Of a stretch of 64,000 bases of DNA, positions 1-64,000 are shown piece after piece. The position numbers were made by a program, and so were the translations under genes. Source of the DNA: Glycera tridactyla (lineage: Eukaryota); the NCBI GenBank assembly GCA_965644265.1, contig OZ286470.1, positions 80,290,001 through 80,354,000 of the forward strand, written 5' to 3'. Under the pieces are notes generated by a model. That model was given only the letters and a program-made list of their open reading frames with translations. It was not told the DNA's origin and made no database searches. Position 1 is the stretch's first letter, and every line of letters begins with the position of its first letter.

Positions 1-64
1 CACTCTTGCGGGTGCACTTTCCACTGGTAGCTCAGGTATTTCTGCGGTTGTTCATCTATTTTCT

Positions 65-213
65 TTATATGACGTATGACCATATGACATGCAGCTTGTT
101 TTTGATATCATCTTTGACGTCCAGCACTTCTGATGAATGGCTTGAACACGAGTATGACCAGATGGTCACTGGGTTCTCTGGCTGTCTTTGTGGGGAGTGT
201 AGCATGCACTTGG
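65..213 (-). CDS. Candidate terminal coding exon of the minus-strand host gene (KCMLHSPQRQPENPVTIWSYSCSSHSSEVLDVKDDIKNKLHVIWSYVI*)
   Basis: Open frame from a CACAG| acceptor (phase 1) to TAA at 65-67. The polypyrimidine tract is weak and no homolog was recognised. Confidence 0.25.
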
Positions 214-240
214 CTGTGCTGTGAGGCCACTTTACTGAGG

Positions 241-420
241 TGGTCCCTATAGCTCAGCGTGTAAGTCAGCGAGCTCCTCCACAGGCTAGGCGGTTGGTGC
301 CATGCTGGAGGTCCCAGGTTCAAATCCACAAGAAGAAATCGGTTGATTTCTCAAAATGTAATCAGTACATTTCAATGGTGTATCGTCAAACACAGTTTCA
401 TATAATCATCTCCCATTGCG
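241..420 (+). mobile_element. tRNA-derived SINE
   Basis: A-box-like TAGCTCAG at ~250 and B-box GGTTCAAATCC at 317-327. The body motif GTACATT(T/C)CAATGGTGTAT recurs at ~28785, ~31335 and ~49995. Confidence 0.7.
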
Positions 421-629
421 TGAAATTTCACAAAAATACACTGTCAATGTTTAGTATGGACTTGGATGAGACTGATATGGTGCATGTGGGCTGATGACTG
501 ACATGACTAGCCAAGTTGTAGGCACACATTCCATTGGTAAAGAGTTAAAGGATGCTAGATGACAAATAAATCCAAGAATCGGTGATACAAGTGCACTATA
601 ACAGAATTTGCTGAAACCTGACACTGATA

Positions 630-807
630 CAGTAAAACCTGTTTTGAGAGACCACCCCAAATGCCAACAAAAAGTGGTCTCTCAAGACGGGTGGTCTCTC
701 ATTGGAGTTATATTTGACTATATCAAATAGACAAGAGCCGATAAAGAGCGGTCTCCCAATAGAGGGTGGACTCCCAAAAGAGGGATCTCCCATGACAGGT
801 TCCACTG
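630..807. mobile_element. MITE family A (Tc1/mariner-pogo type, TA TSD)
   Basis: TA|CAGTAAAACCTG...CAGGTTCCACTG|TA with internal GAGACC/GGTCTC repeats. It is inserted into an older copy of the 3021-3181 element. Confidence 0.85.
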
Positions 808-967
808 TACAACCACCCTACACTCCCAAAAGCACCAGGTACCAGATTTGACACTCTTAGCCTGATTCCAGAAACTTTCGGATTTCAAATTTTGTGACAA
901 ACTTCCTGATCTCAGGAAATTCCCTGAGGGACATAATGGCTAGGATTTGATCGTTTTAGAAAAAAAA

Positions 968-1070
968 ACACACACACACACATACATGCATGCGTGCGCA
1001 CACATACAACACACACATCACACACACATGCATGTGTGCATACACATGCATGCACCCGCACACATACACA

Positions 1071-1110
<40 letters not shown>
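968..1110. repeat. (CA)n microsatellite, partly interrupted
   Basis: Direct reading. Confidence 0.95.
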
Positions 1111-1113
<3 letters not shown>

Positions 1114-2019
1114 TGATAAGTGAAAAATAGTGGTCTGTGTAAAGCATATCTAACTGTGTGGTCAGCTATACAACTGCCACAATATTGGCAACTGGTGTAG
1201 ACCTCAACAACTCTGTTATTCCTGGTTGGGAAATATAATTAAAAGTAGCTCGTTCTATCACAGATGTGTCCAGATCATGACTGGAAGTAACTAACACTTC
1301 AATAAGCAGCCAATTCATTCCTCACTGATGGTAATAGTCCTGCCTTCCATTAGCCTGTACATCTCTGAATGTTACCAGGGCAAGGCATACGTGCATTAAA
1401 TATCATCCAAATAATATATCCATTAAGAGAGAGTGGCTACTGTTTCCTACTCCAGCAAAGGCCAATATTATAATCCATGTTGTTCTGGCGTCCACATGTT
1501 CGATGGTAGCGTTGTCATAGTTGGTGGTACTTGCTGTATGTATACCAATAGCTAACAGCGCTGGGTACTGAATTGGAGCAGTGGCTCAGTAGGGACTGTG
1601 TTCGTGGAGCTGCCAATGACTGTAATCAGATTGTGGCGGCCGGTAGCTTGCATACAAGCCTGCTCATGGACGAGCCAGCATGGGTATTAGCTCACTTAAC
1701 AGTATATATATACAGCTTCTTACTTATTAACAATGAGAACTTCACACACAGCTCTGAGTTCATACTCAGCTAAGCCCTAACAATAAAGGCTCAGGCATGC
1801 ATGAGAAGGTTACCAATATATATGGGGGTACATGAGTACCCCAAATTACAGAAAGAATAAGGAGAATTCCCCACTCCATGTGAGTCCCAATATTGTACAA
1901 ATCACGGGTAGGTAGGGATTCAGGTTTTACCCAACTCATGAATTTTCATAATAGTCAGTCAAGACTAACCTAAGCTTCTCATGCTTCTCAAGCTCTGCTC
2001 ATCAGGTTTGTTGATGCTA

Positions 2020-2230
2020 GTGTTGGCAATCGGTTGCATTTTGAGAATCGATTATCGGCTAGCCCAACCGATCGATTATTAATTATAATCGGTTTGCAAC
2101 ACTGGCACCACAACCACTACCTTGTTTCACCAATGTTTTGTCTCCAGAATCATACATATACATGTAGTATATAGAGCAGTCTCCTAGGGAGTAGGGTTTG
2201 GTATTGGGTGGAGCAAGTTGACAGCATTAT
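2020..2230. repeat. Old dispersed repeat; second copy at ~37141-37520, where it is interrupted by a MITE A
   Basis: Shared TAGTGTTGGCAATCGGTTGCATTTTGAGAATC and GTTTTGTCTCCAGAATCATACATAT blocks. Confidence 0.75.
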
Positions 2231-2853
2231 GACTTCACAGGAGGTTCAATGGCATGAATCACTCCAGAGGTTCATGTTTACCAAAATTAAAAATACACAA
2301 AGCACAATAATCTCCTGCTGCCATTTTCCCCTACTCTGTCACTCCATTGATTTTCCACCAATGAATGGTTGTCAGTAAATTAATCCTAAAAAAACATGAC
2401 TAACTCCCTATCACCAGATTCAGTCTCAAGCAGATTTGACTGTACATGTGAAAGACCTCCATATGAAGGCCACCTGCCTACAAAGGCCTTTACAGACTGA
2501 TTTGACTGTACTTGGTCTATATATGATCCTTTCAAGTACAATCATCTCTGAGCACATGTACAGCTAATGAGGAGCCAGTGGTTGCCTGTCGTGATATAGC
2601 TCCAGTTCATGATCTCCACTCACAAAGTAATACCTTGAAATATAACAAAAGCGTGACTTACAATATCACTACACTTGAAAACTAGATGTATAGGTATCCT
2701 GCTGTGGCACACGCACACACAAATCAACACTGGACATTTCTGTCTTCATTCCATATACGTAGAGACCTCCATCGTTCCAAAATAAATTCATTACATATTC
2801 TGTGCTACCAATGTGGCCCAAAGTACCAAGAAAATTCCACATCTCACATGATA

Positions 2854-3006
2854 CAGTGAAACTGTGATGAGAGTCCCCAAACAAGAGACCACCTCAGACA
2901 GGAGACCACTATGATCTTTTTGACTTCTGATGACCGAAATAATATTTGAGAGACCACCTCATGCTGACAGACATTCAAGGTGGTAACCTCCTTGTAGGTT
3001 TCACTG
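2854..3006. mobile_element. MITE family A, diverged
   Basis: TACAGTGAAAC...GGTTTCACTG with GAGACCACC repeats. Confidence 0.75.
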
Positions 3007-3020
3007 CATCAATTGGGTGT

Positions 3021-3181
3021 CAGTGATGCAAGTGCACTAAGGCACAATTTCCTGAAACTACCCCCATACTTCCAAAAGCACCATATCTGAAACTTTTAGC
3101 ATGATTGCAGAATTTTTTGGATTTTGAATTCTGTGACAAATTTCCTGAATTTCGGAAATTTCCCAAAAAATTGCATCACTG
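3021..3181. mobile_element. Non-autonomous TIR element with 6-bp TSD
   Basis: Perfect 11-bp TIR CAGTGATGCAA/TTGCATCACTG, flanked on both sides by GGGTGT. A related copy lies at ~581-930. Confidence 0.8.
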
Positions 3182-3460
3182 GGGTGTACATACCATCTCT
3201 GATTGGAAGGTAAGATCATTGACATCTCATCTACACTTCTTGTGTAATCATGAAATGCGAGTGTGAAACTCTAACCACTGAGAAAGCTATGGCCATGGAT
3301 ACCTGAAGCATGCGCTGAACAGTGGCACTCACATAAAAGGTAAACATGTAGATCAATGTAAGCCAATGAACCATACATAGACTCATATCAATGTGAACAT
3401 ATGACATTTCCCCCAGGCACTTTCAGTGCAGCATCAGATTTATTCAATATCATGCACATA

Positions 3461-3636
3461 CAGTCGGACCTGTCTATAAAGACCGCCTTCGGTTGCATCA
3501 AAAAGCGGTCTTTATGTGCAGGTGGTCTTTATAGAGAGGTCATTTACTGTTGAAAATACTACCACGGTTGCAGCTCAGGCGGTCTTCATAGAGAGGTGGT
3601 TTTTATAGAGGGTGGTCTTTAGAGCAGGTTCGACTG
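3461..3636. mobile_element. MITE family B (TA TSD)
   Basis: TA|CAGTCGGACCTG...CAGGTTCGACTG|TA with internal AAAGACC/GGTCTTT repeats. Confidence 0.85.
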
Positions 3637-4532
3637 TATTTTGATGAGTGGTCTTGGAGCAAATAAATGAGGAGATCGTTCAAATACATGTAGATAGATT
3701 GGAGCCTGCAATGACCACAATCTCTAAAGTCCTTGAAAATTGGTCCCATCAGACAAATATTTGCTGATTTCAAGTTCAGTAAAACCTGCTTGAGCGAAAA
3801 CCTATGCTAGGCAAAATCCTGTCTTAAGCACATAACCCATGGGTTGCCCGGACAATCATCTGTAGTGTATCATTCTACTACGACATGTCATTTAAGGAAT
3901 TGTCTTATGTAAAAGGTGCTTTTACAAAACAGTTGGTCTCACACTGGAGTCTCATTCAAGTGTAGCGACACAGGTTGCAGTATGGAGAGGACACAGTAGA
4001 GCCCTGCTGAAGCCTGCCAAGCTAGCCTAGCTTGTATTGTATAGTAGCTGCATGGTAATCCAGGGCATGGACAAGGTAAGCATGTTGGTAAGGTAAGCAC
4101 GGTGGTGAGCACAGCACTCAAGTTGCAATAGCACCACTCACTTCTGCAGGTACCCAACCCACCTGCCTGACACTTCCTCATACGCCGAGATTGATTGATT
4201 GATTGATTGAATGACAGCTTGCTTGTTTGTTTGAAATTTGATGTCATGTATCAACCCAGATGATTATGTATGCTGTGTGTTCCTGGTCAATGAAAGCTTG
4301 GTGTTCTCTCCCCTGTGAACACCAATCTCACAAACCCGACATTGGTTCATTTTAAGCGATAAAATGAGATAATTATCAGCGGCAAATCATGACCGAGAGT
4401 CCGATGACTTCCGGTTTTGTCAGCTACTGTTCATGGCCAACAACTGCTTCATTTTGAGCAAAGCAAAGTACCTGAAACCAGGAAATCATAGTTGGAGAAC
4501 TGAAACCTGGACTAAAAATTACCACAATTACA

Positions 4533-4905
4533 CTCAAATCTGCTTGAGACCACCTCTCTATGAAGGGCACCTGCCCACAAAGGCCACTCTGAGCTGCAAC
4601 TTTGAGAGAGTATCAAACAGTAAATGACCTCTATAAAGGCCTGCTAGTATTTTAAACAGTAAATGACCTCTATAAAGGCCAGCTAGTACATGTATTTTAA
4701 ACAGTCAATGACCTCTCTAAAATGAATTACCTATCAAGATCACTTATTGATGACCCGGAGGGTCCACCTGCCTATTAAAACGCCACCCTGAGCTGCAGCC
4801 GTGATAGTATTTTAAATAGTGAATGACCTCTCTATAGAGGCTGACTGCCTTCAAAAGCAATTTTCCTATGCAACCCAAGGTGGCCTTTATACACAAGTTT
4901 GACTG
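4533..4905. mobile_element. MITE family B with internal tandem expansion
   Basis: Repeated ACAGT(A/C/G)AATGACCTCT units; right end AGTTTGACTGTA. Confidence 0.65.
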
Positions 4906-5214
4906 TATCTTTCAAAGGGTACAACTGGCTGCCTAGAAAGACCACTTTCTCTGCGAGCAAGGGTGGTCTTTGAAGACAAGGTCAACAGCAATTAGCTGAC
5001 TGAATGATTTCTCATTTTCAGGAGCCAGCCAGCATCTCCCTGTAACTTTTTGGTGGCCAGTGTGATATTTGGTGACACACAGATACCCACAGGTCACAAC
5101 AACGAACCCTGGTATCAAACCTCCCTCATATACTATTCTTGCTGTCATCTCTTTCATTGTTCATCACATGCACAAGGAGACAAACTCAGATGTTCAGTGG
5201 ATCTGGAAAAAACA

Positions 5215-6120
5215 CACACTTGGTCATGCAAGACATATTTATTAATGCATGCAATATCATGCTCTTACATCTCAGTGGTCAATTACATCTCTGGACCAAG
5301 GAACACCAATGAATGGCTTATATTTAGACTATGCAAAAGCTTTCGACAATGTTCATATGGAAGGTGAAAGGACATGGTTGACAAATATGACCCAGAATAC
5401 TGAATCAAGTGAGATCGAAAGAGCAAAACATTAGTGGTGGTGAAATGAAAATATGCTCTTTGTTTCATCATGAATCGTCTTGGAACCAAGAACATCATAT
5501 CAACAATTAGCAGTAGTGTCTCACAGGTATCTATGCTAGGACCAGTCTTATTGTCTTAATTCTATAAAGGATCTGGATACAGTGATCTGATGAAATATCC
5601 TCAAGTTTGCCCTGAAATTGGAGATCCAACATGCAAGGCTGGACATATGCAAACAGATCTTCTCTGTTTGAGCCTTCTGAGTACGGAACTAGCTGCCAGA
5701 GCATGTCGTCAATCACTGTTTGAGTCCTCTGAGTACGGAACTAGCTGCCAGAACATGTCGTCAATCACTGTTTAAGTCCTCTGAGTACGGAACTAGCTGC
5801 CAGAGCATGTCGTCAATCACTGTTTGAGTCCTCTGAGTACGGAACTAGCTGCCAGAACATGTCGTCAATCACTGTTTGAGTCCTCTGAGTACGGAACTAG
5901 CTGCCAGAGCATGTCGTCAATCACTGTTTGAGTCCTCTGAGTACGGAACTAGCTGCCAGAGCATGTCGTCAATCACTGACTGAGTCCTCTGAGTACGGAA
6001 CTAGCTGCCAGAGCATGTCGTCAATCACTGTTTGAGTCCTCTGAGTACGGAACTAGCTGCCACAGCGTGTCGGCAATCAGTAAAGTGTGAATGAGTTCAA
6101 GAGCAGCATCGACATATCTA
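5215..6120 (+). pseudogene. Degenerate CR1-type LINE ORF2 relic
   Basis: Collinear RT motifs SCKTYLL, YLDYAKAFDNV, VSQVSMLGPVL and IKDLD, then C-terminal LP..VGN..SVNEFKSSID, with stops and frameshifts. Confidence 0.75.
5670..6080. repeat. 52-bp minisatellite, ~8 copies
   Basis: Unit GAGTCCTCTGAGTACGGAACTAGCTGCCAGAGCATGTCGTCAATCACTGTTT starts at 5670, 5722, 5774 ... 6034. Confidence 0.97.
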
Positions 6121-6959
6121 TCCAGTCTGTGATAGACAGAGGAGCAACAAAGGGCTACCTGCCCTCTCGCTCCTAAGAGCAGAAACTTTCAGACTGCATT
6201 TCAGGTGATTTCAGGAAAATATGCGAGAGAATAGTGAATGGGCGAGAAACACAAGTGGATCTTGCCACCCTAGACTGAGAATATTGTATCCAGGTTTCCA
6301 AAATTGGGGCAATTTTGTTCCCCCTTTGAATTCCGGAAAATGGGGTACTACTGAACAAAATTTCCCTTCATGGTTGCACTCAATATCAGAAAGTGTGGCT
6401 CTTATGTTTATTGCCAGGACAGGATGGATGATCAATAAATTGCATCAACTGCATGCATAGGCCCATTGGGATGCAACCCTACTTTCGGTCATTTTCAGCG
6501 CTCAGCTGGCCAATCGATTTATTGTAAAACTAATTTTTCAACAGTGCTGTATGTTGCTACCTGTGGGTAGAAATTTACCCTCTGGCTACAGTATTTTGAA
6601 AGTTAGGAGTCAGCAGGCCCTAAATTTTGAGAGGTTGCAGTTGGCTCCCAGATATCCCAGAAAACATGAATGACAGATGAATCTAATGTGAATTTTCACT
6701 TGAACCACACTACTCTCTAAGGACATCAAAAACATTTATATAAGTGTCACAGGTGAATGAGTAAGGATCTACAGAAGTCCAATCACGGAATAGCATGAAC
6801 AAACATCAACTAAAAGATAACAATCTACCAAACCTATGTGAAAGCTCAACCACTCTAACCACATCAGTTTAAATGCATCCGGCTACTCAATCAAGGCACA
6901 GCTCACCTGTGTGAGCTCACAATTGACTCAATAACCACATGAGCAGTAACCTATCTCAA

Positions 6960-7450
6960 ATGAAATAGATGGGTTGCAATTTTTCCTAGTGTGTTTGTGG
7001 GAAGTCTTCTGAACAGAGCTGAAGACATAGGGTAGGAGAGTGATCCTGCACTGGATTTACAAGTGAAGTGGTTAAGGCATTCTTTATCTCTGCTTTCGTC
7101 GAACTGATCAATCAACATGAGCATATAATCAGTTTGAATACCATAAGCATACAAGCAATTAGTATGGACTTGTCACGAACAAAAACATGCCAAAGGTCAT
7201 GATAATGAACAAAATTACTATCAAATTCCAGCAAGATAAAAAGTTGCGATGATATGATATATCCCAGGGATAGAAGTATTCCCGGAGTGAGATTCTGGGA
7301 GAATCTACCATCAATCGTACCATTTGTCTGAAAGTATTTGCGACAAATTGTCGTGGATAGATGAATGATTGCATGAAAGTTTGATAGTAAAACAAAGTCG
7401 TAGGAGGTAGGATGAATGTCAAGAGACCATTTGCTCTGGCAACCCCAGGG
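6960..7450 (-). pseudogene. Possible decayed rhodopsin-class (peptide receptor-like) GPCR fragment, TM5-TM7
   Basis: Three hydrophobic segments in TM5-6-7 order: GLLTFILPPTTLFYY, LIVILFIIMTFGMFLFVTSPY, LNH...YPMSSALFRR. They are interrupted by a stop and a frameshift. Confidence 0.3.
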
Positions 7451-7717
7451 TCCCGGCCTCAACAGGTGGATCAGCGAATAATAAAAGTGCCTGAAGTGTG
7501 TGTGTGCATACGTGGCTTATGCTCAATTTTCATGACCCTTCGACCCGTCGACCAGCAGATTAGTGGTAAGCTCAGGATTAGACGATGATCTTCTCAAATC
7601 TGCTCAGAGCCGTGCTCTTGGAGTGTCGCCACAGAAACCTAGTCTCATTAATACTCATTGCTTACTTTTGATTATCTTCAGAGCAGCTGCACTATGATGC
7701 CCTGTTAATTACCGCTA

Positions 7718-8301
7718 CAGTGAAACATGTGATGAGGGACCACCCAAGATGTCACCAAAATGTGGTCTCTCCAAAGAGGTGGTCTCTTGTTGGAGCTATA
7801 TTTGACATCTTCCAGATGCTAACTTCTCCATATATTGTCGGATTTCAGTTTTAATGGCACGAATGTATTGAAGAGGTCTTCTGACCATTATCAAATCAAG
7901 TTTCAGGGACTCTGTATGCTTTTGAAGAGGATTACGCCATCACTTTATTGCACTTATTCGACGAATCCGCCGGCATCATCGCCCCGTCTTCCCTATGTAA
8001 AACAACATAGATGCGGCCGCTGCACCCGCCGCAAAACTAGCGTGAAATCATCATATTTTGCATTGTAAGGTGGAATATACAAGGGAACTTCGCTGAGATT
8101 ACATTTCTAGTCGTCGGAAATGTACACAAAGCCTGTCAGCCAGTTTCATTGAAATCTTAACCAAATTCAAGATGCTAGGGCGAAAAACGTACCCACCACG
8201 ACATTGCTTGACAGACTAGCAGTTTGTCAAATAAGGGGGGTGCCTTGTCTCCTTTTGGAGGTGGTCTCTTGTCAGGGGGTCCCTCATCGCAGCTTTCACT
8301 C
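7718..8301. mobile_element. MITE A split by a ~410-bp insert (~7807-8224)
   Basis: The left half ends TATATTTGAC and the right half resumes GTCAAATA. Part of the insert (~8010-8190) is homologous to ~10000-10180. Confidence 0.65.
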
Positions 8302-8380
8302 TACTCAAAGACTCAAATACTTTCCACCATACAAGGAGCCGTAGAGCACCATGCTGCATCAAAACCTCAAATTTGATATA

Positions 8381-8523
8381 CAATCGAACCTCCTCTAAAG
8401 ACCACCTCTCAATAAAGACCACCCTGAGCTCCGACCATGGTAGTATTTTCAACAGTAAATGACCTCCCAATAAAGGCCATTTTTTATGCAACCAAAGGTG
8501 ATCTTTATAGAGAAGTTTGACTG
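8381..8523. mobile_element. MITE family B
   Basis: TACAATCGAACC...AAGTTTGACTGTA. Confidence 0.8.
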
Positions 8524-8893
8524 TAGTATGCTACCATAGAAATCTATATGTGTGATGGTCTTCCAAACAAGTTGAGAAGATATCGTGTATGCATATACAT
8601 AGATTGAAAGATGTCAAAGGTGTCTGAGTTCTGGTGCTCAAATTATGTTTCCATCGTTCAACCTACGGCCATTATGTATTCGACGTTTTTTTTTCCATCA
8701 GCCAACAAAAGATGTTTGTGAAGGAACTAGTTTCATACTTTGTCAAATCAAATGTGACAGTAACATTGCAAACATTTCAGTCATCGTTTCTTGTTTCATT
8801 TGAGTTATAATGGCAAGAATGGATTTTACAGGTCGTCCAGTGAATATAGAACCTGGTTTTGGTTGATCTGTGTGCTTTTGAAAGAGGATGTGC

Positions 8894-9107
8894 CAGGGCT
8901 CTACATTGCTACCAGTGGGTAGCCAATGTCTACCAAATTTACCCTCTGGCTACCATATCTTAAAAGTTAGGAGCCAGCTGCCCCTAAAATCTTGAGCGGT
9001 TGTAATTGGCAATGTATTGACTGGCTACCAAAACGTTGCAATTGTCATCAAAAATTTTGATTTGCGAGCCAGCTGCTCCTAAATACCTTGGCCAATGTAG
9101 AACCCTG
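8894..9107. mobile_element. Non-autonomous TIR element (CAGGGCTCTAC family)
   Basis: TIR CAGGGCTCTAC/GTAGAACCCTG with near-match 5-bp flanks TGTGC/CGTGC. Related fragments lie at ~6540-6655 and ~40305-40350. Confidence 0.7.
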
Positions 9108-9149
9108 CGTGCCTTCATTTTAGTGCGTTTTATGGCAAATCATCATTAT

Positions 9150-9790
9150 CAGCAAATCTCCGAATGGGAATCACTGGAGAAACAGCCACCAAACTCGTGG
9201 TAAAACCAGCATGAAAAAGAGTCATGGTGGATACAGCCATGTTTGAGTTGATACTGACTACAAACACCTGTAATATGTTGACATTCAACGATTGTGTGTG
9301 CTTCACTCCTACAACTGTTGAAATTGCTCAGTGTATCAAACAAGAACCAGCCAAAGGCAGCCTTTCTGTAACATGGCATGCTAGTGGTAATTAACTCTAG
9401 CAAACAAACTTGATTCAACCTCGCTAGATTTAAACTATAGCGGTTTGGATTTTCAAATGATGAGAGGCTCTGACATCGAGAGAAGCTCATGGAATATACC
9501 CCTTCTACCTGATTACAATTAGAAAACATGGTTTGTCTATTGGTGAACGTGTTGGTGCAAGAACAATATTTCCTGCAGCAAATTAGGCTGAAGTAGCCAT
9601 TTCCCTCCTTGAACTAAATTTTCATGCCTTAGCCAAGTGTATTGTCAGTTGACTGCCATTTCAAACTGGTGTATGGAGTTGCTGACATCAGAAATCTGGT
9701 TTGCAAAAGTATCATTGAATATCAACTCCCTATGACTACATGTTCACATCACATGATGATGCCAGTCATCTACTAAACTCTGTCAAATCC
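9150..9790 (-). pseudogene. Highly decayed L2-like ORF2 relic, homologous to ~60900-61175
   Basis: FNDTFANQISDVSNSI resembles the L2 linker F..KI..IR..I, followed by a weak NYRP-like segment. It aligns at nucleotide level with the 60.9 kb copy. Confidence 0.35.
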
Positions 9791-10201
9791 ATGTGGCGGG
9801 TACGTTTCATACCATAAATTTGACATTTTTTGTCTGATTTGAGATATAATGGCACAAATGTATTGTATAGATGTTCCGGCAATTCTGAATCTGGTTTCAT
9901 TTAGTCTCCATGTTTTAGAAGAGGATGGGCCATCATTTCATTGCATTTTTTCAGCGAACCCACTGGCATTATCGGTAAATATTTGTATGTAAAACAGTAG
10001 AGATACGACAGCCGCACATGCTGCAAAACCAGCATGAAATCGACATATTTGGTGCCCTGGGGTGAAATAAACAAGGGAAACTTGTTATGATCACATTTCG
10101 AGTTGCCAGAGATGTAGACATAGTCTTTGAGTGAGTTTCATTTAAATCTGATCCAAATTCGCGATGCTAGGGCGAAAAATTTTCATCAGGCAGTATAGTA
10201 G

Positions 10202-10922
10202 CAGGGCTCTATGTTGCGAGCCATGGGTTGCCAAGTGCGAGAAAAAACGATGGATGCGAGTGGGAAAAAAATCCGGTTGCCAGCTTGCGAACGCTGATCG
10301 AATCACCGACAATTGCGACTAATTTAGTCAATAAACTCACGAATACCACGATGCGAACGTATATTTCTCGCAACCACCATCTTGTCTCCTCGAACAACAA
10401 ACCTTATTCCCTGAGAGATCGCAGCGCACAAACATGATATAGAGGGAAAATCCGACAAGAGACCGGGGTTGTAGGGAATATGGTGCTAGAAATTCCGTAT
10501 AATTTATGTTAATGAAGGGTTTCCTGCCAGAAGCCGCGCTGATAAATTGCGCCTCGCATCTCTATTAGACATTTATTCGGCGAACTATACCGCAATTCAC
10601 CATTAACATGAAGCGAGAATACATCTTGTTATGGAAAAAACTACTGAAACCATGGTTGGGAGCTCGAATGGCATGGATTTGACGAAATTTTACCGAACGT
10701 GTCAATATTCGATGTACTTGGCCGTAATGGAACGGTTCACTCATGACTCGCACCAAGGACCGCCACCTTAGATTCCTTGAGGAGGGATAGTCATATGAAA
10801 TGAAAAACTGTCTTGGCGACCAAATTGAAAATCAGTTTGCTACTAAGAAAATGCCTGGTGACCCCAAAAAATTTTTTAGGAGCCAGCTGGCTCCTTAAGG
10901 TCCTTTTCAACGTAGAGCCCTG
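10202..10922. mobile_element. 721-bp non-autonomous TIR element with 5-bp TSD
   Basis: TIR CAGGGCTCTA/TAGAGCCCTG flanked by AGTAG on both sides; CpG-rich interior; no ORF. Confidence 0.8.
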
Positions 10923-11844
10923 AGTAGCTGTAATGAAATGAATCATAGTCAATCACGAAGTATTTGGTGTTTGATAGAAAAATGTGCAATAATGATAGCT
11001 CCGATTGTATATCAAATCGATGATTTCTTGATCAATTCAACCAGTCATCAATGAATATATATTTGAAGACTACCAGCGCAGCTGCTAATGACAAGATTGA
11101 TTACAGTGAACAGATCTAGGGTTCTGGAGAGATGGGTTCATGGGAAGTTATGAGCGGAGCTGAGTAGGGTGACTGAGTAGGGTTCACTGAATAGGGTGAC
11201 TATAGGATGGGCTAGCAGTGATATAGGGGCCAGGTCACCCTCCGTATACCAAGCAGCACCATTTTGCTCATCCTCACTGAATCTTACTACTGTCGCTTCC
11301 CTTTTTCTCGTGACCCCAGCTTTTTTAAATTTCTTGGGAACAGATGTATAATGACCATGCTCAGTTCATTTTCTTTCCTCATTCAGCTGTACATATATCT
11401 CACTTCATTTCAAAGATATGCAAAGTTAAGGCAGATAAAATCTTCATAAAAGCTCCATCAAGAAACTTCATACAATGTGAGTACTGAGAATCCTACATCT
11501 CAACATGCAGATAAAATCATATAAAAGTACTGATGCTGGTACATGCAACAGTGATATTTTCCCAAAACACACCAATGTTATTGCTGAAATATAGACATCA
11601 AATGAACAAAAGTACAGGATTTTCTGGTGATTATAGTCCATGAGTACATCCATGAGTGAACCATTCAGTAGTCACCTCTCTACAAAGAATACATGCAGTG
11701 ATGCATTTTCGGGCGCATCCAGCTCATTTCATGCACTTGAAATGAAGAAGGACTCATCAGCCAATTCACTGATGAGTCCCTGGGATGCAAGAGCAAAATG
11801 ACACTCCCATCAATTTTTATGAGCTGAGATGATAAAACTAAGTA

Positions 11845-12022
11845 CAGTAAAACCTGTCTTAAGTGAAAAGTCACGGGACCAAATTTTTCTTTCACTTAAG
11901 ACAGGATTTTGCTTAGCGCAGGACAATTAGAGTGAGAAAAAAAACATCCGGGCAGACCGTGGGATATGCGCTTAAGACAGGATTTTGCCTAGCGCAGGTT
12001 TACACTCAAGCAGGTTTCACTG
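11845..12022. mobile_element. MITE family C (TA TSD)
   Basis: TA|CAGTAAAACCTG...CAGGTTTCACTG|TA. It is an inverted homolog of 13610-13786 and sits inside an old repeat (~11698-12190) also seen at ~47770-47940. Confidence 0.85.
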
Positions 12023-12707
12023 TATTGACAAACAATAATTCATGAACAAGTGTTTGTGAATGAAATGGCCATCTGACATGAAAATCATTTCTGGCACTGT
12101 CTTATCCATTTCAGGACTCATGTGTTGCATCATGTGTTGCCCGGGACTCACTCCAAACAGTCAGTTGGGGTCCCTGGGATGCATCATCATTCTGTTGAAA
12201 ATACATCACTGTACATGTGTGTGTAAAGGCGACACATTCAAGCATTTCTATGCAGAAGTGACCTGTCTGCATGGACAAATTTGCCATGAGACCACCGTTT
12301 TGATTGTAAATGTAAAAACATTCCAGTGCACAATTATATAGTGAGAAAGATTCCTGAAAAAGAAATTCAGAATAAAATGATGTTTATAAAAGCGATCAAG
12401 TTCCTGAGAAATATAGACATCATGATGTGCAAAATAAGTAGAAACTACTCTGGAGGGTGAATGATCACTGAAAATATAAGTGAGTGATTCGTGACTGATT
12501 CCCTGGAACATATCGATGTGCAAAATTATCAAATTTGAATTGACTGGACGATAACCTGTGAAGAAAGAGTAAATTATCTTGATAATAAGTGTGATTCACA
12601 GAAGGAGACAAGGGTGACTGTGATCAGGTGCAAAAGGCACACGTCCCATGCATCATGCATGGACATATGGAGAAACAGACACGGTCCATGCGCCATTCAA
12701 TTCTGAC

Positions 12708-12876
12708 CTTCCAGAAGGTAGGAGCCAACGCTAACAGACCGCAGGCTTGCTTTCTGGTAGGATGTTGTGGTCGTCGAGGCAGCAGACTCCGTGCCCATCT
12801 CTCGGACAAGTGGAGGTAATTCCGGGTTCTCGTGTAATCCTGACGACAGTTCAGGTAGTGCTCCATCTAGTGTCAT
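12708..12876 (-). CDS. Candidate coding exon (MTLDGALPELSSGLHENPELPPLVREMGTESAASTTTTSYQKASLRSVSVGSYLLE)
   Basis: 56 open codons from ATG to a phase-1 AAG|GTCAGA donor, or to TGA at 12697. An upstream TTCCAG| acceptor lies near 12960. Confidence 0.35.
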
Positions 12877-13186
12877 GTTGGATAGACAAACAGAATGAGC
12901 TCAGATTCATTCAGCATGGGCAAGAAAAGCTCACTGAATAGATAAAATACCACATCTGCCTGGAATGTAAAGTTCATCATGCAGAACATTTTGGAAATAC
13001 AAACTTCAAAATGACCAAGGAAAACTCGCACCAGGATAGCAACACAAAGGGTAAGGAACGGCATGATATAATTGTAGTGAAGACAACAATTAGCAGTCAT
13101 ACAACAATCTTCAAATTTCTACTTTGGCAACTAGGTGATCCAGACACTGGCTCAAATTGCAGTGTTAGCTTTTTCGCCTGCCTGAC

Positions 13187-13607
13187 TAGGGCTGGGACAA
13201 AACACTTTGGTCACAATATGAAACATTTCTAGAAACACACCTCACGAAATGAATGACGAAACGAAATGCCACGAAATCCTCTTTCAGGAGTCTGGCGTGG
13301 TCCTCCCGGTTGCGAGTGACATGAACAAGCCACCCATATTTTGGTGGCCTTGAAATATTGCAAATTACTATTGAATATAAAGACATTTCTAGTAAAAATT
13401 TCATCAAATCTCCATCATTCGGGCTCTCCACAATAGTTTTTTTTAAACAAGGTGCATTTTCTGTATTCATTGGCATTTGTGAGTACTCATCAGCAATGTT
13501 TCTTTGTATTTCAAAACACTTCGAAACACTCCTTCTAGTTTCGAAACGATTGTTTCTTTTGCAAACGATCGATATTATCCAAATTTCGGTGAATCATCCC
13601 ATCCTTA
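13187..13607. mobile_element. hAT-type MITE (copy 1)
   Basis: TIR TAGGGCTGGGAC, near-identical to 29408-29830. The 8-bp TSD T(G/A)CCTGAC is split on the right by a MITE C. Confidence 0.85.
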
Positions 13608-13609
13608 TA

Positions 13610-13786
13610 CAGTGAAACCTGCTCGAGAGTAAACCTGCGCTAGGCAAAATCCTGTCTTAAGCACATACCCCACGGTCTGCCTGGATGTTTTTCCCTAACT
13701 ATAATTGTCCTGCACTAAGCAAAATCCTGTCTTGAGTGGAAGAAAAATTGGGTCCCGTGACTTTTCACTTAAGACAGGTTTTACTG
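13610..13786. mobile_element. MITE family C
   Basis: TA|CAGTGAAACCTG...CAGGTTTTACTG|TA. Confidence 0.88.
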
Positions 13787-14082
13787 TACCTGACTGGGGA
13801 CATTTGTCCCATCCACTTCGAGAATTTGGGTCAGAACCCTTGGGACAGGAGAAACTGGCTTTGGGTGCCTTGGATGAATAGAATAATAGTTCAGCAAAAT
13901 TTTCTTATTGAATGTAATGAAGATCAATTTCGTGTACAATGGAAAGAATGAAATATTAAGAGTGGATGGTGTATTGAAGAACAAGGGTCAAAGCTTCAAG
14001 TAATTTATCATATGACATGCACTGCCGCCTGTCCGATCCGCGCACGAATAATGTCATATGATAAAGACAGAATTAAACTCAC

Positions 14083-14134
14083 GTCCGGTCTCAAGTTGTA
14101 GGACGAGTGATACTCCTCCGCTGCCGCCACTCAT
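14083..14134 (-). CDS. Candidate first coding exon (MSGGSGGVSLVLQLETG)
   Basis: TCAAATG start context, 17 codons + 1 nt, GTGAGT donor (phase 1), CpG-rich surroundings. Confidence 0.4.
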
Positions 14135-14349
14135 TTGATAAACGACTCGAGACCGGACGCTCGTTCTATTCTGTCTATTTACCAATGGTCAGAGGTCTTT
14201 TACTGAGGTCAGAAGTCAATATCCCACTAGCCTGGCTGGGTGTCAGATTGCGACACCCCTGGTGCACCAGGCGGCTGAGAGCAAGCCCTGATATGCCATG
14301 TAGGAATCAAACCATCTGGTGCTAAATACCTGAGGCAGACTAGACATGT

Positions 14350-14443
14350 CACACAAGGTGGCAGCAGCTTACTGATGTGATTTACATTGTCAACACTAGA
14401 TGTCATATTGGTGCCTCAATATAAAATCCACCAGATGGCAGCA
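14350..14443. promoter_or_regulatory. Cluster of CTCF-like motifs
   Basis: CCACCAGATGGCAGCA at 14428-14443, CACACAAGGTGGCAGCAG at 14350-14367, and a weaker CACTAGATGTCA near 14395. Confidence 0.4.
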
Positions 14444-15325
14444 TTCAAACAGCAGTGGTAGCCCAATCAGGCCACATAATGGGACCCCAACTGTGAACCT
14501 GCCGTGGGTTCTCTCTAGAATGAAACGCGAATGATTTTAGTAAAATGGAAATAATTTTAGCAATTCAGAAGACATCTCATTGAATCAGTTGACCAAACTG
14601 AATTTCTATTGCATGTTTTCACCAAAATATATTTCTACACAATGTACCATTATCCACGATGACTCATCATGAATATTACTTCAGCAAATTATTTCATTTC
14701 TTTAGCATTTGACTAGATTGACTATAGCAAAATCTATAGAGGGTGCCTGTGTGCCGAAGGTTTTGGGTCTAGCTTCCAAACATAGAACAACAAGGAGCAA
14801 AGTGGAAGTTTGAGATTCCAAGAGATCATGACTATTGAGCAATTTTCTGCACCAACAACTGATATTTCAACCCCGAGCATTGACAAGATATGTTACAGAG
14901 TATACTTCCGTGTGTAAAATGAATTTTTGTTCCTGAAATACATCTCACACAAAACGCTACAGAATGCATGCATGATTTTGAGGCCATGGAAGCATACCAG
15001 GTTGCCAACTGAGAGAAACTGTGGAGTCAAATTCCCTTGCTGATGAAAGAGGGACCTGTTTGAAGAATAACCCAAACCAGCAGAAGTGGCAACCACATCT
15101 CAGGACATTTTCAACAATATTATGTTTCCAAAGCCAGATGATCTGTCACTGATTGGAAACACTTTCAGGGAACACACAAATCAAGACAGTACCGATCAGC
15201 ACACTTTTGGTGAGGAAAGATAATATTGTTCACCAAATCAACTTCCATCAACAAATTTTGCTGACCTTTCAAAGAAGATTCCCACTTCAATTTGTTTTCC
15301 AAATTCTATAACATCTGTAATTCTG

Positions 15326-15442
15326 TAATCATCTACTTTTCTTTGATTTTCCCAAATTCCGTAATCATCTAGTTATCTTTGATTTTCCAAGATTCTTCAA
15401 TCATCTAGTTATATTTGATTTTCCCAGATTATTTAATCATCT
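15326..15442. repeat. ~36-bp tandem repeat, ~3 copies
   Basis: Recurring AATCATCTA..T...TTTGATTTTCC. Confidence 0.8.
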
Positions 15443-15622
15443 TGTGATGCAGGTTCCAATACTGACAAAAATGTGTGAAGCCTCTTCACGATAGCTTCTA
15501 ATTGGCCCTCCATATAATTCATGCCCAAAAATTTTCGTCCAAAAAGTAATATTGGCCTCAGCTGTCAATATCAAATGTGTAAGTTGGAAAGCGGAACAAT
15601 ATAAAGAAGTTATTTGACTCAC

Positions 15623-15751
15623 CTTTGTCTTGGCCATCACCATCATCATCAGAATCACTATCTGATGAGTCGCTGCCAAGCATGTAACCATGGGTCTTCT
15701 CCCACTCCTCAAATGTTGGCGGGTGGTTCCTTGTGAACTCGGCATTTCGAC
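15623..15751 (-). CDS. Internal coding exon of an unidentified host gene (GRNAEFTRNHPPTFEEWEKTHGYMLGSDSSDSDSDDDGDGQDK)
   Basis: TTCTGTCTGTTTCAG| acceptor and AAG|GTGAGT donor; 129 bp, symmetric phase 1-1, open frame, protein-like composition. Confidence 0.75.
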
Positions 15752-16748
15752 CTGAAACAGACAGAATCATGCCAATAATCAGAGAGTGATTTGACATTCA
15801 GTGCCGCATCACATACTACTAGACATCTCTCCAGAGGTTTGATGAGTTCATGTAGTATTGCAAATCTTGTGTTGCAAACTTGCAACAGTCATGCCTTCAT
15901 TCTAAAACATCAATCCACCTGAATGATTAGTAAAAAGTGTACAAAGAATCAACATAAAGCTGATAAGAAAAATGATGATAACACTGTGGTCAACATCGCT
16001 GATACAAGAGATTACACCTTGAGTGTCTGTGTTTTTCATAATCTTGAATCACGCCACCCATGCCAATTGCATGTACATGGGCATCCTAATTAGCCCAGAT
16101 GGTGATGATCAACCAACCAACCTCACCCCCAACAGAACCGCAACCATCGCCTGATGCCATCAATAGGTGTATCATTTTTATGTAAAGTAGGTAGGGGTGT
16201 GTCTGAACTGTCAGCTACTTCCACTTGACAACCTTTCAGGTTCGTCATCTTGTGTTCAAGGTTTGTGAGAGAGATGTCTGTAGCGGAGAGAACATCTAAC
16301 TTTCATTAACAAGGAACACATGGCATACATAACCCTAGGGTTGATACATGTTCCACCTCAAATAAACAAACAAACAGTGCCTGAGCCCTACCTATGATCT
16401 CAGATTCTTATCTGAATCAGATGTACACAGAAACTGCCATCTAGTGTTGATGGCATCAAGTAAAGTTTGACTTTAATCCCACCAGTCTGCTGAAGCCCTG
16501 CCCTCCTGCATATAACCATAGACATAATGTTTAGGGATTATACAGGGTCTCATACTCGCCACAATATTTGATATGTACCAGTGATACCCCATGGAAATCA
16601 ACACATTTGAGGTGTAATAACCCTGATAATACGCTATCCATTTAAGATCACATTCAGCAACTGCAGTGATGCACTGTCTCACATTGAGAACGATACCTGT
16701 GATGGCTTACGAGGAATTTAAATTATATGCATCTTCAATTTTCTATTA

Positions 16749-17101
16749 CAGTAAAACCTGTCTTGGGAGACCGCCCCTAACGCCAATGAAAAGCGGTCTC
16801 TCAAGACAGGTGGTCTCTCTTTGGAGGTATATTTGACTCTTTCAAATAGAGAAGAGCAGATGAAGAGTGGTCTCCCATTAGAGGGTGGTCTCCCAAAAGA
16901 GGGGTCTCCCAAGACAGGTTTCGCTGTATTCCCAATATATATACAGTCAAACCTCCCTATAAAGACCGCCCTTGGTCGCATAAAAAGCGGTCGTTATAGA
17001 GGTCATTTACTGTTGAAATTACTACCACGGTTGCAGTTGAGGGTGGTCTTTATAGGGAGGTGGTCTTTATAGAGAGGTGGTCTTTAGAGGAGGTTCGACT
17101 G
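16749..17101. mobile_element. Adjacent MITE A (16749-16926) and MITE B (16944-17101)
   Basis: Both have intact TIRs and TA flanks. Confidence 0.85.
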
Positions 17102-17981
17102 TATATTTGCAGATGTAGAATAATTGTGATAAAATCAATTCAAAAAGCAAGAATGGGGTTCCTTATCATTGAAAAAGTTATCAGCATTGGTTGCAATTCT
17201 ATTAAGTCACTGCTGAATATTAATGAGCTGATCCCTGATGACCGCGATTGACAACTTCCGGTGATGGCCGCCACCAGCTCGGAGATCATGTTCCGCGTCT
17301 TTTTGTAATAAGATCTTTCCATAATTGAGATGTATTACTGCGAATTATTGGTATAAATTTAACCCTCCTCTCCCCAATGCAATTTTTGTCTAGTTTTATT
17401 TTAGTTGGATCAAATTGTAAAGTTTAGCCAAAAGCACTTGGTTTCTTATAGAAGACAGAGAAAATATCTAAAGTTATGATCAGTTACGAAAATGAACATT
17501 TTTCTTTTATGATACAGTGTAAACAATTGTAACTGCCAAGGAAACTTGAAAATTGTAAGCAGTGTTTGTGGGGCTATTTCATTAGACACAACTACAAAAG
17601 CCTGTCAGGAGATACCATCGATAATTTCCCAGGGGCAATTCATCATTCATCAGGCCACAGCAATATGTACAGCAACCTCGCAACAATGGACACATGAAAC
17701 CTAGGACCCACACGACTGAATTTGGAGAGGTGAAGGTTGCAGGGCCTGCCCCACTGGCAAAAGCAGGCAAATTCATTGAACTAAGGGCAGGTGATGTTAT
17801 CACTCTGCCTGCACCATGGGCTTTTTACATGTGGAAGGGCAAGTGAAAATGTTGAGGACAGGTGAGCATTCTTCTGGGTCCCCAATGAATCATTATTCAT
17901 ATCGGGCCCTGAGCGGTGATAGTGGTAATTGTGGCATTTGTGGTAATGGTGGTGATAGTAGTGGTAGTGGTGGTGGTGGTA

Positions 17982-18311
17982 CAGTGAAACCTGCCACAAG
18001 ACAGCCTTGAATGTCATCAGAAGTGGTCTCTCAAAATAGGTGGTCTCGTCAGGGGTATATTCCACAGTAATATGAGGAAGCTGCCCTTGGAAATCAGTCT
18101 GTCATCAGAGGTGCTCTCTCATCAGGAGGTTGGTTGGTTGGTTCTGGTCGTCACGTCAGCACTATCAGGGCTATATTGTGACGCCCACGCAATGGGCATG
18201 GGTGGGATCTTCCCAGACTCCTCCTTCTGGGTTCCAAATGGAAGGTGAACATTTATGAAATTCACAGACACTGCAATTTCATCAGGAGGTCTCTCGTCCC
18301 AGGTTTCACTA
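17982..18311. mobile_element. MITE A carrying a retroposed insert
   Basis: TIR CAGTGAAACCTG; the interior is split by 18130-18278. Confidence 0.8.
18130..18278 (-). mobile_element. 5'-truncated SINE (or LINE 3' end) with (CCAA)n tail
   Basis: 11-bp TSD TCATCAGGAGG at 18119-18129 and 18279-18289. Homologs lie at ~45735-45960 (-) and ~41395-41482 (+). Confidence 0.8.
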
Positions 18312-18513
18312 CAGTGGCAGTGGCGGTAGCAGTGGCAGCAGTAGTCAAGATAAGGTAAGAGTCGTTTATTTGACTTTGAAGCATACATCATAATACATGT
18401 ATAAAAGCAAAAGTGTAGGCAATCACAGTATCCTGTCTACATGCGCGAGGAGTAGGACGCGACTCACATCGGAGCTAGGGCTTTTTGACAATTTCATATC
18501 TTAACAAGAGAGT

Positions 18514-21006
18514 ATGCCGGCGACAAAGGAGAAGAAAGTTCGTAAGGCCACAGAGAATACAAAGGTCGACGACGGAAGCGATTGTGGAGCCAGCAGCAAG
18601 GATATTTCTATACATAAACGAAGAGACGGGCTGCGAAGTAGTCGAACAAAGATGGCCGACGAGGTCCCAAACGTAGAAAACGAGGGGGCGAAATCAGGTC
18701 ATACAATGACTTCCGATACTATGGATAACGCCGAAGTAACTACAACAGCCAAAGGAATATTATCACCCCAGTTAACGGAACATACAAATGAAATGACCAT
18801 CGGAACTGTGAGTAATGCCTCAAATATATCATATGAAAACTCGATTGAGTTGGATAGTTCGTTTACGTCAACATACAGTACAAGTCTAAATATGATGCAG
18901 ACAAACTGTGACAATAACAGAGACACTCCCTGTGAGGGTCAAATTCAGCAAGACATAGAAGAGGGCCCAAAAGATACTGCGAAAATTGATGACCATGCAA
19001 TCGAATTTGCACAGGAGGTACATGAAGGATCATTTCGAGAAGAAAAAAGACAACATTGTAAAAAGCAGAGAAATATGTCCGAGAATATGTCTGAAAGTAG
19101 TGAAATTGATCCCAGTGATAGCAATACCGATAGCCATGAACTAGCTGAACCAAATCTGTCAACCGTGGAAATGCACCCTACATACACGTCAACTCAAACC
19201 ATCGGACAACAAGAGAATCAGTCACCCGTGTCAACAAGAATCAACATACATGACATGACCCCGGAGGAACTATTAAATATAGAAGATGAATCACAAGTGC
19301 AGTTAATGTCTGACAATCGGGATGGTTCCAAACAGAAAAAGGAAATCATGCATAAAACAATGAAACAAATGTTTGAGCAATATATGACAACAACAGATTT
19401 TAAAAATCAAATGGCAAAAGAAGTTAAAAACCAACTCGAAAATGAAATCATTCCGTATAATGGGAGGAAGGAAGTAATGACAGAAATAGCAACGCAAGCC
19501 TGTAAAACATACGTGGACAATACAGTTCCTGACATGATCGATGTAAAACAAGTAATGTTGAAAGACAGTATAGACACCAAGTTTCACTCGATGGATCAGG
19601 TGTTGGTTACAGCAGTAAAAAGCACATGTGATGAGCATTTGACCAAAAATCTTCCCAGCAAGGTATCGGATGAAATGATGGAATTCAAAAGTGATTGGTT
19701 AAAGTGTGTGGAATCATATGTGGATGATTCAATTGAACTGGCTGCAAAGGAATCAAATGCTGAAGTGCTACGAGGAGTAAACGAGTTGATCAAAATTGTT
19801 GATCGACATGAGGATATGCTCAAAAATTCAGACAGTAATATTGCTAAATGGATGGACCAAATAAAGCAAGAATTACACACAAGAAGCTCAGACACGACAC
19901 CAAGTAACATAAAGGAAACAGTGATGAAATTCATAAATGAGGTGACATCTTTAGAGACAAGGGTGACTACAAATGAGACGAGCATCGTGGGTCTCGTACA
20001 GAGAATGGATGGTACTGAAATAAATGTCGACCACCTACAGAAAAGTGATCGTTTAAATATCATCATACTTGAAGGACTGCCATATATCAAAGAGAAGATC
20101 CTCATTGACCAGGTACTTGAACTGATAAATGGTCGAACAAATTTGGGATTAACTAAATCAGATATTGTCCAAGTGTCCAGAATGGGACCCCCTGGGACTG
20201 CAGACAAACCTCAATCAGTAAAAATACGCTTTGCACATGGTAACATTCGTAAGGATATACTAGTGCGAAAAGGAAATGTGAAAGGATCGAAACTGTTCTT
20301 CAGGGAGCAACTTACCCCAAGAGAAAATGACATTTTTCAGAAAGCAAGGACAGCACGAACAGAAGGAATACTGGACAGTGTATGGACTCGAGATGGAAAA
20401 GTATTTGCTTCGATGGACAAGAAAAATGCAAAGATTCCTCTCTATTCGATGGGGAAAATTGAAAAACTATATGCTCAACGTACAGAAAAAAAGACAAGTG
20501 ATGAAGTCCAAACAAAATCACAAAACACAACCACCACTGATGATGGGCGTGAAAAAGTGAATACTACGGCTGCCCCCATGAGGAGAGGGAGGCATAAACC
20601 AGGACATGGGCAACGACACACAAAAGAGAAATTATCCCAAGACCAACCAAGTGAGATGGTGGATAAAGGAGAAATAAATCTATCAGTTTCTATGACCTCG
20701 CTAGGCACAAACAGCTCGTGCCCACAAACTGATCCTGCGAACAAGGAGTCATCTTTATTGAGGAAATGGCTAAAATCTATTGAAACATTACCACGACCAA
20801 AATCAGTAGACGATCTAATGATGACACCTGGCGGAAGCACTCAGAAACCGATAGTACCAGTCGATTCCGCTAACGCGACCGATCAAGGTTTCGAGAAACC
20901 AAAGAAAACTTTTCCGATATTTGGCGGCTGTACTTTAGACCGCGATAAAGGAACGCCGACATCAAATATGTATGATAGACTTAAATCGGATGCGGAATTA
21001 AAATAA
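18514..21006 (+). CDS. LINE ORF1-type protein: disordered N-terminus, coiled coil, RRM-like domain and FP-C-like CTD
   Basis: 830 aa open. NIIILEGLP...KIRF...FFREQLT...KAR...VWTRDGKVF is the motif series of L1-type/CR1-L2 ORF1 proteins. Confidence 0.88.
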   Translation: MPATKEKKVRKATENTKVDDGSDCGASSKDISIHKRRDGLRSSRTKMADEVPNVENEGAKSGHTMTSDTMDNAEVTTTAKGILSPQLTEHTNEMTIGTVSNASNISYENSIELDSSFTSTYSTSLNMMQTNCDNNRDTPCEGQIQQDIEEGPKDTAKIDDHAIEFAQEVHEGSFREEKRQHCKKQRNMSENMSESSEIDPSDSNTDSHELAEPNLSTVEMHPTYTSTQTIGQQENQSPVSTRINIHDMTPEELLNIEDESQVQLMSDNRDGSKQKKEIMHKTMKQMFEQYMTTTDFKNQMAKEVKNQLENEIIPYNGRKEVMTEIATQACKTYVDNTVPDMIDVKQVMLKDSIDTKFHSMDQVLVTAVKSTCDEHLTKNLPSKVSDEMMEFKSDWLKCVESYVDDSIELAAKESNAEVLRGVNELIKIVDRHEDMLKNSDSNIAKWMDQIKQELHTRSSDTTPSNIKETVMKFINEVTSLETRVTTNETSIVGLVQRMDGTEINVDHLQKSDRLNIIILEGLPYIKEKILIDQVLELINGRTNLGLTKSDIVQVSRMGPPGTADKPQSVKIRFAHGNIRKDILVRKGNVKGSKLFFREQLTPRENDIFQKARTARTEGILDSVWTRDGKVFASMDKKNAKIPLYSMGKIEKLYAQRTEKKTSDEVQTKSQNTTTTDDGREKVNTTAAPMRRGRHKPGHGQRHTKEKLSQDQPSEMVDKGEINLSVSMTSLGTNSSCPQTDPANKESSLLRKWLKSIETLPRPKSVDDLMMTPGGSTQKPIVPVDSANATDQGFEKPKKTFPIFGGCTLDRDKGTPTSNMYDRLKSDAELK

Positions 21007-21498
21007 AATAATCCTTCAACATAATTGCAGCAAATTGCAAGCTGACGGAAGAATATTAGAATACCGGCATTAATGTATGAAATGGCCCAAGTGCGAAATT
21101 GATAAATGAAACCTAAACGTCGACCACGAGGCTACTAAAGAGGATTCCTCGGACGAGTGTTTAAATCGAGAAATACGATGAATTCGCTATATCATATATC
21201 AGCAATAGATGTATTCGAAGATGAAAAACCGACGGACAACCCAGTAAGTACTTTGCGAATGGGTATTTCACCATGAACAGCGCAAACACGGACTAACGGT
21301 ACATACATGGGCAACGCGCATTTTGTGCCCTGGAATGAAGCGATCTCTAGTATGGAAGATTGAGGGCAAAACGACACTTGGGAAATTTATTTAAATAACT
21401 AGTATTATTTTAGTATTATTTTAATATTTCGGTGAACAGTATAACAAACGTGTCTTTAATATCTGTTATAGGCAACGGCCGATGAAATTACAGCACAA

Positions 21499-22458
21499 AT
21501 GAATAAGCGCCTACAAGCAGCCGAAACGATGAGTCCAATTTTCGAAAGGAAGAGGCTGATGGATCAACTGGAACGTCCAACTGTATTAGTGATTGGATCA
21601 AGCCATGTCGTAAAAATGGAACAAAATTTGTCATTGATATCGTCTGAATATGTGAAGGAGTATCTGAAAAGTTGGTATTTCTTTGGTATTAGCGGCGCAA
21701 AATGGAAAAGCTTCGAAAACGAATTCGTAGGGGTGTTTCCGCCAGGAATAAGAGGTCACAGGCATGGTAACACATTGGTGAAGATCCAAGGAGAATGTCC
21801 AAACCCCTCCTATGTGATCATACTGATCGGCTCAAATGATGTTGGGGACTTTCAGTCAAATCTCTGGAGGACCCTACATAAAGACCCTCGAGTAGAGAAA
21901 AGAAGAGTAGAGACATACCAAGAGGAATTCCTGAATAGTTTGAAGATCAAAATCGTGGGATGTATTAAAATGTTACGCCTTTTGTTTCCAAATTCTATAC
22001 TCCTTTATCCACCAATCTTATGGCGCCCAACATGGAAGAAGGCCACCAAGCAAATTGCACGAAGCATCGACATTTTTCTTCAGAGCAACTGTAATGATGC
22101 ACCAGAAAATGCTGTAAAATTCGTGTACACACAACGACTATACAAGACAATGTTCTGTAAAATCATCACCAAGCATGGTTTCAAAGCATTGAAGAAAAAA
22201 ACTTGTCCTCGGCGAAGAGCAGCTGGCGAAATCATTGATGGATTTAATAATAAGGACAAGATACACCTTACTGGTCATGGATACTGTACGATGATGTTCG
22301 AATTGATGGGATCTGTCTACACCCATTGGATAGCGAAACATGAGTTCAGCATTGTGAAACCTCCATCAAGACAAGCGAGACGAAGAAAAGAGAAGAAATC
22401 GAGAAGAAATGAAAACAAAGATCAAAGTGATGACATCTCGATGTGGTTGGAAATATAA
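21499..22458 (+). CDS. SGNH/GDSL-like hydrolase (esterase)
   Basis: Block I VIGSSHV, block II FGISGA, block III IGSNDV, block V DKIH; basic C-tail RQARRRKEKKSRR. Confidence 0.85.
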   Translation: MNKRLQAAETMSPIFERKRLMDQLERPTVLVIGSSHVVKMEQNLSLISSEYVKEYLKSWYFFGISGAKWKSFENEFVGVFPPGIRGHRHGNTLVKIQGECPNPSYVIILIGSNDVGDFQSNLWRTLHKDPRVEKRRVETYQEEFLNSLKIKIVGCIKMLRLLFPNSILLYPPILWRPTWKKATKQIARSIDIFLQSNCNDAPENAVKFVYTQRLYKTMFCKIITKHGFKALKKKTCPRRRAAGEIIDGFNNKDKIHLTGHGYCTMMFELMGSVYTHWIAKHEFSIVKPPSRQARRRKEKKSRRNENKDQSDDISMWLEI

Positions 22459-22469
22459 ATAATGTGACC

Positions 22470-23330
22470 GGAAACTAGGGAAACCTAATGCCTGGTCTAT
22501 GTCATTATACAATACATGTGCATTGATATTGAGTTCAAATTGAAAACTTGGAATATTGTAATGACTGTATTTTGACATTGAACTGGTGCAGAGTTATAGT
22601 AATGAAATAGCACAAATGGAAAGCGTATGCACTGATGTGCCAAGCCAATACAATGATATCTAGATGTGGTTTGACATATAAAAAGTACATGACAGGTAAC
22701 TGGGGAAGCCCAATGCCTGATCTACGTGACCAAGTGATATTTGTGCCCTGATACTGAGTTTAAAATGTGAAATGTCTTGATGTGGTTTGACATATAAAAG
22801 TAAGTGTCAGGAAAATAGGGAAACCTAATGCCTGACCTACGTGACCAAATGATATTTGTGCACTAAGACTGGGTTAAAATGAGAAATGTGAAATCGACAA
22901 ATCTGCATATTACCATGAAACTGGGGAGACCCAATACTTGGGAATGTGAAACCATGATCTTGAACCTGATGTGAGTATAATTAGGATGACAAATTTATCA
23001 TGGAAATCAAAGGTACTGACATCTGTAAGTTGCCATGAAAATAGGGAAACCTAATGCATGGTGACAAAAATGGATGAACATTTCAGTAATGATATGACAA
23101 TACTTGTGAAAGCGAATCCATGATCTAAATAAGATGAGAATATAAGTTTGATGACATGTTTCTCATGAAAATCATATGCGTGGATGTCTGCCAGTTGTCA
23201 GGAAAATAGGGAATCCTAATGCCTGGTGATATATGTAGGTGGATATACTTGTGATGATAGGTTTCTCCTGAATATTATATAAAATTGCCAACCAGGAATC
23301 AAGGGAAACCTTATGCCTGGTGTAGTGCTT
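22470..23330. repeat. Diverged repeat array 1 in the LINE inter-ORF spacer
   Basis: GGAAAATAGGGAAACCTAATGCCTG-like motif near 22470, 22695, 22810, 22917, 23037, 23201 and 23301; includes a ~115-bp tandem duplication. Confidence 0.8.
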
Positions 23331-23699
23331 GCTGAAGTTATAACAAGGGCAATTGTTGAGTTTGAACAGAATTGGGATGCTGTGATTACTAACAGGAGGA
23401 CTTAGATCATGTTGCACTGTATTCCAAATATTATGCTACTACAAGCATGAGACCAACTAACACGATATTGGGAAATCAAATGTTTGAGAGTGGTACACAT
23501 GTGCTATGCAGGTTGCAGAGAATAGGGTTATATATATTAAAATCTTAAAGTATACACCAATCTAGTAGTTGTAATGTCCACAGGTGTCCACTCAGATGGG
23601 TATGGGTGTAGAATTGGGGTGAATAATGCCCACTTAATGCCCACTCTTTGACAATTATAATGAGCGAACAACGAAGTCTGATAGAGCATATTTGGAAAT

Positions 23700-24125
23700 G
23701 GATTTTCCCATCTTCATTTACTTTAGAAAATTATTGCTTTTGTATTTTCCCATCTTCATTTACTCTAGAAATTATTGTTTTTGTTGGAAATTGTGAATTT
23801 GGTTTGTACTTCCGGATGGTCAAATGACCTTCGTCAGATACCTATACTTGTTTTTGTTTCATGCCTGATTAGCATATACTTCTAGAGAGATTAATAATTG
23901 ATAGTTTCTGTTGGAAAATGTAAATTTGATTTGTAATTACAGATATTTAATGACAATTGTTGATAACTACACCTGCTTTAGTTTCATACCTGATTGGCAA
24001 ATACCTCTAGAGAAATTACTATTTGATAGCTTTTGTTGAAAAAGGAGAATTTAGTTTGTAATTCTGGATGGTTATATGATTATTGTCTGATGCCTATACT
24101 TGCATTTGCTCATGCCTAATTGAAC
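23700..24125. repeat. Diverged repeat array 2 (~125-bp unit x3) in the LINE spacer
   Basis: Recurring TTTTGTTGGAAA...AATTTG.TTTGTA...TTTCATGCCTGATT...CTAGAGA blocks. Confidence 0.75.
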
Positions 24126-24698
24126 ATGGTGAAATGACCCAAAGCAGGTCAATGGGAAATCTCAAAAACGTTTTAATAATATGTTGATGTTCTAATAAAA
24201 TGTTTAGGTTTTTAGTTAGGTTGATTATGGTTAAAATTTAAAATTTAATTAATCGTTATTGTTATTGTTTGGAACCTAGTAAGCACAAACTAATGTGAGA
24301 CTATCTGGGATATGTCAATTTTGATCTTTCAAAATGTCAATTTTGATCTTTCATAATGTAATAAGTTAAAAGGAACCTAGAAACATCTGCATATGGTACG
24401 AAAGTCTCTGGGAACAGAAAGTTTGGACCAATGCAGAAAATAAATATTGGAAACTTTTGACCTTTGATTTTTGAAATACTCTATATTATCTAAAATAAAA
24501 CATGATAGCCCAGCTCCTACTCAAATTTGAAAACCCAATTCATCGACATTAATATCTTGTGTATATTTGTATTGATCAACATTTGGTTTAGAAAAGCTAA
24601 CAAAGTTAGCCATTCTTGATTCATTTCATCTCACCAAATCATCAAATGACCCAATAGAATATGATAGATGGAATACCCTTGATGTATTTAATGGACCA

Positions 24699-27600
24699 GT
24701 GACGCCTGTCTACCCAGAGCCCCAACAACCACACTACCAACAACTTCCTCGACATGTACCAAGAATCTCGCCTGAAACAATATCAAATGTATCTTGTTCA
24801 AAAGACTTAAGAGCTCTAAATGGGGTGAGCATTGCATATCTAAACGTAAGAAGTATTGTAAGAAAATTGCCAGAAATAAAAATCCTACTTTATGAGAGTA
24901 ATATAAATATCTTAATTCTTGGCGAGACTTTTTTAAATAATTCAATTGACACTGGAGAGCTTGCTATTCCTGGGTATAAAATAATAAGATCTGACAGAGA
25001 TGGAGGCTCTGGGAGGAGGGGAGGAGGTGGTCTATTGATATATTACAGATCAAATAGAGTATTGGAATTCCTGCCAGACTGGAGTATGTGTAATCAAGAC
25101 CTTGAATGTGTATGGGCAAAACTTTATCTTCCAAACACACGTCCGACATATATTTGTGGTATATACCGTCCCCCTAAGGGAAACCCCAAATATGCACTTG
25201 ATATTTTGGACAACAAGCTAGTTGACATTGCTAGTATGGGGTTGAATGACACCGTAATATTGGGGGATGATAACATTGATATCTCAAAAGACATCAAAAA
25301 CAAGAAGATGATAAAAGAATTTTGCTTTTCGAACCATTTGGACCAATTAATACAGCAAAACACTCGAGTGACCCAAAATAGTCAAACAAACATAGATCAT
25401 ATATATATATCAAATAAAGAACAATATCGTATGGCTGGTGTCCTGGATATAGGAATCTCAGATCATGCAATGGTATATACCACAAGAAAAAAGGAGAGAC
25501 AGTCAAAGAAGAGTAAATATATTTATTTGAGAAATTCTAAACAAGTAAATTATAAAAAGCTTTGTGAAAATATTGAGAAACATGGTCTTGACTGTGTGTT
25601 GGAAGATGATAGTCTGTCCTTTGATGAACAAATTGTTAAAATATTTGATTGTATTAAAGAAGAAATAGACAAATCCATGCCTCTAAAACGGTACAAAGTC
25701 AGAGAGCTCTGTCCTGAGTGGATCACTGGAAACTATCTCGATGAAGTCCGAAAACGTGAAAGAGCAAGCGAACTCTTTAGGAAGTCACCGTCTGCAGAAA
25801 ATCTGGCAAAAAAAGAACAGCTGCAAACAGAAACCAAAAGAATGAAACTAGAATTACAGCGTACATATTTAGATGAAAAGCTAGCATTGTACAAAGGTGA
25901 CTCTAAAATGACCTGGAAAATAATAAGACAATTTTGGAAAAATGGGAAAAATAAAATTGAGATTACAAAGATTGAGGAAGAAACTGATCCTGCGGAAATC
26001 CCAAACCATTTAAACGACCATTTTGCCAATATTGGGAAAAAACTATCGGAGAAGATCGAGAAAGAAAAAGGTGATCCACTTGGTTGTTTTATGTATGATT
26101 ATAATGACATATTCAAACTGAAATCTGTGAGTGAGAGTGATGTGTACGATCTTGTGAAAACAATCAAAGTCAACAAAGCAGGACGTGATGATGGAGTACC
26201 ATCTAAAATTCTATATGAATGTATTTCTGTATTTGTGCCTCTGCTGACAAAAATTTTCAATGCCAGTATAGAAAAGGGTTTATTTCCGGAAATGTGGAAA
26301 GTCGCTACCATTGTTCCATTGTACAAAGAGGGAAGTCATTCAATATCAAGTAATTATCGACCTATAAGTTTATTATCTGCAACTAGCAAACTACTAGAAA
26401 GACTGATCCACACCCAAATCTATGATTTTGTGGAGCGCATGAATCTGCTGTGTCGGGAGCAGTCTGGTTTCCGGAAGGGTCGTTCCACTGGGACTTGCCT
26501 GTTGGACTATTTGGATAATATCTATCTAAATGTCGAGCAGGGGAGGGCCACTGGAACGATCTCTCTGGACTTAAAGAAGGCTTTCGACACGGTAGATCAT
26601 GCGCTCCTATTACAGAAGTTGAAACGATATGGATTATCTGCCAACTGTGTGAAATGGTTGAAAAGCTACCTGACCAAACGTCTCTGTGAAACAAAAGTTG
26701 GGAATCATGTGTCTACAAGTTTGCCTGTCGAGTGTGGCGTCCCTCAGGGATCAATTTTGGGACCTCTGCTATTTACATTGTACATAAATGATCTACCAAG
26801 TTACCTGCGGGACGCCATAAATCCTACAAACTCGTCAAAGTTGTCGAATGAGAGTAATGTCTGTACAAATATTTCCACTCACTTATATGCAGATGATACT
26901 GCTGTTAGTCTATCAAGCAACTCACCACAGGATCTTGAAAATGGAATGACAAATATTTTGGAATCAGTAATAAAATGGATGAAACAAAATAAACTTTCTT
27001 TAAATTTAAAGAAGACATTTCTGATGACATTTGGATTGCCGAGTAGGATAAGAGATTTCAAAGAAATAGTAGTGCAGGCTGGAGGTGAGAGGCTTGAGCA
27101 ACAGCAGTATACAAAATACCTAGGCATTGTATTGGATCCAACCCTAAGTTATCATCATCACGTGCAGTACCTACAATCTAAGACAATAGGTAAGATTGGT
27201 ATGCTTCGAAGACTTAGACCCTATATAAGTAAGGATACTGCACTGATGTTATACCAATCGCTGATACTGCCGATATTAGATTATGGAGATGTTGTTTTCA
27301 ATAGTCTGTCACAAAGAGACGCCTATACAGTTCAAAAAATTCAAAATGCTGCATTACGATGTATAAGTAGAAAACCAAATAGATACAGTACTTCTACCTT
27401 ACATACCGAATTGAATTGTCAATTATTAATAGATCGAAGGCGAGAGCATGAGTTAATTCACGTACAAAAAACCCTAACTGGAAAATTTAAATCCCTTCCG
27501 CTATGTGAATTACACATAAGTGGACATACTCATGATACTAGGTCAAGGGATCGGGATTTTTTGAAAGTTGAAAAACTAAAATATAAATTTTCTGAAAAGA

Positions 27601-27716
27601 ACTTTCGCCATCGATCTGCAAAGAATTGGAATGAGTTGATAAAATATCACCCCGAGGTTGAGGAAATGGAGACATCAGGTTTCAAGAAATTTTTGAAGGA
27701 ACTTCGAATTTATTAA
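24699..27716 (+). CDS. LINE ORF2: APE endonuclease + reverse transcriptase
   Basis: EN motifs YLNVRS, LGET, IYRPP, GDDN, IDHIY, SDH. RT motifs NYRPISLL, QSGFR, DLKKAFD, GVPQGSILGPLLF, YADD. The frame is open from 24576. Confidence 0.97.
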   Translation: MTPVYPEPQQPHYQQLPRHVPRISPETISNVSCSKDLRALNGVSIAYLNVRSIVRKLPEIKILLYESNINILILGETFLNNSIDTGELAIPGYKIIRSDRDGGSGRRGGGGLLIYYRSNRVLEFLPDWSMCNQDLECVWAKLYLPNTRPTYICGIYRPPKGNPKYALDILDNKLVDIASMGLNDTVILGDDNIDISKDIKNKKMIKEFCFSNHLDQLIQQNTRVTQNSQTNIDHIYISNKEQYRMAGVLDIGISDHAMVYTTRKKERQSKKSKYIYLRNSKQVNYKKLCENIEKHGLDCVLEDDSLSFDEQIVKIFDCIKEEIDKSMPLKRYKVRELCPEWITGNYLDEVRKRERASELFRKSPSAENLAKKEQLQTETKRMKLELQRTYLDEKLALYKGDSKMTWKIIRQFWKNGKNKIEITKIEEETDPAEIPNHLNDHFANIGKKLSEKIEKEKGDPLGCFMYDYNDIFKLKSVSESDVYDLVKTIKVNKAGRDDGVPSKILYECISVFVPLLTKIFNASIEKGLFPEMWKVATIVPLYKEGSHSISSNYRPISLLSATSKLLERLIHTQIYDFVERMNLLCREQSGFRKGRSTGTCLLDYLDNIYLNVEQGRATGTISLDLKKAFDTVDHALLLQKLKRYGLSANCVKWLKSYLTKRLCETKVGNHVSTSLPVECGVPQGSILGPLLFTLYINDLPSYLRDAINPTNSSKLSNESNVCTNISTHLYADDTAVSLSSNSPQDLENGMTNILESVIKWMKQNKLSLNLKKTFLMTFGLPSRIRDFKEIVVQAGGERLEQQQYTKYLGIVLDPTLSYHHHVQYLQSKTIGKIGMLRRLRPYISKDTALMLYQSLILPILDYGDVVFNSLSQRDAYTVQKIQNAALRCISRKPNRYSTSTLHTELNCQLLIDRRREHELIHVQKTLTGKFKSLPLCELHISGHTHDTRSRDRDFLKVEKLKYKFSEKNFRHRSAKNWNELIKYHPEVEEMETSGFKKFLKELRIY

Positions 27717-29407
27717 TTTATTAATTTATTAATTTAGTCTCCATCTACTATGTCATACGTCATACTTCCCAGTTCTCTGTTTCCTTCTTTGTTCTCTGTT
27801 TCCTGCTTTCAATTAAGATAGTATATCAGAAAACATTTATTTTCAAACAACCAGGGGTAAATTCCATGAATATTATAATCAAGACAATATAAATAGATAC
27901 ATACATGGGTCAATCATCATCATCTTCATCACTTATTATTGCATTATCATTAAAATTCATCATTATGTACTCATCTACATTGAACATCATATTTTATGTT
28001 TTTGTTATATCTATGTCGTCATCCTGAAAACGATTTTGTTCTACCTTATGTTTTGACGAATAGAAATAAAGTTATTTGAATTGAATTGAATTGAATGTAC
28101 ACATAATAGATGGCATATGCCCGGGACATCACAGATGGATGCATTCACCCGTTTCGAAGGTTCGCACGACTGGCAATACCCAGGACCATTATACTCATTC
28201 ATTACTAATCGATCAAGATCTGATTACAGTTCCTCTGAAGTGATTTCATATATAAATTGTTTCAATCTTCTAGCAGAATTTTTCTTCTGTTGTCACTTCA
28301 GTTTCTATTTAGCCACAACCAAAGCTCCTTTTTAAATGTGTTTATTTGGTCAAGTTGTTGTACTTCAACTGGCAACTTATTCCATGTTCTAGGACCATGG
28401 GTCGAAAAGTTGTGGTGGTGGTGATGGTGGTAATAGTGGCAGTGGTGGTGTGCAAGCATGGAAAGTCTTCATCAATCGGCCATGTAATCAAGTGCACATC
28501 AGAGTACAGAGAGCGCAGGGGGAAACAAGTGCTTTCCCACACTGCCACCCCACTATCCAAGGACTAGTATTTATGACTGATCTAATCTGGCAACCCACCC
28601 TAATTCAGACATGTATCATATACAGACTCATACTTGTATAGATAATGCCTCTCATCCGATTCCTGCCAAGTTGTGCACCTGGACTGGTCATTATTGCTCT
28701 TGTTGCCTGCTACATCATTAATATTGACCACTTTCATCGCATGTTGAACACGAGCAATTACTCAGGATGGTTTCTGAGAATGTAATTTGTACATTCCAAT
28801 GGTGTATATTTCCATTCTAAGCATCTCCCATTGAGTGGAAATTTCACAAATGATTTGAACATGAGTGTGACTGGATGGGCAACTGGGCCTCTGGGTGTCT
28901 GTGTGAGGAGTGGGGTGTGCTCCTGGCTGGGTATTAACTGTTTCTTGAAGCAGTCTGCATAGTTCAGTACACAAGACAGCTGTTGGCGCCATGCTGTGGA
29001 TCTACCGTATTCTCCCTAATTAGCACCCCCACCCTAAAAAGCCCCCCCCCCCCCCCCCCCTCCCGCGGGAGAGAGAAGTTGCCGACTTGCTTTGATAGTC
29101 TCTCCTTCCTGCTTGATATTTCCACTGTTTTCGGCGAATGTTCAACGGAATTGAGAGATTTATGCATGGATACCACACGCTTTTATACCCTGAAATTCAT
29201 TTGCACAATCGTTTTCACTGTGAGTTCGATATTTCATGGGTTTTAATTGCGGCAAACTTATGTCTGAAAACACGGGATTGACTTGTCAAAGTTAGAATGG
29301 TTATGCAGACGCCGCTGTTTATCACCATCCATTTGACAAATATTCGTCGTATCATCGTAGTTTTATCAGTTTTTTCTCCTATATGACACAAATGGAGACC
29401 AAGTAAT

Positions 29408-29830
29408 TAGGGCTGGGACGAAACACTTTGGTCACGATACGAAACATTTCTAGAAACACACCTCACGAAATGAATGACGAAACGAAATGCCATGCAACCC
29501 TCTTTCAGGAGTCTGGCATGTTCCTTACGGTTGTGAGTGACATGAGCAAGCCACCGTTATTTTGGTGGCCTTGAAATATTGCCGATTACTATCAAATATA
29601 AAGACATTTCTAGTAGAAAGTTCATCAAATCTCCATCATTCAGGCTCTCCGCAATGGGTTTTTTTAAAAACAGAGTGCATTTTCTGTATTTATCATCATT
29701 TGTGAGTACTCATCAGCCATGTTTCTTAGTGTTTCGAAACACTTCGAAACACTCCTCCTAGGTTCGAAACAATTGTTTCTTTTGCAAACGATCGATATTA
29801 TCGAAATTTCGGTGAATCGTCCCACCCTTA
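29408..29830. mobile_element. hAT-type MITE (copy 2)
   Basis: TIR TAGGGCTGGGACGA/TCGTCCCACCCTTA; perfect 8-bp TSD CAAGTAAT. Confidence 0.92.
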
Positions 29831-29897
29831 CAAGTAATATATGTTTATCGAATGTTTCTTTGATATTTCACCAGCCACTGGCGTTATGTTTGCCAAA

Positions 29898-31198
29898 ATA
29901 CAGTGTTGTACTATACGGGCAGTGATGCTAACCATGTTGAATTACAACTCCAAGAAGATTTGAACAATGTTGAACACTGGCTGCGTGCAAATAGGCTCAC
30001 TTTGAACGTGAAAAAGACAAAGTCTATGCTGTTTCACACTAGTAGCTATCGAGGTATAAAAACTCTTGATCTGGAGATGAATTTTGAGAAAATTGAACCA
30101 GTTTTTGTCTTTAAATATCTAGGGGTATACCTGGACCCAACCATGAATTTTAACCATCATATTGACCAGACAATCAAGAAAACCAAGAAACGCCTTGCTG
30201 CCCTTGGTAGGGTGAGGAAATTTATTGACAAAAAACTGTGTCTTATGCTATTTCGTTCACTTGTGGTCCCACATTTTGATTTCGCTAGTATAATCTATGG
30301 TGAAACCTCTGCCAGTAATTTGAATAAATTGCAAGTTCTTCAGAACAGGGGACTAAGAATGGTCAACCAATCTGATAGGTTCAGTTCTGCTCGTGAATTA
30401 CATTTGGAGCTAAAGCAACTGACTTTAGCAGAGCGCAGGAATTTTCATTACGCAGTTTTCATCTATAAAATCAAACATGGTTTGGTTAAATCAGACTTGC
30501 TAACTGGCATGTTTGAACAGGTGTCCCTGATGCATGCTCACCACACTAGATCTGCTGGAAATGACGATTTTGTTGTTCCTAGAACGTATACCAATTATGG
30601 TATCAAATCTTTACTTGTAACTGGTGCAAAGATCTGGAACAATTTGGATGTTGACCTTCGCAGATCCAAAAGTCTGAATATCTTTAAGAACAATTACTGG
30701 AAGTCGAGACCTGCTCGGTTCATGATATTAGATAGCTAACAACTACTTCACCATTTTACTTTTCTTCGTTATTTCTCTCTCGTCACTATTCAGAATATAT
30801 CTGTGAAAAGCAACTCGAGTAATTTTCATACGTATTTGTATCTAGCCTTCCCAATAACCTTTGCATGTCTCTTTGCAGTCCATGTATAAATCTGGATCGT
30901 TTTACTGTAAACTGAATGATATCCGCCTATACTACCCTTTCCTCCAAAGCACGTACCATTTTCCTTGAATATTCTATAACCGGTTGGTTGAATTGATCAC
31001 TGAAGCCAAACATATGGTATTAATATACTAATATGATGAAACATGACTAGAAGGTTTATGGTATCTGGTGGTAGCCGAGATCAGCGCTTTTTGCTGGCAT
31101 ACTTCGCATTTTTATTTGTGTTTTTTGTACTTTGAAATGTTGCTACATTCGCCAGAGTAAATAAAGTTTTTGTCATACTGTCATACTGTCATACTGTC
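29898..31198 (+). mobile_element. 5'-truncated CR1/L2-group LINE, a different family from the 18-28 kb element
   Basis: ORF 29903-30739 is the post-YADD RT C-terminus (WLRANRLTLNVKKTK, FKYLGV, IWNNL). AATAAA at 31160, (TGTCATAC)3 tail, possible AAATAC TSD. Confidence 0.92.
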
Positions 31199-31489
31199 GA
31201 AATACCCGATTATCGCCCATCGGCAATTTTGTCACATCTCGAACAATTAGCAAGCGCCCCGGGGCACTAATTAGGGAGAATACGGTACGTCCAAATCCTC
31301 AAGAAATCGCATGATATTCAAGAATATGATTTGTACATTCCAATGGTGTATCATGAAATATAGTTTCATCCAGATTGGTTTAGTTAATTTGGCTTCATTT
31401 CTTTTTCAGCAATACTTGATTGATTGATTGGCTGACTGATTGACTGATGTTTTCTATCGACCTATCGAATTTAATATGTCATGTATTCC

Positions 31490-32108
31490 CAGTCTTCAGA
31501 AAAAATATTATCAGCTACTCTCCCATTGGGAGAGCAGACTGGAAGAATCACTTTTCATGAAATATATTCACTCCCCAAAATATGTGCACTTTCAAAAAGC
31601 TTTAGAGCAAGAAATTTTTGTGCATGAACACTTCATCAAACTTATCTTTCATGTGAGTGATGACCTAGGCTAAGTACCATCAACCCATGTTTTGCTGAGG
31701 TTTCTTCTTCAGAATCAAACATGTGTATGTATGTGCAAATTCATCTGATTGGGAACTAGATTTTTTCTTGGTGATGCAAAACTGATGTTTTGTCTTCACA
31801 ATAAATTCATCATTCCCTCATCAACTGAAAAAAATCACACTCTCCCACCAGGAGAGCAAGTTTGGTCTTTTCACTCCCTCAAAATCTAATACAGTAAAAC
31901 CTGTCTTGGGAGACCAAATGTCACGAAAAGTGGTCTCTCAAGACAGGTGGTCTCTCATCGGAGGTATATTCGACTATGTCAAATAAAGAAGAGCCAATGA
32001 AGAGTGGCCTCCCATTAGAGGGTGGTCTCCCAAAAGAGGGGTCTCCCAAGACAGGTTTCACTGTACACTCTCCGCTATATTCAGGAGAGTAGCTGAAATC
32101 AGAGACTG
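31490..32108. mobile_element. CAGTCTTC-family TIR element with 6-bp TSD; contains MITE A 31892-32063
   Basis: Homologous to 41727-42070 (CACTCTCCC repeats). TSD TATTCC at 31484-31489, reconstituted on the right across the MITE A at 32111-32857. Confidence 0.7.
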
Positions 32109-32110
32109 TA

Positions 32111-32857
32111 CAGTGAAACCTGCGACTAGAGACCGCCCGAAATGTCACCGAGAAATGGTCTCCCCAAAGAGTCTCTTGTCAGAAGTACTGTAGTCTCGCG
32201 CGTGTACGCGCAGTGAGCGAAATCGTGACATTTCGACGAAACGGGGGATGCGCGTATGCCCGAGGGTGATTCGTGCATGATTCGTGCAAACGCGCACCTT
32301 GTCGAGACTATCTGTTTTTTGCTTTATTCTTCGCCCTATCACGTGGAACGAAGCACTTACCAACACCCGGCCGCCATTTTTCTTGATGATGTAAATATTA
32401 ACTTTATTTCTCCCATGATGCCTTGCGACCGCGAACCCTAGTCCCAACAGGACCGTCTGCGATCATTTATTTGTATAGCTCAAATAGAGAATGAGGTTGG
32501 GGTTGGAGGGAACAGGGTACGCACGATTGATATTTTTCAACATCTCCCATCATGCAATGCGCGGAGGAGACGGATACAAGATGGCGATTCGTTGACAATG
32601 ATGAGTAAAAAGATCGATTTCTCGTTCATTCTTTCGGGTTTCACACATTTCAAACGTGATTTTTTTGAGGGTATGCGCGAGGACATGCGCGTATTCCGAC
32701 ATTTTGACGAAACGGGGGATGCGCGTTTGTCCGAACCTGCGCGTACACGCGCGAGACTACAGTATATTTGACTATGTCAATTACAGAAGCTGTCCTGGAA
32801 AAGTGGTCTCTCAATGGAGGTGGTCTCCTGCAGGGTATCCCTACACAGGTTACACTG
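32111..32857. mobile_element. MITE A carrying a nested 575-bp element
   Basis: TIRs intact; split at the central GAAGTA|TATTTGAC. Confidence 0.85.
32188..32762. mobile_element. 575-bp TA-TSD element with 26-bp perfect TIR
   Basis: CTGTAGTCTCGCGCGTGTACGCGCAG / CTGCGCGTACACGCGCGAGACTACAG with TA flanks; CpG-rich. Confidence 0.92.
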
Positions 32858-32987
32858 TATTCCATATCCATGAGAGCTGGATGTCTAGTACAATTCACAC
32901 ATCACTCTTGAGATGCTGAACACAAGATGATGAGTAATGTATAAGAAGCATATTCAAACACTTTGCATAGTTCTTGAACGGTTTCTA

Positions 32988-33326
32988 CAGTGTAACCTGC
33001 GACGAGAGACCACCCTGAATCTCACAAAAAAGGGTCTCTCAAAAGAGGTGGTCTTTTGTTGGAGGTACAGTCAAACCTGTCTATAAAGACCGCCCTCGGT
33101 CGCATTAAAAAGTGGTCTTTATAGGCAGGTGGTCTCTATAGAGAGGTCATTTACTGTTAAAAATACTACCGTGGTCGCAGCTCAGGGTGGTCTTTATAGA
33201 GAGGTGATCTCTATAGAGAGGTGGTCTTTAGAGTAGGTACGACTGTATATTTGACTCTATCATTCCGAAAAGCTACCCTGCACAAGCAGTCTCTTGTCAG
33301 GGGGTCTCTCATCACAGGTTTTACTG
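32988..33326. mobile_element. MITE A with nested MITE B (33068-33245)
   Basis: GGAGGTA|[B element]|TATATTTGAC. Confidence 0.88.
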
Positions 33327-33950
33327 TATCGTAGTTGAAACCCTCGGTCATTGAGATTAAAGGGTTAACAGACCAGTGCACATCTGGCAAGCTTTTCACT
33401 ATCATCATCAATGATTGAATGACAACTCTTCAATTATTCAGTCCTGGTTTATTCTGGTCAATGCCTTCCCTGCCAATGCAAGTGCTGGCAAGATGACCTG
33501 TACAAGCCTTTTTTCAAGCAAATGCACCTAGCCTATATACACACACACACCGCATGTATTTCACCATATTTAGTTAGATACCATTATCATAATATGGGGC
33601 TATTTTTGAAATTTTGTTCAAAAAAGATCTGGTGACGTTAGAGTGACTGAATTACCATTTTACTCATTGAGAAAGTTGCATTCTTGGCTTTTGTGCGCCA
33701 ATGTGACCTTGGCTACAAAAACTATTCAAATTACTTTTAGACTGGCATCATCGGGCAACCTTGCAAATGTCAAGATTTCTTGATCAGCGTAGCTTCAACT
33801 GATATTTTTACAGTGGTATCTAACTGAACAAGAGTGTGATTATCAGGACTGCAATTATGACCAGTCTTCCATAAATACTCCCTGAGATCTGGATCTTGAT
33901 CAAATCAATAGATTTCAGAATGAATCAAAAATCACTGAGAAATTGAAATA

Positions 33951-34957
33951 CAGTCTAACCTGCTCTAATGACCACCTCTCTATAACGACCACCTCGCTTC
34001 AACAACCACCCCTGACCGCGACCAAAGTATTTTTCACTATAATTGACCTCTGTATAGCGACCACCTGCCGACTCCGACCAGCGAACGCCATGTTTGGTTC
34101 CCGAACATCCCTATAATGACCGCCACGGCCGTATCCAAGACCAGGAAATGTGCTCAGTTTGCCTGCTCGCTGCTTGCATTCTTACCGCCATTCCCTTCTA
34201 ATGACCGCCCAGTGGCCGGCCGGGATTGTCTTTACTCGAGCCCGTGATATGTGCTCAGATCAGCTCACTTGCTCGCTGCATACATCCTAGCTTACCCCCT
34301 TCTAACAACCCCCGTGGCCGGCCGAGATTGTCTTTTCTCGAGCCCGTGATATGTGCTCAGATAAGCTCACTTGCTCACTACATACATCCTAGCTTACCCC
34401 CTTCTAACGAACCCCGTGGCCGGCCGGGATCGTCTTTACTCGAGCCTGTGATATGTGCTCAGATCAGCTCACTTGCTCGCTGCATATATCCTAGCTTACC
34501 CCATTCTAACGACCACCATGACCTGATATGCTCAAATACGAATTGAGCAGTCAATTTTGTGAGTGAAACACGTCCAAATTGTGAACTTTATCAACCTGCA
34601 GACGAGCACCTGTTCATACTGACATAAGATGGCAACGTACATCCGGGTCTCACAAATCGTTACCATTATTTCAAATGAAATTCTTTCATATTTCGTAAAA
34701 TTATCATCAAAGCGCAAAAGATCACCTGCTAGAAGCTCTCAAATTGTCTTCATATTCGAAAAAATGCGAACAATATATTTTGTTTGCTAATCCGTATTCG
34801 TGATGTTTACAAAAATGGCGGACAAGAATTCTGCTGTTGGCGAAAATATCGATACAGACGTGTGTATTTTTCATCTGAACCTCTCTATAACGGCCACCTC
34901 TCTATAACGACGACTTTGGGTGCGACCAGAGGTGGTCGCTATAGAGAGGTTCGACTG
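33951..34957. mobile_element. ~1-kb non-autonomous element related to MITE B (family E)
   Basis: TIR CAGTCTAACCT/AGGTTCGACTG; CGACCACC repeats; internal 102-bp unit x3 at ~34193-34512. Confidence 0.8.
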
Positions 34958-35328
34958 AACATAGATTTGCTGGACTGAAGCATTTGCAGACAGCGACCAT
35001 GTTGTATCAGCTAGGATACACACCGCTGCAACCACAACTGGGCAATATATATCACCATTGTTGTAATACCAAGAAACCTGCGATGAGAGACCCTTCAATG
35101 AGAGACCACCTCTGATGGGAGACCGTACTTATAGGACAGCTTTTCTATTTGACACTTCGTGCAAACTTCAGAAATAATGTATAACGAAGGACATGATCAC
35201 TGTCTTCGATTGCTTATGTCCAAATCTTTTTAGCCATTTCAGATGATGATTTTTCAGTTTCTTAAGCTATCAATGAAATTGATCACCGTCTTTGTCTTGG
35301 TAGGGCCATAATGCCAGCATACAACATA

Positions 35329-35677
35329 CAGTCGAACCTGCTCTAAAGACCACTTCTCTATAAAGACCACCTCTCTATAAAGACTGCCCTGAGCTGCGAC
35401 CGCGGTAGTATTTTCAACAGTAAATGACCTCCTGCCTATAAAGACCACTTTTTGATGCGACCGAAGGTGGTCTTTATAGACAGGTTCGACTGTAATAGGT
35501 GATGAAGAATGCAAGCACAGTAATACCCTTCTTGGGAGAACTTCCCAAATGTCAACCACAAGCGGTCTCTCAAAAGAGGTGGTCTCTCATTGGAGGTATA
35601 TTTGATTATGCCAAATAAAAAAGAACCAAAGAAAAGCAGTCTCCCAAAAGAGGGGTCTCTCAAAATATGTTTCACTG
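35329..35677. mobile_element. Adjacent MITE B (35329-35492) and MITE A (35518-35677)
   Basis: TIRs and internal motifs. Confidence 0.8.
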
Positions 35678-36029
35678 TATAATCAAATCTCCTGAAAGAT
35701 TGTGATTGTACCTACATTTTTTACCATAGAAAAGGTAGGGTAATGTGATAATGACGAATTCCCAGCACCCTTTGATGTTCAAATTCAGGAGAGTGAATTT
35801 ATTTTCTAGAGAGTGTTGTGAAGACTGGTAGTTCCTTGGTAACCTGGTTCACTTATGTCATAAGAATGCCCTGGTTCTCTGGCAACGATATTCATATAGT
35901 TCTGTCAAATCCGTTCTGAGCAGCCACCTTTAGGGAAGGCAAAAATTCCAACTTATCCGTCATATTCAAGTGAGCAACTATCTAAATAACAGCAACCCAT
36001 AAGATTCATTCTTCAGAATCAAACATGTA

Positions 36030-36139
36030 CAATAGAACAGAACCTGTATTCAGCAACCACCCTCAGGAAGCTAAAAAGTGGTTGCTGCGTAAGACAGGTG
36101 GTTGTTGAATACAGTGGTTGCTCAATACAGGTTCCACCG
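36030..36139. mobile_element. Short TA-MITE variant with CAACCAC/GTGGTTG repeats (family G)
   Basis: GAACCTGTATT...AATACAGGTTCC with repeated GTGGTTG. Confidence 0.6.
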
Positions 36140-37925
36140 TACAAGTATAAAATATTGGTATTATCAGAATTTCAGCAAATCATCCCACGACTGGTGGGAA
36201 GAGATGCCTGCAATGAGCAGGTAGATTTCCAAGGTGGGCAGGAGGTAGATTTTAGATTTACCTGCCCAATGTACAGATGGAAAATGAACATATGTGGACA
36301 GGTAGATTTGAAATATACCTACCCATTGGATGGGTGGATATGTTTCATGTCTTCACGCCCCGCCGATGGGTATATTTCTGTAACATGTGTATCATGCTGA
36401 TCTGTCCATTTCATCCTATGTATACAGTGACACCCGCAACAAGAGACCCCTGACCAGAGACCATCTCCGATGGGAGACAGCTTCTCCAGGGCAACCTTCC
36501 TATTTGAGATAGTTAAATATACCTCTGACGAGAAACCATCTCTTTTGTGAAACCACATTTTGGCGACATTTAGGACGGTCACTCGCTGCAGTTTTCACTC
36601 TACATACACACATCTTAAAAGTTTCTAGTTCATGTTTTTCTTCAACTCCTCAATTTGCATCCAATGGTAAACCAGTCATGAAAATCAGTAGACATCCATT
36701 ATTAAATGGTCAACAATTTATTTCAGCATCACCCCTCTCAAGTAATTGAGTAATTTGAAAGGAAAAAGATTTTAATGGTTTGTGTGCGAAGGATAATTGA
36801 CATCTAATTTAAGTGATCAAGCCTAATAGACAGCGTGTGGGTTAAGTGAGCATACAGCGCTCCGCTGGTATTTTATTGTGATTGTCTGGACTCTGGCCCC
36901 TGCCTTATTGAATGATGATCATTTTCCAACACACGCACATGCATGCGTACATGCATGATGCCCACAGACACGCACACAAACACACACACGCACACACACA
37001 CGCATGCAGACACACACAATCCATCTCAACACCAGGTCATGGAATAAGACTACCTCCTCGCCATGTTTATCGTCTGTTGATGAATAAACTCTATCCAGAA
37101 AATTCTCCGCATCAGTTTTTGATGAAACAGAATCTGCACTAGTGTTGGCAATCGGTTGCATTTTGAGAATCAGTCATCAGTTGACCAAACGTGGCAATAA
37201 CTGAATGTACAGTGAAACCTGCAATGAGAGACCCTCTGACAAGACCACCTCTGACGGGAGACCGCTTTTTCGAGGCAGCTTTCCTTTTTGACATAGTCAA
37301 ATATACCTCCGACAAGAGACCATCACTTTTGAGAGACCACTTTTTGGTGACATTCAGGGCGGTCTCCCGTCACAGTTTTCACTGTAATTGGTTCACAGTA
37401 TTGGCACCACCAACTTTTCATGAGCGTTTTGTCTCCAGAATCATACATATTCACAGGTGTATGCAGAGCAGTCTCCTAATGAATAGGGTTTGTTTTCAGT
37501 GGAACAAGATTGTAGCACTTTGTCTCGACAGGAAATCCTTTGTTTTTTTTTACCAAAAAGATTGGATTTCCCATTGCAATATGTGTGCTGACTGTGTTCT
37601 GATTGAATCAATTCCACAATTGGTTGCCATAATTTGCCAGCAAGATACTCTCGCAGGTATTTGGACATCAATGGAAAAATCCTAATTGTTATGTATTCAT
37701 TTGTATTTTATATACTCACTGTAAGAAATCATGACTTCTATGGATGAATCATGACTTTTCATTCAAATCGTGTCAGTGATATGTTGCATGGGCAAAGGTC
37801 CTTTCACAGACACATGCATGCACAAAGTCACTATTATGATTAATTTCATGTCAGTGACATGATGCATAGGCAACAGGTCGATGAAATGTGTCAAATGCCC
37901 AAGCCCATATTTGGGGTTTCATACA

Positions 37926-38012
37926 GGGTTTGAACCCCCGACCTCTGACATAAGGCACCCATTGCCAGCAACACACTGTCAGTGCTCCTCAATGCTACTC
38001 TACTGAGGCACC
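37926..38012 (-). mobile_element. tRNA-like SINE head
   Basis: The minus strand reads CCTCAGTAGAGTAG...GGGGGTTCAAACCC (A/B boxes). Confidence 0.45.
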
Positions 38013-38098
38013 CCACAAAAAGGGGAGCTCATGAGCAGCTATGAGGCTAACACTGACAATGCGTCAACCCCAGCGGTCATGGAATTATGATACATGCA

Positions 38099-38229
38099 NN
38101 NNNNNNNNNNNNNNNNNNNNNNNNNNNNNNNNNNNNNNNNNNNNNNNNNNNNNNNNNNNNNNNNNNNNNNNNNNNNNNNNNNNNNNNNNNNNNNNNNNNN
38201 NNNNNNNNNNNNNNNNNNNNNNNNNNNNN
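38099..38229. other. Assembly gap (N run)
   Basis: Direct reading. Confidence 1.
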
Positions 38230-39349
38230 TACATGGTCTAATGATACTTGAGACATGAGTCTGTGCTTGATCACTACACAGTCCGAGTCAATGGACATCA
38301 ATAGTTAATCCACTTCTTCACAAGAGTGTTTAAAATAACTGACCCCTTATGATCCAAGTTAAACATTAACACTCACTTAATCCACTTTACACGTGTGTTT
38401 GTCAATGAGCGACCCTTTATTGCTCACATCCATACACATTAACAAAATCCAAGGCTTGGTATCCCACTGATGACCTGTCCGACTCAGCTGTTCATGGTGT
38501 TGCTGAGATGATAAACTGATGAATATATTCAAGAAGATTGAACATGCATTTGTGAATGAAATGGTCATTTGGTGCATTTCTAGCCCTGTCACTTTCATAT
38601 AGTGAAACCTGCAAGGAGAGACCCCCCGACGAGAGACCACCTCCGACGGGAGACCACTTGTCCAGGGCGGCTTTTCTATTTGACATAGTCAAATATACCT
38701 CTGATGAGAGACCACCTCTTTTGAGAGACCACTTTTTGGTGACATTTAGAGCGGTCTCTCGTCGCAGGTTTCACTGTACTATCAAACACCTGACTGAGAG
38801 CTGCATGGGACACCAGAAATGTATGGCATGACTCACTCAGAATAGAGAGCTACGGTCACCTGGATGTATCATCCTTCAGTAAAAATACATCACTGCTGGG
38901 GCGATGTTATGATTGTAAAATTTGATCCAGTGAATGGTTTGTTTGGCATATCACATTCTCAGTTCAATTATTTTCACCAGAATGAGGATGCAACCTGCAG
39001 ACGCAAACTGACTCTTCAGAGTGAGTTCTGTGATGCATCATGTGAGTCCCAATATTGATGGAAGGTCGCCAGAAATGCATTTTACATCAAAAAGCCATTT
39101 CATTCACAGATACATACTCAGAAAGTAATGTCCATGATCTTATCATCCGATGGCGAGTCTAGCGTCTATTTTCGCACCGTCTACCCGCCCCCCTCGCCTC
39201 TGTGCTTTCATACCATAGCGCCGTTCGATTGTCGCGTCACGGCAATAAACAAACCCTTCCTCTCACTGTTTGAGCCTGTTAAATCATGTAATTTCACTCA
39301 AAAATCATGGTAAACGGCATAATAGATGGATATATCGGATGATAAGTTC

Positions 39350-39498
39350 AGAATGTCCCTTGTGCCGGGCATGGGCAGGCCGTAACTGCCTTGCTGCCTG
39401 CCCTAGGAAAGCACTCGTGGCCTGCGGCCACTCGAGCATTCCCGCGGCAGGCAACTCGGCAGTTACGTCATGCCCGTACCCGGCACTCGGGGCATTCT
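39350..39498. repeat. GC-rich imperfect palindrome (foldback, ~149 bp)
   Basis: The left arm AGAATGTCCCTTGTGCCGGGCATGGGCAGGCCGTAACTGCC pairs with the right arm GGCAGTTACGTCATGCCCGTACCCGGCACTCGGGGCATTCT. Confidence 0.85.
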
Positions 39499-39521
39499 TA
39501 CTAAATACTCATCAGCAAGTA

Positions 39522-39839
39522 CAGTCGAACCTCCTCTATAGACCACTTCCTATAAAGGCCACCCTGAGCCGCGACCGTAGTAGTATTTTCAACAGTCCAG
39601 TCAAACCTCCTCTAAAGACCACCTCTCTATAAAGACCAGCTCCCTATAAAGACCACCCTGAGCTGTGACCATGGGAGTATTTTCAACAGTGAATGACCTC
39701 CCTATAAAGACCACCTCCTTTTAAAGACCACTTTATAGAGAGGTTCGACTGTATATGACCTCTCTATAAAGACCACCACCCTCTATAAAGACCATTTTCT
39801 GATGTGACTGAAGGTAGTCTTCATAGAGAGGTTCAACTG
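39522..39839. mobile_element. MITE B nested in or fused with another MITE B
   Basis: Two left TIRs (39522, ~39597) and two right TIRs (~39750, ~39839). Confidence 0.75.
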
Positions 39840-40147
39840 TACTAACTGCCAACATGGCAGGTAGCATTTTCTCTCTCTCTCTCTCCCTCCCTCTCTCCCT
39901 TTTCTTCTCCTGTCTCTTTCTCTTCACACACACACACACACATGTTGATCAGTTCCCAAGCATTAATTCCCTGTGTGAACCTGGACACAATGAGGACAGG
40001 AAGGAATACAGTAGCAGTATAACATGATACAATGAATGCGACCACACTTACAGGTGTAGCGTGTATTTCATGACAACCTAACACCCCACTGAGGAACAAT
40101 GGCCGCATACATCATGCAAAGTGCACCGTATCAATAATGCTGTAGTA

Positions 40148-40297
40148 NNNNNNNNNNNNNNNNNNNNNNNNNNNNNNNNNNNNNNNNNNNNNNNNNNNNN
40201 NNNNNNNNNNNNNNNNNNNNNNNNNNNNNNNNNNNNNNNNNNNNNNNNNNNNNNNNNNNNNNNNNNNNNNNNNNNNNNNNNNNNNNNNNNNNNNNNN
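40148..40297. other. Assembly gap (N run)
   Basis: Direct reading. Confidence 1.
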
Positions 40298-41726
40298 ATT
40301 ACCAGATTCAACGGCCAACGGCCCCTAAAATTTTGAGAGGTTGTAATTTTCAAGTAATGCTCTGGAGAAATGCTTGCCCATCGCTATTTGCTCATCACAG
40401 GCATGCTCGTCACAGTTTCCACTGAATTAGAGCATGGATGTGATACGTTCAGGGATGTATTAGATGTTACTAATTGCATGTGATAATTCACACTTGGGTG
40501 AGAACTACTTTTTGCTGGCCCTACTTTCTTTTGAATTCATTTGAGACACAAACCATCTCATTCATTTTTCTGCTTTTATGTCTCTCGAGTTGGCAATGGT
40601 GATTTTCCAGATTGATGCCCAGCACGTCACATCAAGAACCAGCGATTCACCAGCCTGTATCACTATCCTTTGTTATGAACCGCTGCCAGCAATTAGGAGA
40701 AGTTCAACTGATTCCCACTGATCCATGTGATACAAGCAAGAACATACGGCAGCGAGGTAAAAATCTGATACCAAACCAGGCGCGAATTTCACCGACAAGG
40801 CCTTTAGCAATATACTCTTTCATTCATTCAGAATAGCTTCTCAGACCCCTGTCGGTTCACCCATCCCATGGCTAACTGCAGCCAAAGCCCTTTTATATTT
40901 GGGTCAAGTGTGAAGACGCTACCAGGCACCTTAAAACTGCACATGTGTAAGCAGAATGGAAAGAATACTATAATGAGTGAATGTGTGAGGTATTTAGGGA
41001 TGTGACTGGATACCACTGACTGTGAGAGGATTATTCGATGAGGCTAGCCTAGATAGTGAATAGCTGGCAGACAGCTTGTCCACAGATAGTAAGCCAAGAT
41101 AATTGAATCTTGGCACATTGTCTGTACCAGGCTGTAATATATTGGCACTATTTCTACCTCATCATTGGACCAACACCAAGCTGTCATTCCACTATTGTCT
41201 AAGAGTCCTCACACCCTATCCCTATTTCGGGCTAAAAATCCAGATTTCCTGACTTTGGAGAATTCTTATGCACCCTGATCTCATGACAAAAAAATGCATT
41301 TTCCCCAAATTCTCCAAATGGTCTGTTAGATATGGGACAACAATGGAATCATTCTAGTATTCTCAAGATTGCTGATGTGTGACCCCCCTCTTTAGTGTCT
41401 GTGAATTTCATAAACTTTCACCTTCTGTTGGGGACCCAGAAGGAGTCTTGAATGATCCCACACATGCCCATCACAATATAAGACAAATAGAGCTTGAGAG
41501 AAATGCACATGTTGTTTAAGAAATCGAAGACGTATTCACCTGGTCAAGTGATGTATGCACGCGTCCACAGAGACATACCGACAATAAGACACGTCATGTG
41601 ATTCACCATTCTCAGTGGGATTTTCCAACTTCGAAGGCTTTCAAATATTGAATTTAATTCATAAAGTGGGAAAGTCTCATAGCTGGGCCCCAGACCGCCT
41701 ACTCAGTCTATGTTGATTTGGTTTAT

Positions 41727-42070
41727 CAGTCTTCACGAAAAACTTTTTCAGCCACTCTCCCATCGGGAGAGCAGATTGGGAGAATCACTCTCCCGAAAAT
41801 GAATTCACTCTCCCGAATTTGTCCCACTAATATATATTTTCCTGAGGTTAGTTCTTCAGGATTCATACATGTGCAGGCAAATGCAAAGCCTAGGGATTAT
41901 TGTTGGTGTAATCAAAATTGTGGTGTTCTGTCTTCACGGAAAATCCATCACTCTCACATCAACTGAAAAATTCCCACTCTCCCATCGGGATAGTGAGTTG
42001 GAAGTTCCACTCTCCCAAAATCAAATCCACTCTGCCCAGGGATTTGGGAGAGTGCTAAATTCGAAGACTG
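41727..42070. mobile_element. Non-autonomous TIR element with 6-bp TSD
   Basis: CAGTCTTC...GAAGACTG flanked by GTTTAT on both sides; many CACTCTCCC repeats. Confidence 0.85.
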
Positions 42071-42669
42071 GTTTATATACATCAGCCAGGAAAATATAGT
42101 CATGATGACTTTCCAAGTCAAGCCAATACATAATTTCAGAGTTCAATGCTCAGAGTCTTTGCAGAATAAATCATAATAAATCAACCAGTGAAAGAGTGTC
42201 TAATCCAGAGTACCCCAGGGGGCGTTGGGGTGAATCGACACACAGACCTGACAGAATGCCCCTTGTTTCTGGATTGAGGGGCACATTTCACCCCATCAGA
42301 AAGCCCAATTGATGCAGTTGAATGACATTGTCTATTCTGTTTCCTGGGTAGTTGTTTTCACCTGGCTACAGTACCAAGCACATTTCTTCCATTTATTTGA
42401 ATCATTGTGCCATCGCCTGGAAAATTCCCCCCGCCCTTGAAAAATCCCCCCTATTATCCTGAAAATGCCCCCTTTTTTCAGAGTGCGGGTCATTTCCCCA
42501 CAAAGTAAATATCTAGATTAGACACTGGTGAAAGAGAGAGAATCATTATCTTGAGTAATATTTGCCTAGAATGTAAAATCTGCATTGGGGCGTTTGCTGG
42601 TTTCAATTTATCAGAACTACAAGGAATATGACCCACTTGAAATGTCAAAGGTGACGGTTAAACTCAACA

Positions 42670-42866
42670 CAGTGAAACCTGTCTCTCTGTTGATGGTGGA
42701 TTGTCGCCGGTGGAAATAGCCGTATGGTCGAATGAACATCATCATCATCATAATCAGTATAGCGGTAGTCTCCTGTTGAGGTATGTTTGATTCTTTTAAA
42801 CAGGGAAGCTGCTCATGAGATTGGGTATACCGTCAGATGTGATCTCTCATCGCAGGATTCACTGTA
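42670..42866. mobile_element. MITE A containing a short retroposed 3' end with (CAT)n tail (~42690-42752)
   Basis: TIR ends present; the insert ends GAATGAA(CAT)4-5. Confidence 0.6.
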
Positions 42867-42898
42867 CAATTGATCTACTGGTCGGCACAGTCAAATAG

Positions 42899-43045
42899 TT
42901 AAAATTGAGACATGCCTACAACCAAATTAAAACTGAGACATGCCTAAAACCAAATTAAAACTGAGACATGTCTACAACCAAATTAAAACTGAGACATGCC
43001 TACAACCAAATCGAAACTGAGACATGCCTACAACCAAATTAAAAC
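42899..43045. repeat. 28-bp minisatellite, ~5.3 copies
   Basis: Unit TTAAAACTGAGACATGCCTACAACCAAA. Confidence 0.95.
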
Positions 43046-43207
43046 CCGAATTTATTCTGTGACATGGGCAATATCACCGATGATATCCAGAATGCACAAC
43101 TCCACATTGAAGGATTCTGTTAAATTAATGGGAGCCATGTCACCAGACAAGTTGAACTGGTTCGAAATTGTTGATCTTTTTGATCCTGCACATGCATATT
43201 TGATGTA

Positions 43208-44627
43208 CAGTAAAACCTGCTAGAGCGCGATCCTGTGTACAACGAAATCCTGTCTACAGCGCATACTCCACGGTCCGCCCGAACGTTGTTTCACTATAAT
43301 TGTCCTGTATATAGCGAAAACCTGTCTAACGCGAACAACGGGACGCCTTTTTCGGTCCCGTGAAGCCTTTCGTCCTGTATATAGCGAAAAGCAAAGTTGA
43401 CATCAACTCACCCGTGAGCAATTCTACAAAGTTCCGCTCGCAAATCTCGAGGTGAGATGACTTCGTTCATGGTTTTCGCAGCTCCCCCCATCTCTGATAA
43501 TGTGAGCAAGTCTAGATTCGCGCGAAAAGCGAAGTTGACATCAACTCATACGTGAGCAATTCTACAGCATCCCCCTCGCGAATCTTGAGGCGCGAAAAGC
43601 GAAGTTGACATCAACTCACCCGTGAGCAATTCTACAGCGTTACACTCACGAATCTCGAGGTGCGATGACTTCGTTCACGGTTTCCACAGGACAAGTGCCT
43701 TGATACATCAAAGACAATCGTGTAGAGAAGCCAATTTGAGGCTTATCCCGGCTATTGTTGGTTCGTTCGCGCCTTCATACTTCAATGATTCACAGGTCCA
43801 ATCCATGTTGAGGCGATCTCCACCACGGAAAACACGTGTGAAAGCCGAATGAGGATGTATTTCGCAACGAAAACGAAAGGCTGGCTTTTCCAATAGCGCC
43901 ATAGGCCATTGGTTGGTGACAAGGCTGGCATCTCCGGAGATACGTCATATATAGGTCAGATAAATTGGCTTTTTCTCGAGGTTCCACAAGAAATGATGAC
44001 GTAGTAGGCCGGGATCTCCATCCGCACAAAGAATCGTGATGATGACTTGGGGTTTCCCCAGGAATCACCACAAGAAATGATGACGTAAGTAGGCCGGTAA
44101 AACCGGGATCTCCGTAAAGAACTGTGGGTGTCTAGACTCCGAGAAGAAGGCCCCAAAATCTGCAAATGGCACTTCACAACGCTGGTCTTCATCATGGATT
44201 TACAGGCAATTTAAGCGCTCAAACGAATATATCTTATTGAAATTCGCGATGAAAGACAAGCAGTGTGGAACGAACACAGGGAATTCCACCACCGCCGTCT
44301 TGATTTTCACTCACTTTTTGCTTGCGACGCAAATTTTTCACCTCGCCATTACGAAAAAACTATATGATATAAAATCAAACTGTTTCCGTGGTGTACTGCG
44401 CAATATTCTCAGGATTCGTTTGATATATGGTTTGTTCAGATATGACTTGTATTTATGTTGTGGTGTGAACACAAAGGCGGCAAGTTGGATCTCTTCGGAT
44501 TGAATTCAGATTCAGCAAGATCGTATTTTTTCAGCAACATGTGAAAATCCTGTTCCCAACGAGATCCTGTCTACAGCGCGAAATAAATGTTGGTCCCGCG
44601 ACTTTTCGCTGTAGAGAGGTTTCACTG
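43208..44627. mobile_element. 1.42-kb non-autonomous TA-TSD element (family D), the long relative of MITE C
   Basis: TA|CAGTAAAACCT...AGGTTTCACTG|TA. The ends align with MITE C. Interior has GAAAAGCGAAGTTGACATCAACTCA x3 and no transposase ORF. Confidence 0.85.
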
Positions 44628-44936
44628 TATCAGCTGTACACAAAAATGTATTCGATCCAGGTGGCAGAATTATCATTGACCTAAGAAAGCGAGTGGGGCG
44701 ACATCATCGACAGACGAAGATAAGCTAATGAATATATCTGCAGTGTAATCTTCTCGTCATCCAAGGAGACATTGTGGTCTTAAACTCTCAGCAAAAATGC
44801 GCCCAGATTGAATGAGATGAGAGACATGCCCATGTGCGTCCCTCTGGATGCAACATCAACCCAGTATCTGGAATTATTATCTAATTACCTGGAGGTTGTG
44901 GGTTGATATTATTTGAATGAGGTGGCTTCAAACTGA

Positions 44937-45496
44937 TGCTGCGTTTACACATAGCCGGTTTTGCCACAGGTCATGATACGATTGCTGATCATATAACACC
45001 GGGGTGGCTTTCGTCTATTTTTACCATCTCCATGAAGATGATGGGAGGAGAATAGGGATGGCAGCAGGAAATGACACGTTCCAGGTGAGGGTTTGATAGG
45101 AATGTGATCTGTTTGTGTCATGCTGATGACTAGTGTTTGACGGGAGAGACAAGGAAACGATCAGGAAAGGGGAAGGTTGTGACCAGAACATATCTGCTCA
45201 CCATCACCTACAATGATTGCCGACGGTTGAGGCACGGCATTGATACGTACGAGATAGGGAAGCCCGGGGAATGATGCGTACACTGATGGTAATGATGCTT
45301 ACATGAAACGGGCAATTTGTCCGTATCGCGGTTTTTGCTCTCGATCAAAAACCTTGATACGGTTAAAATGACCAGCCCGGTCTATAACGTACATGATACG
45401 AAGTTGATGCGGACATAATACGGTAGAGCTGGATGTGAGCAGGAACGATGTCCGTATCATGTCCGGCAGCAAAACCGCATATGTGTAAACGCAGCA
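44937..45496. mobile_element. PIF/Harbinger-type MITE
   Basis: TIR TGCTGCGTTTACACAT; 3-bp TGA (TNA) TSD. Confidence 0.8.
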
Positions 45497-45734
45497 TGAT
45501 GTGAGCTCAAGACTGGCAGATGTGTGTGATTGGTGAGGTCCACATGCAATTTCAATGACTCGGCATTTGTCATGCAAAGGTTTGCTTTCATTTCATTTGC
45601 ATCCCTCTGTTGAAACTGGTGAATTGTCAGTAACAAATTATGTGAGAAACCATAGGCTTGTAGCAACTGCCTTCAAAATGTTAAAATTGGCAAATTTGGC
45701 CACCAGATCACATTTGTGGCTGGAGATTGGCTAG

Positions 45735-45960
45735 TTGGTTGGTTCTGGTTCAAGGTCACCGCAGCACCACCTGGGATATATTGTGATGCACAATCAATGG
45801 GCATCAGTGGGATCTTCCAAGACTACCCCTTCTGGGTCCCAAACGGAAGGTGAAATTTTATGAATTTCACAGACACTCAAGGTATCATTTCTGGGATGCC
45901 CAATTAGTCGCCTCTGACGACATGTAGGGAAACATGGGGCCTATTCTTCCCCGGGCATCC
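45735..45960 (-). mobile_element. SINE, a longer copy of 18130-18278
   Basis: Same 3' body and (CCAA)n tail, plus an upstream GTCGTCAGAGGCGACTAA block at 45904-45921. Confidence 0.7.
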
Positions 45961-46403
45961 CACAGGGGGGTGGGGAGGGGGAGGGGGTTGCTGCTGGAGA
46001 TATTGGTCATTCTGTTTCAATCTGGTGAAAATTTCCGAATGGAATTGAAAAGCATACCTGTCAGCTCAAATCATACCAGGTCATTTCAGACTTGAAGGGA
46101 CATCCTAACACTGAGACAGACACATGGTAATTTTTGGACCATTTCTTGAAAATTATTACTTCAATCACCTCAAGAGTCTCTCCTCAGCTCTGTGATCGAC
46201 AGAAATTGCAAGAAGATGGGGAGAACACAATCATCTTAATGAAAATACAAGCAATATTTAGTCTGAAGAATTCACTATGCCTGAAACGTTACTCTTTAGC
46301 ACACTCTCCAACGTGTACCATGGTGCATATGACAGAGTTCAGTCTTTCACGGAAACCAAGTAAAATCCACAAATGTAATGCAAATAACTCATGAATTATA
46401 CTT

Positions 46404-46601
46404 TGATAGCTCACCTGTGACAGCTTGTTTGGCCGAAAATCCCTCCCAGAATGACAGGTTAACTTCCCATGGCCACATTGTCCTGGGCGTCATTTGCGAT
46501 GTGCCATCGGCATCCGCATCAGCAGAGTGTGCAGCCAGCAACTCCTGCATCATGGCCGCGTTGTTATCGGGGACGTGCACGCAACTCGTATCCTGAGACA
46601 T
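46404..46601 (-). CDS. Candidate coding exon (MSQDTSCVHVPDNNAAMMQELLAAH...FSAKQAVT)
   Basis: Open frame ending at CAG|GTGAGC in phase 1; CpG-rich. It could instead be a TE relic. Confidence 0.3.
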
Positions 46602-46859
46602 ACTCCTAACAACGGGAGCCTGCTGGTATCCACATATGACAGGATGCGATCACCAGTTAATATTTGATGGAGTCACTGGAAGCTGAACTGCATCGTTATT
46701 GAACCGTCCACGGATATCATGCCGACACTCGGCATTGCGTTTGGAACCATGATGAAGTCATGAGATCATGATCAGGACATCCATTAATCTATGTCTATAT
46801 GAGATCCCCATCAGAAGAGAATCAGTCGTGTCAGCCAGGACAACTTATACTCACTCTAA

Positions 46860-47730
46860 TATCAAAACCTGGAGATTCAGGAAGAACGAAAGCTTTCAAT
46901 ATGGACACCTCATCCTCATACTTTGCATAGCGCACTCTTTCAAAATTCTTGGCATCTGTATCTAAGCTTGCTCCGGTAGATGCTTTCCCATCAAACTTGA
47001 AAGCTTACTGAGGAATGAGTTCAAAATCTATTTCTTCTTAATGTAAGCTATGTGTAAGTCCCCCACCCCTCCCCCACTAAGCTAAATTGTTTTGCAATGC
47101 TTGGTGATGCTCCTACCTGGATGGGTGACCAGGATTCACTGGGCCAGTCATTCAAAACTGGATTCATACACTCTGTTCCCAGGAGGAGGCATAAAAGTTA
47201 GATAAGTGAGTGGAAACTCCCATAGTGTCAACTACTTTCCGTTTCTTTTTCTTCAATCAACTAGCTCCCTTCACTGTGGTAGTTATCTCCATGGAGCATG
47301 GAGTCAAATGGAAAACACTTTCTTTTTAAAATTATGGTAGCAGTATAATCCACATATTCCTTGCTCTTTTGGTCCACCAGTATCTCATGGTATGGATCGG
47401 AAGACCTGGCTTTTCAATCCCTGTTAACAATGGATGAAAAGAGGATGGCCCGTTGTTTTGAGGTCTATTATTCTCTTAGTTCATAGGCCAGAAAACCTGG
47501 AGGTTTGAACAGACTGATTATTTCATCATACAGCCTCTCCATTTCTAGGCAAAATGGCTGAAAGAATTACATGCATCCATCATCGACCTTTGCAGTGGAT
47601 GGCCTTTGCAGGGGTTTAACTGTAGTCTTTGGGTAATGTAACCTTGCATGACCATGGGCAAAAAGCATTTTAAAATCAAAATAGAATTATTTATGTCTTC
47701 ATGATCAATAAAAACTATATCTGAACCCAT
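46860..47730 (-). pseudogene. Decayed pogo/Tigger-like (DDE_1) transposase
   Basis: Collinear remnants LPMVMQG, MMD...F..HF, LHGDNYHS, STHL, THPGRSITK, LIPQ*AF and KNFERVRY, with many stops and frameshifts. Confidence 0.5.
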
Positions 47731-49949
47731 GTAGTACTACAATGGAGAGTTGAGAGGTCAAGAGGGTGCAGTGATGCATTTTCAGGTGCATCCTACTCAT
47801 TTCATGCTCTCTAAATGAAGGACAACTCATCAGTCAAGTCACTGACTTGAGAGGTTTCATTGTACGGGATTTCTTCACGGGTGTAAGATTCTTACATTTC
47901 TGACCACTGTCTTATCCAGATCAGACTCACATTATATTAGCATTGGTGGATCCGTAAATGTCCCAGGTGATCAGGGGAGGGGGGGGGGGGATGGCTAGAA
48001 AACAGGTGAGCGAATGAAATGGTAAAGCTGGGGGTCCACCACTGATGAGGCATTATGGGTCCTATATAATCCACCACTTTGTCATTGAAATACAACAATA
48101 TACTAAGATAACAGACATCATGTTACCATTCCTCATGCTACTACTTCCTAATGACCATAATTAAGGTCTAAAGTCAAGTATCCCAAGAGAACTACACTGT
48201 AGGATGCAGGTCGGAAATTAAACTCGTATCCATTCGTAATGAGACATAACTCCCAAAAGGCTATCAAGTTCCCGGTTGTACCTCACAGGCTAGGTTAGTC
48301 ATCCATCCAGTGGAATCGTATCACAGGGCATGAAGGTGAGTAGGGTGTGCCTGCATCGCTGGAGTTTCCGGGATTGTACATGGGTATGACGATGAGGTAT
48401 GGTGCTACATAGTAAGCCTGGGAGTTTGCAGCTGAAAGACAGCCAGGTGTTACGTATACATGCTGCTGCCTCCATCCCCGTCCCATCAATTAGTGATCAA
48501 TACATGATCCTCCACAACCAATCAGTCTACACTCAAATTACAAACATCACCAACAGCACCAAATCTACCAAAACTACAATATGCCCAAGACTGCATATTC
48601 ACATATCTACAAACTGCCTCATTACACAGAATAGTCACCAGAGTATGAGATTCATTGGAGCAGCCCAAACTGAAAGTATACGAGCAAGAGGCTGAATAGT
48701 CAGTCAAACATTGTTCCATCACATCAAACCTAAATAATGAAAGTCGGTTTCATTGTAATGATGAGATGATCTTGAACATTCTGGATCGTACCACTTATGG
48801 TATCCAGTGTACTTACTACCTTCTTAGCCACTGGAAATCTGTCTGAGAAATGATCAAGAGAGATTTCAAGCTGTGAATCTGCTATAGTGGATTTCCTCAG
48901 GGGGGAGTTCCCCAGTGAGAGCCTTTGTCAGAATATACCTTCATGAGAACATACATATACAAAATACTCTTCACGAGACCACATCTTGTCTACAGCCTAA
49001 TCTTGCTCGTCTTGCAGGGATATGGATGGTGGTGTTTGAAGGTAAGGGACTCTTGGACATTCTGAGGAATGGTTTTAATGGTTGCAGGGATGTGATTGGC
49101 TAACAACCATAAACCCTAAAAACCTGACCGTAGCCACTTTTCGCCGATATTTTGTGGACCAAGAAACCCCAAAACTACTAACCTGACCATAGAAACTTGC
49201 CACAAAATCCAATTTTCATCATGAAATCATGCAAAAAGAGGCCCGTTTTCAAATTGACATCACACAAGAATGAAGAATGGGGGGGGGGGGGGAGATTATG
49301 CAATCTTGGTGATCAAATGTACACCATGATTGGGGCTAGCTGTTATTACCTGGAAAATAGCATAAAAAAGAAACTAGCTTCAAACAAGAACACATTCTGT
49401 TCCTGAAGAGAGGGTCATATCTTCACTTCAAGGTGATCCAGAGAAAAAAACTTAATTTATATATAAATCATGCTGCCACGACTGCATTGGTGACATTCCT
49501 GTTGTAATTCTGTGATATGGACCAGCTCAAGCCCAACCCCTGAACATGTGACTCACATAAACATACAATTCTTGTAGGAATTTGGTGGGTCATCCATATC
49601 ACAAGATCACCATTACACCATGTTATCATTAGTGTGGCCTGCAATGGGAGACCCCAAAAAGAGACCACCCAGACAGGAGAACACTGCCACTGGGCAGGTT
49701 TCCTATTTGTCATAGTCAAATATACCTCCAATGGGAGACCATCTTTTTGGGACATTTAGAGCAGTCTTTCGTCACATGTTTCACTGTACTGCCCTCAGCC
49801 TTGTGAAATCTCTTGGCATGGGGGAGGTCATGGTCATTGGGCACCATCTAGGCTATTCTCGGGCAAACCAATGAATTGGGCAAGGGTGGACTCATTCTAT
49901 ACCCATCCATCAATCGAATGTCTCTCTAAGGGAGGGTGATCTATCACGA

Positions 49950-50045
49950 AAATCCAGGCTCGAATCCACACAAAAATCGGATGATTACTGTAATTTGTAC
50001 ATTCCAATGGTGTATTGGGAAACACAGTTTCATACTAAACTATCC
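49950..50045 (+). mobile_element. SINE fragment of the 241-420 family
   Basis: B-box GGCTCGAATCC followed by the shared body motif. Confidence 0.65.
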
Positions 50046-53000
50046 CAGAATCATTTTTTCAATTAGAAAAAATATGGAGTACATTTCTTTATATGTGAAA
50101 TCATATTCCAGCAACTATCTACTCCAATGATATCCAAATACAGTCAAACCTGCTCTAAAGACCACCTCTCTATAGAGACCACCTCTCTATAGAGACCACC
50201 TCTCTATAAAGACCACCCTGAGCTGTGACCATGGTAGTATTTTCAACAGTAAATGACCTCTCTATAAAGAACACCTGCCTATAAAGACCACTTTTTGATG
50301 ACGGAAGGCGGTCTTTATAGACAGGTTCAACTATAAAACCCAACCTGTCTACAAAGACCACCATTTGTCATCTGAAAAAGCTGTCCTCATAAGCAGGTAG
50401 TTTCTGCCCTTATGAAACTGTGTACAAAGCAAAAACATTTCTTAAGCGACCTTGCTACATTCATCCAATCAGAGTATTTTCAATTCAATTTACCTGTACT
50501 AAGCATGCACTCTTGAGAGTGGTCTAGGTAAGCAGGTGGCATTTGTACAAAGGTGGACTTCTGGATTTATGCTGACAACTATGTGTGCATTTAGGGTAAA
50601 TCAAATTCCATGAAACTTTTATCAAAAGGCGCGTAGTTAGGTTATCTCCGTGATTATGATTCAATAGCCATATATATATAGGAAGAGTGTCACTGATTTT
50701 AATTCAAGAGCCAGATATAGGTTGTTGATACAATGGTCTGTGGGTGTAATGCTGATTACGACATGGGCGTATGGGAGTGGTATGGGAGTAATCTGACTGG
50801 CTGGGGCGAGCCTGTACATGTTAAATGTTAGATTAATGGTAATCTGGACACATGTAAACACTAGTCTAATGAATTGTGTGTGGGATTAAAATGACTGGCA
50901 TACACTGAAGTGGTCCATCGTGAGTGGAGAGTGGTACAGAGTAGGTCAGCTCGGACTGTGATCATTGAAGCTTACAAGTACAACTCAACCTGTAATGTGA
51001 TCACCTTCCCCCTTTTTGTCACAGGATCATTGATGGGCAACCTCTCTATAAAGTTGTGTTCAGATACCCTGTTTCTAAGTAACAAACAAGTACAGTGAAA
51101 CCTGTGATGAGAGACCGCTCTAAATGTCAGCAAAAACTGGTCTCTCAAAAGAGGTGGTCTCTTGTCAGAGGTGTATATTTGACTATGTCAAAGAGAAAAA
51201 CTGCCCTGAAAAAGTGGTTACACGTTTGAGGTGGTCTTTCTTCAAGGGGTCACTCGTTGTGGGTTTCACTGTAGTTTAAACTACTGCTAATGCAAAAGCT
51301 CGCCATGAAACAGATGTGATTGGTTGATAACCAAAAACACTGAAGAGATTTTGTGTATAACTAAAATCTCCACTAATTCTGGACCGACGTTCATCATGTA
51401 AGGGCCAGAATGATCAGTGTAAATACAGTCTTCCATCTAAATTTATCATTATATAAGAATCATCTGGAAACATAGACTTTGAAGCATAAACATCTGATTT
51501 ATATTTATCCAAAGCTTTTTGTCAAATTGCTGAACAGTGATGAGAGACAAGTGGTTCGAACCACTTCTGATCTCTTGTGTATGGTTTCTTGTCATATAGG
51601 AGAAAGTAACCATGAAAAACACTGATGTGACAAATGGTCCTAGGTTATGATAGCCCTTGTTGGGTTCAGCTTGATGCTGTGTAATCTCAGCCACTGCTAA
51701 TCAATCCTACATGACTTTCACCACAACACTAATATTTCCACCACATGAAGATACGATTCATGTGAATGCATTATAGCAAGTCATTCTGCTCCATTTCGCT
51801 CAAACTTACATAGAAACCTGCATTGAGGGGCGGTCCCAATTGAGACAGAGAATATCCCTTAATCCATTTTATTCTGTCAGCAATGACCTGATAGGGTATC
51901 CTCTTCATAAGTGTGTATCTGAAACCATTTTGGATGAACGGGAAGTATACAATAAAGTTGTACAGTGAAACCTGTCTTGGGAGACCCCTCTTTTGGGAGA
52001 CCACCCTCTCATGGGGGACCGCTCTTTATCGGCTCTTCTCTATTTGACATAGTCAAATATACCTCCAATGAGAGACCACCTGTCTTGAGAGACTACTTTT
52101 CGATAGCATTTGGGGCAGTCTCCCAAGACAGGTTTTACTGTACCAATAAAACTGGTCAGATGAGGAATGGCTACTTTAGCTGAGGAACTGGTAGAAACAC
52201 CACTCAAAGGGACACAGAGGAAAACATGGTGAATTAGGACAGGTCATCAGTGAAAAACCAGGTCGGGGTTTCGGCCACTTTCATTTTCAGACCCCCGTAG
52301 AAGGGAGACCTGGCGGGCCAGTCAAGTCTGTTGGACTCAAGACCTGACCCCTGTCCAATTCAAACTTTACCATACACCAACAAATGTTGAACATGGACAT
52401 CCAACATCCTAACTGAAGAAGAGGGTTGTCATAGCGTTGGCATAGACAATCTTAGGTAGCCACAAAATGGCACCCTCCTATGTAGTAACATGGCCCTCTA
52501 AAGACAGCAGGGTTGATGCCCATCCTAGCTGGGGATGGGAGCATACCTCTCCTGGTCCAGGGATGGCATTCCAGCAAGTGTGTCTTATGAGGACTGGTGT
52601 ACTGGGAAACTGAAATGCTTCTCCCCAAGATGAAGTCAAATGTGATCAGGTTAATGGCTACTTTAGCATTCGAAACATTACCGTCACTTTAGGATTGACA
52701 AACTATACAGTAAAACCTGCAGTGAAACCTGCAATGAGAGATCCCCAGATGAGAGACCACATCCGATGAGGTACCACTATCATAGGGCAGATTCCCTATT
52801 TGACATAGCCAAATATAACATAGTCAAAAGATCACTTCTTTTGAGACCACTTCTTGTTGACATTTAGGGCGGTCTCTCATCACAGTTTTCACTATAGTAT
52901 TGATTCCAATGGAGGATCTGCAAGAAATATCCCCTAAAATTGAGCTCAAGAGCACAAAATGTTGAAGACAAGGTTTGAATGTGCCCTTAAATTATATACT

Positions 53001-56000
53001 ACCTCTGAGTATAACTTTCTCAGGGGAAATTTGCCAGCATCTGGCTATGGGCTGCGTTATATCTGAGCAATCACACTGCAGTATTGTAGCAGCCTCATTA
53101 ACACTGCAGTGGCAGCGAGTTATCGTGACTGTATTAATTCATACAAAATTAACACGGCGCATTCTTCATCAACACACAACGTAACCCCGGGTGACACTAA
53201 ACACCTTCCCCATCAACACTCGACGCCGGCGCTGGCGGACGGGAGGAGGCGCAGGCAGACGAGGAGCGTATCAATAATTCATGCCGGCCACATCTTCAAC
53301 TATCTGACGAGCTGCCAACCTACATCTCCATTCACCTGGGATTATACCTGCTCCGGGAGATACTATTCACACGTAACTTAATGGGCTCTACTGCAGGCTA
53401 ATTGAGAGCGGTGGGCAAATCCAAAAATATTCTATCACTATTCCATGATTGTTGTGTTGATGAAATAGATCTGAAAACAGGAGATAGAAATTCCAGTTTC
53501 TGGATGAAGAATACCTCCAGACCTTCAGAATATCTCAGGGATCAACACTAAGGGATGGTCTACTGTCACAGGCAGGCAGATTAGTTGTTAAGGCAGGTGG
53601 GTTATCAGTCTGATTGAAGAAGGGCAGGTGAAAATCCCACTACACCTGCCCGAACAGCAAAAGGAACAAGAGATACACTCAGTCAGTGTGGGTGCCCCGT
53701 TGAGAAATAGCCACTCCAAAATCATTAGGAGTAGCCTAAACTACAGCTGTGTTCCGACTTTTAACTTGATAAGTCAAATACTGTTTGAGTTGTCATCCGT
53801 AAACCCAAGAGTACACACACACACGCACGAAAATGTGGAGCCCCGCTTGAGACAGTCTAGCGCAGGGATAATTTCATGCTGTGCCCTGTGGCAAATGGCA
53901 CATAAAGTTGTGAAAGGGCACATTAAACCCTTTACCTTGTGCCCAGAAGGCACATGGAATTATCCATACTTTGATATGATTATATGCTTTGAGGCACACA
54001 CAAATCTGAAATGGCACATGAAATCTGCCTCAATGTGCCCAAAAGACCCATACATAATCCCGTGCAAGAAGATCCCTGCTAGTGGGACCTTTCGGCGGAT
54101 GAACTGGAAATATCACGCCCTCAATGATGGATGAAAGAACCTACTTGGCTACTGAGGGCACCTACACAGTTATTAATCGAACTCTGCGCACATAGTCTGA
54201 GGAGGAACCATACAGCCACAGTGATGTGGCCAAAAGGCACACACAATTTGACATAGCCTGATGACATTAATGTCGAACCTGTCTACAAAGGCCACCTTCG
54301 GTCGCATCAAAAAGTGTGGCCTTTTTAGAAGTCATATACTGTGGAGAACACTATCACAGTTGCAGCTCAGGGTGGCCTTTGTAGGCTTGTAGGCTTTGTA
54401 GAGAGGTGGTCTCTCATGCAGGTTTGACTGTACATGGTCTGAGGCACATGACAGAGTAAGAGTACACATGGGAACTTTGAAGAGACACAGCTATTACGTT
54501 TGAAAGTCTCATTAGCTTTATGAAGGCTCCGTGTCCTGCATTCAATGGCCTCCATAGGTAGAAGTGGTCATGGTCCTCTCCAATGCACAATTTGAGGTCA
54601 AGCACAGTAGGCCAAATATCATGATTAAATCTACTCAATTTGAGTACCATTAAATCCATCCATTCAATCCATCCATTCAATCAAAAGACCTATGCCCCAT
54701 GCAAGAAAATTAGGGATTGCATGCACAGATTCTGGCGATTGTATGCATAGTGAATCAGTCCGGAAATCAAACTCAACTGGCAGTTGGCCAGAAGGTCACA
54801 AAACCACCCAGGAACCTAAAGGATCACACATTCATTAACTGCGTGTAGCTTCTCATCACGGAATTAGAACATCCACTCCTGAGGGACCCTGTTCTGTCTT
54901 GACCTTGTATTCCCTAATAATCCCGTCTTTTGCCGATCAGATTCAAAGGACACCAAGACATAAAGCAGCAAAAGCACATCTCCAAATCAAATTTAGTCAG
55001 ATTCCCCTAATATCACTCACATATACACAGTGAAACCTGTGATTGAGCCTGCCCACTAAAAGAAAAAGGGGTCTCGCTAGAAAGGGGTCTATATTTGGAG
55101 ATAACTTCATTTATACAGACAGGGGCAGTACATTCATGCGGCATACATGGAAAAATTCTATTCAACAATTTATTAGGCCATAGGCCTAATCTAACACTGC
55201 CATCTGTGTAACAATTTTTTCTAATGGGTGAAAACTGACATGGGTGAAATATGCATGTTCAAATAGAAAATGTCCAGCACCTGACTATCGTGATAGGTAG
55301 AAATTGCTTGGTATTCACAACAGACTTCTATTCAAGTTCTATTGTACTCAATAACTCTCGTCCAGTAGATTCAATGATTGATCAATGTGGCAAACCATGC
55401 TCTGATTGTGCTTCTATAGCAAATCTACATTCATGTACTTTCTAATAAGAGCGTTTTTTAAACTATTTACTGTTTTCTCATTTCTTAGTTCCTGGTCAAT
55501 GCTACTCCAGAGTTTAGCTCCAACATGTGTCTATTTGGTGATGCCAAATAGAAAACTAGCTGGTCTCGTCTTAAAATCCTGACTGTATTATCAAAACTTG
55601 ATTTGTGAATAGGCAGGCATGGGCAGATTTGCTGTTAGGGCAGGTGATCTTGTAGGTTAGTGTACAATTATAAGCAGCAGGCAGGTGAGGATGGCAGGTG
55701 ACACCCCATACTACCGGCCCAAAGGACAGCTGAAGAGAAATCTTTATGTAGAGCCCAGAACATTGGCATCAACCCTCTTGTGGTTTTGATGGTGAGCTTA
55801 CTTGATTTGTGATTGATTGATAGATTGACTGACTGTTTGATTGAAGTTTAACAGCATGAATCAGCTGAAAGGATTCCATGTACAGTCGAACCTGTTCTAA
55901 AGACCACCTCTCTATAAAGACCACCTGAGCTGCGACCGTGGTAGTATTTTTAACAGTAAATGACCTCTCTATAAAGACCACCTGCCCATAAAGACCGCTT

Positions 56001-59000
56001 TTTGATGCGACCAAAGGCGGTCTTTATAGACAGGTTCGACTGTACTGTGTAATCCTGGTCTATGGAAGCTGAATGCTGTCTCCAGCAGAAAGTCACGTTT
56101 GGTGTTTTTTTCATGTGAAACATGATTACAGATCCAAATTGGCAAAAAGAAACTGGATGGCTACAGCCAAATTGACTGGAGAAAATACTTCTCGAGCCAG
56201 TCATTTGATGTATTAGTATCTTACCGTGAATCTGTTGGCGACCAACTAGCAGTAAAGTTGATTGATATTGATTCAATTTAGTAGAAAAGATAAGTTCTTC
56301 TATTTTTAGAAATGATCTTTTTCTTTTGAATCTGATGCTAAAAGGTGTATCTCTTTATCACTATGTTCTCTAGCTCTACTAATACTGGTCCGATTCCCAT
56401 GATCTAAAATCCAAAATAATTGGCATGAAATGCTCTTTTCTGTCATATGCATGGTTTGCTGCAGTTGTGATCAAAAACTCGCGGAACAATCACATCCCTG
56501 AATATATGCCTGTTGATAATATGTGCAGCCGGATTACCATGAACTACTGGGCACCCACCCTCCTACGTTATTCAGAGTGGGGACATTTGTTTCAACTACT
56601 TCCAAAGTTAGTGACAACACCCATGGGGCAGTGGACACTGTCTTTCAGATAGCTGAAATCAATAGTTCATACCTCACAGCGACATTTTCAAAAGAAATGA
56701 ATTGAATAAAGATCAATTTTGTGCTGATGACAATGCAGAGAAGGTCATATCTGGAATAGAAGGTTTACTAAATAAGAAGGGTTAATGCTATGAGGACTTC
56801 ACCGGATGGACTATGGATGGACTAAAATCAACATCCTACTAGTCTGACTGGGTGGCACTTATGGCACTCATGGCGCACCAGTGGATACATAAGGGTCACA
56901 TACAGTGAAACCTGCAACGAGAGACCACCCTAAATGTCACCGAAAATGGTCTCTCAAAAAAGATGGTCTCTCATCAGAGGTATATTTGACTATGTGATGT
57001 GAGAAATTTTTACTGCGAGAGCAGTCTCTCATCTAAGGTGATCTCTCATCGAAGGTGGCCTCTCGTTGCAGGTCTCACTGTGCCCTAATATTGCGACATT
57101 TCATGCAGTGGGGCATCCACAGATGAGAGGGAACACTGCCATCACTTTCATCATGATACCAGCCTCAGAGCCTGGATCAGGTGGATCACTGCTTATCAAT
57201 ATGACATAATGAGTCACATATTATGCAAGGACAAACCCAAATTGACCTCATCTCCCATGTACAGTGAAAACTGTGATGAGAGACTGTCCTAATTATAAGC
57301 AAAAAGCAGTCTCTCAAAACAGGTGGTCTCTCATCTCAGGTATATTTGACTAAGTCAAATAGAACAGCTGCCCTGAAAAAGTAATCTCCAATGGGAGGTG
57401 GTTCCTATTCACAGGGTCTCTCATCGCAGGTTTCACGGTACTACTAAAATAAAATACAAACTGAACCCGGTTAAATCTAGATTAGGTGGTCTCAGTCATC
57501 AAAGTTATAATAAAAGTTGTCTCAAAAACAGGTATTTCTAGTAATGTAAAGTGGTACTCTATTCGAAAATGATTGTGCAGAAGAGATCATATTTCATTAG
57601 GGTCTCCCGTTGCAAGTTCGACTTCTACAACAAGACTGCATGTATATGATTGTTCTACCTTGGGAAAAGATGAGTTAGAATTTTTGCAGTCAAAATGCAT
57701 TCACATGAACCTTTCTGGTGGGTTTCTCACACACCTATCCCGGGGGTCTCCCATTGCAGGTTTCACTGTGCAGTTTATTCTCTGTATGGAGACCACCGTT
57801 ATTTGTACCAAAAAGTGTCTTTTGTTGTAAGGTGACCTTTGTAGAGGTCATTTTCTGTAAAAAAAAAATACCCTCTCAGTCACAGCACAGGGTGGCCTTC
57901 TTAAGCAGGAGGCCTTTGTAAAGAGATGGAAGCTCGGGCAGGTTCAACAGTACACAAATCCTGACCTCATATGACCTGTGAACTATACACTACATTACAG
58001 GTGGGTTGCAACCCCCCCCCCCCCCCCCCCACCCCCACCCATTATATTACAATCTATGATATATCCTACTTTTCTTCTCATTATGATGAGATATATTCTG
58101 AACCCATTGATACATCAGCCACTGACTACAATGAAAATGCTCATGTTCAATCATCACGGACAAAAATAGTATAGCAGAACCAATTTCAAATAGTAGTAGT
58201 GTCAGTATTTGCAATGAAATGATAGGGAAAAACCTTGATTTTGCAGAGTAGCATCATGCGTAAAATGCAAAATCTTTGCCTAGAAACAGTAGTTGCTACT
58301 CGGAAATCATAGTGGTCAGTATCTCTGCAGGAATTCCCAGGTACTGCAAGTATATCCACCTATCATCGAGATTTCAAACGTTCAGGTAAATCCAAGTGAA
58401 TCATCCGATATCCAAACTTGACAGGTACGGTAATCCATGAGAATGTCATTACCATGAGAGTAGACTGTCTCTCATGACAGCAAACAGAGAATGGGAATTC
58501 CGAGTTGAGTACGAGTATCAGATTTGACCTCAGGTATGGGAATGAGTGGGATGTAGCCAGTTTACTAACACTCGGGCAGACAGGAGGGACGGGACTCCTG
58601 ATTAAGCGCGTCCGCCGGAGTTTATCCTAGCTAATAATACCGGGTCCACAGCTGACCACCCAGAGTGCCAGGATTCAGCCGCGGGATTAAGTCAGGGCCT
58701 TCAGATTTAAACCTGAACAGAAGGCTGTGATTACAGTCATTACCTTGAGCTGAATATATTACCTCAGCAGATGGTCCGTTCTTCACATTCAATCAAAATA
58801 GTCGAACCTGCTCGAGAGACCACCTCTCTATAAAAACCACCTGGCTATACCGGTCACCCTGAGCTGCGAGCGTTAGTGTTTTCAACAGTACCAAGGGTAC
58901 TCTTTATAGACATGTTTGACTGTAGATGGAATTGATTGGTTGTTTCTGTTTTATCATCATGTCAGAGCTATATCTGCTATATTGTGACACTCATACAATG

Positions 59001-59399
59001 GACAAGGATGAGATAAGAAACTCCTCCTCCTGGATCCTCCAAGGTGAAAACTCATCGAATTCAAGGTGTCATTTCTGTTATCAAATATATTGACCACAGT
59101 GGTGCCCTATGAAGATGGGATCAATTCACATGGCTTCCAGTAGATTAGTTGTTCTTGGCCACTTTGGTGCACATTGAGCATGGGATCAGTTCAATAGGGT
59201 AAAAAAGGTCTACACAGTGAAACCTGCAATACGAGACCACCACAGATAAGTGGCCACTTTTCCTGACAAGCTTTTCTATTTGACATACTGGTAGTCAAGA
59301 TGTTATGATCATCACAGAGAACAACTAGATAGGGAATATTCTAGAATATGAGTGATGTAGGAACCAGTGAGAAATGACTTGTATGTACCATGATATGAC

Positions 59400-59549
59400 A
59401 GTTGTGTGAACCTTTGAAACGGGATGGTTGCATCCTACGAGATGTCCCGCGCAACATTGCAAACTCATCTTATTATTTTTAATATTGTATGAATTGTGAT
59501 GTGCTTTTCGAAGTCAAATAAATGAATACTTACTTACTTACTTACTTAC
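59400..59549 (+). mobile_element. Short LINE-like 3' UTR fragment with (TTAC)n tail
   Basis: AAATAAATGAA followed by (TACT)5. Confidence 0.5.
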
Positions 59550-60899
59550 AGAACAAATATGAGAAGTGTCTGTTAAAAAGATATACACCTGTACCTGTCT
59601 GCAAGGGCCATGTGAAACCTGCCACTGGCTATCAACTAAGAATCTGAAATTCCAAGACTAACTTCATTTGACCAGATGGCGCAGCAGTCCTGAAGAAGAT
59701 GGCTGATGCCGTCATCAAAATTGTAAAAACTGTAGAAAGTAGAGTTTTCAGCTGTCTATAGAGGAAATTGACTTTCTGTAACCTGATGGGCAAATTCAAA
59801 GGCCACCAAATCTCAGAAAAGGCCCAATGATATTGGCTTTCAAAACCATGTTGATTCTCAAATTTTGGCCGCTCATTGATTATAATGAAGGATGGGTGCC
59901 ATCATTAGTTTCTCAGCCAAACAAGTTATGAATAATACAATCTTTTTCCAATGAGAGCAATCGAAAGGAAGCAGTTGTTACACATGCCATCTTGCAGTTT
60001 CTAGAGCATGCCAGATGAATCTAGCTCTGTTACATGTGGCAGTTACAGTTGAACCTGCTTGAGAGATCACCTTCATACAAAGGCCACCTTTATAAAGAGA
60101 AAAAGGTCGCACTACAAATAACACCAGTCTACAAAGATAATTGTTCAATTTGCAACCTAGTGTGGTCATCGTAGACACCTTCAACTGTAACAGTGTTGGA
60201 TATTAGGGGAGATTGTGAGACATTTGGCTCACATTTGAGTGTCATGTCTCACATTTTAAGAAGTAGGGAGACAAATGTCTCGCTTCTGTCCCACCCCAGA
60301 GCAAGCACTCGTAACATTTGTTCCATATTTGTGTAAATTGCCTCATATTTTGAATAGTGGCGAGACATTAGTCTTGCGTCAGCCATACCTCAGAGCCAAC
60401 ACTGCTGCCATCAAAGCAACAAGCGTGGACACACAGACCCTACAGATCGAGATTATGACAGCCTGGATTCTCACTCAGACTGGTTGATTGGTTGGTTGGT
60501 TGGTTGGTATGTCAAGATCAAATGGCATATCATAACTCAAGCTATTTTGTATACCAGGCAATACTGATTGGTACAAACCTGAGTGTATGGTCCTCTGCAA
60601 GCTCAACTTGAACAAATCTCAAATACAGGCGAACCTGCTTTAAGCCTTTAGCCCTCATATTCCTGTGGTGAGAACCCCTTCTCCTCCTCACTTTAATTTT
60701 TTTCAAATAATTGCCGGGCGATTCTGTTTTTTTGTGCCATCTCCCTATAAAGGCCACCCTGAGACGCGTCCATGGTAGTAGTTTCAACAGTGAATGACCT
60801 CTCTATAAAGACCACCTGCCTATAAAGGCCACTTTTCAATGCGACTGACGGCGGCCTTGATAAATAGGTTCGACTGTACATGGGAAGGCTGTCAAGAGA

Positions 60900-61175
60900 A
60901 AGTACCTGAAGCTCTCTAGTACAAATGATAAACTGCATTCGCGCTAGAACAATATTTCCTGTAGCATGTTTGGCTAAAGCCGCCACTCTGTTTTTAGCCA
61001 AATGCATGGTGAGATGATTCAATTTTGCCATAACTGTCATAATTTTAAAGTCATGTACCGGTATTGAGTTCATGACATAAGAAATCTGTTTTGCAACTCC
61101 AAATATCATCAAACATGGATTTCTCATGACTACATGATCTATATGGATGGTCCCTGTCTTCATCTACTAATGACT
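60900..61175 (-). pseudogene. Decayed coding relic homologous to ~9540-9790 (L2-like ORF2 inferred)
   Basis: Shared AKQIS/ANQIS, LTMHLAK/LTIHLAK and GNIVLA. Confidence 0.4.
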
Positions 61176-61530
61176 TGATCCTTTAAGCCAGTTTGAAGAA
61201 AAGGGGCACTGCGACCGGAGACCGTCCCTACTTTTTGCGAAAGATAGCAGTGGATCTTCAAAGTGCGTACAGGAAGAGGCTCCTATATACCCGGCCGGCC
61301 ATTGATATGCCAGCCAGCATGCACTGGGTTCTACATGAGAGGAGGGTGTCCCTGTATTCATTTGATAATGACTTGATCCTTTTAGCCAGTTTGGCTATAG
61401 ACTTGTCAATTTCTCAAATCAGATGAGTAGCTTTAGCCACCGGCTAATGGTTGGTGCCAACACAGATGAAGTACTGTACAACATGTACTTGATCAGATTG
61501 TGTTCCCTGCTCTATAAGAGTTTCACTCAC

Positions 61531-61609
61531 CTTCGCCACTGTCGGGATCAGGCTCCATTGAGGATGTATTCAATGTTTCACAGGCCATTGATGCTATATT
61601 ATCGTACAT
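61531..61609 (-). CDS. Candidate first coding exon (MYDNIASMACETLNTSSMEPDPDSGE)
   Basis: Strong AAG|GTGAGT donor in phase 1, 45 open codons upstream, CpG-rich flank. Confidence 0.35.
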
Positions 61610-62126
61610 TCTATCACAACTTGGAGATGTATCTCCAAACAGCGATATAATCCATCGGTACGCGCATCATCGACTGACTAGTTTGGCTTCTCATCGTAGA
61701 GTCTCACAACAATCTTACAAGTCAAACTGATCAATGATCGATCAATTATTCAGGCAATGACGTTAACTACGCGCTTCTCTTGTTTATTGTCCAACAAGCT
61801 GTATCAGATGAATAAAAACTCACCAGGATGTTGCAAAGTAAAGAATTCACCTGCAATTGCTGCAAATATGATATACAGACATGCCCTCTTAAAAACACCA
61901 TTACTCATTGTAGCCAATATCATACAATTACTCCCAGGAGTATTCAAATAGAGCCAACCTTGGGATACTACTATAAGGATGAACTTGCTTTAAGAAATTT
62001 TGTTTTTGCCACCCTACTCCAAATTCAATTCGAAGGACTCTTCTCGGCAATAGCTTCTGGTAAATTTACATTCTTTATTGAAAGCTCACAAATTATGGAT
62101 GTATATTTCTGGATATTAGGTATACC

Positions 62127-62778
62127 CAGGGCTGCCAACCTCCAAAAATCGGTTTCAGTACCCGGAGACCCCATTTTCAGTAACCTGGGCCCATTTTCAG
62201 TAACCAATTTTCAGTAACCTTTTTCAATGTATAGAAGTGGTATTATGACATTAAACTGAATGAAAGTGGCCTATGTAGGAGGGTGGTTTGTGCATGTTTG
62301 ACTATTGGCATTATTTATTCATATTCGTGGATCTTGTCACTTTCTTCAATAGTTCCGATAAATACCGCCGCCGCCACATGTGGTGCTGTAAAACTTGCAA
62401 TTTGCGTGAAACCCTGCCATCTATTGCAAATTTGACGAATTACAATAGTTTCGAATATTTCCGCTACCAACACGGGTGGCGCTGTGCAACTCGCATCTCT
62501 CATGAAACCCCGCCATCTCTCGCTAATTCGCTGAACTGCGATCGGATCACCTCGAAGTCTCACGCGATTCTACCTTCACAACATCGCAAGATGGCGGCGC
62601 CCTCAGATTACGTGTTTTCACGCAATAAAGCCGGATTTTCACACAGTTTTCAACGATTTATCGGGATTTCTAGCCGGCGGATGTCAAAATCGTAACCAGC
62701 GACGGCAAATCGGAATTTGCGGAGTTTGCCGTGAAAATCGTACTAGTTCCGGGAAATGCAGAATACTTGGCAGCCCTG
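62127..62778. mobile_element. 652-bp non-autonomous TIR element with 6-bp TSD
   Basis: Perfect TIR CAGGGCTGCCAA/TTGGCAGCCCTG flanked by TATACC on both sides; diverged ~95-bp internal duplication. Confidence 0.88.
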
Positions 62779-63649
62779 TATACCTGATTAGACAATCTCT
62801 CAACATGCTAATCTATAAAGGGAACCTTGCAACCCCCCCCCCCCCCCCAAACACACACCAGGGATATAATTGGCTCACAACTGAAAACCTAGCTGGAGGT
62901 GCTTTCCACCCAGATATTCTGGATCACCAACAAACCCTGATGATTGCTAACACAATTACAAACTCTGTGTCTTTTATCATCACTAATATTGGTTCAATTT
63001 TCATGATCTAAAAGCCAAAATAATCAGCATGAGATGCTCTTTTCTGACATATGCATGGCTTACTGCATTTATGAGTGAAAACACAGAAATCTGCAGATAC
63101 ACACACACACAAACTGTACAGATTATAATTGATCCAACACAGTCCGTCAATTCTTTCGTGCACTAGTTCTGTCAACAGAAAAAAGGTGATATTTTCCTGG
63201 ATAATTGACAGGGAGCAGGCACTCCGGCCAAGGGAAACGCTCATCAATGAAATCCAGTGATTGACACAAGGAATGTACATGTATTAGGTGCAGCATTTAT
63301 TCAAACAATTGTCCGGTACAAAGTGTCAAAAACGAAAGGGACAATGCTGGAAAAGAGAATGAATGACAGAGATCATATCTGATTTTGGGTTGGTTTGTAC
63401 GTTGGTTGACTGGTTGGTTTACAAGTTGGTTGGTTGGTTGATTGGTTGGGTTTGATGGGATGAATCAACCCAAAGAATCACGCATTCCTGTGTGTTCCTG
63501 GCCCATGAGAGCTGGATGCTCCCACCCTACAGTCCTCACTCTCACAACACAAGATGGAATATACATGTACCTAGGATATGATCCGCCCAACACAATCAAT
63601 AATACAATGTATGGTTCTTACAGTTTTCACAGAAAATAAAATTCATCCA

Positions 63650-63835
63650 CTCTCCCTTCGGCAGAGCGGACTGAAAGAAGCACTCTGCTGAATTTGTACG
63701 AAAAGGAAAACAAGCTCAAACTAGATTATCTTGTTTTTGCCACCCTACTCCCAAATCAATTTCGGCAGAGCAGACTGGAAGAATTGCTCTGCAGAATTCG
63801 TTCAATAAGGAAAACAAGCTCAAACTAGATTATCT
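63650..63835. repeat. ~115-bp direct duplication
   Basis: TTCGGCAGAGC.GACTG.AAGAA...AAGGAAAACAAGCTCAAACTAGATTATCT occurs twice. Confidence 0.8.
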
Positions 63836-64000
63836 GGAGATCAAGACATTTGTTGGAGTAAGTGCCTCATCAAAACATGAATTCATCTGTCATCTGAGTG
63901 ACTAGCTGAGCAACACCAGCTCATTTTTGCCCAGGTTTGTTTTTCAGAATTGAACATGTGCAGCAGGATGCCTTGGTATTGGAACAATATTTTCTGTAGT

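Follow-up and report, generated by a model that had tools for sequence, protein, structure and literature searches.

The mRNA of a LINE is also the template from which the element is copied, so that any intron spliced out of that mRNA should be erased in one round, and to our knowledge LINEs are not thought to divide their RNA, in the manner of retroviruses, between a spliced and an unspliced form. The locus described here, in a stretch of 64,000 nucleotides (the window) which is part of a 2.04-Gb assembly, raises the question of whether a coding intron can persist in such an element. The original prediction placed an intron inside a retrotransposon, where it would join an upstream AUG exon to an esterase frame, being retained in the transposition template and removed in order to express the esterase.

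The esterase gene is carried by a full-length three-ORF non-LTR retrotransposon, the parts of which are collected in Table 1. Its dispersed copies have the 3' end in common, differ in their flanks and are in some cases 5'-truncated (L045 starts just past ORF1), and no terminal repeat (LTR) of the element is present among the window repeats listed. The gene order is ORF1-esterase-pol wherever the parts are present (121 loci), with ORF1 missing from some copies through truncation or insertion and pol unseen within the stretch in one copy, and the spacer between esterase and pol measures approximately 0.65-3.8 kb in the relatives shown.

Table 1. Features of the window copy of the element; positions are those of the window.
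Feature	Positions	Strand	Size	Description
Full-length three-ORF non-LTR retrotransposon	18440..28096	+	approx. 9.66 kb	5' end common to independent copies; common 3' end
ORF1	18514..21006	+	830 aa	coiled coil + RRM + CTD, L1 ORF1p (Tnp22) type
Weak cryptic donor within ORF1	20888..20893	+		AG/GTTTCG, phase 1
Gap, ORF1 stop to exon-1 AUG	21007..21177	+	171 nt	four upstream AUGs (uORFs of 6-10 aa)
Esterase exon 1 (AUG mini-exon)	21178..21243	+	66 nt	22 codons
Predicted intron	21244..21471	+	228 nt	phase 0, GT-AG (U2-type)
Esterase exon 2	21472..22458	+	328 aa	SGNH/GDSL hydrolase, blocks I, II, III, V
Esterase-pol spacer	22459..24575	+	2.1 kb	non-coding, internal repeats
pol ORF	24576..27716	+	1046 aa	APE endonuclease + RT
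Hairpin at pol start	24596..24610	+	6 bp, 3-nt loop	candidate pol initiation element
3' end	28065..28096	+		AATAAA, then (TTGAA)4 microsatellite tail without poly(A)

The pol ORF matches the Pfam models Exo_endo_phos (E 7e-6) and RVT_1 (E 2e-40), as expected of an APE-type LINE, and the (TTGAA)n tail is a short tandem repeat of the kind found in the CR1 group, within which a poly(A) tail is described as unique to Zenon (excerpt of PMC13343379). On tail and domains, the element is likely to belong to the CR1 group (CR1/L2/Daphne/Crack/Kiri); the RT search included one coral match labelled 'jockey'. The AF2 model of the ORF1 core (residues encoded by 19846-20475) has a pLDDT of 83, its top Foldseek matches are the human L1 ORF1p structures 2ykq/2yko (E 8e-7), and the predicted fold corresponds to the type II (Tnp22/L1-like) architecture of coiled coil, RRM and CTD. 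The Pfam Tnp_22 models gave no match to ORF1, a PDB sequence search with the ORF1 profile returned nothing useful, and Baculo_FP_2nd was found in ORF1 of 28/39 members, below curated certainty. Exon 2 matches Pfam Lipase_GDSL with 23.5 bits against a cut-off of 23.6 (E 7e-5), its AF2 model (pLDDT 92) has a fold matching PAF-AH/GDSL, and the catalytic motifs are kept in 96-98 of 99 intact copies. By blocks I (Ser), II (Gly), III (Asn) and V (D-x-x-H), together with this modelled fold, the predicted product of exon 2 is an SGNH hydrolase. A PDB sequence search with single proteins returned nothing useful, and no retrotransposon esterase was present among the PDB matches listed.

In the window, the ATG at 21178 opens 22 codons up to CCA/GTAAGT at 21244, exactly as had been reported, and the 228-nt stretch that follows ends in ...CTGTTATAG, with the acceptor AG at 21470-21471. 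The description of this stretch as AT-rich in its 3' half and interrupted by several in-frame stops was borne out: its 5' half has a GC content of 46% and its 3' half one of 26%, and 7 stops interrupt the donor frame. The 328-codon esterase frame opens at 21472, precisely where the stretch ends, and the join is in frame and in phase 0. The end at 21498 given originally for the feature is arbitrary, exon 2 extending to 22458.

The original prediction allowed this in-frame fit a 1-in-3 chance; the counts across the family are far beyond it. The protein search scored 122 of 3,244 candidates, of which 120 were fetched as 10-kb loci and analysed together with the window copy (n = 121), forming 47 clusters at 80% and 17 families at 60% esterase identity. 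RT identity among 39 representatives is 48-97%, and the lower end of this range implies that the intron is old. For the acceptor test, the best acceptor close to where the esterase begins was chosen blind to the reading frame and its phase was then scored, and for the donor test the best donor 150-480 nt upstream was selected and an open in-phase AUG was sought 60-75 nt before it. The acceptor was in phase 0 in 113/121 copies, 45/47 clusters (80%) and 16/17 families (60%), compared to 43/121 and 37/121 in control windows, leaving 8/121 failures. The AUG was present in 94/113 copies, 39/47 clusters and 16/17 families, compared to 2 and 7 of 113 in shifted frames, and five of the 19/113 failures in this test carry a longer in-phase exon of 93-96 nt. 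Since the 60-75 nt window was picked after the data had been seen, with donors scored by a matrix, the later copy sets matter. Among 30 new loci the acceptor was found in 27 and the AUG exon in 24, and among 60 more, fetched once the rule was fixed, a phase-0 YAG was found in 59 (control phases: 3 and 14), at the identical codon in 56, with the AUG exactly 66 nt before the donor in 50. The stretch that bears the splice signals is a family-wide, ancient feature, and the conservation of GT/AG among copies, originally suggested as a check, holds for donor, acceptor, phase and AUG exon alike.

The donors among the 94 copies were mainly GTTAGT (28), GTATGT (22), GTACGT (13), GTAAGT (12) and GTCAGT (8), with G at position -1 in 84/94, and the acceptor lies in a context of a T-rich tract followed by YAG, AG being depleted at -25 to -3 before it (8 versus 24 of 41); a GT donor with the +3 to +6 consensus, a T-rich tract and a YAG acceptor correspond to the U2 type. 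The intron is 200-441 nt long in these copies, and up to approximately 500 nt over all relatives, and is open in the donor frame in 0/94, and its interior is without conserved sequence, the identity between copies being 0.41-0.54 versus 0.47 when shuffled (11 disjoint pairs). Exon 1 is 66 nt long in 73/113 copies and 69 nt in 17/113, and 11 disjoint pairs gave a pN of 0.23 versus a pS of 0.76, in the predicted frame only, with 65/45/125 differences at codon positions 1/2/3. Judging from these substitution patterns, exon 1 is under purifying (coding) selection and the intron interior is not, and on the sequence evidence the stretch probably functions as a spliceosomal intron. One subfamily, comprising L124, L132, L135, L148, L158 and L279, has an exon 1 of greater length (93-96 nt, phase 0).

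The AUG of exon 1 lies close to the stop codon of ORF1, an apparent coupling in most families which the original prediction overlooked. The ORF1 stop could be placed in 81 of the 94 exon-bearing copies; the two codons overlap (AUGA/UAAUG-type) in 16/38 clusters, and are at most 20 nt apart in 33/38 clusters and 16/17 families. As the distances occur in all three frames, reinitiation would be favoured over frameshift or readthrough, and a fusion of ORF1 to exon 1 by either of the latter was rejected for the same reason. The UGGGA motif of TURBS is characteristic of termination-reinitiation of the calicivirus type, and a TURBS-like UGGGA upstream was found in only 1/41. The exception is the family of the window copy, with a gap of 164-180 nt, 1-6 upstream AUGs and no stop-start coupling. 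The median read-in from exon 1 into the unspliced intron is 9 codons. In 11/47 clusters exon 2 is without a Met upstream of block I (7 even when the open intron frame is counted), so that these clusters, having none before the catalytic serine, need exon 1; the claim that the intron must be removed to express the esterase is shown strictly for them only. In the window copy, a shorter esterase could start from Met codons inside exon 2.

Outside this genome, a word-based homologue search with the esterase found nothing, and a profile search retrieved 131 relatives, 82 of which have a recognisable block I, with 37 of the 82 reaching position -42. The pair [FLIVCY]Q stands exactly at -42 from the block-I Gly in 11/37 and in 0-2 at other offsets, which is explained by a CAG acceptor read in frame, and 12 other outside relatives have the length of an uninterrupted product. 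The acceptor position is kept in distant outside relatives with an esterase identity below 30%. At the corresponding codon, six of nine metagenome loci have a phase-0 YAG, which lies two codons earlier in one and is absent in two; the phase-0 AG at that codon is missing from L305 and L308. AUG exons in phase 0 were found in L309 (24 codons) and L311 (27 codons), L310, a copy with stops, pairs a phase-2 donor with a phase-0 acceptor, and neither L313 nor L307, where pol lies downstream of the esterase, yielded a convincing exon 1. The exons of L309 and L310 resemble the N-termini of the uninterrupted proteins P0142 and P0168 (shuffle p 0.001-0.003, 55 comparisons); that of L309 aligns to them without gaps (p 0.002-0.003), and these proteins come from mRNA or intron-less DNA. 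A G000 mini-exon profile gave no match among outside N-termini (best E 0.09). In L308 and L310 the acceptor or donor is one base off (phase 2), a possible case of intron sliding or of simple decay.

Intron-less copies, whose presence had been proposed as a check, were sought by a pairwise gap scan of the 121 ten-kb loci and in all fetched loci, giving ~232 contexts (172 distinct plus 60 later) which represent a fraction of the 1,972-3,244 first-look candidates and are biased to intact copies. The canonical exon 1-exon 2 junction (21243-21472) was found in 0/~232 sampled copies, and all but one of them keep the intron, in agreement with its supposed retention in the template. The one exception, L057, involves another donor, within ORF1. 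Compared to its sister L056 (98.6-99.2% identical, on different contigs), L057 has lost exactly 554 nt, from an AG/GT inside ORF1 (window equivalent 20888, with a matrix score of -1.4 versus 3.6 for the main donor at 21244) to the homologous esterase acceptor, and among the gaps listed this alone ends at the predicted acceptor. The 5' and 3' ends and the rest of pol are present in this copy (G000:C1, minus strand; with L285), which lacks exon 1 and in which ORF1 ends out of frame with the esterase. From its structure, L057 is probably retrotransposed spliced RNA, which would mean that the acceptor was used in vivo; a deletion by template switch is a possible origin, the deletion ends sharing a 2-nt AG microhomology. 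A ~4-kb insertion, the ends of which are repeats of ~185 nt containing a 62-nt inverted repeat, later split L057 within pol. Provided that most genomic copies are products of one round, the count of 0/~232 would mean that canonical spliced insertions make up about 1% or less, which suggests that spliced RNA is excluded ahead of insertion and not that such copies are removed by selection afterwards.

The reading that we favour, with a probability of roughly three in four, is that of a real spliceosomal intron in one transcript with two jobs, the spliced RNA giving rise to the esterase and the unspliced RNA being the form that is copied. Ribosomes ending ORF1 would reinitiate at the exon-1 AUG, as in SART1, a step suggested by the overlap or close spacing of this AUG and the ORF1 stop in 16/17 families. 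The spliced RNA would then yield a 350-aa SGNH esterase, and the unspliced RNA, on which the exon-1 AUG of the window copy opens a 32-aa peptide stopping in the intron, would yield only this peptide. Spliced RNA would mostly be barred from reverse transcription before insertion, most simply if splicing is inefficient or confined to certain tissues or stages and if pol, whose translation would begin at its own hairpin, binds in cis the unspliced RNA from which it is mainly made. This exclusion is the weakest step of the mechanism, and in the family of the window copy a reinitiating ribosome has 171 nt and four upstream AUGs to pass. That the intron is 'regulated', as originally worded, is something that we infer.

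The main rival accepts the intron and assigns the esterase to a separate short RNA without the 3' tail that reverse transcription requires; this RNA would derive from an internal promoter after ORF1 or from splicing coupled to early polyadenylation as in the Arabidopsis copia element EVD. A short RNA would account for the zero canonical spliced copies in ~232, it has a precedent in Ty1/Copia (part of PMC5580714), and a separate start would suit the 164-180 nt gap with upstream AUGs in the window copy's family. However, the AUG lies no more than 20 nt from the stop of ORF1 in 16/17 families, which points to polycistronic RNA. Downstream of the esterase stop there is no enrichment of AATAAA as an early poly(A) signal (17 versus 20 for TTTATT) and L057 points to acceptor-spliced RNA spanning the 5' end to the 3' end, which together weaken this explanation to the point that we consider it unlikely.

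It is less probable still, and in our view improbable, that most families splice an ancestral intron while the window copy's family uses an in-exon Met or the ORF1-internal donor instead of exon 1. The 171-nt gap with its four upstream AUGs would fit such disuse, as would the Met at residues 9 and 20 of exon 2 (a further one is at residue 30), and the only apparently spliced copy, L057, belongs to this family, skips exon 1 and has its ORF1 stop shortly before Met20. Exon 1 is nonetheless in frame across both subfamilies, with 73% nucleotide identity (window copy versus L051) where the intron is at the shuffled level, and among 13 intron-bearing close copies inspected by eye the donor is kept in 12/13 and the AUG in 11/13, the AUG being lost only in L009 (where ATG ACG keeps the upstream ATG).

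That cryptic splice-like sites arose by chance in an ordinary intergenic spacer, the 22 codons being a uORF, is very improbable. It would agree with the lack of a branch-point signal, YTRAY being present 15-50 nt before the acceptor in 13/41 versus 16.3 when shuffled, a motif that is weak in many animals, but phase, position and exon length are fixed over 17 families and outside relatives with controls near chance, and exon 1 appears to be under coding selection, so that the counts largely refute it. Least credible is a non-spliceosomal joining of the coding pieces by ribosomal bypassing or self-splicing, which would need no nuclear RNA sorting and would account for full retention in genomic copies, but which is at odds with ends that fit the U2 donor/acceptor consensus, with an interior of such variable length and no conserved sequence, and with the loss of the GT-AG stretch from L057 at the nucleotide level.

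With regard to known systems, retroviral env is made from spliced RNA and the unspliced RNA is the genome, in LTR elements with capsids, and cryptic splice sites are present in ZfL2-1. Splice sites have also been reported for TART (excerpt of PMC1636488). The CR1/L2 esterase-ORF1 LINEs (e.g. zebrafish ZfL2-1) are likewise APE-RT LINEs with an SGNH esterase upstream of pol (excerpts of PMC3905857, PMC4120745 and PMC13343379), and share the catalytic S, G, N and D-x-x-H motifs with the Glycera element. Those LINEs as a rule have two ORFs, the esterase being the product of ORF1, whereas the Glycera element carries the esterase as a gene of its own, split by an intron, beside an L1-type ORF1 with an RRM; its ORF1, being separate from the esterase gene and pol, is not of type IV (esterase). 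In the excerpted texts, all esterase-containing ORF1p in Repbase are said to be devoid of an RRM (PMC3905857), and esterase ORF1s are described only from two vertebrate subgroups, CR1 and L2 (PMC4120745; also PMC13343379). The excerpts of PMC3905857, PMC4120745 and PMC13343379 hold no mention of splicing for esterase LINEs, and those of PMC10294476 and PMC5408684 add no splicing for LINEs.

The R1-clade LINE SART1 likewise has a UAAUG stop-start overlap after ORF1, but there the overlap starts pol (part of PMC3894237) and in Glycera it would start esterase exon 1; in about half of the Glycera clusters the spacing of stop and AUG is 4-18 nt rather than a SART1-type overlap. The L1 SpIREs are inserted copies of spliced LINE RNA, as L057 apparently is, and L1 splice sites are reported to inhibit retrotransposition and to give dead ends (part of PMC5860796); unlike in SpIREs, the main intron of Glycera is ancient, in frame and apparently needed for a protein. 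Penelope-like elements also keep an intron through reverse transcription, which is termed highly unusual among retroelements, but they belong to another class (GIY-YIG, pLTR) and their functionally studied introns are in the 5' UTR (part of PMC8557442). In the Ty1/Copia element EVD, gag is one protein made from spliced RNA and the unspliced RNA is the genome; EVD is an LTR element with a capsid in which splicing is coupled to early termination (part of PMC5580714), and no such signal was found in the Glycera element.

In the published literature no three-ORF or intron-split esterase LINE was found; Repbase/Dfam lay outside this search, and a prior annotation there is possible. On balance we lean towards an undescribed, old lineage of three-gene LINEs which extends beyond this species, with a cap-dependent ORF1, a stop-start-coupled esterase with an obligatory intron and a hairpin-started pol often without AUG, and in which spliced and unspliced RNA must be told apart before reverse transcription. 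The position and phase of the coding intron have stayed fixed across RTs down to 48% identical, and its survival implies a way of keeping spliced RNA out of reverse transcription; if such sorting is true, the element would be the first LINE to select its 'genomic RNA' in a dedicated step. The selection of LINE RNA (cis preference, export, germline splicing control) thereby becomes testable in a natural system. Two ORF1 types thought not to co-occur, the RRM type and the esterase, are joined in one element, and the esterase is suggested to be an accessory protein with controlled dose or timing, providing a handle on the role of retrotransposon esterases.

The window pol has no AUG before its APE domain, the first Met being at index 170 versus 88 for the APE motif. 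The hairpin at the pol start was found in 40/43 cluster representatives (L050-L156 homologues), with an in-frame AUG 11-17 nt later in 21/40 and none within 60 nt in 18/40, and it is followed by a TCATC-rich tract. Its pairs 3-5 switch between A-T/G-C/G-T, T-A/C-G/T-G and C-G/T-A, in a set which was selected as hairpins and is biased accordingly. This structure is a candidate AUG-independent or IRES-like initiation element. An ORF1-pol fusion by splicing, from the 20888 donor to an AG at 24590-24591 (both phase 1 in the window copy), was rejected, since in relatives this site has AAG or lacks an acceptor, the hairpin standing in its place. Strong acceptor-like sites 0-120 nt past the esterase stop were observed in 17/47 representatives versus 7, 2, 7 and 9 in later windows (L064, L072, L081, L094 and L102, among others), and are absent from the window copy's family; an esterase-skipping splice is a possible explanation. 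A GAAACCT(A/G)A motif (~21108-21117) is present in the post-ORF1 gap of both subfamilies of that family, and recurs in the form of dispersed GGGAAACCTAATGCCTG repeats in the esterase-pol spacer (22477-23320).

Several other repeats were observed. A 291-codon C-terminal RT fragment at 29864-30739 is apparently a 5'-truncated copy of another LINE, and dozens of dispersed MITE-like repeats of 100-200 nt, rich in GAGACCACC/AAAGACCACC, are present in the window in both orientations (e.g. 628-809, 16747-16928, 33065-33254 and 51957-52145). Tandem arrays occupy 5557-6128 (unit of 52 nt), 42871-43073 (28 nt) and 34208-34523 (102 nt). L120 contains, at 2500-2923, an inserted repeat of at least 424 nt with at least 20 near-identical (98%) genome copies (L231-L252), which suggests a recently active element.
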